Of a DNA stretch of 64,000 nucleotides, positions 1 to 64,000 are shown in pieces. The notes below the pieces were generated by a model. The model worked only from the letters and a program-made list of their open reading frames with translations. It was not told the DNA's origin and made no database searches. The stretch is from Azolla caroliniana (lineage: Eukaryota; Plantae; Polypodiophyta): assembly GCA_043228905.1 (NCBI GenBank), contig JBHGNT010000008.1, forward strand, positions 5,394,001 through 5,458,000. Reading direction: 5' to 3'. Numbering within the stretch: position 1 is the stretch's first letter; the number at the start of each line of letters is the position of its first letter. The position numbers were made by a program, and so were the translations under genes.

Positions 1-1349
1 TACGGACTATCGACAATTCGAATGTCATGATGGATTACTATTGTTTAAGAAACTCTTGTATGTTCTTGTCGCCTTCGAGTAGTCCAAAACTATCATGAAA
101 CATACACAGCTGGGCATTTTGGTAGTACTAAAACATTAGATTTAGTACAACGATCATTCTGGTGGCCCCATATGCGACGATTTGTCGAAGATTTTGTGAT
201 ACGTGTTTTGTAGAGAAAAAATGCCAAGGCATCATCCATATGGTTTATTAGAACCATTACCAATTCCAAGAAAGCCGTGGCAAGCCATTGCTCTAGATTT
301 CATCACAGATCTTCCAGTTTCTACGGGATTCGATGCAATCTTGACAGTAGTAGATCGATATACGAAGATGGCCCATTTCCTGCCATGTACTAAGGAAATC
401 TCCAGTGAATAAACTGTTGAAACTGTCATGCGTGAGGTATGTCATCATCATGGCCTCCCCGATAGTATCATTAGCGACCATGGACCCTAATTCGTCTCGA
501 AATTCTAGAAGCACCTCTTCAAAATGCTCAAGGTCACTTGTAACCTCTCCTCCGGCTACCACCCGCAAACAAACGGCCAAGCAGAATGAACAAATCAAAC
601 GTTGGAGCAGTATCTTTGCTGTTGGGCGGATATTCTCCACTTCCCCGAATTTGCGTATAATAACTCTGTCCACTCATTGACAAAGGTTACACCATTTTCT
701 GCTTACACGGGTTGTCACCCCGGGTGGTGTGTATTTGAAACCCCAAAATTACCCACAAATCCTTGCATAGAGGATCGTTTGGAGCGGCTATGCAAGATAC
801 AAGAGGATTTATCTACTCATCTACAACAAGCTCAACAAACACGCAAGGTTTATGCGGATTGTCATCGGCATCCATCCAGTTTTAACATTGGAGATCAGGT
901 ATGGCTACTATGACGACACATCAAGATTACTCGCCCATGCGAGGAGTTGGATTATCGGCGACTAGGTCCTTTCCGTATTTCCGTATTGGCTTTTTGTCTC
1001 GATCTACCTTTGCAACTATGGATACATCTGGTGTTTCATAGTTCTCTCCGAGAACCCTATCTGGATAGCACCATCCTAGGTCGTATTAAACCACCTCCAC
1101 CCCTGATCGAACTTGAAGATGGACTTGAGTACGAGGTTGTTGCCATCCTCGATTCCAAGATTGTTCGCAACAAGCTCTATTATTTAGTCGATTTGCTAGG
1201 ATATAGTCCTAGCAAGTGTCCTTGGGAACCAATAGAGAATGTGACCAATGCTCGTGCACTTCTTGAAGACTTCCATCATCAATATCCAGATAAACCGGGT
1301 CCTCAATCCAAAATGACTCGTAACACTCGTTGTTTTAAAGGGGGGATAC
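1..1349 (+). pseudogene. pol: Ty3/Gypsy chromovirus (Tcn1-like) pol 3' part: integrase and chromodomain, degenerate, cut by window start
   Basis: ORF fragments LLEPLPIPRKPWQAIALDFITDLP, VVDRYTKMAHF, EFAYNN, LGPF and chromodomain EYEVVAILDSKIVRNKLYYLVD..GY..WEP; many stops/frameshifts; PPT aaagggggga at ~1337-1346. Confidence 0.93.
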
Positions 1350-1794
1350 TGTCATGGCAAGATTCGAACCAATTCCCTTATGTTACATTGGTCGAGGTCT
1401 TAACCATTAGACTATATATTGTAATACGAAGAACATTATTTTCATTTAAGTTTTACTATAGAAAATAGATGTATATTCCAGTTTTCTCTGGAACATTCTA
1501 GAAACTTCAGGAGTACTCCTGAGAACATTATAAAAGGAGGCACAAGGCATTATTTCGAACCAAATCGGTTCAACGCCAGTGTTAAGCCTCCTAGCTACTA
1601 CAATATATTCTCTTCACATAATATATATATTTTGTTACCATCATTCTCTCTCTCTCTCACTCACTCACTCTTTCCTTCAAGTCTCGAGAGTTCTACACCT
1701 CCCTAGTACTAATCCTCATCTTTTAGAGCTAATTCCTTCTCTATCTTAGTACTGTTCTTGACAATACTTCTCTGTCTTAGTATTGTTCCTAACA
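1350..1794 (+). repeat. 3' LTR of Tcn1-like element
   Basis: Starts TGTCATGG right after the PPT; TATAAAAG ~1529; ends TTGACA (1763) or CTAACA (1794; terminal ~31 bp duplicated); same family as LTR at 63830. Confidence 0.8.
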
Positions 1795-2409
1795 CATATG
1801 GGAGAAGTCAACAATTGAAGTCAAGGAAGAAGTCGGCAGTCGAATCGACAAGCCAAATACAGGATGTTTGATTAGATAGACCAACGAGTCGACAGGTTGG
1901 TCGACTAGTTTGAAGGAGATAGAGTCGACTATGATAGTCACCTACATTGGATGGATGCTCCAAGTCGAAGACAAGGCCAACAAGTCGGGGCTACTGGACC
2001 GTCGAAGATAAGGCCGATAAGTCGGGCCAAATACTTATTATTATATGTACATATATAATAATAACATATCTCTCCTATAAATAGTAATAGCATGGGAAAA
2101 TTTATTGTTATGATGAGCATAGAGCTTCTGTGGCAGAGAGCAGAACAATGTGTGTAGCATTGAGAGTAGGAAGAGAGGCGAGAGTGTGCGAGAGAACGAC
2201 AGTTTAATGGAACTAGCCAAAACCCTAAGTGGGTATTCTCTGATTTGCAGAGATTTGTAATTTGTTTTTATCCTTCCTATACCTTTGTTCATAGTGAAAA
2301 ATTGGTTGCCCGTGGTTTTCCCCTATTTAGGGTTTCCACGTAAATATTGTGTACTATTTTCTATTTTCTGTTGTTTGTATATTTCAATCGATCTTTCTTG
2401 TCCATCAAC
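1795..2409 (+). repeat. Partial Copia-type LTR remnant
   Basis: TATAAATA ~2076, purine-rich R-like tract, U5-like motif gtggttttccc..agggtttccacgtaaat shared with other Copia LTRs here; ends catcaac. Confidence 0.5.
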
Positions 2410-4857
2410 GATTTATACCTCAACACAAACAATCGAAATCGACTGAGTCAATATCCCCCTTGCCGAATCCGAATCGGCAAGAGGTTGACTAGTCGAAATC
2501 GATTCGATTAAATGATTGACAAGAGTTGAAAAGGACAGAGTTGAATTGATCAACTTGCCAAAATAGGCCAAAGTACAGAAAACTTGAACTGAACCGACCA
2601 AGGCACCAACCACTTGGTCAATCGATCCCGAAGAAAGGGAGGATGATTCAACATTGACGAAATCCTATTTAAGGAGCTCAAGAAATGCCGATCAGCTCAC
2701 AAAGATGACCAAAGGATGCGAACCAAAGATCACAGGACCCAACAGATTCTGGACGAGTCAGAAGGCCAAGAGAGTGAACTATCAACCGGGCCTCGACTAC
2801 GTCAATTACACAGATGTAGACAAACCAAGATCCTACGAGGAAGTTGTAGTCGCAACGGACGCCAACACATGGCTACAAGCCATGAAATCCGAGATGGACT
2901 TGATTCACCAGAATCAAACATGGACTCAATTCATCAGAATCAAACATGCAATCTGGTCGAATTATCAGTTGGAAGGAAGTCGTTGTCCTGCAAATGGGTC
3001 TTCAGATACAAATATGAATCCTATTCGGTGAAGCCCAAATATAAAGCTTGGCTCATCAACAAGGGATTCAAACAAGAACATGGAGTCAACTACAATGAGA
3101 TATTCTCTCTAGTAGTCAAGATGACCACCCTTCGACTCCTACTCGGAGTCGTGGTGACAGAAGACCTAGAGCTTGAGCAACTGGACATCAAGACCGCATT
3201 CCTACACGGAGACTTGGAAGAAGACATCTATATGTCTCGACCTGCAGGCTTGATGGCGACAGGGGAGAAAATTCACCTCGTATTTTGACTGAAGAAAAGC
3301 CTTTATGGCTTAAAACAAGCGCCAAGGATGTGGTATCAGAAATTCGATACCTATATTCGGTAGCTCGGCTACTGCCGGTTTGACTTTGACCCATGTATAT
3401 ATTTTCGGTAATTGGCCGATGTCCTAGATCCATCTGATCTTATACGTTGATGACATGGTCATTGTAGATATCGAAGAACTAAAGCGGAGCCTTCAAGAAA
3501 AATTTGCGATGAAGGAACTCGAACAAGCCTGACACAAGCCTCGACAAAGACTCTCTGACTCTCCCAATATGACTACATTTGTAAGGGGTTGAAGCTCTTC
3601 AACATGGAGGATGTGAAGCCAACATCGACTCCGCAACTGACGTCGATCAGACTATCGAATAGAGACTATCCCTTGATAGATGAGGAGAGAGAGCTCAATG
3701 GAAAGATACCCTACACATCGGCCATAGGAAGTATCATGTACACCGACCTTTCCTATGCTGTAGAGGTCGTAAGCTTGTACATGGTGAACCCAATACAGAA
3801 GAATTAGGAGGCTGTCAAGCACATCTTTAGGTATCTTAGAGGAACCAAGGAGGCACAACTAACTTTCGGAACGTCCAATCCAACCGAAGTCAAAGGCTAT
3901 ACCGACTTCGACTATGCCAGAAATACGGATAATCAGAAGTCGACATCAGGCTATCTTTTCACCTATGGAGGCGGCACCATTTCATGGAGGTTGAAGCTTC
4001 AAGAGTGCATGACCTTGTTTACCATAGAGGCTGAGTACATAGCAACATCAGAGGCAACGAAGGACGCCATTTGGCTGCATCGGCTGTCAATCGATAATCT
4101 AGCACCGACCATCTATTGCGACTCTCAGAGCGTAATACACCTCATTTGAAATCTAGTTTATCAAGCGAAGAAGAAACACATTGAGGTGCGGTTTCATCAT
4201 ATCCGGGAGCTCATAACAGAGAAGAAGGTCGAGTTCTAGAAGGTCAACACCGAGGTGAATATCAACGATTTCTTGACGAAGCCACTCCCAAAACAATGCT
4301 TCGGAGCATTGAGGAACATGATGGGACTATGACTAGCCGAACGAACAATAGCAGAAGGAAAGTCGAAGACTGAGCCGATCAGACGAGCTGAAAAGGCAAA
4401 GTTAAAAGAATCAAAATACTGAGAGGCTAAAGATGCAACACTGAGCGAGGACACTGACTAGAGAGGAGATGACGGAGGAATGAATGAACCTCAAGACATA
4501 TCGAGGATCCAGTGAGGAGCAAAGGAGCAAGCGCAAGCGAGAAGCAAGTGATCGATCAGAGGCCGAGAGTTGGAATTGGACACGAGCCAATCCGAACAAA
4601 CGAGCCGATTCAAACAAAATTTGACCCAAAGAAGTCGATTTGACGGACTCAGACATGCCAACCCGACAGTTCACACAATCTAGAAGATCAGCCAAATTAG
4701 GCTAGACACTGACCTTATCTCTGCTTGTTTAGCCCAATGCCAACAGTTTTGAATGTATACTTGTCACTATAGATTAGATTTGTAATCTAGGTTCACGGGG
4801 GAGATAACCCCAATTATTTGTATACATAGGAAAGAGTAGCCCTTTTACGGGGGAGTT
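2410..4857 (+). pseudogene. pol: Ty1/Copia element A, RT and RNase H pseudogene plus 3' extension
   Basis: CKWVF, QEHGVNYNEIFS, QLDIKTAFLHGDLEEDIYM, YASAIGS-like motif, RNase H-type segment ending LTKPL; PPT gggggag 4849-4855. Confidence 0.9.
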
Positions 4858-5132
4858 TGTTGCCATAAAAGGTCGAGTCGTTCTACTTTGTATCCTTAGT
4901 GTGAACACATTCTCTAGTTAGGGCTTGAGTATAAAAGCTCAACCTAACATTCTAAAAGGATCTTGGAGTAAAAAGAGTTACAGAAAAGAGAATAAGAGAG
5001 AACATCCATTGAAGCATAATTTGTGTCTATCTCCTACCTTCCTTCTTCTTTTTTGTTGCATATTTATGTTGTTTGCTGTACACATCTTACCTTGTAGGTC
5101 CTCACATCTCCTTCTACATTGTATCTACAACA
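4858..5132 (+). repeat. 3' LTR of Copia A
   Basis: TGTTG...CAACA directly after PPT; TATAAAA at ~4930. Confidence 0.75.
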
Positions 5133-5567
5133 GGTTGTAGCCGATTAGAGGCTACATTTATAAATAGCCATACTATATATAAGTATATATATAGACTTAG
5201 GGCAAACATATTATTGTGGGGACATACGAGAATTATAGAGATCATCAGAGTTGTAATCACTGAGTAATCTAAGTGTGTGGGTGAGTGTGCGTATCCGTTT
5301 GCAAGACGAAGACGAGCGCAAGGTTGTTGTCTTAGAGTCTATTGTATTCTCATTCATATAGTGATTTTGTTCGGAGTGTTTGGGCTCTCATGGTTTTTCC
5401 CATTCAGGGTTTTCCATGTTAAATCTCATGTCTCGTTGTCTATGCTTTTCTGTCTTGGTTTCAGTTTTTTGTTGTTGCATTTTTCTTTGCGGATCGGTTG
5501 TTGTTGGTCCCTCATTTACAAAAAACCGGTATTAGAGCTAGGTTCAATACCATCAATTAGTATAAAT

Positions 5568-8023
5568 ATGGATGAATCCTTCGGAGGGATGTTGAAGCTG
5601 ACTGGCTCCAACTACTCAGTCTGGAAGTTGAATGTGAGAGGCATGCTCGAGTGCAAAGACCTATGGTTGCCGGTGCAGTATGACAACGAAAAAACAGACA
5701 AGATCAATGCATCGAATTGGGAAGTTATGCATGTAAAGACAATGACATACATAAGGTGTTTTATAGACATGAGTCTATACAACAACTTCAATGAAGGCCG
5801 AAGTCCTTTGGAAGAAGATCGAGTTCATGTTCGAGAACAAGAACCCTGTAAATAGAGTCTCCGCCTTCAGGAATATAGTGAGATTGAGATATCAGGATGG
5901 TTCTAGCATGGCTGAGCACCTGAATTCTTTCCAAGGATTAATCAATCACACCACCTCTCTAGAAGTACCTCTGGCTGACAAGGTATTTGCACTACTGCTG
6001 TTGGGATCCCTTCCAGAGAGCTGGGAGACGCTAGTGGTAACCTTGGGTAACGCAGGTCCACAAGGGAAGCAATTGTCTTTGGAGATGGTAAAGTCGAGCT
6101 TGTTAAATGAAGAAGCTCGTCGGAATAACAGAGAATCCATCTTTGATCATAAGGCCCTAGTCATAGAAGGTGACTCCAATAGAGGAAGGGGCCAATAGAG
6201 AGGTCCGCAGAATAGGGACAAGTCCAAACTGAGGTCGAAGTCGAAGGGAAGGCTCACATGCTTCTACTATTGGAAGTCGGGACACTTCAAGAAGACTGTC
6301 GACATTACTGGAAGGAAAATGGGGGAGCTGATTGTGTCAAGCTAAAAAAGATTTCGGACAACAAGACCACCTTAGCCATCACCGCGAGTGAGGAAGAGCT
6401 AGTGTTCATCAGTGAACAAAACGACAAAAACATCATCGATGAAGAATCAACATGGGTGGCCGATTCCAGTGCGTCATTTAACTTGACCCCCAACAGAGAA
6501 TGCTTCTCATTGTATACAACCAGTGACTACGGCTACGTGAAGATGGGAAATGAAAATGCATGGTGAAATGTTGGAATCGGAGATGTATGTTTGCTGACCT
6601 CTACTGACTGTAGAATGATGTTGAAGGATGTGCGCCATGTTCCGGATATCTGGCTGAATTTGATATCGTCCGAATGGTTGGAAATGAATGTTACAATGGT
6701 AAATTCTGAAATGGCACGTGGAAATTTTGCAAAAGAAGCTTGATAGTGGCTCGAGCTTACAAGAAAAATACGTTACATGTGATGCAAGAGTGGTGGAGCC
6801 GGAACAAGGTAAATATGGCAGATGACACAACCGGCAAGCTATGGCATAAGAGGCTGTGCCACAAGAGTAAAAAGGGCATGCAAATGCTAGCCAGAAAAGA
6901 ACTTGTGCTAGAGGTGAAGAATGTGCATCTAGACAAATGTATCGACTGCATGGCCGGAAAACAGAACATGGCCACCTTTTGCCCAATGAAGATGAATTCG
7001 GCTACTGGCCATGGGACTTGATTGACAAGAAGTTAATCAAGATTTGGGACATAGTCTTCATGGAAGAAAAAACTATTGCCGATTTGGAAACGGAGAAGAG
7101 GGGTTCAGCATCCTAGGTAGCCAGAAGCAGGTTGTTAGCAGAAGGACATAGTGGCCTAGCCCAATCCGAACAGGGAAACGGTTGGATCAACACTGCCGAC
7201 AAACTGCAAGTTCTCTGGAAGCCAATGTCCGAAGACAAAAGTGGAGAAAGATTAGATGACCAAGATCTCGTATGCCTCAGTAGTCGGAAGCTTGATGTAT
7301 GCAATGGCGTGCACTACGCCAGACATAGCCTACATTGTCGGAGTGGTCAGCCGGTTCATAAGCAATCCCGACAAGGACCACAGGTAGGAGCATATAATAT
7401 CCCATGATAAGATTGTACTATAGTATTCTATACATGTGGATAGAATACTATGATACAATCTTACCACGGGATATTATATGGTCATGCCTATAACAATTGG
7501 GTGATAGTTAAGTGAATACTTTGGTACTTGAGAGGGACCTCAAGCATGTGTCTCCAATTTGGCTTAGGTAATCCTGTGCTGGAAGGGTTCACGGATTCCG
7601 ACATGTCGACTGATGTCGATATTAGTTGGTCCACGTCTGGATATGTAATGAGTCAATGACTTATGTAGAGGGAGCCGTTTCATGGCAGTCGAGGTTACAG
7701 AAGGCTATGGTTTTGTCGACCACAGAAGCAGAGTGTGTGGTTGCCGTCGAAGCCGGCAAGGAAATCATTTGGATGAGGGATTTCATTGGTGAGTTGGGAA
7801 TGCGGCAAGAACAATTCTGACTACACTGTGACAATCAAAGTGTCATCCACCTTGCTAGGAATGCCACCTACCACTCCAGAACTAAGCATATCTAGAGAAG
7901 ATATCATTGGCTTAGAGAGAGGGTAGAAGAAAGGATTTTTTCATGATAGAGATCCATACGGATGAGAATGGATCAGAGATGCTGACCAAGGTGCTGCCTA
8001 TAGACAAGTTGAATGCATGCTGA
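5568..8023 (+). pseudogene. Copia B gag-pol pseudogene, most of integrase and RT deleted
   Basis: KLTGSNYSVWK, LLLGSLPESWE, GAG-pre-integrase, GAVSWQSRLQK..LSTTEAE; abrupt junctions near 7005 and 7268. Confidence 0.88.
7391..7495. repeat. Foldback insert derived from the 5' end of the chromovirus LTR family at 10812
   Basis: catataatatccc..agtattcta(tacatgtgga)tagaatact..gggatattatatg inverted arms, then gtcatgcctataaca, the reverse complement of the LTR start. Confidence 0.8.
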
Positions 8024-8481
8024 TGTCAGAACCAAGAGAAAAGATAGAGTGGTAGACAAAAGATGTAAAGAGATAACGAGATAACGAGAAGAGAGAAATG
8101 AAGTGATAAGAGAAGAATGAATGTATTAGTAAGATAGAATGAAGATGGATACAAGAAAGGTGACGAAAGCTTAAGACTGGTGTTGATTTGAATTGGTTTG
8201 AGAAAAATTGTATGTCCATATTTATAGGTTTCTATAGAATAGTCTAGTGATTTCTATAATGTTCTAGAATGTTCTAGACCTAGAATATTCTAAGATGTTC
8301 TAGGATATTCTAGAATGTTCTAGAATGTTCCAGAACATTTACAATAGTGAACTATTACAAGAAGTAGCTTTTATTATTTTATATAATCATATGCTATCCT
8401 AATGGTTAGGTTCCTGATTATGTATTACAAGGTCTTGGGTTCAAGCCTAAGTGAAGCCATGATGCTTATGTATTCATGACA
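8024..8481 (-). repeat. 3' LTR of Tcn1-like element B
   Basis: TGTCATGAA...TTCTGACA on minus strand, preceded by PPT aaaggggag; ttctagaa repeats. Confidence 0.9.
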
Positions 8482-9102
8482 CTATCTCCCCTTTGAGAAC
8501 GACGATGTAGGGACCGGTTTGTTTGGATAACGACGATGGAAGTCTTTGACAAGAGCTTGAGCATTAGAAACATTATTGACGGGTTCCCAAGTGCGATCAC
8601 TCGGAGGATAGCCAACCTAATGAACTAGATAATAAAGCTTATTCCGCACAATCTTCGAATCAAGAATAACAGCTACCTCGTATTCAAGGCCGTCAACAAG
8701 TTGGACAGAGGGCGGAGGTGGCACGACACGATTAGGAATAGAAGAGGTGCAACAAGGTTCCAAAAGAGAGCTATGAAAGACTTGGTGAAGCCGCATGTGG
8801 AAGATTAAAAGACGAAAGGTGGCATCATTAATACGCGCAGTGATGAGAAAAGGACCTAAGCGCTGATAATCGAGCTTCTCACATGGCCGGGTTGTCTTGA
8901 TGTGACGACGAAGCAACCATACATGGTCACAAACCTTAAAAGGAGACTTAAGATGATGGCGATCGGCGTTGGTCTTATGTTGTGCTTGAGCTGTCTGAAG
9001 ATGTGAAGATAACACTAACTGGATTCGATGTAGTCGATGAAGATAATGCTCAGCACTAGGGTTTCGTGTGACCTTGGGAAGATCCAAGATACACCATCGA
9101 GG

Positions 9103-9652
9103 TGTAGAGAAATGTGCGGAATATCGCTCGGCCACAATCGAGTAGTAAATCACTTCTGTAAGAATCAAACACAGAAATGGGAAGTGGTGAGTACATAAGA
9201 AAATGACACAAGATGTTTACGTGGAAAACCCTAATAGGGAAAAACCATGGGAGCCCACAGACTCATAACTATCACTATGAAGAGAAGGGGTACAATCAGA
9301 GACTCGGAGGCAACGACCTCGAGCTCTGTTTCTTCGCACAGTGGCGGTTATGACAGAGTATGGCTCTGTATCTCTCTCTCTCCCTCTCTGTCTCTATACA
9401 ACAGTTACAACAATATGCAACGCACAATCACGCACACTAAAGTGATTGCCCTAAGTCATATTTATAGTTATATGAACTTAGGGCTATTTACAAATATAGC
9501 CTCAATGGGCTTATTCAAGACATATTTACAAATTTATCTTCTCTTCCGGTTCTCACCGGGTCCACCGATCCGGTTTCCGGATCTCTTCCGGTTCTCACCG
9601 GGTCCTCTTTATTCATCACTGGATCCCATTCAGAGAGACCAATTTCCCAACA
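9103..9652 (-). mobile_element. Copia solo LTR with perfect 5-bp TSD
   Basis: CGAGG at 9098-9102 and 9653-9657; TG..CA ends; shares gatgtttacgtggaaaac and ccggttctcaccggg repeats with LTR 58605-59288. Confidence 0.9.
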
Positions 9653-10811
9653 CGAGGATGGTTATCGGTGTAGGCAAAGAAAGGTGTAACCTTGGTAGAA
9701 GAGTGTAGCATGTTAGTGTATGCAAACAACAAGATGTAGAATATTGCTCCAATCATCTTGTTTATAACTGATGAAGCATTGAAGATATTGCTCGAGTGTT
9801 TGATTTGTGCGCTCTGTTTGTCCATCGGTTTCTGGATGATAAGCCGAAGAGAGTTTGTAGGAGATTTTTAGGCCTGCCCATAGGTGCTTCCAAAAGTGAG
9901 AGATAAATTGAGGACCACGATCACTAATTATATCGTCTGGAAGACCATGATGGCGAAATACTTCACGCATAACGATATATGCGGTTTCCTGACTATTGAT
10001 ACTCTTTACACATGGTAAAAAATGTGCCACCTTGGTAAACCGATCGACTACTGTTAAAATGGTATCAAATCCTTTTGAAGGTGGCAGATTCGTAATGAAA
10101 TCCATAGAAATAGACTGCCATGGCTTGGTTGGAGGCGGTAATGGTTGTAACAAGCCATAAGGATGATGCCTGGGTATTTTGGCTTGACAACAAGTGTCAC
10201 ATGTACAAACATAATCTTCGACAAATTTTTGCAAATGAGGCCACCAAAACGAACGCTTCACCAACTCCATGGTCTTGGCAATGGGTACAAAGCATGCGAG
10301 TGGAAACACTATTATAGCTAATTAGCTACTAAAATGACCACAGCTAATTAGCTATTTGTTTAGCTAGTTTTTTGTGGGAAAATCATAAGGATGGTTTACG
10401 AAATTTTATGTTTTATTAGTTAAATACATGTCATTTAATTTATGAGAATACTCAAATATTTGAACTTTGGTTTATGATGTAGTGGAACATGGGGAATCGT
10501 GCCATCATCTAAGGTCGACTTGAATGTCATCAAATTCTTGATAATCTTGAGTTCGAGTTCGAACTCCGAACAGATGGAGTACTCTGAGCATGAACGCAGA
10601 TGAAGCCCCCGTAGCAGCACAAAAACTCTGAGATCGACATTGCACCTTCAGATCTACAACACACGAGCAAGTTGATCCTCGTCCAGGTATGTAACAGTTA
10701 CATATTAAAAAAACTTTTTTTTTCCTTTCTGATAATTGTCTGTAACTTTGGTGCCTGTTCATCTTTCCCAAAAATCGAATAGGGCGAAGTCGTTGGAGTC
10801 CCAAACAAGGA

Positions 10812-11266
10812 TGTTACGGGCATGACCATATAATATCCCGTGGTAAGAATTTACCGTAGTATTCTATACACGTGGATAAGTGTGAGGGTTAAACGAGAGT
10901 GTAAAGAAGGGGAGGATTACTTTTAATCCTCGGGATTGAGACAACCCATTAGGTCAAGTGTGAACTTGCCTGGGGGCCTTGGGTATCGCTATAAATAAGA
11001 GGCCTAGCTACCCTCATTTGATCATCTTTTGACTACATCGAGACTCTGCTCGTGTGGTGGGTCAACTCTTGTAGCGAGCGCGCCAACACCAGGTACGACT
11101 CGACACCACGGCGGTGGTATGGGACGCCGATCGAGGCTCGAGTCCGTCTCGATCCCTTCGCTCGGGGGTGGTCGGGTGGATCGGCACCCTTCTTTCTCTT
11201 TCTCCTTTCTATCTTTCATTTCTTTATCCTTATCTTAAGCTTACTTTAGTACTTAGATCTATAATA
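10812..11266 (+). repeat. 5' LTR (455 bp, TG..TA)
   Basis: Direct repeat of 17339-17792; TATAAATA ~10988. Confidence 0.96.
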
Positions 11267-11268
11267 TT

Positions 11269-11278
11269 TGGTATCAGA
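11269..11278 (+). promoter_or_regulatory. Primer binding site, tRNA-iMet
   Basis: TGGTATCAGA two nt after the LTR. Confidence 0.9.
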
Positions 11279-11522
11279 TTTTTGTACTAATGTTTCTTTG
11301 TTTTTCATTTGTCTTTTGATTGATGCTGATCGATCGTTGTGCGGTTGGCCTTGATCCAAACAACGATCAACAAAGAACTTCGGTAACTCTTTCCATAATT
11401 TTTCTTTCTATTCTCTCTTCTCCCATCTAATCATGTGTTTAGTTTATATGTAATTTTTTTCATTAAGTCAATGATGTTGTAGTGGTCTTTAATTGATTAT
11501 CTAAAACGTTTACATATGTGCA

Positions 11523-11775
11523 CGAGGTCAATACCTCGTTTGACATATTAATAATATGTGATGAGTGTCGTATGCGTACGAGGTTAATACCTCAATTACG
11601 TATTACGTTCACGAACATATGTTACGTTTGCGTATGAGTTTAATACCTTGATTTGTTGTAAACGATATGCGGTTGGTCTCGTATGCGTAAGAGGTCAATA
11701 CCTCAATTGCGTATTACGATGATCTCTTATTTGTGGATGTTTCGTGTGTGTAGAGGTATATACCTCAATTACGTC
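11523..11775 (+). repeat. Five ~56-bp hairpin-forming repeats in the 5' leader
   Basis: GAGGT-N4-ACCTC cores at 11524, 11580, 11636 (degenerate), 11691, 11753. Confidence 0.75.
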
Positions 11776-12947
11776 TCTCGATCACATCATTTGTGGCTAT
11801 TTAATATAACGATATGTTAATATAGGCATATGTGGTCACGTATATACATATTTGATCGTATATATGTGATAAGTAAACATATGTGTATATTCGTTATTAC
11901 GTGATTATATCGAAAGTTGTCCTTGTCGAGAAAAGGATGTTGGTGGCCGTCCTCACATTTTTGTGAGAATGGCGTTGTCACCATCCCTTTTTCAACAATT
12001 TTTTATTGTTGACAACCCCGTTGATGACCTCGATTTCGTTACGTAAAGAAACGCCTATGGCCATAATGATGTTGAGTACGTAGGGCTTGACCCATTTCAA
12101 GTGAGGTCGCTCCAATGACACACGTATCCAACATCCCTCCCTCGTTACATGGATACGATGCCACCATGAGCTCGTTCTTACGAGAGGCATTCGTAATGAC
12201 GTGACCATGTGATGGGCCACGTGAGCCTACTATGAAACGAGGGCTCATTTGGCTTGACCATTAGGTTGCACTTTGGCGTATGCCATCGTAATTACGAGAC
12301 TTGAGGTTAGGTAACGTACCAACATAGTTTTGGTAAATGAGGGCGAAATAAGGACCCTTGACATATATGTTCTTTTAGAAAAAACATATATGATCTCGCA
12401 TATCTCTTATACGCATCAAACATTAAGAATTCAAAAAGAGCAACTTACTTGGTTGGCTCAAATGTTTAATTTATTTGTTCTCGAGGTCTCGAGTTCAAAT
12501 ATGATCAAGACCATACAACATCCTTGATACATATGACTATAACACATGTTTAGACTTAAGGTCTAAGTGCACCTCGGGGTCCTCGTAATAGGACTTAAAG
12601 AGCCGAAACCACATATGTGGGCACCGAAACATAGTTTATTGTTAACATTTTTTTCGTGTATAAACTATTCATGACGCGAACATACATGGTTGAGCCTCGG
12701 GGAGCCACCATGAAAAAATCGATATAGAGATCAGGGAAAGACATTTATTTGTCACCCCCATGGTTTTTAAAACAACTTTGTGTTACCATAGTAACCTGAT
12801 CTTGAACCTCATCTCATACGTCTAGAGGGGTATTGACGTGAGATAATGATATCGATTAATGCTCGCCCATGATATGTTTACATCACGACATGATGTTATG
12901 ACTATATCTCTGACCTTATCCTAATTCTTTTCCAGAAATAATCTTTA

Positions 12948-15900
12948 ATGGCTCAAATTAACGACCCGATGTCATCCGCTCAAGCGGAAGGAACTCAAGG
13001 GAATCCTCCTGGACAAATGTCCACTGAGATGTATTTGGCACAAATAACCCAATACCTTAGTTCCACCGCTCAACAGATGACCGAACTTCGGCAATCTCAG
13101 AGTGCTCTTGAGGCACGTGTCATTAGTCTACAACGTGAGACTAATAGACCTGATGATCGACAAGGTGAACCATCATTTGTCGTTAAGCCATTTACGGGAG
13201 ACAAAAAGGAAAGAACCGAAGAAGCAATCTGCACATGGCTGGGACGATGGGAGTCTCATTTTGAGCTCTATCCCACGCCAGATAGTACGAAGATTGCATA
13301 TGTCGGCCGAGAACTCGGGGGTAAGGCCGCCGCCTGGTGGCGTGGCCTCTGTACTATGGGGAAATTGCCCGATACCTGGACAGATTTTGTCACGGTTTTT
13401 AAGGGCCAATTTCTGCAACCTCCCTCTCGAACCGAGGCAGCACAAGCTTTAATGAACCTCTCTAGCAGGAAATTTTCCTCGCTAGAAGACTATGTTCACC
13501 ATGCTAGAACCCAAATCCAAAAATCGGGTCTAGTAGGGGACAATTGGTTGATAGCTTGTTTTGTCAATGGCATCCCCAATTCGGACTATCACTGGATAGT
13601 GCACGATAAGGATCCAAAATCCTTCGAAGAGGCCGTTGAAATAGTTCTTCGCTATCAACGCACTTCGAAGAAGGACCATAACAAACCCAACGAAGCGCCC
13701 GGGACTAAGCAGTCGCAATTTGTTGGGAAACGCAAGACACCCAACGAATTCCTGGATCGCGATTGTAAGCGACAACATCCTTTTTGTGTATTCTGCAAAA
13801 AGAAGGGTCATACAAAAGATCAATGTCGAAAGCTCCAACGGAAAGAGCACGACAACAAAGCTAAAGCTGCAGACCATAAAGGTCAGATTCCTAATGTCCT
13901 TGAGGTCTATACACATCATTTAAGTAATTGTCAATGTTCTTTCCCTCACTATGTATTGGGTCCCAATGATTTACTACGTGCAAACGGGTATATCAATGGA
14001 TCTCCCGTACAATTTTTATTTGATTCGGGAAGCTCACACAATTTTGTGAATGATCGTTTGGTTCAGATATGGGGAATCCAACCCACCGTAAGTGATCACA
14101 CCTACACGGTGCACTTGGCTGATGGAAGAGTACAATACATCAACGGGGCGATTCATTCATTAGGAATTTCTATTGATACTTATATAGAGGAAGTAGACTT
14201 CCATGTAATGAATCTTTGTACCACCGGTGTAATACTGGGTTATCCCTGGTTTTATAATAAAAACTCTTCTTTATTTATTGATTGGGTTCCTCATTCCATT
14301 TCTTTTGTACTGAACGATTGTACGCATTTTATTCAATGTGTAAAAAAACAATCCCTCTCGATTGTTTCCTCGTGTCCATCAATATCCGAGTTGTCTTGTT
14401 CTACGTTATTTTATTGTGTACTTGATCCGGACATTCACGTTTACAATATCGATAATGTCCCGATTCAATTAACATATTTTGAACAACAACAACTTGATGA
14501 AATCTTAAATGATTTTCATGATGTTTTTCCAAGTGAACTACCTGATGGGTTACATCCTAAACGTAATATAGACCATCGTATAGATATTGTACCTGGTGTT
14601 GCACCAATAAGTATACCTCCGTATCGCTTAAGTCGATCCGAAGAAGATGAGGTATTTAAGCAACTCAAGGACTATTTACGAATGGGTTATATATGTTATA
14701 GTAAATCTCCATGGGGTGCACCAGTTCTCTTGGTTAAAAAGAAAGAGGGCACATGGCGTATGTGTATTAATTACCGACGCTTGAATAAAGTGACGATCAA
14801 GAATTCGTATCCATTGCCCCGGGCTGACGATTTAATTGACCGTCTCCAGGGAGCTCGGTATTTTACGAAACTTGATCTCCGTACTGGCTACCATCAAATA
14901 TGAATAAGTGAGGACGATGTTCCTAAAACAGCATTTCGTACGTGCTATGGCCATTACGAGTTTTTGGTTATGCCTTTTGGTTTGACCAATGCTCCGGCTA
15001 CTTTTCAACAAGAAATGAATGACATTTTCCGAGAACAACTTGGAAAATTTGTTGTTATTTTCTTGGATGATATTTTAGTTTATAGCCGTACATTACAAGA
15101 ACATGCTAGACATGTCCGCTTTGTTTTACAAACATTGCGTGACAAACAGTTTTATGCGAAGATCTCAAAATGTGAGTTCTTCAAGAAATCAATTACTTAT
15201 CTAGGACATCTCATAACCGAACGAGGAGTTGAAATTGATCCTTCTCACATTGAGAAAATCAAGCTTTGGCCCACTCTTCGGAATATTCGAGAAGTTCGAT
15301 CATTCCTTGGTTTTGTGGGGTTTTTGCGAAAGTCTCTTCGTAATTACTCCCAATTGACGACGCCGTTTACTGATCTTTTAAAAGGTCAAACGCGTAAGTC
15401 TACAAAACCTATTGTGTGGAATGCTACACTAGACCTTGCCTTTAAGGAACTCAAGGACCTGGTTTTGCAAGGCTCCTTCACTTCTTTTACCTGATCCTTC
15501 AAAACCTTTTGAGGTTGAAACCGATGCAAGCGATTATGCTATAGGTGTTGTCTTGTATCAAGATGGTAAACCAATAGCATTCGAGAGTAAGAAACTTGAT
15601 TCTGCTCAATGTCGGTATACCGTTCCAGAAAAGGAATTATTTGCAGTTATACATGCGCTCAAAACATGGTGCCATTATCTTTATGGAAATCACTTTGTGG
15701 TAACTACGGACCACGAGTCCTTGAAATATTTTTGTGACCAACAAGACCTGAAAGGTCGTAAGGCACGATGGGCTGATCTCATCTAGGACTTTGATTTTTC
15801 CATACGATATCGTAAAGGTTCCATGAACACTGTCGCTGATGCACTAAGTCGCATCCGTGAAGTTAACATGCTTAGCTTCACTGCAATATCATCAGATCTT

Positions 15901-17352
15901 TATGATCACCTTCGAGGAAAGTATCCTGATGACAGTTATTTCGCAAAATACTGGGCAAGAGTTGAGTCTGGAACAGACACCACCACATCCTCGAAGGAAT
16001 ACTTCCACATTGCTAACGGTTTGCTCTACCGTAATGGGAAGGTTTGTGTTCCAGATTTACCCGAGGTCAAAAAGAGGATTCTTTTTTAATGCCATGATGC
16101 ACCCTCAGTAGGGCACCCTGGAATACATCGTACACTCGTTCTCATCTCCACTCAATTTTATTGGCCTAAGATGCGTCCTGACATACATAGCTATGTGACT
16201 AAATGTCACCAGTGTCAGGTTAACAAAGCCGAGCAACTTAAAGCCGCAGGACTTTTACATCCCTTGGACATTCCCAATAATAAGTGGGAAAGTATATCCA
16301 TGGATTTTATTGTTAGCCTTCCTCGCACCCAAAAAGGTCATGATGCCATCTGGGTTGTCGTTGATTGACTAACTAAAATGGCCAGATTTATTGCTACTAA
16401 AACCACGGTAACAGCTCCTGAATTGGCTTACCAATTCGTTGACGAATTGTTTCGTTTTTATGGGTTACCGATGGATATCGTGAGTGATCGAGATCCAAAG
16501 TTTACTAGTGAATTCTGGACACAAGTCTTTAAGAAGTTAGAAACTACGTTGAGCATGAGCTCCACGGATCATCCTCAATCCGATGGACAGACAGAACGAG
16601 TAAATCAAATTATTGAGGACATGCTTCGAGCATACGTTGGTGCAAAACCAACAAAATGGGAACGTTATCTCCCAATTTTGGAGTTTGCTTATAACAGCTC
16701 CAAGCATACGTCGACGGGATATAGTCCTTTTATGTTGATGTATGGTTTTCAGCCACGAGCCCCGATTGATGTTAATATACATCATGATGAGTTGCGAAGT
16801 ACGCAAAACTTTCTTCGGGATATGCAAGATATGTTGCATATTGCACGAGATAATATAAAAATAGCTCAAGATAGAGCACATTTTTATGCTGATCATCATA
16901 GGCACCCTCGTGTATTCAACCCTGGACAGAAGGTATTTTTACGTGTACCTCACAATTCTAAGACATTGTCTACGGGTAAGTGCGCTAAGTTAGCCCCACG
17001 GTTTTGTGGACCTTTTACAGTCCTCAAATGCATTGGGTCATCAACCTATCGTCTCGCTCTTCATGTGAGTCGTCTAAAAGAACTTCTAGGTTCTGGCGAC
17101 AATACAGTTACGACTGAAACTCTGGTTACTTCTAAAGAATTATCTTCTAAACCACATGTACCAGAAAGAATTCTCGATGTTAAAACAAAAAAATTACGTA
17201 CTAAAGAAATCCGAGAATTTAAAATAAAATGGATGGATAAATCAATAAAAGATGCCACATGGGAACGCGAAAATACTCTTAGAACTAACTTCCCTAACTT
17301 TCCATTGCAAGAGTGCAATGTTTTAAAGAGGGGGAGTATGTTACGGGCATGA
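12948..17352 (+). pseudogene. gag-pol: gag-pol polyprotein (Gag, CCHC, protease, RT, RNase H, integrase, chromodomain), disrupted
   Basis: [48 protein letters not shown]; stops at 14901, 15784, 16087, 16366 and frameshift ~15460. Confidence 0.95.
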
Positions 17353-17792
17353 CCATATAATATCCCGTGGTAAGAATTTACCGTAGTATTCTATACACGT
17401 GGATAAGTGTGAGGGTTAAACGAGAGTGTAAAGAAGGGGAGGATTACTTTTAATCCTCGGGATTGAGACAACCCATTAGGTCAAGTGTGAACTTGCCTGG
17501 GGGCCTTGGGTATCGCTATAAATAAGAGGCCTAGCTACCCTCATTTGATCATCTTTTGACTACATTGAGACTCTGCTCGTGTGGTGGGTCAACTCTTGTA
17601 GCGAGCGCGCCAGCACCAGGTACGACTCGACGCCACGACGGTGGTATGGGACGCCGATCGAGGCTCGAGTCCGTCTCGATCCCTTCGCTCGGGGGTGGTC
17701 GGGTGGATCGGCACCCTTCTTTCTCTTTCTCCTTTCTATCTTTCATTCTTTATCCTTATCTTAAGCTTACTTTAGTACTTAGATCTATAATA
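17339..17792 (+). repeat. 3' LTR (454 bp, TG..TA)
   Basis: Direct repeat of 10812-11266. Confidence 0.96.
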
Positions 17793-19509
17793 AAGGATGT
17801 CTCGAAGATCGGGGTGTTGCAGTAGGTGTGTTTCTGATTGACAGAATTTCTTAGTAAGGTTGGTTTCTGCTTTTAGTGATGATTAGGGTTTGTGTTTCCC
17901 TTAAGTGGTTTAGGGTCTCTGATTACAAATTTCAGATTGCAAGTTTCTGGTTACAAATTTCTGATTACTGCTGCAATCTGTTGTAATTTTGCACCAATTC
18001 TCATGACAAATTCTGATTTTTTAAGTGGTTGATTTCTGATACATGTTGAAAAGGACATATTACAAATTTCAGATTACTGTCTCAAAGAGTTGTAATATTA
18101 CACCAAATTCACATTAAAAATTCTGTTTTTGCACCAATTCTGATTACTGATTTTCTATTTCAGGTGGCTTGTTCCTCCCTATCCTAGAGTGTTGAAGTTC
18201 GCAAAATTTTGCAAGACAAAGGAGGACTTTCACAACATATATGGTCTGTCGCTCGAGGGTATTGACCCTACTGTTCTAACTGATAGATTGATTAGTGATG
18301 TAGACTGGATGTCAGTATATAACGTGCCTAGAGTGAAAGGCAAGGTCAAGCTCAAGCATGTACGACCGGACTTGTACGACGACTGCATGAGACTGCACCA
18401 GAAAGTACATCAAGAGATCCCGGTCAACAACGAGTTGTCCATTTCATTTGCCACAACTTTTGCATACGAGCATTGCAAAACAATGAAGGAATCTCGTGAC
18501 CCTGAAATGTACAGGGTAGCTTGGGCAATTTATGGTGAGGCATCGGTAGAAAGATGTCAGAAGATGGGGAGCTTACAACAAAAAATGGCAAGATTTTGGA
18601 GCATGGCAGTTGATGATGCAACTGCCGACTCCCAACAAACCCGCAAGTATACGCCACACCGACACACAATGAAAGCCAATGTCCATGATACATGTGAGGC
18701 ATTGATTAGTTATATGCTAAAAAATGTCCATGAAGCCTGTGAGACATTGGAGTTTTTTAAGACTGATTTAGAGAAAACAACATTGGCTGCTACGATGGAG
18801 AGCAAAGTCATTTTGGCAGTTACAACAAAGAAATAAGATTCAGGTACCTATTGTTTTGCTGGTATGTAATATGTTATAAATAACTTGTACATAAAAATGT
18901 GCTATTGAGGCATTATCTGGAATAGGTTGCTCAACATGAACTTGAAATTGAGGGGTCATTGGATCCCCAACGGAAAATTCAACTACAGACAGAGATCCAG
19001 GTTCTTTCAATGAACCTGGACCTTCTAGTTGTAAATATTGTCGTTGATTACAATTTGGAAAAGCTACAAGTAAGTTAATGATTCTTGTTTCTTGTTGTCG
19101 TATCTTTCTCATTAAGGAATAATTAATCGGTAAATTTCTCGACTGCGTTGCAGGAACAATACTCCCGTCAACAACAGGTAGTTAGCTGCCTTAAGAAGCA
19201 ACTACATTTTGCGGAGGGGATGGTAAGGAGCAGACAAGAATTGGACCAGAACATTCTTGCTCCCTTACCAAATGAAGGAGAACTAGGAAACGATATATTG
19301 ACTGTTCAAGTACGTTGCATCGCTTTTGGATTACGTGTAGAGGACAAATCTGCTACTTTGTTGGTTCACCTATAACCATGCCAGCACACATACCATATCG
19401 TTTGTTTTCAATATGCATGTCGCATTGCTGCATTTTGTTTGGGGTATTGTAGTACATCTCTTCCAGATGAGTGGAGAAAACACATAGGTAAAATTGATGC
19501 TTGTGACCA

Positions 19510-21412
19510 TAGTGTAGCTAATTAGTTCCATCTTTGCTAATTAGGAAAGTTGTATAAAGTGTGGAAACTATTTAGCTATTATGGTTGTAGTGTAGTAGCT
19601 AATTACCTAACATGTAATTAATTAGCTAAGTGGTAGCTAATTAGCTACTACCATACTTTAGCTGAGTAGCTAATTAGCTACCACTTAGCTAATTAGCTAT
19701 TGCCACACTTTAACTCAGTAGCTAAAAAGCTAAGTAGAAGCTAATTAGCTATTACCATAGTTTAGTACAGTAGCTAATTCGCTAAGTGGTAGCTAATTAC
19801 CTACTACCATAGTTTAGTATAGTAGCTAATTATCTAAGTGGTAGCTAATTAACTACTACTATAGTTTAGTACAATAGCTAATTAGCTAAGTGGTAGCTAA
19901 TTAGCTACTACCATAGTTTAGTATAGTAGCTAATTAGCTAAGTGGTAGCTAATTAGCTACTACTATAGTTTAGTGCAGTAGCTAATTAGCTACTACAATA
20001 GTTTAATACAATAGCTAATTAGCTAAATGGTAGCTAATTAGCTACTACCATAGTTTTGTATAGTAGCTAATTAGCTAAGTGGTAGATAATTAGCTACTAC
20101 CATAATTTTGTACAGTAGCTAATTAGCTACCACTTAGCTAATTAGCTACCTGTTAGCTAATTAGCTACTAGCATACTTTAGCAGAGTAGCTAATTATGTA
20201 AGTGGTAGCTATTTAGCTACTACCATAGTTTAGTACAGTAGCTAATTAGCTAAGTGGTAGCTAATTAGCTACTACCATACGTTAGCTGAGTAGCTAATTA
20301 GCTACTACCATACGTTAGCTGAGTAGCTAATTAGCTACCACTTAGCTAACTAGGTACTACCATAGTTTAGTACAAGGGCTAATCAACTAAGTGGGAGCTA
20401 ATTAGCTACTACCATACTTTAGTTATAGAGGCTAATTAGCTAAATCGTAGCTAATTAGCTACTACCACAGTTTTGTAGAGTAGCTAATTAGCTAAGTGGT
20501 AGATAATTAGCCACTACAATAGTTTAGTACCGTAGCTAATTCGCTACTAGTTAGCTAATTAGCTACCACTTAGCTAATTAGCTACTACCATAGTTTAGTG
20601 CAGTAGCTAATTAGTTGAGTGGTAGCTAACTAGCTACTACCATAGTTTAGTACATTAGCTAATTAGCTGAGTGGTAGCTAACTAGCTACTACCATAGTTT
20701 AGTACAATAGCTAATTAGTTGAGTGGTAGCTAATTAGCTACTACCATAGTTTACTACAATAGCTAATTAGCTACTACCATAGTTTACTACAATAGCTAAT
20801 TAACTAAATATGGTAGCTAATTAGCTACTACCATAGTTTACTACAATAGCTAATTAGCTAAATGGTAGCTAATTAGCTACTACCATAGTTTAGTACACTA
20901 GCTAATTAGCTAAGTGATAGCTAATTAGTGACTACCATACTTTAGTTGAGTAGCTAATTAGCAAAGTGGTAGCTAATTAGCTACTACCATAGTTTAGTAC
21001 AATAGCAAATTAGCTAAGTGGTAGCTAATTAGCTACTATCATAGTTTAGTACACTAGCTAATTAGCTAAGTAATAGCTAATTAGCTACTACCATACTTTA
21101 GTTGAGTAGCTAATTAGGAAAGTGGTAGCTAATTAGCTACTACCATAGTTTAGTACAGTAGAAAATTAGCTAAGTGGTAGCTAATTAGCTACTACCATAG
21201 TTTAGTACAGTAGGGAATTAGCCAAGTGGTAGCTAATTAGCTACTACCATACTTTAGTTAGAGTGGTTAACTAGCTAGTACCATACTTTAGTTGAGTAGC
21301 TAATAAGCTAGTACTATACCAAAGAGAAGTAGCTAATTAGCTCAGTGGTAGCTAATTAGCTACTGTCGTAGTCTTGAAGAATAGCTAGTTAACTAAGATG
21401 TCGCTAATTAGT
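19510..21412. repeat. Minisatellite, ~52-bp and ~33-bp units built on palindrome TAGCTAATTAGCTA
   Basis: Unit tagctaattagctaagtggtagctaattagctactaccatagtttagtacag repeated with variants. Confidence 0.95.
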
Positions 21413-23556
21413 AACCATGTTGTTGTAGAATCTTGTGGATTAAAGAGGGCGCATGACCTGTTTGGTGTTGATGACACTGCAACCGATGAGGAGATAGTTG
21501 CCAACATGGCTGAAAGTAAGAGTCCTGCTATCACATCTCCTTCAGATTAACTCCACCCTATTCTTTTGGAAGATGGTAATGAATTAGGCAACGATGTGAA
21601 AAGCCTTGAAATATTGGAAACAACATGTAAATCTGAGGTTCACAACAATAGTGTTTTTGAACACTTGATGCAACATTTCTTCGAATCCCAAAACCTTGAT
21701 TCCACCCCACTGAGCCCAACTACTAATAATGTCCAAACAGATCCCATTGTACTGGAAAAGCTAGTGCAAGATGCGGCTGACTTGCAAGCCGCTGCTGAGG
21801 TGATGGAAAGGTTGTCGGAGGAGGACACACTTGCGCAATGGGTCAAAGAAGCAAGGCCAAATCGGCAACTGGCTAGAAAAAGGCTGAAGAAGGGCCACGA
21901 TCGAGGACAAGACCCGTTACTCGGTCAAGGGGCTCTTGAATTGGAGCAAAATACTTATTAGTGGGATATGATTGTTAGCGATTTTCCTAGGGTTTTATGA
22001 AGTTGTACTATGATCTATTTGGACAAGTAAAACCTCAGATTGGTTGTTGCTTGATCCACATTATGTAATGGAACTCTATGATGTTTCTCCAAGATAATTA
22101 TGTTCATGTTTCTATGATGGAAAATATTTCATGTTCATTATGTTGTTTTGTGAGATTGTTAGTTACTTTGTGAGTGTGAATATGTTGGTGTTTTCTAATG
22201 TTGCAGAGTCTAAAGGGTTTGAATCTATTGCTCCTAAGGCCGATGGCAATGTGGAAACTGTTGATGTTGCTGCGTGTTTAGAGGGCCACATCTTGAAAGT
22301 AGATGTAGCAACTGACACAAATGATCTGGTCATGCAAGTTGATAAAGCATGTTGCACAGATGATCTGATTTTGCAGGTAGATGCAACATGTGATACCAAT
22401 GGGCTGATATCGACCAAATCAGTATCTACATGCACTGAGCCAATGACTAAGTCAACAACACAAGAGCACTAGAATGTGAAGCCAGGCCCAACCCAGTCGA
22501 CCAGGGGTTTGAAGAGGAAAAGGACACCAATTGTGCCGACAGAACCTGAGTTGATTGACCTAGATCATGTGCTACCAGTAATTGGTGTAACAGATGCTCA
22601 GTTACACGAATGAAAACCTAAACCATTAGAGGTCGAAAGAAGAGCCTTGATCTTGGAGCTTGATAAAGTCCTAATGAGTGTGTGATATATGACACCAAGG
22701 AGGGATGCAAATCAATTTCTGGAGTGGGTTGTACAATATTTCGATTTGTTTATTTGGAGCGAAAAACCACGTACGGATGTGTGGAAGTGTGTAGAAAGAT
22801 TCTTCCTGAAGTGGCGATAACATTTCAAGGGTCAGTGGACACGAGAGAATTGTGAGCAGAATGATGTTGCAAGATTCAAAAGACTTTCTGATTTTTGGGA
22901 CACTTGGCCAGATTATAATGCCGACAATACGTTGATTCTGGATACGGAACATTTCCGACATTACTTCAACATTCGCAGATGCTGTCTCATTCTACCCGAT
23001 GAAATGCCTGAACACTATTTGGTGAAAACATTGAGTTGCCAACTAGCTACATGGTTGTGGACTCCATACCGTGCTCGGTATGCAGATCATATATGTAGAC
23101 AAGTTCCACTGACCAGCAAGAGCTTAGTTGTTTATAGACGATTTCAAGACATTGGCATTGGGATGTTATAAATATGTAATTTGCTACCACTTAAGCAATG
23201 AAGAATTAAATTGCTTGTTTTGAGTAAACTATCTACAGTGTAATTTTAAGAGTATGTTTAGGATTGCTAATTTCATGATAGTGTTTTTTCTTAAAATTAT
23301 GCAAACTATTTTAACTTGTACATGGTTCACTTGAGTAAATCTGTATTTCAGAAAGAAGAACCCTAAACGATATTATTAAACTGTATATTAGAAACAAGAC
23401 TGTATATAAAAATGACACACGATTTTGTTGAGAAAGAAGCACAAAAAGTAGACTGTATATGAAAAAAAAAACTCCCAAACAGGTCCATTAAACTATTTAT
23501 TTGCAATACATGTGCTTTGTTTGTTTTACAAGAAAATTGGTAATTGCTACTTGTAG

Positions 23557-26500
23557 CTACAAATACCATGGCATACTGTTGTAAATACTTTCATACACAT
23601 TAGCACTAACTGTGTATAAACCTGAATAGCTATTGTATGTCGACATTGGGACATTGATGCACCTGACCAAATGAGAGTACATGTACGCCACTGGTTTGTC
23701 TTCTAATAGCCTATACACATAATCGTAATCATCTAGTCTTGCATAAAAAATACCTTCGATGTGGAATGTCCCGGTAGATACAACATTTCCCCAAGCATCT
23801 AATATATTCTGCGTTGCACACTGTTTACTAACCGTGCACTTCAATATATAGAAATCAACATCCTCTGAATTGCCTTCTTCTGCATTTACAGCAACATTAT
23901 CCCCAACATTTAAGACATCACTCAGAGTATCTCCACGTCCTTGATATGCGAAGTCAACATTCTTTTTTGTTTCCCCATCAACTACTTCCTTATTGTTCAA
24001 TGTATGATACTCCCAATTCTGAATATATGCTTTGTTTAAACAATACCTCCAATTTCCCTGCACACAATGGAAGCAAAAACAAGTTAATTCTCTAACTGCA
24101 ATACAATGACCATCCAACCTAGAATAACTGCGAACAACATGGAGAGATCGCAATTCGGGAATTCCTTGGCACTCCCAGGTCTTCTCCCTATTTACTTCAT
24201 CTATCTTCACTTCCCAAAATTCATGTTTGATATCTCGGACCTGCGAGGAATAAACACCAGTTGCACTCGTTGACATATTAGCTCTAAAAAATTCAACTAC
24301 ATGTGCTTCACAATTCATCTGCACACCATTTGCCTTTAGTTGTTCATGGGTAAGTGCCCGCTTTATAACACCACCTGCACCATCATGTTCACCTTTACCA
24401 TGACCAAACCCAAAAACATTCCATCTCATCTCCAAACCTGTTATAGCAGGATACCTCCCCACAAAATAAAATGGATGTCTAGCCTTGAATTGTGACGCAG
24501 CTCCATCAGTCCAGACCCCATGTTGAGTAAGCTCCAAACGTTTAGCTAATAATCATTGCCAATGTAAGTTAAAACAATGTTGGATGAACAAGGTGTCATG
24601 CTTCTTATCATTAGAAATAAAAAAATGAATTACTTTTTTAACATCACCTAAAACTCGAAAATATGTTATGTGCACAAAAATGGTTACCTGCGCTAAAAAC
24701 CAATGCATAAATTGAATTTCATTCTACTGCTTGAAAGTATAATTCTCTGCGAAATCTACTACTGAGACTACTACATCATTTGGAAAATCAGATATGCAAG
24801 TCTTAAACTGATGGGCTTTCCATGAATAAATGAAGTTGTGTTTAATGAACTTTCTTAGAGATACTACAAATAGAGATGCCAAATCCATTGGTTTAAGCGA
24901 CTTCCTAACTAGATCCTTTCTTTTACACACCTTTCCTTCGAAATTGGTGTCAACTGACTCAAATAACTTGACAGAGATTAGTATTTCACTACTCAATTCA
25001 TTTGGACACCACCTAAATCTACTAGGGCCACAATCTTGACATAAACCCATGACACATTTATGATTGTGGAAGATGGCCTCAGTTTCTGTTGGACACAATA
25101 TTGAATCTAAAAGACAACTCATGGAAGAGATAACATGCTCGAATGATTTACAATGCTCATGTTGGCTCGATCGACAAATTGGACACACACAAATGCAAAC
25201 TACATTTGTTAGGGAGGAGCTATGGTGACATAGTAGATTAACAGAGTCCTTGAGAAAACCCATTTGTACATGGTAAATGCAACAACATGTGTATCGATCC
25301 TTCAAGCGTCTCACAAAGTGTGGGTTAAGAGACTCGAATATTCGTAGTTGAACTTTGATATTTGGACGCATTTGCTTGAACCTAATAAATAAATCAACCT
25401 GCGTAATAAAATGGACATACTGATTAGCTCTATGGCTAAGTGGTAGGTAATTAGCTACTACCATAGTTTAGTGCAGTAGCTAATTAGCTATGTGGTAGCT
25501 AATTAGCTACTATCAAACTTTAGTTGTGTATCTAATTAGCTAAGTGGTAGCTAATTAGCTACTACCATACTTTAGTTGAGTAGCTAATTAGCTAAGTGGT
25601 AGCTAATTAGCTACTACCATACTTTAGTTGAGTAGCTAATTAGCTAAGTGGTAGCTAATTAGCTACTACCATACTTTAATTGAGTAGCTAATTAGCTAAG
25701 TGGTAGCTAATTAGCTACTACCATAGTTTAATACATTAGCTAAATGGTAGCTAAATAGTTTAGTACAATAGCTAATTAGCTAAGTGGTAGCTAATTAGCT
25801 ACTAGCATAGTTTAATACAATAGCTAATTAGCTATTGTTATAGGCAGCTAATTAGGTATTATGGTAGCTAAATAGTTATGAATGGTAGCTAATTAGTTAT
25901 TCTGGTAGCTAAATAGCTATGTTCGATATACTTAGGGAGCTAATTAGCTATTTTGGTAGCTAGTTTGTTATGGGCATATTCTGAGGTAGGTAATTAGCTA
26001 TTCAGGTATGGTCATATTTAAAGGTAGCTAATAAGCTAACTAACTAAGCTCAAAAGTCAAAAGAAATGTTGAGATAAATGTAAATACTTGAGGGACATCA
26101 AGAAGATGAATGGGATGCTCCTCGTATTGACTCCTTCCAACACGTTTCCTGCATAAATCCTTCTTATTGGGTGAAACCCTACTCTCATTAGTCCAAAATA
26201 TTTTGATTATATCCTTGATTTCTGATGTTATGGGTGACATTGGCTTACATCTTGTTGTTAGCTTTAACAGACTAGTTCCTTCACTCGAGGAAACTATTCG
26301 GTTCAATGTATTGTACACATTTTTTCTACTAACACCAATTACCTTAAATAACACACTAATGTTAATATCGTCAACATCACTATTAAGTAACGTCATTAGA
26401 CTAGAACTTTTTAAGACAAGATCATCTTCTGACCTGCTCATGGATACGAAACTATTACGGAGATTATTTACTAGTACAGATGTTATGTTTGCATTAAGAC

Positions 26501-26844
26501 CATCACAATCAACTAATTCCTTTATCGATGGATCATTTAATATTCCATAAAGTACTACCTTCTAGTCTTCATTGCTGATGTGCTTGGTTTGAACATTGAA
26601 ATATTCTACAACCTTTCTCTCTATGATAGTAGTCTCATTACGTCCATTCTCAGTGATATTTAGACCTATATCCCAACCAATACTATCTTTACCTTTAGTG
26701 AGTGTGGTTTTCGTATCCTTCAACAATTGACGATGTTTTTTTTTCTGCCCAATACTTTCGTATCGCTTGTTGTGTCCTAATAGCTTCATCCCTATCCTGA
26801 TGATCATTGAGGGGTAATTCTAAACAGCCTCCTTCCCCTTCCAT
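23557..26844 (-). pseudogene. Sola2-like DDD transposase with one intron (25399-26087)
   Basis: VVDFAENY, WTDGAASQFK, FGFGHGKGEHDGAGGVIKR, Cys-rich CCCIYH and CMGLCQDC-type motifs; in-frame splice LLDVPQ|VDLFIRFK; internal stops and frameshifts. Confidence 0.8.
25420..26045. repeat. Second TAGCTAATTAGCTA minisatellite block, inside the transposase intron
   Basis: Same 52-bp unit as 19510-21412. Confidence 0.92.
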
Positions 26845-26999
26845 TTGGCTTGATGGGTTTAAACCCTAATTTTCCTGAAAAAAAGACACGTATTAAAGAT
26901 GCCTATGGGCAACAACTATACACAAAAATATTCCACAATACACAAGATTATATAGAACAATACACAAGATAATCAATAGACAGAATAGTTATTCAAATC

Positions 27000-27930
27000 C
27001 AAGACCGAACAATGGCGGTAATCTAGGGCCGCATAGTGGCGGCAACTGAGTGTAGAATGGCGGTAGTGGAGGAGTGAACTCCGTTTGATCGAACATTTTT
27101 GACAATCCAGGACCGAACAATGGTGGCAACTGAGTGTAGAATGATGGCAATGGAGGAGTGAATTCCGTCAGATCGAACAGTGGCAGATGGTGCTTGGAAC
27201 GCACAGTGACGACAATTGAGAGTAGAATGGCAGCAGTGGAGAAGGAGTGAACTCCTTCGGATCAAAAAGTGGCAGCAATACACCATCGAATAGTAGCGGA
27301 AACTAAGTGTAGAATGATGGCATTGGATGAGCAAATTCCGTCAAATCAAACAGTGGCAGATGATGCTTAGAATGCACAGTGACGACAATTGAGAGTACAA
27401 TGGCGACAGTGGAGAAGGAGTGAACTCCCTCCGATCGAAAAGTGGCAGCAATACACGACCGAACAGTAGCGGCAACTAAGTGTAGAATGATGGCAATGGA
27501 TGATTGAACTCCGTCAAATCGAAAAGTGGCAACAATCCAGGACCGGTCACCAAATAGTAGCGGCAACTGAGTGTAGAATGATGGCAATGTAGGAGTGAAC
27601 TCCGTCAAATCGAACAGTGGTAGATGATGGTTGGAACACATAGTGATGGCAACTGAGAGTAGAATGGCGGCAGTGGAGAAGGAGTTAACTCCATCGAATC
27701 GAAAAGTGGCAGTAAAATACGACCTTCACAGTAGCGGCAACTGAGTGTACAGTGGCGGCAATGGAGGAGTGAACTTGGCAGATGATGCTTGGACTGAACA
27801 GTGGTGACAACTGAGTGTAGAATGGCGGCAATGGAGGAGTGAACTCCGTCGGATCGAACAGTGGCAGATGATACTTGGACCATTCAATGTCGGTAATTGA
27901 GTGTAGAATGGCGACAATGGAGGAGTGGAC
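27000..27930. repeat. Degenerate tandem repeat array upstream of the transposase
   Basis: Recurrent caactgagtgtagaatggcggcaatggaggagtgaactccgtc module; minus-strand translation repeats TEFTPPLPxFYTQLP. Confidence 0.85.
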
Positions 27931-28251
27931 TCAATAGGGTTTAGCAACAATGGTAGTAATCTAAGCCAGAATACTCAACCAAAGATGGCCCACGTGATGT
28001 GGCAAAGGATCATGCATTATAATGGACCTAGGAATTTGGTATATAATTTATGGTGCACATATCAATTTATGTTGCATGTGTATGTTGCACATTTATGGTG
28101 CTTATTTATATAATTAAAACTCTCTACTATTTTCAATGCTAGCTTTTTGCATAGCTAATTTATTAATGGTAGCTTTTTGCAAAAATGACTATTTATCAAT
28201 GGTAACTTTTTGCATAGCTAATTGTTTCCACTCACATGCTTTCACCCCAAT

Positions 28252-30497
28252 ACCAAAATGTCCAACCATAGGGGCATCATGACAATGCTATAATACTTGC
28301 AGGCGGGGTGATCCATCAAGGACGTAAAGGAGATTCTTGTAAAAGAGTAATCCATCTTGCCACTTGAATTCCTGATAATGTTGAGATGAATCTTGCAATG
28401 TGGAGCAAGACGCAAGGCTTGGATTAATGTGGGCTAAGACATCCTTAATGAAATCATCTGAGTGAAGTTGTTGCCGAATAGTATGAACAGGGCATGAATC
28501 AAGCAGCGTCACATAAACTGTTGTTGCTTGTAGCTTTGATGGTCCTAGTAGAATTTGCTTTTGGTTGTCGAAGGACGGATCTCCAGGTCGAGGTGCGAGA
28601 TATGAACGTCGAGATAGAGCATTTGGCTTCCCTTGTTGCTTCCTAGGGCGGAAAACAATATTGAAATCAAAACGAGTTAGAAACGGTGCCCACTGAGCTT
28701 GTCTCCTATTTAACACTCGAGCCGTTTGAAAATACGTAAGATTTTCGTGATCACTATAAATGATTATTTGATGAGGCGATCCTTCCAAGAAATGTTGTCA
28801 TTGCTCAAAAGAGTCAACCATAGCTAGTAACTCCTTGTCATGCACCTCATAGTTTATCTCCGCAACAATAAATTTTCTCAAGTGAAACGCGACTGGATGG
28901 GACTACCCGTCCTTGCCTGCTTGGGATAAGATACTCCCCAATGCAAAGTCTAGCGCATCCGCTTCAGTGGTAAATGACTTTTCGGGCTCAATATGTGCTA
29001 ATATAGGAGCTGATGTGAATGCTTGGGATAAGATACTCCCCAATGCAAAGTCTGGTGCATCCGCTTCAGTGGTAAATGGCTTTTCGGGCTCAATATGTGC
29101 TAATATAGGAGCTGATGTGACTCAATAGTTTGCTTTAGGGAATCCTGTTGCCTTAGGCATCCCTCTCCTTGCGGTTGAGCTAACTCTGCACCCCAGATGG
29201 TGAAAGTTCAGTAGCCGACCCTAGGTCCCGTAGTCCCCACGATGAGTGAGGGCTGGTTTCTCGTGGTTCAGAATGTAAACATCCCCCGACTGGTTCGAGA
29301 ATATAATCGATATAGTTAAAGCGTGAGTTGAGTAAAGGTTGTGTCCACTTCAATAGTCCAAACAAACACTTGATTCTTCTTGGTGAGTTGGGTGAGAGGC
29401 AACACGATCTTTGAATAATTTTGTATGAATTTGCGATAGAAGTTAGCAAATCCGAGGAAACATTGGATGTCTCGAACAGAACGTGGGGATTGCCATTCCA
29501 ATATTGTTTTGACTTTTGCTGGATCCATGAAGTTACCCTTAGATTAAATAGTATAACCCAAGAATTCAACTTGTTCGCTGTCAAAACTGCACTTCTCAAG
29601 TTTGGCATACAAACCATACTTTCTTAAGCATTCAAGTACTTTTTGGAAATTTATATCATGCTCCTCCTGTGTTTTAGAGTAAATCAACAAATCATCTAAA
29701 TAGATTATGAGAAAGATATCCAGAAAATCCCGGAAAATGTCATTTGCCATATGTTGGAAAACTGCGGCTGCATTTGTGAGCCGGAAAGGCATGACTGTAT
29801 ACTCAAAATGACCATACCGAGTGCGAAATGCCCTTTTCCACTCATCTCCCGGTCGAATGCGAACAAGATTATATGCACCCCTTAAATCAATCTTTGTAAA
29901 ATGTTTTGCCCCACCAATGCGCTCTAAAAGTCTGGAGATTAAAGGAAGAGCATACCTATTTCTTATGGTGACTTTATTTAATCCCCGATAGTCCATGACC
30001 AAACGAAGCGATCCGTCCTTTTTCTTCACAAAAAAAATAGGAGCCCCAGATGGAGATTTTGAATGTCGATTAAACCCATGTGCAAGATTCTTCTCAATGT
30101 ATTCTTAAAGAACCTCAAGCTTAGTTGGCGATAGATTGTAGATTGGACCCCACGGTGGCTCTTTTCCTAGTTGGAGGTCAATGGGATAATCGTATGGCCG
30201 ATGCTTTGGAAAACATCAACATATTCTTGATATTTTTTGAGAATTTGGATGTCTGGATTCCCCTGAGTCACACTAGAAGGTGTCACTAATATTCCAAATA
30301 AGAAAAGTTCCTCCTTTCCTCCCACTTGGAACAATTGTTGCAATGTGATGGTTGAGATTTGGTGAAAAGGATATGGTGCACTGGTAGAACTATATTCTTT
30401 AAGGGAATACTCCTGGGTTTGATCCTTAGCAATGATGTTTTCTGTAGAAGGGCACCAAATTTCTTGCCTCCTCCAATCTATTCGTGGGTTATGTAGC
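28252..30497 (-). pseudogene. pol: Tcn1-like B pol: protease end, RT, RNase H
   Basis: [51 protein letters not shown]; 102-bp tandem duplication 28919-29120. Confidence 0.92.
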
Positions 30498-31499
30498 CCT
30501 GCTCCAACCCCAAGGCAAACACGTAGCCCAGCCCCAATGGATAGGCCGACATCCATGGAGATCAATATGACCCAACGTCGAGGACCATTTTTGGACGAAG
30601 AGAAGCAATGACGCCGAGCAAACCGTCTGTGCTTATATTGCGGAGGTCCCGGACATATAGCCATTCATTGCTCCCGTAGGCTGAGACGTTAGGTAAATCA
30701 AATTCACTATGACAATAAAAATGAGTCCAACATTTTAGAAGCGCTTAGTGATTCTGATATTATGAATAATCCACCCTTGTCCAATAAGTTTGAAGTCCTA
30801 AGCCAATTAGAAGAGGAGTCAAACGAATAAGTCCAGCCAAAATAGGAGCCATTTGGTTGGACAACCCTAGCTATGTACAACCTAGTGTAGGTTCCATTTC
30901 ATCCAAGCATGTTAGCAAAGTCTTCTCAGCCCAAGTACAAGTTAGGACACCAAGTTGCCAACTTCACGTCCAAGACCTCTTAGATACCAGAGCCAATTCT
31001 TGTTTCATGGATAGAGATTTTGCCCAAAAACATCAAATATCCTTGCACACACTTCCTTGCCCAGTTTCAGTAGTAGTGATTGATGGACGTCCAATAACTT
31101 CCGGGAAGATATTCGAAGAGTGAGAGCCAATACACATACTCTTAGGTGATTTAGGATGTGTAGTTTCCTTTAACATAATCCGTAGCCCCGAGCATCCAAT
31201 TGTCCTTGGTTTGCCATGGTTCGAGCTACATAACCCACGAATAGATTGGAGGAGGCGAGAAATTTGGTGCCCTTCTGCAGAAAACATCATCGCTAAGGAT
31301 CGAACCTAGGAGTATTCCCTTAAACAATATAGTTCTACCAGTGCACCATCTCCTTTTCACCAAATCTCAACCATCACATTGTAGCAATTGTTCCAAGTGG
31401 GAGGAAAGGAGAAACTTTTCTCTTATCACTTCATTCCTCTCTTCTTGTTATCTCTTTACATCTTTTGTCTACCACTCTATCTTTTCTCTGGTTCTGACA
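30498..31499 (+). mobile_element. Inverted segment of Tcn1-like B (gag zinc knuckle, protease, LTR U5 end)
   Basis: Plus strand encodes CLYCGGPGHIAIHC and LLDTRANSCFMD; 31225-31421 is the reverse complement of 30301-30497; 31421-31499 is the LTR 3' end. Confidence 0.85.
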
Positions 31500-31855
31500 G
31501 TTTGTTTCGAATTGGTTTGAGAAGAATTGTATGTCCATATTTATAGGCTCCTATAAAATAGCCTAGTGATTTCTATAATGTTCTATAATGTTCTAGACCT
31601 AGAATATTCTAAGATGTTCTAGGATATTCTAGAATGTTCTAGAATGTTCCAGAACATTTACAATAATCAATCTATTACAAGAAGTAGCTTTTATTATTTT
31701 ATATAATCATATGCTATCCTAATGGTTAGGTTCTTGATTATGTATTACAAGGTCTTGGGTTCAAGCCCAAGTGAAACCATGATGCTTCTGTATTCATGAC
31801 AGTTGACATCGACTAGGTCTACCGAATTACCCCATCCCGGAGTGAAGGGGGAGTT

Positions 31856-32297
31856 TGTTGGGAAAAATTGTCCCTTCGGATGAGATGAGTCAAAGAGCCA
31901 ATTCGGATTCTAGGCGATTAGAGGCTACATTTGTAAATAGCCCATACTGTGGATAAGTATATATATAGACTTAGGGAAAATATATTATTGTTGGGACATA
32001 GGAGAATTATAGAGATAATCAAAATTGTAATCCCTAAGTAATCAAAGTGTGTGGGTGAGTGTGTGTATCCATCTACAAGACAAAGATGAGCTCAAGGTCG
32101 TTCCCTTAGAGTCTCTTGTATTCTCATTCATATAGCAATTCTATTCGGAGTGTGTGGGCTCCCGTGGTTCTTCCCATTCACGGGTTTCCACGTTAAATCT
32201 CGTGTCTTGTTGTCTGTGCTTTTTTGTCTTTGGTTTCAATTTCTTGTCTTTGCATTTTGCTTGCTGACAGGTTGTGGTCGGTCCCTCATTTACAACA
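31856..32297 (+). repeat. 3' LTR of Copia B
   Basis: TGTTGGG..TACAACA after PPT; matches 5133-5523. Confidence 0.88.
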
Positions 32298-32639
32298 TTT
32301 ATAGGTCCTTATATATTTATGATATTTGAAACAATGAACACTAGGTAATTTGAAACAGGCAATATGTTGCATTTTATGAACTGTTCGTCAAAAAAAAGCA
32401 AAAAATACGTCGTTTCACAAAAAGGGGTGTCACATGCGTAAAGGTTTTAAAAAAATGACCAAAAATATACTGATTTTTAGCAATGCCCAAAAGTTTAAGG
32501 CTTTCAAAATATGCCTAAATAATAGACACTCCAAACTTACAACAGAATGTACAAAATTTACAAAAGCCTACCACCTATATTTATACATATTCGTGAATTA
32601 ACATGGAATGTAAAATACAATATTTATAGTTCATGTATA

Positions 32640-35150
32640 AGAACTATCACTTCCCAAATCTACGCCATCATTTTCAGACCCATCCTCATCCTCATCATCA
32701 CTAGCAACCAACGCATTGTCTTCATCCAATTGCAATCCAACATCACCGTGATTATGAGACTTGCTCCTTGTTCATCTTTGTGTCGTGTTGGGATCCACAT
32801 TTGGGATCTTCTCTTTTATTATCTTGATTGTGGTCTATCTTAGATATCTTGTTTTTGTCATGGAGAAGTCATACACTAGTATGTCTGCATTATCAAATGT
32901 GAGAGGAGACGTGCTTGGTAGATTCTTTCTTCTCTGCTTTCTGCTTGTGCATCCGACATCCTTAGCCATCTCTAAATAGTACTTCCTAGAAAATGCATTT
33001 GGGGAAGAGATACGATACCAATGAACCACAATGGACTGAACTTGATTGCTTAGTTCATCCTTAATAATTTCAAGAGTTTTAGCAATCCAAAAGGGATGGC
33101 CCAACTCATCACCCCCAGCTTGTAGCTCGTGCAAATTGCCTTGCCATCTTGCCTTTGCAGTACGTGATCTTCTTGGTCCCATGTAAATATCTCTCTGTCG
33201 TGGACGAACTAAATTATTGAGTTCAGTATGGTCTAGTGATTGATAATGAGTTGTGGATAGCCTTGATGGTATACCAATTGGCACACCAATATTCCATGTG
33301 AATGGATTTTGGAGTGGCCAATATCTAGTAAAGTGGTCATCTAAAATTATGTGTTGATGGTTGAAGAAGTTACCCCACCATTCAACATTCTGATCACCTG
33401 TGTACTTCTTGGTGCGCTCAACATTTTTCTTTTTCTCTTCAAGCCATCACATCCAATATTTTTTTTTCTCATCAATCAAACTAGCGGGAGCCAATCTTTT
33501 ATGGTCGTCATATGGAATTTGTTATGCACAATGGATGTCTGCATCTGGAAAACGCAATAAGAGCCCACAACCCTCTTGTGGCTCCCATTGTGAACTAGAT
33601 GAGTATTGTTTGGCATACAATAGTGTTTGGTCATGGCTCATAGAACTTCTTTTTATGAGGAAGACATGGTTAAAACTTATATATTAAGCGGTACCCTACT
33701 TTGAGTCCCATCACCATTCACGTAGAAGTGTTTAAAATCATAAACTTCATCCAAATGTTGTACATCTGTCTTCGGGGTATAAGCTTCAATGATCAACTTT
33801 GATAGTGTAGGAAGCGTGAAAGCATCACATCTTGCCAATTTCTTTGAGAACCTATTAAACATTTGATCTATATGATCATGGGTATGACCAACTAGTAAGA
33901 AGTTGACCTTAATCTTTTTAAATATGCCCCCTCTACTAGCATGCTTAAATAACCGAACACAGTTGAGTTTTTGTTTTCTTTGGCCGTGTTGTCAATTTGC
34001 ACGTATAGTACTGGCGGGATGACTGTAAGGTTAGGGTCGTTGTGGATATTAGGATAACTTAGGAAGACTAGAGGCCTTATTGTCTGACAATACGATAAAC
34101 AACCTACTAAATGCATTTGTACAAGGCATTCATCTCCAATATCCTTCGACAACCTTTGAAAGTGTGGCAAACAAGTCTTCTTCTGATCCATTCCATCTAT
34201 AATCAAGCACATGTACCTTTCTAGTGATTGAAATGCTTTTTGTCGATGGTGCGTAGCTTTGGACTTTCTCGATGTTCTTTTTATAAATTCTTACAGTTCT
34301 TTATTTCTTCATCAATTCTCCCACTCTTTGCCATGCTTTCTAAACTTGCACATACAGAGCAAACACCCATTCGGACCTTACGCGGTATAACCACGTTGTT
34401 AAACTGAAACCTCCATAATCAATTGAAATGTCGATATTGTATGTAAGGTACACATTCTAATAACATGTTATCCTTATACGCTTGGTATATGTCACGATGA
34501 GTGAAGTTACCTAACAAATGTAATATTCTAGAAGTAGGCATAATATTACATTGCTTTGAGAAATATAACTCCATCCACCTAACAACATGGCACCCTATTC
34601 AACCCTTACATCCAGATGCATTATTGTCGAAAGGTACCCATGAACCCTTTACTAGTTGTAGTTGAATTCTCTAGAGCCTCATGTTACCAATGCTATAAGC
34701 AATTTTGAAAGAAACTCGACAACACTTAGTACTTAGCGGAAGGTAATATTCAACATGCATTGAACTTGGTCCTCTTGTATGTTCCTTTACAAGCTACATA
34801 TATGAAATCAGAAAAGTATCTTGTTCGTCACCATTAAGTGAAAAATACTTTTGTTGCAATCCCCTCAAGTTTGCCTTTCCAAATTTAGGAAGCTAAAGAT
34901 TCCCACAACATGACTTGTTTGTATCAAATGCAATTTGAAGATCCGAACACAAAAAGTTAAATCTTTTGACACTAACTTGCCTAGGAATTCTTCTAAATTT
35001 GATAGGCTGAATTACGCAAGCCTGGTCACTAGATGTATCCACACTTTCACTGTTTGCAACATGTTTTCTCTTTTCTAAACCACATGAGTTTGAAGGCTTG
35101 GTCGAAAAAGTTGAGTTTGATCTATGCATAACATCATAGTTTTGTTACGA
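32640..35150 (-). pseudogene. Sola1-like DDD transposase relic
   Basis: IIDGMDQKKT, YVQIDNTAKENKN, LLVGHTHDHIDQMFNRFS, CxxC motif; many stops; termini not resolved. Confidence 0.7.
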
Positions 35151-35483
35151 AGGCGTTGTCGTGTGGTTTTTCACACACGATATGAAAAATAGTAAAATAA
35201 TTATTTACGATTAGCTTAATATATGGATATGGAAAGATAGATGTGTTAAAGAACTTCATAACGTGTTTTACTACGCATAAAACGGATAAACAAGTATCAA
35301 GTTATGTGAGTGTGAAGTTTGAAGAAAAGAAAAGAAAAGACAAAATTGTGAGATATCCCACATAGATAGGACAACATTGGAACCCAGAATATATAAGGGA
35401 AACCAAAACATATTTATTCTATTAATGTGTGGAGCATAGGATGTTCAAGGTGACTTGGGCTACACTATGTGTTGTACACGCTT

Positions 35484-35995
35484 CGGGCATACGCGCGTCT
35501 ACATGGCCGCGTGGACGTTTTCAGAAGTACGCGCGCATGGACGTCTTCGGATGTACGCGCGTGTGCAAGTTTCAGACGGACGTGTATGTGCGGATGAGCG
35601 TGCGGACGCGTGTGTGTGCACGCGCGCATGCGTGGACATATGCGTGGCGTACGCGCGTCTACATGGCCACGTGGACGTTTTCGGAAGTACGCGCACATGG
35701 ACGTCTTCGGATGTACGCGCGTGTGCAAGTTTCGGATGGACGTGTATGTGCGGACGAGCGTGTGGACGTGTGTGTGTGCACGCGTGCATGCGTGGACATA
35801 TGCGTGGACGTTTCGGACGGACGCGTATGTGCGGCGCAGACGCGTGTGTGCACATGCGCGCATGCGTGGATGCGTACACTACGGCGTGGTCGGGACGTGC
35901 GCATGCGTGGATGCGTACACTACTACGTGGTTGAGACTTTTGCGCGCTGACGCGTCTACGGTTTGGTTGCGACGCACGTGTGGATTGCGCACGGG
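35484..35995. repeat. CG-rich alternating purine/pyrimidine repeat with 160-bp duplication
   Basis: Copies start at 35490 and 35650; runs such as gtgtgtgtgcacgcgcgcatgcgtg. Confidence 0.85.
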
Positions 35996-36044
35996 CTAAA
36001 CTTTATGGATGATTGTGTCATTTGGCCAAATTATACGGACAATC

Positions 36045-36175
36045 GCATGCAACCAAAAGCCAAGGCCATGCAGCTTAAAGTAAAAAGGCATGCATCTAAA
36101 AATGGAAGCATGCGACTAAAAGCAGAGGCCATGCAACTAAAAATAGAGGCCATCCGACTAAAAGTGGGCATGCAA
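36045..36175. repeat. ~21-bp degenerate tandem repeat
   Basis: catgcaactaaaagcagaggc-like units, about 6 copies. Confidence 0.7.
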
Positions 36176-36674
36176 AGTAACATTAGGGAGGAGGATCAAC
36201 GAGGACCTCGATATATGTCCCATTTTTTCCCTCCTAGTTTTTTCTTTTTTCTTTTTTCTTTTTTCCCTTCTTTCTTCTTCCCTCTCGTATTCGAGAAGAA
36301 AATTATCTCACATATTGATATCAAACTCTTAGCTTTGTTTACTTGAGCTTTCTGGTAAAAAATTATCTCTCGTATTCACATCGGACCACTCCTTGCATGG
36401 TTGTTGGCTCCTTTCTTTGAAAAACTAATCTCTCATTTCCATACCCAACCCATTGTAACACGATTCTGAAATTATAAAGAATTGATTTTCTTTTGCAATA
36501 AACGAATGATTTGTCTCTCCCTCTTGTCTCATGCTTAAGACTTGCTTGTGTTGTTCATGTTGCTCTAAATCCTTCTAGTCCAGAACCCCGGCGGTTCCGT
36601 CTCACGATCCGCACATAGTGACGGATTTTCACGACAACGCTATGGCTCTTCTGTGTGCACATCGGATCGTGATG

Positions 36675-37153
36675 TGTTGGATCATTTAGTGATCAAGACA
36701 GAAAAGAAGGGGGAAAGAGACTTACCTTTGCATAGTTCAAAAGCTTCTACTTCATTACACGTAGAGCTCAACTTGCTCTCGTTAGTTTTTTGTTCTTACT
36801 ACTCTCTGCACTACTCTCTCTATTCTCACTTCTACTTACTTTTTACTTACTACACTTACTTTTTACCTAAGCTATGAGTGTCTTATATATGCAGCTAATT
36901 AGCTGTCTGTAGCTAAATAGTTGTCAATAGCTAAATAGATGTGCATAGCTAAATAGTTGTTTCACCTTTATGTCCACTAGTAGCTAATTAGCTAATATCT
37001 ACTATAGCTTATTTCTCAATAAGCATCACATACCTTTGTTGAGCTTGCTTCTCAACACTCCCCCTCAAGCTCAACTTATCCTTTCTTTGGATCATCTTTA
37101 ATCTTCTTTTCTTCATGCTTTTTAGCTACCATGTCGATGGTTATAACTCCCAT
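36675..37153 (-). mobile_element. Copia 3' end: PPT and 383-bp LTR (36675-37057)
   Basis: Minus strand gagggggag|TGTTGAGAAGCAAGCTCAACA..TATATAAG..CCAACA; start resembles LTRs at 44446 and 54371. Confidence 0.7.
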
Positions 37154-37581
37154 TGTCAGAACCAAGGATAAAAGATAGAGTGATGGAAGAAGGATATTAG
37201 AGAACACGAGCAGAAAGGAACGAAATACTAAGAGAAGAATGGATGTATAATATAGAGAAAGAAAGAGAATGGATACAAGATATGTAATGAGAGCTAAAGA
37301 CTGGTGTTGATTCGAATTGATTTGAGAATACATGTATGCCCTTATTTATAGGTTCCTATAGAATAGCTTAGAGATTTCTAGAATGTTCTAGAATGTTCTA
37401 GACATAGAATGCTCTAGGATATTCTAGAACATTCTAGAATAATCTAGAGGTTTTACAATAATCAATGTAATACAAGAAGTAGCTTTTATTGTTTCATATA
37501 ACAATAAGCTATCTTAATGGTTGAGGTTTTCAAGTATGGATTACAAGGTTCGAGGTTCAAGTCCGGGTGACGCCATAATGG

Positions 37582-40500
37582 TCATGTGTTCATGACACTA
37601 TCCTTCCTTCGAGAACGCCGAGTGGAAGTCGGCGTTAACATTGTTGGGCCGGGCTTGTTTGGATAGTGACGATGGAAGTTGTTGACCAGAGCTTCAGCAT
37701 TACAAACGTTATCAATGGGTTCCCAAGTGCGATCACTCAAAGGATAGCCAAGCCAATCAACTAGATAATAAAGCTTATTGCGCACAATCTTAGAATCGAG
37801 AATAGTAGCTACCTCGTATTCGGGGCCGTCCACAAGTTGTACAGAAGGCGGTGGTGGCACGACACGATTAGGAATTAAAGAGGTGCGGCAAGGTTCCAAA
37901 AAAGAGCTATGAAAGACAGGGTGAAGCCGCATATGTGCAGGAAGGTTAAGATGAAATGTTGCATCATTAATCTGCGCCGTGATGACAAAAGGACCTAAGC
38001 ATTGATAGTCAAGCTTAGCACACGGTCGGGTAGTCTTGATGTGACGACGAAGCAACCATACACGGTCACCAACCTTAAATGGAGACTTAAGACGATGTCG
38101 ATCGGCATTGGTCTTATGGTGAAGATGTGACGATAACTCGAACTGGATTTGTTGTAGTCGGTGGAGGTGATGCGCCGCACTAGGGTTTTGTGACACCTCA
38201 GGAAGATCCAGTATACACCATCGAGGGTGGTTGCCAGTGTAGGCAAAGAAAGGTGTAACTTTGGTAGAAGAGTGGACCGTGTTGTTGTATGCAAACTCGA
38301 CAAGATGTAAAATATTACTCCAATCATCTTGTTGATAACTAATGAAACATCGAAGATATTGCTCGAGCGTTTGATTTGTGCGCTCTATTTGTCCGTCAGT
38401 TTGTGGATGATAATCCGAAGAGAGTTTGCAAGAGATTTTGAGGCCTGCCCATAGGTGCTTCCAAAAGTGTGAGATAAATTGAGGACCTCGATCGCTAATA
38501 ATATCATTCGGGAGACCATGATGGCGAAACACTTCATGCATAATGAGATCTGCAGTTTCTTCACTATTGATGGTCTTTACACATGGTACAAAATGTGCCA
38601 TCTTGGTGAACCGATCCACTACTATTAAAATAGTATCAAAGCCTTTGGAAGGTGGCAGATCCGTAATGAAAGCCATAGAAATAGACTAACATGGCTTGTT
38701 GGGAGGGGGTAATGGTTGTAGTAAGCCATAAGGGTGATGCCGAGGTATTTTGGCGCGACAGCAAGTGTCACAAGTGCGAACATAATCTTCGACAAATTTT
38801 TGCAAGTGAGGCCACCAAAACGAACGTTTCACCAGCTCAATGGTCTTGGAAATACCAAAATGTCCAGCCATGGGGGCATCATGACAATGTTCCAACACTT
38901 GAAGTCGGGGTGATCCGTCGAGGATGTAAAGGAGATTCTTGTAGAAGAATAAGCCATCTTGCCACTTGAAGTCCTAATAATGTTGAGATGACCCTAGCAA
39001 TGTGGAGCAAGATGGACGACTTGAACCACAGTGGGCTAAGACATCCTTAGCGAAATCATCTGAATGAAGTTGTTGTCGAATAGTGTCAAGAAGGGTAGAA
39101 TCAAGTGGCGTGGCATAAATTGTTGTTACCTGTAGCTTTGATGGCCCGAGGAGAATTTGCTTTTGATTGTCAAAGGCCGGATCTCCAAGTCGAAGTGCTA
39201 GATACGAACGTCGAGACAAAGCATCTGCTTTCCCTTGTTGTTTTCTGGGGCGAAAAATGATCTTGAAATCGAAACGCGTTAGAAATTGGGCCCACCGAGC
39301 TTGGCGTCTATTTAATACTCGAGCAATTTGAAAATATGTGAGATTTTTGTGATCACTATAAATGATAATCTGATGAGGTGATTCTTCTAGAAAATGACGC
39401 CATTGCTCAAATGAGTCGACCACAACTAGTAACTCCTTGTCATGCACCTCATAGTTTATCTCCGAAACAGTAAATTTTCTCGAGTGAAACGCGACTGGAT
39501 GTGTCTGCCCGTCCTCGCTTGGTTGCGATAGGATACTCCCCAATGCAAAGTCTGATGCATCTGCCTCAATAGTAAATGGCTTTTCAGGATCAATATGTGC
39601 TAGGATGGGTGTTGATGTGAATGCCTCTTTCAGTTGCGTAAAAGCCTTGTCCGCTTCGATACTCCAAAAAAATGCTTGATTTTTCTTGGTGAGTTGAGTA
39701 AGGGGCAACACAATGCTTGAATAATTATGTATGAATTTGCGATAGAAGTTCGCAAATCCGAGGAAACACTGGACATCCTGAACTGAGCATGGGGGTTTCC
39801 ATTCCAATATTGTTTGGACTTTTGCTGGGTCCATGAAAACACCCTGGGATGAAATAGTGTATCCCAAAAATTCGACTTGTTTGCAATCAAAACTGCATTT
39901 CTGAAGTTTGGCATAAAGACCATACTTCCTTAGGCATTCAAGTACTTGCCGCACATGTATATCATGCTCCCCCTGTGTTTTAGAGTAAATCAATAGATCA
40001 TCTAGGTAGATGATTAGAAAAATATCCAAGAAATCCTGGAAGATGTCATTTGCCATATGTTGGAATACTGCAGGTGCATTTGTGAGCCCGAAAGGCATGA
40101 CTGTATACTCGAAATGACCATACCGAGTACGAAATGTTGTTTTTCACTCATCTCCCGGCCGAATTCAAACAAGATTATATGCACCCCTTAGATCAATTTT
40201 GGTAAAATGCTTTGCCCCACTAATGTGTTCTAAGAGATTGGAGATTAAAGGTAAAGCATACATATTCCTTATGGTGACTTTATTTAAGCCTCGATAGTCC
40301 ACGACCAAGGGAAGGGAGCCGTCCTTTTTCTTCACAAAAAAGATAGGAGCACCAGCTGGAGACTTTGAATGTCGAATAAACCCATGTGCAAGATTTTCCT
40401 CGATTATTCTCAAAGAACCTCAAGCTCATTGGGTGATAAATTGTAAATCGGACCCCACAGTGGCTCTTTTCCTGGTTGGAGATCAATAGGACAGTCGTAC

Positions 40501-41151
40501 GGCCGATGCTTTGGAAGAACACTAGCTTTGACTTTGTCAAAAACATCAGCATAGTCTTGATATTTTTTGGGAATTTGGATGCCTGAATTCCCTTGAGTGA
40601 CACTAGAAGGTGTCACTGATACTGCAAATAAGAAAAGGTCCTCCTTGCCTCCCACATGGCACAATTGTTGAAATGTGATGGCGGAAATTTGATGAGAAGG
40701 ATATGGTGCATCGGTAGAACTATATACTTTAGGAGGATAATCCTGAGTTCGATCCTTGACAATGATATTTTTTGCTAAAGGGCACCTAATTTCTCGCTTC
40801 CTCCAATCGATTCTAGGGTTATGTAGCTCGAACCATGGCAAACCGAGGACAATTGGATGCTCAGGACTACGGATTATGTTAAAGGAAACTACACATCCTA
40901 AATCACCCAAGAGTATGTGTATTGGCTCAAACTCTTCAAATATCTTCCCGGAAGCTATGGGGCGTCCATCAATCACTACTATGGGCAAAATTTCTATCCA
41001 TGAAACAAGAATTGGCTCCAGTATCTAAGAGGGCTTGGACTTGAAGTTGACAACTGGGTGTCCTGACTTGTACTAGGGCTGAGAAGACTCTACTAACATG
41101 CTTGGAAGAAATGGAACCCACACTAGGTTGTACATATCTAGGGTTGTCCAA
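37582..41151 (-). pseudogene. pol: Tcn1-like C pol (PR-RT-RH-INT-chromodomain)
   Basis: ORF pieces 40969-41151, 40410-40988, 40165-40413, 38974-40098, 38686-38898, 37582-38676. Confidence 0.93.
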
Positions 41152-41177
41152 CCAAATGGCTCCTATTTTGGCCGGAC

Positions 41178-42215
41178 TTATTCGTTTGACTCCTCTTCTA
41201 ATTGGTTTAGGACTTCAAATTTATTGGACAAGGGTGGATTATTCATACTATTAGATTCACTAACTACTTCTAAAATGTTGGACTCATTTTTATTGTCATA
41301 GTGAATTTGATTTACCTGACGTCTCAACCTACGGGAGCAATGAATGGCTATATGTCCTGGACCTCCGCAATATAAGCATAGATGGTTTGCTCGACGACGT
41401 TGCTTCTCTTTGTCTAACAACGGTCCTCGTCGTTGAGTCATATCGATCTCCATGGGTGCAGGACTATCCATTGGGACTGGACTACGTGTTTGCCTTGGAG
41501 TTGGAGCAGGGCTATACATTTGCCTTGGGGACAATTGCTCCGTTATTGATGCATAAGTTGGTGTGAATCTTGATCTTGTTATTTGTTGTTGTCGCTCACA
41601 TCGACGCTCAAAAAGGCAATTATCACACCGTATTGCTCAACTAATAGCTTCTGTAAGTGACCTTGGATCCTCGGGGAAGGTAAGAAGTAAGTCTTTGACA
41701 TCACTACGAAGGCCTGAACGGAATTGCTCCATTAGGGCTTGTTCATCCCAAGGAATATCGCTTGCGATGAGATGGAAATTGGCAGCATATGTCGAAGCTG
41801 GTTGATCACCTTGACGAAGTGTACGAATCTTGTTGATAGTTGTTCTCACACCATCAGTATCTCCAAAACAAGCCTTAAATTCCTCGATAAATTCCTCAAA
41901 ATTATTTAGTAGAGGAGAATTGGTCTCTAGCAATGGAGCAAACCACGACAATGTTATGCCAGTCAATAAGGTGCCCACTAGCCCAACTCGTGATGCATCT
42001 ATTGGATAACGCACGGGATGCATTTGAATCACCAACTGTACTTGATTCAGGAAACCTCGGAAATGCGCCCTCAACCCATCAAATTTAGCTAGGAGGCTAA
42101 TTTTGGGCTCCTTGATAAGTCCCTGACCTTCAACCCTTTGTTGTTGTAACACTACGATTGTGGACTCTAATTGTTGCACTCGTCGCGTGAACTCCTCTTG
42201 TTGTTGTTGCTTCTC
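41178..42215 (-). pseudogene. gag: Tcn1-like C gag
   Basis: Retrotransposon gag core plus CX2CX4HX4C knuckle; internal stop at 41637. Confidence 0.9.
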
Positions 42216-42252
42216 TATAGTAACCTACCGAGAAGCTTGACAGAAACAACTA

Positions 42253-44428
42253 TCCATCTTGGTCCTACAAGATGCACCAGTACCTGCTCAGGCACGGTTA
42301 CTGGAGTTATGTCGACGGATTAAATGACACAGCACCCGAATTGACACACAGAGATTTCCCGGTGTGGGAACAGTTGGCGAGCAGAGTACTGTACTGCTTC
42401 GCGTCTTGTGTGGGCGAACAACTTCTGAGCTATATTCGGGATGCAAAAACAACAAAGGATGCTTGGCGAAATCTCAAGAAGATTTTCGCCGCAAGCACCA
42501 CAACCAGGAAGCTTCAACTCCGACAGGAGCTGAGCAACTTACGACAACGCGACTTGTCGGTGGCTGATTACACCTCGAAGATCAAAGAGATATGTGACTC
42601 CTTAGCGTCTATCGATGTGAACGTCGAGGAAGGCGAGATGGTGCTAATTTGTCTCGGGGGACTGGCGTCAATATTCGGAGCGTTCTGAACTGTTGTGTGT
42701 ACACGGGAGAATACGTCGATGCTCCTTATAGAGGAAAACCACATGGGTGCGTCAACGAGCACACATGCCGATAGCAAGATGTTGTACACGGAGGGAGATA
42801 GGCCCCGTGGTCGTGGCGAACGAGGCGAGTCGGTGCGCAATGGAGGCGGCCAACGGGATCAAGGAAGAACGCACTGAAGTGATGCCGACAGCAATTCCAA
42901 ACCCTCTGGAAACAGGGGGAGTCAAGGCGATGAGAACCGGCAAGGGAAATCCATTGCGGAATGCTGGTATTGTGGCAAGAAAGGCCACAAGGAGAGCGAG
43001 TGGTGGAAAAAGCGAGCCGATTCGGACAAAGCCGGATCGAGCCGAAGAGATGCAGAGAGGCATCAGAGATCGCACTACATAGAAGGCTCTGAACGAGTCG
43101 AAAACAAATCGGGCCCAACCTTCGTAATGAAGCATAAGGCCAATTCTATGGTTGTGAACACCTCGAAATCAAGCGAGGTGTGGTATGTTGATTCCGGAGC
43201 GTCAAATCATATGACGAGTCACGAGGAATGGTTCTCATACTTGGAGAAACCGGAATCACAAGGAGTGGTCGAAATGGGAGACGACACTCCGCATACCATC
43301 GAACATGTTGGTGAAGTTCCTCTCAGCCACGTCGGGTAGAAAGGGAAGCTTATGAATGTGTTGCACGTCTCGACAATAATGAAGAACTTGGTGTTGGTCG
43401 GTCAGATCGTCGACCAGGGAATGTAGGTTCGATTCACGCATCTCGGCTGCTTCATAGAAGAGGAAGGCAAAGTAATCGCGCAAGGGCGCCGTGAAGGGAG
43501 GATGTTTATCCTCGACACTAATCAAGCCGGAACCACGTTGTACGCGAAAGGAAAAAAGGTCGAATCAGATATCGACCTGTGGCACAAGCGGTTCGGCCAC
43601 GTAAATTTCCCATGGCTTCATTAAATGCAGACGAAGAACATTGTTTTCAGGTTGCCGAAATTTCGTGGCCGGAATGGCCAAGTCTACGAAGCCTGTCAGA
43701 TGGGAAAACAACACCGACTTCCATTCCCCAACGAGCGTAATCAGAACCGTAATCCGCTCGATTTGATCCATTTGGATGTGTGGGGTCCAACACAGAACGT
43801 GAGTCTCGATGGAAGCCGTTACTTTGTAACCTTCATCGATGATTTCACTCCGTACACGTGGGCATGCACGATCGCAAAGAAGAGCGAAGTTTTCAAATGT
43901 TTTTTGGCGGTGAAGACCCTCGCAAAAAGGGAAACAGGGCGTAAAATCAAATGCCTACGGTCCGATGGCAGGAAGGAGTACTTCTCCGACCAGTTCACAA
44001 GTTATCTACAGAAGGAGGGAATTCAGCGCGAATTCTCGTGTAGATATACACTGGAGCAGAATGGCGAGGCCGAGTGGAAGAATCAAACGATTGAAGAAGC
44101 GGCCAGGGCTATGCTTGAAGAGAAGTATATGCCGAAATTCTATTGGGTAGAAGCCGTGAAGACGGCTGTCTACTTGCAGAATCGGACTTCTACTGATGGA
44201 GGAGTGTCGCCACATGAGCTGTATTTCGGGAAGAATCCGAACTTGGCACACTTGAGGATCTTCGGTACCATTGCATATGTGCATGTGCCAAAGGAAAAGA
44301 GGAGGAAGTTGGATGCCAAAGCCGAAAAGTGTATCTTAGTCGGCTATCCAAACGAATAGAAGGGGTATAAATGTTATAACCCCCGAACAAAGGAAGTACA
44401 CGTAAGTCAAGATGTCGTGTTTGACGAA
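42253..44428 (+). pseudogene. Copia fragment D (gag, protease, integrase)
   Basis: MHQYLLRHGYWSYV, WYVDSGASNHMT, IHLDVWGP, KLDAKAEKCILVGY. Confidence 0.92.
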
Positions 44429-44445
44429 TAAGCTCTGATACCAAG

Positions 44446-44810
44446 TGTTGAGAGACAAGCTCAACATTCGGTGCGTAATCGGGTGCGTAACATAGTGTGT
44501 AAACTGGGTGCATAAATTGGTATGCATAACATGGCCGTATCAGTGTAAAAACCACGAGGCCGTTGGGAAGATATTCCTCGTAAGGAATAATTTTGGGAGT
44601 TAGTGTAGTAGGCTCATTTATGAGCGGTCAAGTACTGTCAGTACTTGTGTCAGACCTATTGTCAGGGCTTGTATAAAAAGTGCTCACTGAGCATGAAGTA
44701 TGTACAGATTGAGTATTATTTTGAATTGAGTTTTTGTGTGTGTATATTCTATTGTTGTGTTCAGTTTTCTGTGTTCGGTTTTCTATTGCTTCCGCACGCT
44801 ATTCTTTTCA
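44446..44810 (+). repeat. Copia LTR followed by iMet PBS (44811-44822)
   Basis: TGTTGAG..TTTTCA then TGGTATCAGAGC; homologous to 54371-54743. Confidence 0.9.
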
Positions 44811-44894
44811 TGGTATCAGAGCGCGAGGGTTGAGAACCTCTGCAGTCAACATAGCTTGAAAAGAAAACCAACCAAGAAGAATAGGATAAACAAA

Positions 44895-47615
44895 ATGGAT
44901 AGAGGCATGGCTAGCTCGCTTCCTATCAAGAAGCTCGATAGAAAGAACTACGCATCTTGGTCCTACAAGATGCACCAATACCTGCTCGGGCACGGTTACT
45001 GGAGTTATGTCAACGAAGTAAATGACACAGGACCCGAATCGACACATAGAGATTTCCCAGTGTGGGAACAATTGGCGACCAGAGTACTGTACTGCTTCAC
45101 GTCTTGTGTGGGTGAACAACTTCTGAGCTATATTCGGGATGCAAAAACGGCAAAGGATGCTTGGGGAAATCTGAAGAAGATTTTCGCCGCAAGCACCACA
45201 ACCAGGAAGCTTCAACTCTTAAAGGAACTGAGCAATTTACGACAACGCGACTTGTCCGTGGCTGATTACACCTCGAAGATCAAAGAGATATGCGACTCCT
45301 TAGGCTCTATTGATGTGAACGTCGAGGAAGGCGAGATGGTGCTTATCTGTCTCGGGGGACTGGCGTCAAAGTTCGGAGCATTCCGAACTGCTATGTGTAC
45401 ACGGGAGAATATGTCATCGTTTGTCGACCTAAAGTCGATGCTCCTTATAGAGGAAAACCACGCGGGTGTGTCGACGAGCATGCATGTTGACAGAAGATGT
45501 TGTACACGGAGGGAGATAGGCCCCATGGTCGTGGCGAATGATGCGAGTCGGTGCACAATGGAGGCGACTGAGGGGATGAAGGAAGAGGGCACCGAAGTGA
45601 TGCCGACAGCAATTCCAGACCCTCCGGAAATAGGGGGAGTCGAGGTGACGAGAACCAGCAAACGAAATCCATTGCGGAATGTTGATATTGTGGCAAGAAA
45701 GGCCACAAGGAGAGCGAGTGTTGGAAGAAGTGCGCCGATTCAGAGAGGACCGGATCCGAATTAGGCTCCGGACAAACCGACAAAAGAAATTAGCAGCAAT
45801 CGCACTACGCTGCAAGGTCCAGTAAAAGCTGGAAAAGGGTCAGCCTTCGTGACGAGACACGAAGTGGAGTCGATGAAGATGTCCACCCTGAAATTGGACA
45901 AGGTGTGGTACGTCAACTCCAGTGCGTCAAACCACATGACGTGCCACAAGGAGTGGTTCTCATACCTTGAGAAACCGATGCAACTAGGAGTAGTCGCAAC
46001 TGGAGACGACACTCCGCATTCGATCGCGAATGTCGGTGAAGTTCCCCTGAGCCATGTCGGGCAGAAAGGGAAACTCATGAACGTGTTACACGTCCCGACA
46101 ATCACGAAGAATCTGGTGTCGTTCGGGCAGATCGTCGACCAGGGGATGCAAGTCCGGTTCATGCATCTCGGGTGCTTCATCGAAGAAGAAGGCTGAGTTA
46201 TTGCGCAAGGGTGCAGAGACAGGAGGATGTTTATCCTCGACTCTAGTGATGGTAGCACCACAATGTTCGCTAAAGGACAAAAATTTGAGTCGGATATCGA
46301 CTTATGGCACAAGCGGATAGGCCACATCAACTATCAAAGGCTTCAGGACCTGCAATCGAAATAGGTGGTGTTCGGATTGCCCAAATTTAGTGGCCAGAAG
46401 GCGCAAATTTTTGAAGCCTGCCAGCTAGGGAAGCAACACCGACTTCCTTTCCCTAACGAGCGTAACCGGAGCTGGAACAAGCTCGACTTGATACATTCCG
46501 ATTGTATGGGGGCCAGCACAGAACGTTAGTCTTGGCGGGAGTCAATTTTGCGTCTCCTTCATCGACAACTATACGCGGCACACGTGGATCTACCTCATTG
46601 AGAAGAAGAGTGAAGTCTTTGACGGTTTCCGGGACCTGAAGAGTTTCGTCAAAAGGGAAACAGGAAGAAAGATCAAGTGCCTGCAGACGGATGGCGGAAA
46701 AGAGTACTTTTCCGGTCAATTCAATGGGTATCTGCAACATATGGGAATTCGGCGCGAATTCAGTTGCAGATATACGCCGGAGCAAAACGGCGTGGACGAA
46801 AGGAAAAATCAGTCGATTGTGGAAGCGGCGCGGGCAATGTTGGAAGAAAAGAGCTTGCCCAAGTTTTATTGGGCCGAGGCGGTACGAACCACGGTATACA
46901 TCCAGAATCGGATCAGAGACAAAGTGTCGGCGCATGAGCAGTATTTCGAAAGGAAGCTGAATCTACGACACTTGAGAGTTTTCGGTAGCATTGCGTATGT
47001 GCATGTGCCGAAGGAGAAACAGAGAAAGTTGGATGCGAAAGCCGAGAAGTGTATCTTGGTCGGCTATTCAGACGAGCAGAAGGGTTATAAGTGTGATAAC
47101 CCTTGCACCAAACAAGTGTGCGTGAGCCCTGACGTTGTGTTTGATGAGTCCACATCATGGTACTTGCCTCCGACTCCGGACCTCACCTCCAATCCGAGTT
47201 CTGACGATGAGGTCAACGAGGCCGAGATGCCTCCGGATGAACATGAAATCGGGACCCGCGAAGAGAGTCTGATTTCGTTTCGGTTAAGCGACTGAATGGA
47301 CGACTATGTCGATTCGACCAGTCTAATGAAGAACCGGTGAGTAGTGGAGACTCGATCGTGCATTCCCCGCGCAGGAAGCCAAGGAGACGGCTTACACACA
47401 AGGAAAAAGGGAAGAAGAAGGTATCGTATTACGGCACGGATAGGAATGAGTTTGATCGACGTGAGTCCGACTCCGAGGGAAGTGATGACGGGTCTTCGAG
47501 AGCGAAGTTCGCGTCAGCCAAGAAAGCCTCAACTTCGGCTAATGAGCAATTACGCCGATCTACCCGCCAGAAGAACCCTGTTGTGCGGTTCGGTTACAAT
47601 GCGTACATGACGCGT
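44895..47615 (+). pseudogene. Copia E gag-protease-integrase, same family as D
   Basis: SLPIKKLDRKNYASWSYKMHQYL, SASNHMT, YTPEQNG, KCILVGYSDEQKGYK. Confidence 0.92.
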
Positions 47616-48491
47616 TGTCGTGGAGAATGTGCTTCACGATATAAAAATGAGCTTAAATGTTGTATTTAATAATATCTGAGAGACTTGAACCCACATCCTT
47701 ATATATGATGTACAATGTACATACCACTAGGCTAGGCTATTTATTTGTAAAAGTGTGTAATAAATGTGCTTCATGATATAAGAATGAAGCTATATATTGT
47801 ATTAAGTAAAATTGAGGGACTTGAACCCTCAACCTTGTATACCAAGCACCAAGCATACACCACTAAGCTAGGTTAGTTATTTTAGAATGCATTTTCATCA
47901 TTATACTTATCCCATATCTATTTTCATACATAGCCATCATTCATCACATGCAATGCATGTGCGCCAAATGGCGATCATGCATTACATGTAACTCATGCAT
48001 TGCATGCATGCCATGCTCCCATACATTACCATATGCATGGCAACACTTATATAAAGAGGGGAAAGGGAAAACAAGGGAAGGAATGAAGAGAGAGTGAAAA
48101 AAATAATACAATCAACTGAAGAAGACTAGCTCATTGGGTGGAGAACCTCTCGTTTCGAAGTTGAGGTCGTGAGTTCGAATCAAGGGTCGGTAGAGAAAGG
48201 GTTCATCTTGCTACCAAACATTGTAAAGTTGGTAAAATCTTGTATTCGTAATACATATCATATAACTTTTTTGTCTTAAATCATACTTTGTCTCTATCTT
48301 GCATCTTGAATCATACATTGCCTCTATCTTTTATCTATACTAGTCTCTCTCTCACACATATTACTTTAAACTATTATTCTTCATATCCTTTATCTTCCTA
48401 ACATTTGCGCGCAAGCCTTATAAAAGTTCCTTCAACTCCCCTTAACCTTAGTCCCTGCGACTTCGCCGCACGAACCACAACTACCCCGACA
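47616..48491 (+). repeat. 5' LTR of non-chromoviral Gypsy F
   Basis: TGTCG..CGACA; TATATAAA ~48049; internal ~136-bp duplication in U3. Confidence 0.82.
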
Positions 48492-48495
48492 CATT

Positions 48496-48513
48496 TGGTG
48501 AACCCGACGTGAA
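48496..48513 (+). promoter_or_regulatory. Primer binding site, tRNA-Trp
   Basis: TGGTGAACCCGACGTGAA is complementary to the plant tRNA-Trp 3' end (..TTCACGTCGGGTTCACCA). Confidence 0.85.
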
Positions 48514-48530
48514 GGCGGCGACGAGGAGAA

Positions 48531-50645
48531 ATGGAGGAGCAAATGAGGCTTATGTGTACGATGATGGAACGAGTGATGCGGGAACAAGGGATGATGGCAA
48601 GCATCGACAAAGCCGTCGACAATATTCTCGCACGAGTAGGAATCTTCGAAGGTATAAATTTAACAAGATTTCTGAAGATTTATAATGAAGAAATGCTTAA
48701 ACGCGGTGTCGACGAAGCTACAAAAATTAATAGCTTTAGTCGAGTCGCTGCGATTGGGCTACAAGAGAGGATCCAAGAGCTCCAAAGGGAGAATCAGACA
48801 TGGACAACATTCGAAAGGGCATTACTCAATGAATACAACCTCAACGATATGTCAAGGATGACAAGGCGAGCTTTCATGGATTGGGTAGAGTCTAATAAAC
48901 ATTTAAGTGTTTTGGAAGTATTAAAAGAGTTTTCTGAAAGATTTGAGCAACTAAATGTTAGAGATAGAAATATAATAGTGCCAGATAAAGTCATATTGTT
49001 TCTACAAGCTACTAATATTAAATACAGGAAGGACTTGGGAATGCTTTTAGAAGATCAGAATAGTCCAAGTGGACTTACCGAAGACTGGGAGCAGGTGAAA
49101 AGGGCTTGCGCCCATTTTTGCAAAAGAAAGTTATGGTTTATGGAGTTGCCCGACAGAAATGATGAAGAAACGGGGAACGAGTCGGGAGAAAAGAAAGTAG
49201 AAGAATCACTCTTACACGAATTAGTGAAAGGCATGAAACACTTGTCGATCAAAGTGACGAAGCTAGAATCGGGACAAAGCTCGACTTCATCAAGGCAAGG
49301 AGGTGGAATGGTGCGAAGGTGTATGTGGTGTGATAGTATCGACCACCAGAAGAAAGATTGTCAAGAGCATAGGGATGCTCTTAATCATAATAAAATCTAC
49401 TATCAAGATGGCAAGATTCACTCAACTGAGACTCGACAACCACTTCAACTCAACTTCGGGCGAGGAGGAATGAAAAGGTTAATGGAAGATGCCGAGAGAG
49501 AAACGACTCAAGCGATACAATCTGTGGCAACCTTAGGATTGCGCGTAGAAGACTCATATGGTGGATCTGGCTTTTGGCAAGATGTGATGGATTATGCAAG
49601 AAAAGGGAAGGTTCGAGTGGATGAATTAAAAAGAGCGGGAGATGAAATACGAAACTTCACTGGATGGAATGATCCAGTAGACGCGCTATCAGCATTCGCC
49701 CAAGTGAATGCACAAGATGTGCTAGTGGAAGAGAAGCGGAAGAGAGCTGAGGAAGCTGATCCGACAAAGAGACATGAGACACGAGAACAAAAGAGAAGGG
49801 AGATGGAAAAGGGTGCTATTGAGCCGAAGGAAGCTGATAAAGTAAAAGGAAAGACAGGCCCATCTTTCAAGCTTGCCTCAGACATAGAAACAACGACGGA
49901 TATAAAAAAGGTACTAGAAACAAGAATATTAAATAGTAAGGTAGAATTTACTTTAAGAGAAGTGTTGGGTATAGCAAAGAAAGAATTTCATGAAGTTATC
50001 ATAGATATTATTAGAAGGAAGAGACAGGTGACGGAGGAAATTACGGGAGGGTGTGCAGCAACACTCCAAGATTTGTATGGTGGCACCATCAATGCTGCAA
50101 GTGTAAAAAACCAGAATGATGTTGGCGTCCATGAAGGGGATAGGAGTCACTATACAAGGGACCATTGGGCTCGAGCAACAACGGAGGCACCTGCAAAAAT
50201 TGGGGAGCAGCAAATTCCATGTATTGCTTTGATCGATCATGGATCAGAGATTAACATGATGTCATCGGAATTTTACGCTCGAGGACGATGGCCGATTGAC
50301 AAGAATCATGGGTGGAAAATAAGAGTTGCCACAGAAACTACAGAGGATCTATTCGGAGCATGTCCTAGTGTGAAGGTAACAATTGGTGATGTCTCGGTGA
50401 ATCAAAATTTCTTTGTGCAGGATCGATCAACCTACCCCGTCATCCTTGGCCAGCCCTACATCACCGCAGTGAGGATGGAAACAAAGGTTATTGATGATGG
50501 TTCGGCTTTCGCGAGAATCAAGAGTCAAGATGGAAGAAAGTGTGTCCAATTCTTAACCGTGAGGCCCAACCATGAAAGAAACAAAGAATGCTTGAGGGAA
50601 CATCCAATTCAAGAGATGGATGAAGAGTTTTCCCAGGATTTTTAG
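48531..50645 (+). CDS. gag: Gag-protease of Gypsy F (open, 704 aa)
   Basis: Uninterrupted ORF with CMWCDSIDHQKKDC knuckle, ALIDHGSEINMM protease motif and VILGQPY. Confidence 0.88.
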   Translation: MEEQMRLMCTMMERVMREQGMMASIDKAVDNILARVGIFEGINLTRFLKIYNEEMLKRGVDEATKINSFSRVAAIGLQERIQELQRENQTWTTFERALLNEYNLNDMSRMTRRAFMDWVESNKHLSVLEVLKEFSERFEQLNVRDRNIIVPDKVILFLQATNIKYRKDLGMLLEDQNSPSGLTEDWEQVKRACAHFCKRKLWFMELPDRNDEETGNESGEKKVEESLLHELVKGMKHLSIKVTKLESGQSSTSSRQGGGMVRRCMWCDSIDHQKKDCQEHRDALNHNKIYYQDGKIHSTETRQPLQLNFGRGGMKRLMEDAERETTQAIQSVATLGLRVEDSYGGSGFWQDVMDYARKGKVRVDELKRAGDEIRNFTGWNDPVDALSAFAQVNAQDVLVEEKRKRAEEADPTKRHETREQKRREMEKGAIEPKEADKVKGKTGPSFKLASDIETTTDIKKVLETRILNSKVEFTLREVLGIAKKEFHEVIIDIIRRKRQVTEEITGGCAATLQDLYGGTINAASVKNQNDVGVHEGDRSHYTRDHWARATTEAPAKIGEQQIPCIALIDHGSEINMMSSEFYARGRWPIDKNHGWKIRVATETTEDLFGACPSVKVTIGDVSVNQNFFVQDRSTYPVILGQPYITAVRMETKVIDDGSAFARIKSQDGRKCVQFLTVRPNHERNKECLREHPIQEMDEEFSQDF

Positions 50646-51815
50646 ATAGGGCTTTTACAGGTAGGGGCTGTGATAGCCCGAGCATAAAAGAAAACCCCAT
50701 AAATAATAATGTAAATAAAGATATTCCTTGTACAATCTCATCTAATGGTGCTACTTTTATACTAAAAGTAAATAATAATAAAATACAAAATGCTTTCGAG
50801 TACTTTAAGTGTTCTGGATTAATAGATGATGATGAAGAAATTCAGGATATGTTTGAAGAATTACGTTTTGAAGATACAATAACTCATTTGGAAGCAATGG
50901 AAGAAGACAACGAAATCCAAGTTCCTGTCCATTCAATCAAGATGTATGAGGTCATTGAAGAAGTTGCTCGAAAGGATCATGAAGCACATGTACTAACAAA
51001 GTACAAGACAGTGGAGAAGAAGGTTCGTCCTATTGCTGCTCCACTTCCAGGGGATAGTGAAAAGGCAATCAAAGAAGCAGCCACAGAGCCAATGATCAGA
51101 GACCCACGAAAGGTAGGACATGTGTTTACTCCGGAAACAATACAAGGGATGAAAATAGGAGGGGGTGACTTCCTATTACCCGCTGAAGAAAAGCAGTTCA
51201 GGGAGATGTTAAAAAGGCATGGAAAGGCGTTTGCATTCCAACCGGAGGAAATAGGGTGTGTGGATCCAGAAATTGTGGAGCCCATGGTTATATTCACTAT
51301 CCCTCATATTCCATGGAACTTTAAGCCAATACCCATGCCTAGGGCTAGAATCCCTCAACTATTAGAACTTTTGAAAGAAAAGATAAGGATGGGTATCTTG
51401 GAACCATCGAACGCTCCTTACTCGAGTCGATGGTTCACTGTGTTAAAGAAAGATGGGCGACTCCGATTTATCCAAGATATGCAACCCGTGAATAAGGTAA
51501 CAATCCGAAACTCGGGAGTAGGGCCAATTGTGGATGAGTTTGCTGAGATGTTTGCAGGAAGAGCTATATATTCAATGGGAGACCTTTATTCCGGGTATGA
51601 TCAATTTCAACTTGCTATCAAAAGTCAAGATATAACTTCTATCAAGACACCTATAGGGTTAGTACGGATGTGCACCTTGCCGCAAGGAGCGACCAACTCA
51701 GTGGCGCATATGATGAATGGAATGAACAAGGTACTTTGTGATTTTATTCCTCATATTACAATGCCTTTTTTGGATGATGTTCCAATTAAGGGATGCAAGG
51801 AGGAAGAGAAGAACG
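50642..51815 (+). pseudogene. pol: Gypsy F pol (RT), -1 frame, truncated after FLDD
   Basis: KYKTVEKKVRP, KKDGRLRFIQD, DLYSGYDQ, LPQGATNS, PFLDD; then switches to Copia sequence. Confidence 0.88.
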
Positions 51816-54370
51816 AGATTCCGACAGATAGTCGGAAGCCTTATATACTTGACCATCACCCAACTAGATCTCAGCTACCCGATCAGGGTGATTAGTCAGT
51901 TCATGGCGCGACCGACCGAGGAGCACCTTCAGTGCGCACAACGCGTACTCCGGTACGTCAATGGCACTAAGGACCGGGGGCTACTATATAGGACCGATAC
52001 TGCCGCGCAGTTGGTCGGTTACACCGATGCTGATTGGGCCGAAAATGCCGGCGATCGCCATCCGTTTCACGTTCTCTCTTGGGAGTGCCGCGATCGCGTG
52101 GAGGAGCAAGAAGCAGCCAACAGTTGCGTTGTCGAGCACAAATGCCTACGGTCCAATGGCTGGAAGGAGTACTTCTCCGACCAGTTCACAAGTTACCTAC
52201 AGAAGGAGGGAATTCGGCGCGAATTCTCGTGTAGATATACGCCGAAGCAGAACGGCGTAGCCGAGAGGAAGAATCGGACGATTGAAGAAGCGGCCAGGGC
52301 TATGCTTGAAGAGAAGTATATGCCGAAATTCTATTGGGCTGAAGCCGTGAAGACGGTTGTCTACTTGCAAAATCGGACTTCTGCTAATGGAGTGTCGCCA
52401 CATGAGTTGTATTTCAGGAAGAAGCCAAACTTGGCACACTTGAGGATCTTTGGTAGCATTGCATATGTGCATGTGAGAAAGGAAAAGAGGAGGAAGCTAG
52501 ATGCCAAAGCCGAAAAGTGTATCTTAGTCAGCTATTCAGATTAACAGAAGAGGTATAAATGTTATAACCCCCGAACAAAGGAAGTACGCGTAAGTCGAGA
52601 TGTCGTGTTCGACAAAGCCGCTTTGTGGTACTTGCCTTCACCTCCAGTACCTCAAGAATCCATTCCGATGTCTGAAGAAGAGATCACCGAGGTTGACATG
52701 CCTCCACATGATGAGGACGTCGAAGCTCTAAGAGAGAGTTCGATCTCATTTCGACTAAGTGGGCCGAATGAGTGGTTGGGCTGGGATAGAGAACCAGATG
52801 ATGAGACGGCGAGTATTGGAGACTCGGCTGTGCATTCCCCACGCAGGAAGCCGAGGACACGGCTTACGCGCAAGGAAAAACACAAGAAGAAAATGCTGGA
52901 ATACAACTTCGGCAGCGCCGAGTCAAATCGGAGTGAGTCTGACTACGGGCAAACTAAAAAGGAACCTCCCCGGAAGAGGTCGATAGTAGCCGAAAAGGTC
53001 GTGAACTCGGGTAATCACGAATTACGCCAATCTACCCACCTCAAGAACCCTGTAAAGAGATACGGGTATACTGAATACATGGCGCACCACTACGCGTACA
53101 TGACGCGAGTGGCGGAAGTGTGTGAGCCGGAGAGCTACGCAGAAGTGGTGAAAGACGCGAACTGGCGTGCCGCAATGGAGGAAGAGATGCACGCATTATT
53201 GGAGAATGAAACCTGGGACCTAGTTGACACATTGAAGGGTGTGAAGCCAATTGGATGTAGGTGGGTATACAAGGTCAAGTACAACACTAACGGCTCGGTC
53301 AATCGATACAAGGTGAGGTTGGTAGTGTAGCCGAACAGCTAGTCAGCTAAAAGGATGTCGATTGGGCCGGAAACGCCCACGATCGTCGATCCACATCTGG
53401 ATATGCATTCTCATTAGGAAGTGCGTCTATCGCATGGAGCAGCAAAAAACAGTCGACAATAGCACTGTCGAGCACGGAGGCTGAATATCAAGGGGCGACT
53501 GTCGCTACGTGTGAAGTCATTTGGCTGAAACGGTTATTACGGGATCTATAGGTAGAGGTGTCTGATCCGACGACGATCTTTTGTGACAACCTCAGCAATA
53601 TCCACCTTGCAAAGAACCCTGTTTTCGACGCCCAGACCAAGCACATTGAGGTGCATTACCATTTTGTCCGCGAGTGGGTCCTTTCAGGTGAAGTCAAACT
53701 AGTGCATGTTCCAACGGATCGGCAAGTTGCCAACATCTTCACCAAGCCTCTTGGTCTCGACAAGTTACGGAAATTCTCGGGTGCGCTTGGGTTGCGTCAC
53801 CTCGACACGCCGAACTTGAGGGGGAGAAACTAAGAATAGGGAGAACAAGGACAAGAGCGTGAAAGGAGCGGAGGTAAGCATCACGACGGAAGTGACGGAG
53901 ATACGGAGTCAGATGGACAATTTGACTTCGAACCAGTTGAAGAAGCCAAAGACGGAAGCAAGGCCCATAAGCATGAGAAGAAGCCGAGGACAGCCGAAAT
54001 AAGGGGAGATAAGGCCAAGACTAAGACGTGGTCGGATGTTGTCAAGGGTCTGAAGATTGAGGACGAATTCGAGACAACCAATTCGGATGAGAGCGGAATT
54101 GAATCGGAAGCATTTGATTCAATCAGAATGTTCGATTCGGATACACCGAATCAACTGCAGGCCATGCAGAGGAAAGGACAGCGAAGGACGTGCCGATACC
54201 ACGACAGCAAGGGAGCTGAGAAGGGCCAAACAAGTAGACAAGCCAACCGGAAGGGTCGAAGCGTGCGGAATTGAATGGGTGGAGGAGCGTGAGCGAGGCG
54301 TGAAGCCTGAAGGAACCAGAGGGTAGATCCGGAAGAACGGACGGAACCTCAAGTTGAGCTTGAGGGGGAG
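51816..54370 (+). pseudogene. Rearranged Copia G fragments (RT end/RH, integrase, RT start, RNase H, 3' extension)
   Basis: RFRQIVGSLIYL, YTDADWA, YTPKQNGVAERKN, CRWVYKVK, TKHIEVHYHFVRE; PPT 54362-54370. Confidence 0.88.
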
Positions 54371-54743
54371 TGTTGAGAGACAAGCTCAACATTCAGTGAG
54401 AAGTACGCAACGTAACCTAGTAAGTAGATTGGGTGCGTGAAAAAGTACGCACAACAGGGCTGTATCGGTGCGTAAACCGAAGAGGCCGTTAGAGCGTGAT
54501 TTCTCGTAAGGGAATAATTTTGGGAGTTTGTGTAGTCGGCTCATTTATGAGTGTCGAGTACTGTCAATATTTGTGTCAGCCTGATTGTCAGGGCTTGTAT
54601 ATAAGGTGCTCACCGAGCACAAAGTATGTACAGATTGAGTAATATTTTGAATTGAGTTTCTTTGTGTGTTCTCTCTCTCTCTCTCTCTCCCGCGTACTGT
54701 GTATATTCAAGGTCTCCATTAAACCCGCACGCTATTCTTTACA
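54371..54743 (+). repeat. Copia 3' LTR with (CT)n tract
   Basis: TGTTGAGAGACAAGCTCAACA..gcacgctattctttaca; homologous to 44446-44810. Confidence 0.88.
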
Positions 54744-55959
54744 CACATTTTTTCCTTTTTGTAACTTTACCAAATCCCATGTTCTGTTTTCAGCCAATGC
54801 ATCTATTTCTTCTTGCATTGCATTCACCCATTTTTTCTCAGCTTTTGCTTCATCAAAGTTGTTTGGATCAGGGACTTGTACCATTTTAGACATGTATGCA
54901 TAATGCATAGCCATATATATGTCATAACCAAATCTTTCAACTGTCTTTTTCTCTCTATTTGATCGTCTTAGTTTCTGAATTGCATCCTTCATTGCCCTTT
55001 CCATACTAGGAATTTTCAGGGATCCTATACCAAGCTCATCATCCAATGATGTATCTGAATCTATATCTTCTATGTTTCTAGATCCATCATCAAGTATTTT
55101 GTATTCTGGCATTTTCTGTTTTCCCTTTTTATTATCATATTCTTTGTGTCTTGCATTTTTTCCACTCCATGCATTTGATTCCGATTTACTACTTGAGCTT
55201 CTAGATGGTCTAGTACATTCCATTGATGTTGAACTTTGTTGTCCAACATTGTTTCCATCTCTGTGGTTATCTCTTACATTTTCAGATTTATCCCTGTCTT
55301 CATTTTCACAGTCTTCATCAGTTTCTACATTTTGTTTTGGGCTGTACCAACTGCTCCACTCATCAAATATTACATCCCGACTAACCACAATCCTTTTTGT
55401 CATAGGGTTATAACATCTATACCCTTTTTCCTCCTCTGAATATCCAACAAAAATACATTTTTCAACTTTTGGATCAAGCTTACTTCTCACCTCAACAGGT
55501 ACATGAACATACGCAAGGCATCCAAACACTTTTAAATGTCCTAAAATCGGCTTTCTGCCATAGAAACATTCTTCAGGAGTTACTTCATGTACTCCAGATG
55601 TTATACATCTATTTAGGATATAATTTGCTATGTTTACAACTTCTGCCCAATAATAAAATGGCATATTTTTTTCTATGGCTCTTGCTACGTTCACCAGAGT
55701 TCTGTTTTTTCTCTCAGCAACTCCATTTTGTTGTGGAGTATATCTACATGTGAACTATCTTCTTATTCCTTGATTGCATAGAAAATCAGAAAACTCATTT
55801 GAGAAGTATTATCCTCCTCCATCATATCTTAAAGACTTTATTTTAGTTCCAACCTGCTTTTCTACCATGCATTTAAACTTACGAAAACAATCAAATACTT
55901 CACTTTTTTCTTTCATGAAGTAAACCCATGTTTTCCTTGAGCAATCATCAATGAAAGTT
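54744..55959 (-). pseudogene. Copia H integrase to RT-start fragment
   Basis: FIDDCSRKTWVYF, LKVFGCLAYVHV, KCIFVGYS, MQEEIDALAENRTW. Confidence 0.9.
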
Positions 55960-58604
55960 AGTAGGTGTGCTATCACCTTATTGAGGGAATGAGAGCCTTG
56001 GTCGCTAATGATTTCGAGTGGGCATCTGAACCATGTGATGACATTTTCGTATAGGAATTTGGCAGTGGTGCGTGCATCGGAGCCCACTTGGTAGCATAAT
56101 CTGTGGCGGTGATTATGTATCGATTGAGGTTTGAAGTTGGGCTAATTGGGCCAATAAAATCAATACCCCATTTCTCGAATGGTTGCCAAGCCACTACTGG
56201 GTTTAATGTGTTGAAATCCTCTTTTTGTGGGTGCTTGAAATGTTGGCATTCGTCACATCAATGTACATACTCGTATGTGTCTTTGAATAGTGTCGGCCAC
56301 CATAGGCCTGACCGGAGGACCTTGCGTGCGATGGACTCATGATTGAAATGCCCGCGTCCGCTTCCGCAATGAGCTTGTTCAATGACATCGATGATATCAT
56401 GGTCTGCTACACACCTTCGAGTACATCGTTGTTGCCTCATCGATACAAGTTTCCTTTGAGCATCGTGAAGGGGCCACACTTCTTCAACAAGACATGTGCT
56501 TGGGCACGACTTAGTTGTTTTAAGAAGAAGGCTCCTTCGGTCAAGACGCGGACGATCTCTAATGGCCATGAAGGTATTGTATTGATCTTGAATAATGCAA
56601 CGTCCGGCATTTCGTCGTTGACTCCAATGGCTTCCTCTCCATTTGGTATTCGTCAGAAATTATCAGCGAGTACATGGTCTTTTCCTTTTCTCTCCAACAC
56701 CTTGAAGTCAAACTCGAGTAGAGTTACGATCCACCGTGATATGTGTCCTATGGCATGAGTCTTATTTACCAAGTAGAGGAGGGTGTGGTGATCCAAAAAA
56801 AATGAGAAACACGATGCCAATAGGTAATGTATGAACTCCTTTACACTGTAAATCATCGCTAAGGCTTCTCGTTCCGTTGTGGAGTAATTTTGTTCTGCAA
56901 AGTTCAACTGATGGCTAGCGAAGGGGGACCTGCTCCTTTGCTAGGTTGAGCGAATACCATGCCAATTGCGAAGGCGGAAGCGTTGGTGTGAACATGGACT
57001 TCTTTGCTCCAATCTGGGGATCGGAGGATAGGGGCCTTAGTCAAACACTTCTTCAAGAGCTCGAACGAGTGAATGCTTTAATAACGCGTAGAGTGGTTTC
57101 GCCTTCTCTGCAAACATCTTAATCAGCGTCTATAGTAACCCGCATAACCCATGAACCCTTGTAGTTGTTTTTCGCTAGTGGGTGGTGCCATGTCAAGGAT
57201 GAGCTTGACTTTCGCCTCGTCGGTCGAGATTCCATGTCAAGACACCACATGACCTAATATGAGTCCGTGTTTGACCCAAAACTAACACTTGAGAGGGTTG
57301 AGGGAGAGTTGGTACTCCCGACATTTTTCGAACATCAAGCGGAGTAGTGCAATGTGGGAATGCCACTTCAAATGACAACATAAATCATCGACGTAGGACT
57401 CCGCCCCTTTTCATAACTTTACTACGAAGATGTGGTCCGTTGTTCTTTGATAGGTGCTTAGGACACTTGGCATCTATTTGTATGTAAATGTACCAAATTC
57501 GGTTGCAAAGGCGGTCTTGTGTTGATCTTCGGGGACTACCGATATTTGGATGTAGCCCGAGAAACCACCAATGAAGCTATAGGCTTCCGCCCCTGCGACT
57601 CTTTCGAGTAAATGTTCAATGTAAGGTATCGGGTAGTTGTCCTTGATGGTGGCATCGTTGACTTGTCGATAGTCGACACATATGCGAATTTGGTCGTTCT
57701 TCTTCGGGACGCTCGATAGGGTAGATGATGTCAGCGCCTAGCATTTTATCGATTTCTTCTTTGACTTGTTGGGCATAGTTAGGGTTCATCGGGCGCAGTC
57801 GTTGTTGGATTGGATGGGCATCGGCTCGCATTGGGAGGCTATGGGTGACCACTTCAGCTGGTACACCTTTCATATCCGTGTACGTCCATACAAACACATC
57901 CTTAAATTCCGTAAGGAGTGCGACTATGGATGCCTCCTCTTCCGATTGGAGATTTGTGGCAATGAACATTGGTTTAGGGTCCATCTCAGTCCCTAGGTTG
58001 ACTTCCTTGATCCTGGCCGGTCCATCACACACTTCTCCTGGGATTTTAGGAGTGTGTTGTGGTCGTTGGCAAGCCACCACTCTAGTCCCTTATTCATAGA
58101 CTTTGAATTGTTCGGGGAAGTCAACTTCTTCAAGGGTCTTCCCAGTGGGCAAATTTTCTTCTTTTCGTGTCACTTGCTTCACTTGGCATTTGTCCTTTGT
58201 ATTGGTTTGTCTCTGTTTTGGTGCGAGGATGGTGACATTGAAACACGAAATTGTGTCCTCGTCTTCATCACAACACTTTGTACCAATGGGGTATAGGGCA
58301 TCAATCGTGGCGAGAGGGTGTACCCAATTCATCTCTGACGAATCAGAGGCTACGGATGTGTCTTCTCTCACATTCTTTGCCTTGGGAGTAGTAGGCCTTT
58401 GGGGTAGGGATTGGCCTCTAGCCAAGATCTTGACTATCTTTGTGGGGTGTCACTCGAGGAGGTTGGTCTCGAACTCAATGGTCTTTGACTAGTCGTTGAC
58501 AAGGGGACTGCCTTCTTGTTCATGGACTTTTTGTGTGTACGCCTTGATGCAAAATGTTTTGTTTTTTTTCCGCATATAAATTGTGTCATTCCCGAAGTCC
58601 ATCA
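55960..58604 (-). pseudogene. pol: Non-chromoviral Gypsy pol relic (RT, RNase H, integrase)
   Basis: EVNLGT, FKDVFVW, NYSTTEREAL, HVLADN, PFEKWGIDFIGPI; heavily degraded. Confidence 0.85.
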
Positions 58605-58880
58605 TGATAGGAACTCCACGTTCCCTATGCGCAACACTCAACCACAACCGAGCTTAGAATCATACACAGAAAACGGGAAATGAACGCACGACACAAAGGA
58701 GAGAAGAATACACAGGATGTTTACGTGGAAAACACAAATACGGGAAAAACCACGGCAGCCCACAGACTGCAAACTATCACTATATCACAATGATTACAAC
58801 AGTGAGCTCACGGAGCCAACGACCTCGTGCTCACGATCTTCGCCACAAGCGGCGGTTACAACAGAGGCAACGACCTCTTC

Positions 58881-58923
<43 letters not shown>

Positions 58924-59288
58924 CACTATTACGCGCTCTAATCTTGCACCAACAAGAATGACAACAACTACATACAAAGTTTTCCCTAAGTCATATTTAT
59001 ACTATATGACTTTTCGGCTATTTACAAATATAGTCCCGATGGACTCTCAGAAACATATTTACGAATATGTCCCTTCATCCGGCGAGCACTCCTCACCAGG
59101 CCTGCATCATCCGGCGCTTGTCGGGTACTCATCATCCGGTTCTCACTGGGCCTTCCATTTCCGGGTACTCCTTCATTCGGCGCTTGTCGGGCACTCATCA
59201 TCCGGTTCTCACCGGGTCTTCCGTTTCCAGGTACTCCTCTTCTGGTTCTCACCGGGTCTTCCCATCCGGAAGGACCTGTTTCCTAACA
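58605..59288 (-). repeat. 3' LTR of Copia I
   Basis: Minus strand TGTTAGGAA..TTCCTATCA, PPT gaagggggag at 59291-59300; (CT)n at ~58884-58920; internal ccgg repeats. Confidence 0.82.
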
Positions 59289-59300
59289 AACTCCCCCTTC

Positions 59301-62097
59301 ACTCTGGCATGGGATGCCTTACTAGTCTGATCCGCTTCCGGCATGCTTCCAGCTTGTTGGGTATCAGTACTTTGGTCAGCATATCTGACCTATTCTCGGC
59401 CGTGTGGATCTTCGTCAGTGCAAACTCCTGGTCATCTACTCTTTCCCAGATCCAGTGATACCTACGTTGGATATGCTTCGTCAGAGAATGGTAGGCCGCA
59501 TTCTTAGCAAGGTGGATGGCACTTTGACTGTCGCAATAGAGTCGTATTCATCTTGCCGGATACCGAGCTCTCCGATGAAGTCCATCATCCATAATATTTC
59601 CTTGCCAGCTTCCACAGCCGCCATGTACTCTGCCTTCGTGGTTGACAATGCAACCATCTTCTGCAGCCTCGATTGCCACGAAACTGCTCCCCCTGCATAT
59701 GTCATTACATACCCGGAAGTAGACCGGCTAGTATCCACATCAGCCGACATGTCCGAATCGGTAAAACTGTCAAGTTGAGGTTTTTCGGAGCCGAATCAGA
59801 GACACATATTTGAAGTGCCCTTCAAGTACCGGAGTATCCATTTGACTACGTTCCAGTGCTCCTTGTCGGGATTGCTCATAAACCAGCTCACCACTGCGAC
59901 TGCGTATCCTATATCCAGTCGGGTACACACCATTGCGTACATTAAGCTCCCGACGGCAGAGGCATATGGAACCTTCATCATATCAGCCTTCTCTGCTTTC
60001 GTCTTTGGGCTTTGCTTACCGGATAATCTGCAGTTTGCCGGGAGTGTCGATCCGACCGGTTTCGCTTCTAACATGTTGAACCGCTGAAGCACCTTTGTCA
60101 CGTACTTCTCCTGTGACATCCACAATTGCTTCGTTGGCCGGTTCCAGATGATATGCATCCCCAGCATCTGTCTTGCCGGACCCAAGTCTTTCATTGAGAA
60201 GGTCTGGTTGAGGGCCTTCTTCAGCATCCGTATTTTGGCTTGGTCCCGTCCGATGATCAACATGTCGTCCACGTACAGAAGGAGTATCAGGAAGTTGCCT
60301 CCTTCGAACTTCTTCACAAACACGCAGTGATCGGCCTCCGTCTTGTGGTACCCTTGATCGGTCATGAAGGAGTCGAACTTCCGGTACCATTGTTGGGGAG
60401 CCTGCTTCAGTCCGTATAGTCTCTTCTTCAACCGGCATACCAAGTGCTCCTTCCCTTTCTCCACGAATCCTTTTGGTTGCTGCATGTAGATCTCCTCTTC
60501 GAGGTCACCATGAAGGAATGTCGTCTTCATGTCTAGCTGCTCTACCTCGAGGTCCATGCTTGCCGCTATACTCAGCACCATCCGGATGGAGGTCATCTTT
60601 ACTACCGGGGCAAATATCTCGTCGAAGTCCACGCCCTTCTTCTGCTGGAAGCCCTTCACCACGATCCTAGCTTTGTATCTCGGGGGGTTGCCGGCATCTC
60701 CCGGTTTCAACTTGTACACCCACTTGTTTCAGAGTGCCCGCTTTCCTTTCGGCAACTCCATCAATTCATACATATGGTTCTCATGCAGGGAATCCATCTC
60801 ATCCTGCATGGAACTTAACCATTTGTGGCTGTGGGTGTCATGCTTCGCTTCTTCGAAGCTTTCTAGCTCCCCCTCATCGGTCAACAGCACATGCTCTGCA
60901 TCCGGAAATCTCCGGGGGGCCCTTCTCTCTCTGAGAGGATATCTCCGTCTTTAGTCTTCGGTAACCGGCTCCTCCATTTGATCTTCATCCAAATCCGATT
61001 CGGGGTCTTGGCCGATTCCGGTTTCAGCTTCCTCTACTTCTTCTTCTGCCGGTTTGGTATCCTCACCGTAACTAGCTGGTTCCTCGAGTGCTAACCGGTC
61101 TCTTGCCGGTTGGGTCTACTCATCGTAGAATCGATCCTTACCGGTCGACTCGGAGTTCATTATCTTCTTCTCCGACTCCCATTCAGCGAGCGTCTTGTCC
61201 TCCATGAAGATAATATCTCGACTCCGGAATACCTTCTTGTCGATTAGGTCCCACACTCGGTAGCCGAACTCATCGTCGCTGTAACCGAGGAATATGCATG
61301 GCCGACTCTTTGGATCCAACTTTCCTCTCCGGTCCTTAGCTACATGCACGTACGCGAGACACCCGAATACCTTCAGATGCTGGTAGGAAACTTCCTTACC
61401 GGTCCAGACTCTCTGTGGCGTGTCTCCGTCCAAGGGTACTGAGGGTGATCTGTTTATCACATACGTCGTTGTCAACAGCGCCTCAGCCCAAAACGCCTTG
61501 GGTAGTTTTGCATGCGCTACCATACTCCGGACCCTCTCCATTATGGTCCGGTTCATCCTCTCGGCCAGCTCGTTTAGTTCCAGCGTCTTCAGCACGGTAA
61601 ATTCGAGCCGGATTCCCTTCGAGCGACAGTACTCCTCAAACTACCCAAGGTATTCACCTCCGTTATCTACTCGAACCGCCTTTAGCTTCCGGCCGGTTTC
61701 TCTTTCCACTCTCGCGTGGAGCTCTTTGAAGACGGATAACACCTGATCCTTCGTCTTCAACGGTGTGGCCCACAGCTTCCGGTTGTGGTCATCTATGAAT
61801 GTCACGAAGTATTGCAATCCTGCATGCGACTTCGTGTCCACTTGACACACATCAGTATGCACTAACTCCAGTGGTGCATTACATCTCATCGGTGGCCTTG
61901 GTCGGAAGGAGGTCCGGTTTTGCTTACCGGCCAGACAATCAGTGCACGTTCTTCACTGGAATGAGGTTGTCGTCTGCAAGCCTCTTCATCCCCTTCTCGC
62001 TCATGTGACACAGCCTTTTGTGCCACACCTCACCAGCAGTGTCGGATGCCACGTTCACTTCCTCCGGACATAACCGGGCATTCATCAGGTACAACGT
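59301..62097 (-). pseudogene. pol: Copia I (Tnt1/Tto1-like) integrase-RT-RNase H
   Basis: VHTDVC, DNGGEY, YKARIVVKGFQQ, LLYVDDM, YASAVGSLMY, GAVSWQSRLQK. Confidence 0.93.
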
Positions 62098-63074
62098 TGT
62101 CGTGAAGATCCGTCACTATGCGCGGATCGTGAGGCGGAACCGCCGGGGTTCTGGACCAGAAGGATTTAGAGTCGTTTGGCGAGAAAGTACTTAAGAAAGA
62201 TTGGGAAAGAGAGAAGATGAGATTACACGATTGCTTTGATAACGAATTTCTTCTTCTTAATTTTCATAAAAAAAAAACATGTTTTTCTCCTCCCCCTTCC
62301 CTCTTTTATAGATGCTCTCATGCATATGATGCATGTGAGGGTACAAGACATGCATAAATTGCATGTTTGCCATTTGGCGCTTAAGTATTACATGTGGTGC
62401 ATGCTAACCATGTCACTTATTTTAGCACTCATGGATGAGAATTTACATGTAAAAGTACAATGATAGAAATATAATTTCAACTAAATATTATGGCTTAATG
62501 GTAAGCCATTTGACTCCTAACTTGGAGGTGCAAGGTTCGAATCCATACTTGCCCTCCTTGTATATGTATATATTTTTATATATTTATTTTATCTAGTCGT
62601 CGGTTCGCCGGATATCCAACGCCGGATACCGGTGCCGCCGCCGGATGCCGACGCCGGGTACCGGTGCCGCGCCGGACGCCGGCTCCATCGCCGGTCCGGT
62701 TTTGGTTGGCCAAAACCCTTTACGAGTAGCTAGCCACCTCTACTCTAAGTTCAAGTTACCCTTGAACTCTCTATGCTCCACACATAGACACAAAGATAAT
62801 ATCTTTTGCTCCTCCTTATATATGATGAGAGCCGTATTTGTCGTGCCTATGTGGGATATCTCACAATTTTCTCTTTTCTTTTCACAAACTTTATACCCTC
62901 ATATCTTGACATTTAGTTGTCCATTTCTCGTGTAATAAAGTGCATTCGAAACCTCCATCATTTTGTACTTAGATATTAAAAATGTTATCTTCACAATTAT
63001 TGTATTACATGATTCATACTCGATTTTGTACGTTTTATGGGATTTTCACACTATTGCCGAAAATCTTCACGACA
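62098..63074 (-). repeat. 3' LTR of non-chromoviral Gypsy J
   Basis: TGTCGTGAAGAT..ATCTTCACGACA inverted ends; G-rich PPT-like tract ggtgggggtgga on minus strand at 63075-63086. Confidence 0.85.
62491..62544 (+). promoter_or_regulatory. tRNA-type Pol III A-box/B-box module (best of nine LTR copies)
   Basis: TGGCTTAATGG-N32-GGTTCGAATCC. Confidence 0.7.
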
Positions 63075-63146
63075 TCCACCCCCACCAAACCGCACGTCCT
63101 CCGGTACGTGCCAGGAAGAGAAGAAGTGAGATTTCGGCTACGATGA

Positions 63147-63829
63147 TCAATTAGATTCCTCCATGTCTTCATTTTCATCCGGCCTATTATGTTCATCGTC
63201 GAGGTAATCGAGGTCAGGATCCTTGTCTTGTCTTTTCTTGAAAAGCTTTACTCTTTTTCCCGCAATGGGTACGGCCAACCTTGATCCGTCTAGTTCCGCA
63301 AGGTGGTATGTGGCATTATCGTTGGCACTTGTCACCACATACGGCCCGAACCACCTTCTTGCGAACTTCCTTGTTGTACTATGTTGATTGTCAAGGGTGC
63401 TGTCGTAGACCAAAACCCAATCCCCTTCTTCAATCTTCTTGGGACGAAGTCGATGCGTGTTGTCGAACCAAACTTTGTTCTTTACTCGGGCTGCCTTCAT
63501 CATCTTTTGCGCTTTTTCTAAATCTTCAGGTCTTCTTTCAAGTTGCCTTATCCGCGCCGCTAATAACTCTTCTCGGCTCATCTCGTTCCCCCACGGTGTC
63601 GCTACCCATGAGGCGATCGTCCTTTCGATGGGCATAATCGGCTTTTGTCCATACATAAGCTCCGTCGGCATATACCCTGTCACCGAGCTATGTGTCGTTC
63701 TATCGGCCCACAAGGCATAGGGTAATAGTCGTGGCCAATTCCCGACTCGACCGTTGCATGCCCGTACGATGGCTTTAACGATAGGTCCATGCCCTCGCTC
63801 GATCTTCCCATTTGCTTCCGGATTATAGG
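63147..63829 (-). pseudogene. pol: Gypsy J integrase C-terminal part
   Basis: ANGKIERGH, LPYALWADRTTHSSVTG, GDWVLVYD, RWFGPY. Confidence 0.9.
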
Positions 63830-64000
63830 TGTCATAACTAGACTCGAACCCATAACCTTTTGTTACACGGGTCGAGACTTTACCATTAGGTTATGAGTTG
63901 TAATTTGAAGGATATTATTTTCATTTAGGTTTTATTAGGAAATTGATGTATATTCCAGATTTCTCTGGAACATTCTAGAAACTTCAGGAGTATTCCTGAA
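63830..64000 (+). repeat. Tcn1-like LTR start, cut by window end
   Basis: TGTCATAAC start; tgtatattccag.tt.ctctggaacattctagaaacttcaggagta matches ~1470-1515. Confidence 0.85.

Follow-up and report, generated by a model that had tools for sequence, protein, structure and literature searches.

Does a DNA transposon in the fern Azolla caroliniana carry a second gene of its own beside its transposase, and what could such a gene do for the element? The question is raised by a locus within a stretch of 64,000 nucleotides (contig JBHGNT010000008.1; hereafter the window), the features of which are collected in Table 1.

Structure of the locus

The locus holds a real insertion, since its flanks, once joined, read through without a break as one Ty3 integrase sequence, of which an uninterrupted paralogue lies at 38222-39624. 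The TIRs beginning with GGG that were proposed in an earlier note on this DNA are present (22 of 26 positions identical without gaps), and both ends begin with GGG whichever register is chosen for the target-site duplication (TSD). Sola2 elements have GRG termini, and both ends in the window agree with this. The 4-bp CAAT duplication claimed by the earlier note stands if a 1-nt gap is allowed in the TIR alignment, but the ungapped register gives a 3-bp AAT and moves the right end to 28248; the empty-site paralogue is compatible with both. What has to be abandoned is the "giant" size of about 18 kb. A younger Ty3/Gypsy element, with LTRs identical at 453 of 459 positions and AAGGA on both sides, lies inside and inflates the span, so that the DNA transposon proper is only about 11 kb long. 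The window copy of this transposon is decayed, with stops in both of its genes, and is a pseudogene. TIR searches of the long relatives gave no convincing ends, and no second copy with both ends was found. Four matches of the TIR pattern in viral contigs were dismissed as chance phage matches, and the Rfam search gave no match.

Table 1. Coordinates of the features of the locus (positions in the window).
Feature	Position	Strand	Remarks
Left target-site duplication	10279..10282	.	CAAT (or AAT at 10280-10282); empty-site paralogue at 38850-38853
Left TIR	10283..10308	+	Begins GGG; followed by subterminal copies of the TAGCTAATTAGCTA palindrome motif
Probable gene B 5' exon(s)	10400..10807	+	GT donor at 10687; decayed, interrupted by the nested element; inferred from sequence
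Younger nested Ty3/Gypsy LTR retrotransposon	10808..17793	+	Separate from the DNA transposon; LTR pair, gag-pol ORFs
Gene B exon: domain A (~145 aa, unclassified) and start of coiled coil	18164..18843	+	138 homologues, structure model, comparison with close relatives
Gene B small coiled-coil exon	18926..19069	+	Aligns to P0105 and P0168; AG/GT ends in phase
Gene B RING-H2-like exon	19154..19487	+	Second Cys lost and one stop in window copy
Gene B intron	19488..21428	+	Filled by 52-nt tandem array (36 exact TAGCTAATTAGCTA copies)
Gene B acidic low-complexity exon	21429..21923	+	3' end approximate
Gene B last exon, NIF/FCP1-like HAD domain (~22638-23050)	22207..23171	+	PF03031; profile match to relatives, probability 99.2
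Sola2-type DDD transposase, main exon	23557..25398	-	Two stops in window copy
Transposase intron	25399..26087	-	52-nt tandem array (12 exact palindrome copies)
Transposase upstream exon	26088..26780	-	tblastn to >40 loci upstream of their transposase; matches N-terminal block of Sola2 alignment
173/264-nt tandem array upstream of transposase gene	26979..27964	.	
Right TIR	28223..28248	-	28247 is the end with 4-bp TSD, 28248 with 3-bp TSD
Right target-site duplication	28248..28251	.	CAAT, or AAT at 28249-28251

The minus-strand gene is, judged by its motifs, a transposase of Sola2 type, as had been suggested. DFAENY lies at 24756, DGAASQFK at 24507 and HGKGEHDGAGG at 24402, and the motifs as well as the N-terminal blocks agree with the published alignment in a by-eye comparison. 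D289, D330 and the DFAENY block are invariant among 31 aligned transposase proteins, and a stop-free relative (P0001/L001) is 86% identical to the window transposase. The transposase tree comprises plant-associated sequences only; no relatives were found in viral contigs.

The convergent, spliced plus-strand gene interrupted by stops, here called gene B, was also recovered, with RING motifs at 19316-19450 and NIF motifs at 22638-22914. The window copy shows a frame break near the 3' end of the domain A exon, motif I in the form ELDKV and three stops in the last exon. The stops are absent from most other copies, and many other copies have an indel at 21891, in the acidic exon. RING and NIF occur in one protein in the predicted proteins P0158 and P0105; a single transcript for the two is predicted from matching splice phases and gene models. 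The domain A exon, the small coiled-coil exon and the tandem arrays had been missed in the earlier reading. A minus-strand ORF at 18840-19181, considered as an inverted insert, was rejected as the antisense of a gene B exon. In one presumed RNA run, two contigs match the transposase and none gene B, which is uninformative on expression. None of the read contigs listed spans both genes.

Domains of the gene B product

Domain A has 138 homologues in a HMMER search. With word-based searches, neither domain A nor the NIF exon yielded a longer homologue, a matter of sensitivity since HMMER did find homologues. The structure model (mean pLDDT 89) predicts a compact fold for domain A, and an antiparallel coiled coil is also predicted. 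Foldseek gave no match at E 0.001 or better in the PDB and viral sets, and the best VIA match had Z 2.6; such a missing match is no proof of a new fold. A 448-aa model matched generic coiled coils only. The top Atlas matches are unnamed clusters with low recognition, and the Atlas leads to DUF1985 and plant mobile domain (PMD) clusters (0.83-0.86) are weak leads without a Pfam match. No TE-related Pfam family was found on domain A, either in the window or in the 78 of 138 homologues scanned. Among 28 homologues looked up, 22 carry a name, all of them from Adiantum, and several Adiantum models are chimeric, combining domain A with domains unrelated to it.

The RING-H2-like motif of the earlier note is supported in part. 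A profile made from database homologues alone matches the window gene B at E 6e-9, and intact homologues (P0149, P0177, P0148, P0124 and L011) show the C3H2C3 pattern C-x2-C ... C-x-H-x2-H-x2-C ... C-x4-C, with atypical spacing of the last ligand pair. The zinc ligands are conserved in both clades. However, zf-RING_2 stays under its cut-off on the window gene B (E 0.059), which has lost a Cys, and the best Pfam RING score in the family (E 6e-4, 20.4 bits versus a cut-off of 27.3) does not reach it either. L079, whose RING is of a different C3HC4 type, was dropped from the seed.

The presence of a NIF/FCP1-type domain is clear, Pfam NIF PF03031 scoring 32.5 bits on the window against a cut-off of 21.8 (E 8e-8); L004, L006, P0105 and P0158 also lie above the cut-off. 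The domain shares this FCP homology with the FCP1/SCP/UBLCP1 HAD phosphatases but differs at the catalytic motif. FCP/SCP enzymes use DxDxT/V (PMC2994645), replaced by DLNG in all six relatives (P0105, P0124, P0158, P0089, L004 and L006) and by ELDK in the window family, where four runs showed no majority change at 22632-22670 (among 40 of 43 rows listed). The earlier note inferred a CTD-phosphatase-like protein, but an active CTD phosphatase is unlikely on these sequence grounds. The nearest solved relative is UBLCP1, a weak match (E 0.7) with which the FIWS and YNxxNTLIxD motifs align; no PDB entry was matched by the window NIF sequence. The DLNG form presumably resembles that of uncharacterised plant and fungal FCP1-like proteins. 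NIF was detected in 2 of 80 fetched loci besides the window, all in one clade. Even in the window's own clade, the convergent ORFs of L002 and L003 end without it, and in the sister clade it was found neither with the NIF profile built here nor among 40 ORFs. From these comparisons, domain A, the coiled coil and the RING form the conserved part of gene B, and NIF is an optional module outside this core.

Linkage and selection across the family

The two-gene architecture belongs to the family as a whole and is no isolated capture. Domain A, RING and NIF are combined in Adiantum gene models. On the L004 and L006 contigs, 0.25-0.45 kb separate NIF from the transposase that it faces, which is 45-49% identical. 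In the sister clade, ten distinct loci extend for at least 9 kb downstream; five of them have domain A facing the transposase, and the other five have no detectable domain A. An iterated domain A profile gave 11 locus hits, in all cases on the opposite strand and downstream of the transposase, never upstream or on the same strand. The domain A sequences of the two clades are homologous (hhalign probability 95.9, E 6e-9), and order and orientation are kept among elements whose transposases share only about 40% identity. Over nine elements, pairwise identities of domain A correlate with those of the transposase (rho 0.71, permutation p 0.0006), which kinship alone can give. Domain A evolves faster, at 12-51% identity versus 39-65% for the transposase, one close pair being left out. 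In line with the earlier note, we found no description of this architecture in the literature searches made.

Codon comparisons indicate that gene B is under purifying selection. In the L014/L022 pair, the transposase has a dN/dS of 0.10, compared with 0.30 in domain A and 0.36 in the coiled coil; values from L005 were discarded for a probable frame error. In the NIF exon, synonymous and non-synonymous codon differences from the majorities of four runs are 9:8, 12:7, 13:11 and 16:7, with 20% synonymous sites. The family of this cut-and-paste transposon is abundant, with 4541, 4593 and 1009 matching contigs in three DNA runs.

Tandem arrays

Of the 13 transposase introns tested, nine contain arrays, among them all six from the window's clade, and four do not; none of the 13 main exons has one. 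They are unrelated between families. In the window, one palindrome (TAGCTAATTAGCTA) is common to both introns and the left end, and the element contains 49 of its 50 exact copies. Among eight loci for which a motif could be defined, two, the window and L002, have the intron motif on the gene B side as well; the flanks of most others are short. The genes of the element are depleted in CpG (o/e 0.51-0.58), which is consistent with host methylation.

Relation to known systems

The element agrees with Repbase Sola2 in its DDD transposase with DFAENY, SDGxxxQ(Y/F)K and HGKxxxDGxGG, its upstream Cys/His motifs, its short imperfect TIRs and a 4-bp-compatible TSD (PMC3627910). The same source reports that Sola2 elements can carry a second gene, such as Sola2-Fanzor1 of amoebozoa. 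In contrast, the second gene described here combines an undescribed domain A, a coiled coil, a RING and sometimes NIF; it is convergent and spliced, occurs in two plant-associated clades and goes with intronic arrays. The VANDAL elements of Arabidopsis, which are Mutator-like, also have an extra gene, VANC, beside the transposase, and family-specific tandem repeats in non-coding regions; VANC is described as targeting tandem repeats that differ from one related TE to another (PMC5735166). The Pfam scans of domain A detected no sequence relation to VANC or TnpA, although remote homology may escape them; the transposase belongs to another superfamily, and RING and phosphatase-like modules occur only here. 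TnpA of the CACTA element En/Spm is likewise a second product, and its presumed target is a short repeated motif present near the termini as well (PMC2613891), but it comes from the same transcription unit and is reported in a preprint to derive from a transposase, whereas gene B is separate and convergent and the motif copies are mostly intronic. PMD proteins with PP7/PP7L (MAIN, MAIL1, MAIL3) also bring a TE-associated domain together with a phosphatase domain, by fusion or as partners, and act in the control of transcription and silencing (PMC7156037). Their genes have been domesticated by the host and the phosphatase is of PPP type, in contrast to the still TE-encoded HAD/NIF fold here, and homology of domain A to PMD is suggested by weak leads only.

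Possible role of gene B

To our knowledge, transposon-encoded counter-silencing proteins are few, all from flowering-plant Mutator and CACTA elements. That gene B helps the element to stay active against host silencing is likely, and a reasonable inference. The reading that we favour is put at slightly below an even chance: gene B would be an ancient selected partner of the transposase in a two-gene Sola2-type element, its product being a trans-acting helper, comparable to TnpA or VANC, by which copies of its own family stay active. Domain A would recognise the family's repeated motif in the introns and near the ends, and the coiled coil could oligomerise the protein along the array. The RING would recruit an E2 and ubiquitylate chromatin or silencing proteins nearby. 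One fern-type sub-lineage may in addition have captured an FCP1/UBLCP1-like HAD domain, catalytically degenerate, as a docking or decoy module. The linkage to the transposase, the purifying selection, the family-specific arrays and the CpG depletion speak for this reading. Against the helper role stand the net charge of domain A, only about +2 (median of 63), the recurrence of the intron motif beside gene B in only two of eight loci, the four introns without arrays, the RING scores under the Pfam cut-off throughout the family with their C-x4-C last pair, the long loci, half of ten, without detectable domain A and the two loci of the window's clade without NIF. The transposase could itself bind the arrays, transposases being described as sequence-specific activators (2026 preprint). 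A more specific version is rather unlikely in our view: land-plant Sola2 would encode a sequence-programmed ubiquitin ligase whose DNA-binding domain of new fold reads the arrays and whose RING marks silencing or chromatin proteins close by, the dead CTD-phosphatase domain of ferns serving as a decoy that docks to phospho-Pol II or the proteasome.

Gene B might instead be a structural cofactor of transposition, comparable to the second ORF of Harbinger or MURB of MuDR, that binds the transposase or the ends and serves in synapsis, nuclear import or target choice without any anti-silencing role. We consider this unlikely, yet worth weighing. Linkage and co-inheritance with the transposase fit it, as do the motif adjoining the TIRs and the need of TnpA for Spm excision (PMC2613891). 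However, the published Sola descriptions consulted name only the transposase, and a domain A that diverges far faster than the transposase, together with an optional C-terminal module, fits host conflict better than a core mechanical part. An improbable alternative is a self-limiting regulator whose RING ubiquitylates its own transposase or which represses the element via the arrays. RING ligands kept in both clades, convergent genes some 0.4 kb apart that could interfere and the positive and negative effects of TnpA (PMC2613891) would agree with it, but the family is very abundant and nothing ties the RING to the transposase. Quite improbable is an active RING ligase with an active Pol II CTD phosphatase that modulates transcription. 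Five sequences pass the Pfam NIF cut-off, and the first Asp and a later DD/DN-type motif persist in relatives, so some HAD chemistry may survive; the catalytic substitutions, the deleted cap region in the window and the weak UBLCP1 match oppose it. That gene B is passive, Pack-type cargo of captured host fragments without function is very improbable and largely refuted by purifying selection, by the absence of stops from most copies and by the conserved order and orientation, although the window copy is broken, NIF must ultimately derive from a host gene and chimeric Adiantum models exist.

If the version with a sequence-programmed ubiquitin ligase is true, it would add a third independent anti-silencing system after TnpA and VANC, one with a ubiquitin output. 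Sola2 is reported as the top DNA transposon superfamily in cypress. It is abundant in large-genome seed-free plants, and gene B is a candidate for explaining its persistence in heavily methylated genomes. Domain A also supplies an unclassified, well-folding domain, and the Adiantum "hypothetical proteins" that contain it are probably transposon genes.

Structure and insertion site of the element

All motifs quoted in the earlier note were found at their positions in the sequence. When the element is excised in silico, the flanks form a continuous Ty3 integrase sequence matching an uninterrupted paralogue in the same window. The proposed CAAT target site duplication holds if the TIR alignment takes a 1-nt gap; without the gap it reads AAT, and the paralogue fits both registers. 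None of the relatives searched yielded a further copy complete at both ends. The "giant" size of about 18 kb did not survive: because a younger Ty3 element is nested inside, the DNA transposon proper measures about 11 kb. Most Sola elements are 2-9 kb long and some exceed 15 kb, according to excerpts of a review (PMC10741241).

Coordinates of features in the window (nt)
Feature	Position	Strand	Remarks
TIRs	10283-10308; 28223-28248		26 bp, imperfect
Nested younger Ty3/Gypsy element	10808-17793		LTRs 453/459 identical; AAGGA duplicated at the target; few stops in gag-pol; in 5' part of gene B
Gene B exons	18164-18843, 18926-19069, 19154-19487, 21429-~21923, 22207-23171	plus	GT-AG ends; phases match if one frame break is allowed in first exon; fourth donor and 5' exons uncertain
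Transposase exons	26780-26088 and 25398-23557	minus	two resolved exons
Second tandem array	26979-27964		173/264-nt units; upstream of transposase gene; unrelated to first array
Host Ty3/Gypsy	~8130-31800	minus	insertion target; LTR-like repeats 8183-8481 and 31502-31801 95% identical
Paralogue of host	~37150-41600		uninterrupted integrase sequence at 38222-39624
Second, decayed DNA transposon	32835-34290, 35486-35807, 36890-36990	minus (first segment)	

The transposase of this copy contains three stops. Its homologues number 47 among 3820 candidates. One of them is stop-free and 86% identical; the plant homologues with names belong to Cryptomeria, Taxus and Adiantum. The DFAENY, SDGAASQFK and HGKGEHDGAGA blocks are conserved, as are Cys/His blocks upstream. 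Compared by eye, these blocks agree with the Sola2 alignment in the available part of PMC3627910 (Additional file 10), which bears out the Sola2-type assignment. P0047, a distant homologue (E 2e-11), carries chromodomain matches (Pfam Chromo, E 6e-17).

Gene B and its protein

Domain A, encoded by the first exon of gene B, has 138 homologues among 1.84 billion representatives. Pfam scans of 78 of these placed no family on domain A itself; NIF scored above the cut-off in two (P0105 and P0158) and RING below threshold in four. Of all 138, 9 contain a RING-like core. The folds are predicted: the AlphaFold model of domain A has a mean pLDDT of 89, and that of the homologue P0149 shows long helices (192-326) after domain A and then a RING modelled at pLDDT about 70. 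Among 28 homologues looked up, the 22 that are named are all Adiantum hypothetical proteins. The union of RING and NIF in one gene, as claimed earlier, agrees with the exon ends and phases and with the NIF of the domain A proteins P0105 and P0158. Since the Adiantum proteins come from gene prediction, and some are chimeric, a single transcript is only likely.

Seven homologues in which domain A is joined to gag or unrelated host domains (P0077, P0169, P0083, P0157, P0165, P0181 and P0184) are probably chimeric models; two of them, P0077 and P0181, come from named Adiantum entries. An Atlas search with 18165-18704 gave best feature matches of 0.95-0.96 to unnamed eukaryotic clusters in which the few members with labels are Basidiomycota; since recognition was low, this is a lead only.

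Occurrence, linkage and selection

Contigs matching 21400-25430 numbered 4541, 4593 and 1009 in three DNA runs and covered all 30 bins of both genes, a depth that does not equal copy number. Most other copies lack the stops of the NIF exon (two of the three stops in one run, all three in three runs). Synonymous to non-synonymous changes in this exon were 9:8, 12:7, 13:11 and 16:7 against 20% synonymous sites (40 of 43 rows listed), an excess of synonymous changes across four runs. The dN/dS check suggested earlier gave 0.30 for domain A and 0.36 for the coiled coil (loci L014/L022), with 0.10 for the transposase.

Of 80 metagenome loci chosen by transposase alone, L004 and L006 carry NIF, in convergent orientation and with 0.25-0.45 kb between it and the end of the transposase; both share with the window one clade of 8 (support 100/99). 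In that clade the convergent ORF of L002 and L003 lacks NIF and terminates in an acidic-basic tail; the flanks of L001, L007 and L008 are short. RING matches occur in the sister clade (L011, L012, L063/L065), using a RING profile from database proteins only. Iterated profiles detect domain A in 11 loci, always downstream on the opposite strand; of the 10 distinct loci whose flank reaches 9 kb or more, 5 are positive and 5 negative. The domain A types of the two clades are homologous. Partner domains thus face the transposase in other loci, and gene B is not the one-off capture that the earlier note had considered. From this distribution, gene B has a core of domain A, coiled coil and RING, to which one sub-lineage added NIF. 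Distances of domain A and transposase correlate (rho 0.71, 9 elements); this fits co-inheritance, but kinship is expected to give the same.

Other RING-like ORFs are placed differently: in a third-clade locus (L054:3658-4917, plus) one follows the transposase directly on its own strand, and in L069/L071/L073 they lie about 6.5 kb upstream on the minus strand. They may be other partner-gene arrangements or ends of neighbouring elements.

Possible role of gene B

Of the 50 copies of the palindrome TAGCTAATTAGCTA in the window, the large gene B intron contains 36 and the transposase intron 12; one lies at the left end and one outside the element. Of the 13 loci tested, 9 have tandem arrays in the transposase intron, while two of those without them share one and the same intron; no array lies in the main transposase exon of any of the 13. 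Arrays of different families are unrelated in sequence. A motif could be defined in 8 loci, and only 2 of these have it again on the side of gene B. The pattern parallels the targets of VANC (PMC5735166) and the motifs of TnpA (PMC2613891). We tentatively favour, at a little under even chances, a trans-acting, family-specific helper: domain A would bind the arrays, the coiled coil would oligomerise the product, the RING would ubiquitylate chromatin or silencing factors, and a dead NIF would dock a partner, with anti-silencing as the putative outcome. The transposase itself could instead be the array binder (bioRxiv 10.64898/2026.08.24.746577, in part).

Gene B as a transposition cofactor seems rather unlikely, and a self-limiting regulator is improbable. 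Passive cargo we regard as very improbable; the dN/dS values and synonymous excess speak against it. The earlier note proposed a CTD-phosphatase-like protein. FCP/SCP enzymes use DxDxT/V (excerpt of PMC2994645); here the site reads DLNG in 6/6 relatives and ELDKV in the window family, with no majority change across the motif among the rows listed in four runs. With the motif lost, CTD-phosphatase activity was not borne out and has, in our estimate, about the same poor prospects as self-limitation, or slightly poorer. We infer from the sequence a pseudophosphatase; the DLNG forms may have residual activity. NIF of the window family lacks the cap insert. The closest solved relative by sequence is UBLCP1, a weak match (E 0.7).

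Comparison with known elements

The Sola2 element is real and of a known superfamily; its accessory protein family is new to the literature searched, mostly from listings. This agrees with the earlier statement that no description was known: passages on Sola in PMC3627910, PMC10741241, PMC9033089, bioRxiv 2021.09.26.461848 and a cypress preprint describe no second gene like gene B, and the original Sola paper or Repbase entries may already note a second ORF. PMC13547354 has no whole-word Sola, RING or phosphatase. Plant mobile domains paired with PP7 phosphatases (PMC7156037, in part) offer an analogy; for a link between domain A and DUF1985 or PMD, Atlas provides weak leads.

The second, decayed DNA transposon of the window encodes a DUF7869 transposase (PF25273, E 2e-23) with DGMDQ, DN and GHTHD motifs. 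A search for its ends found none. It contains a 160-nt tandem array, and nearby lie copies of the motif AGCTAATT, which is common to the Sola2 element.
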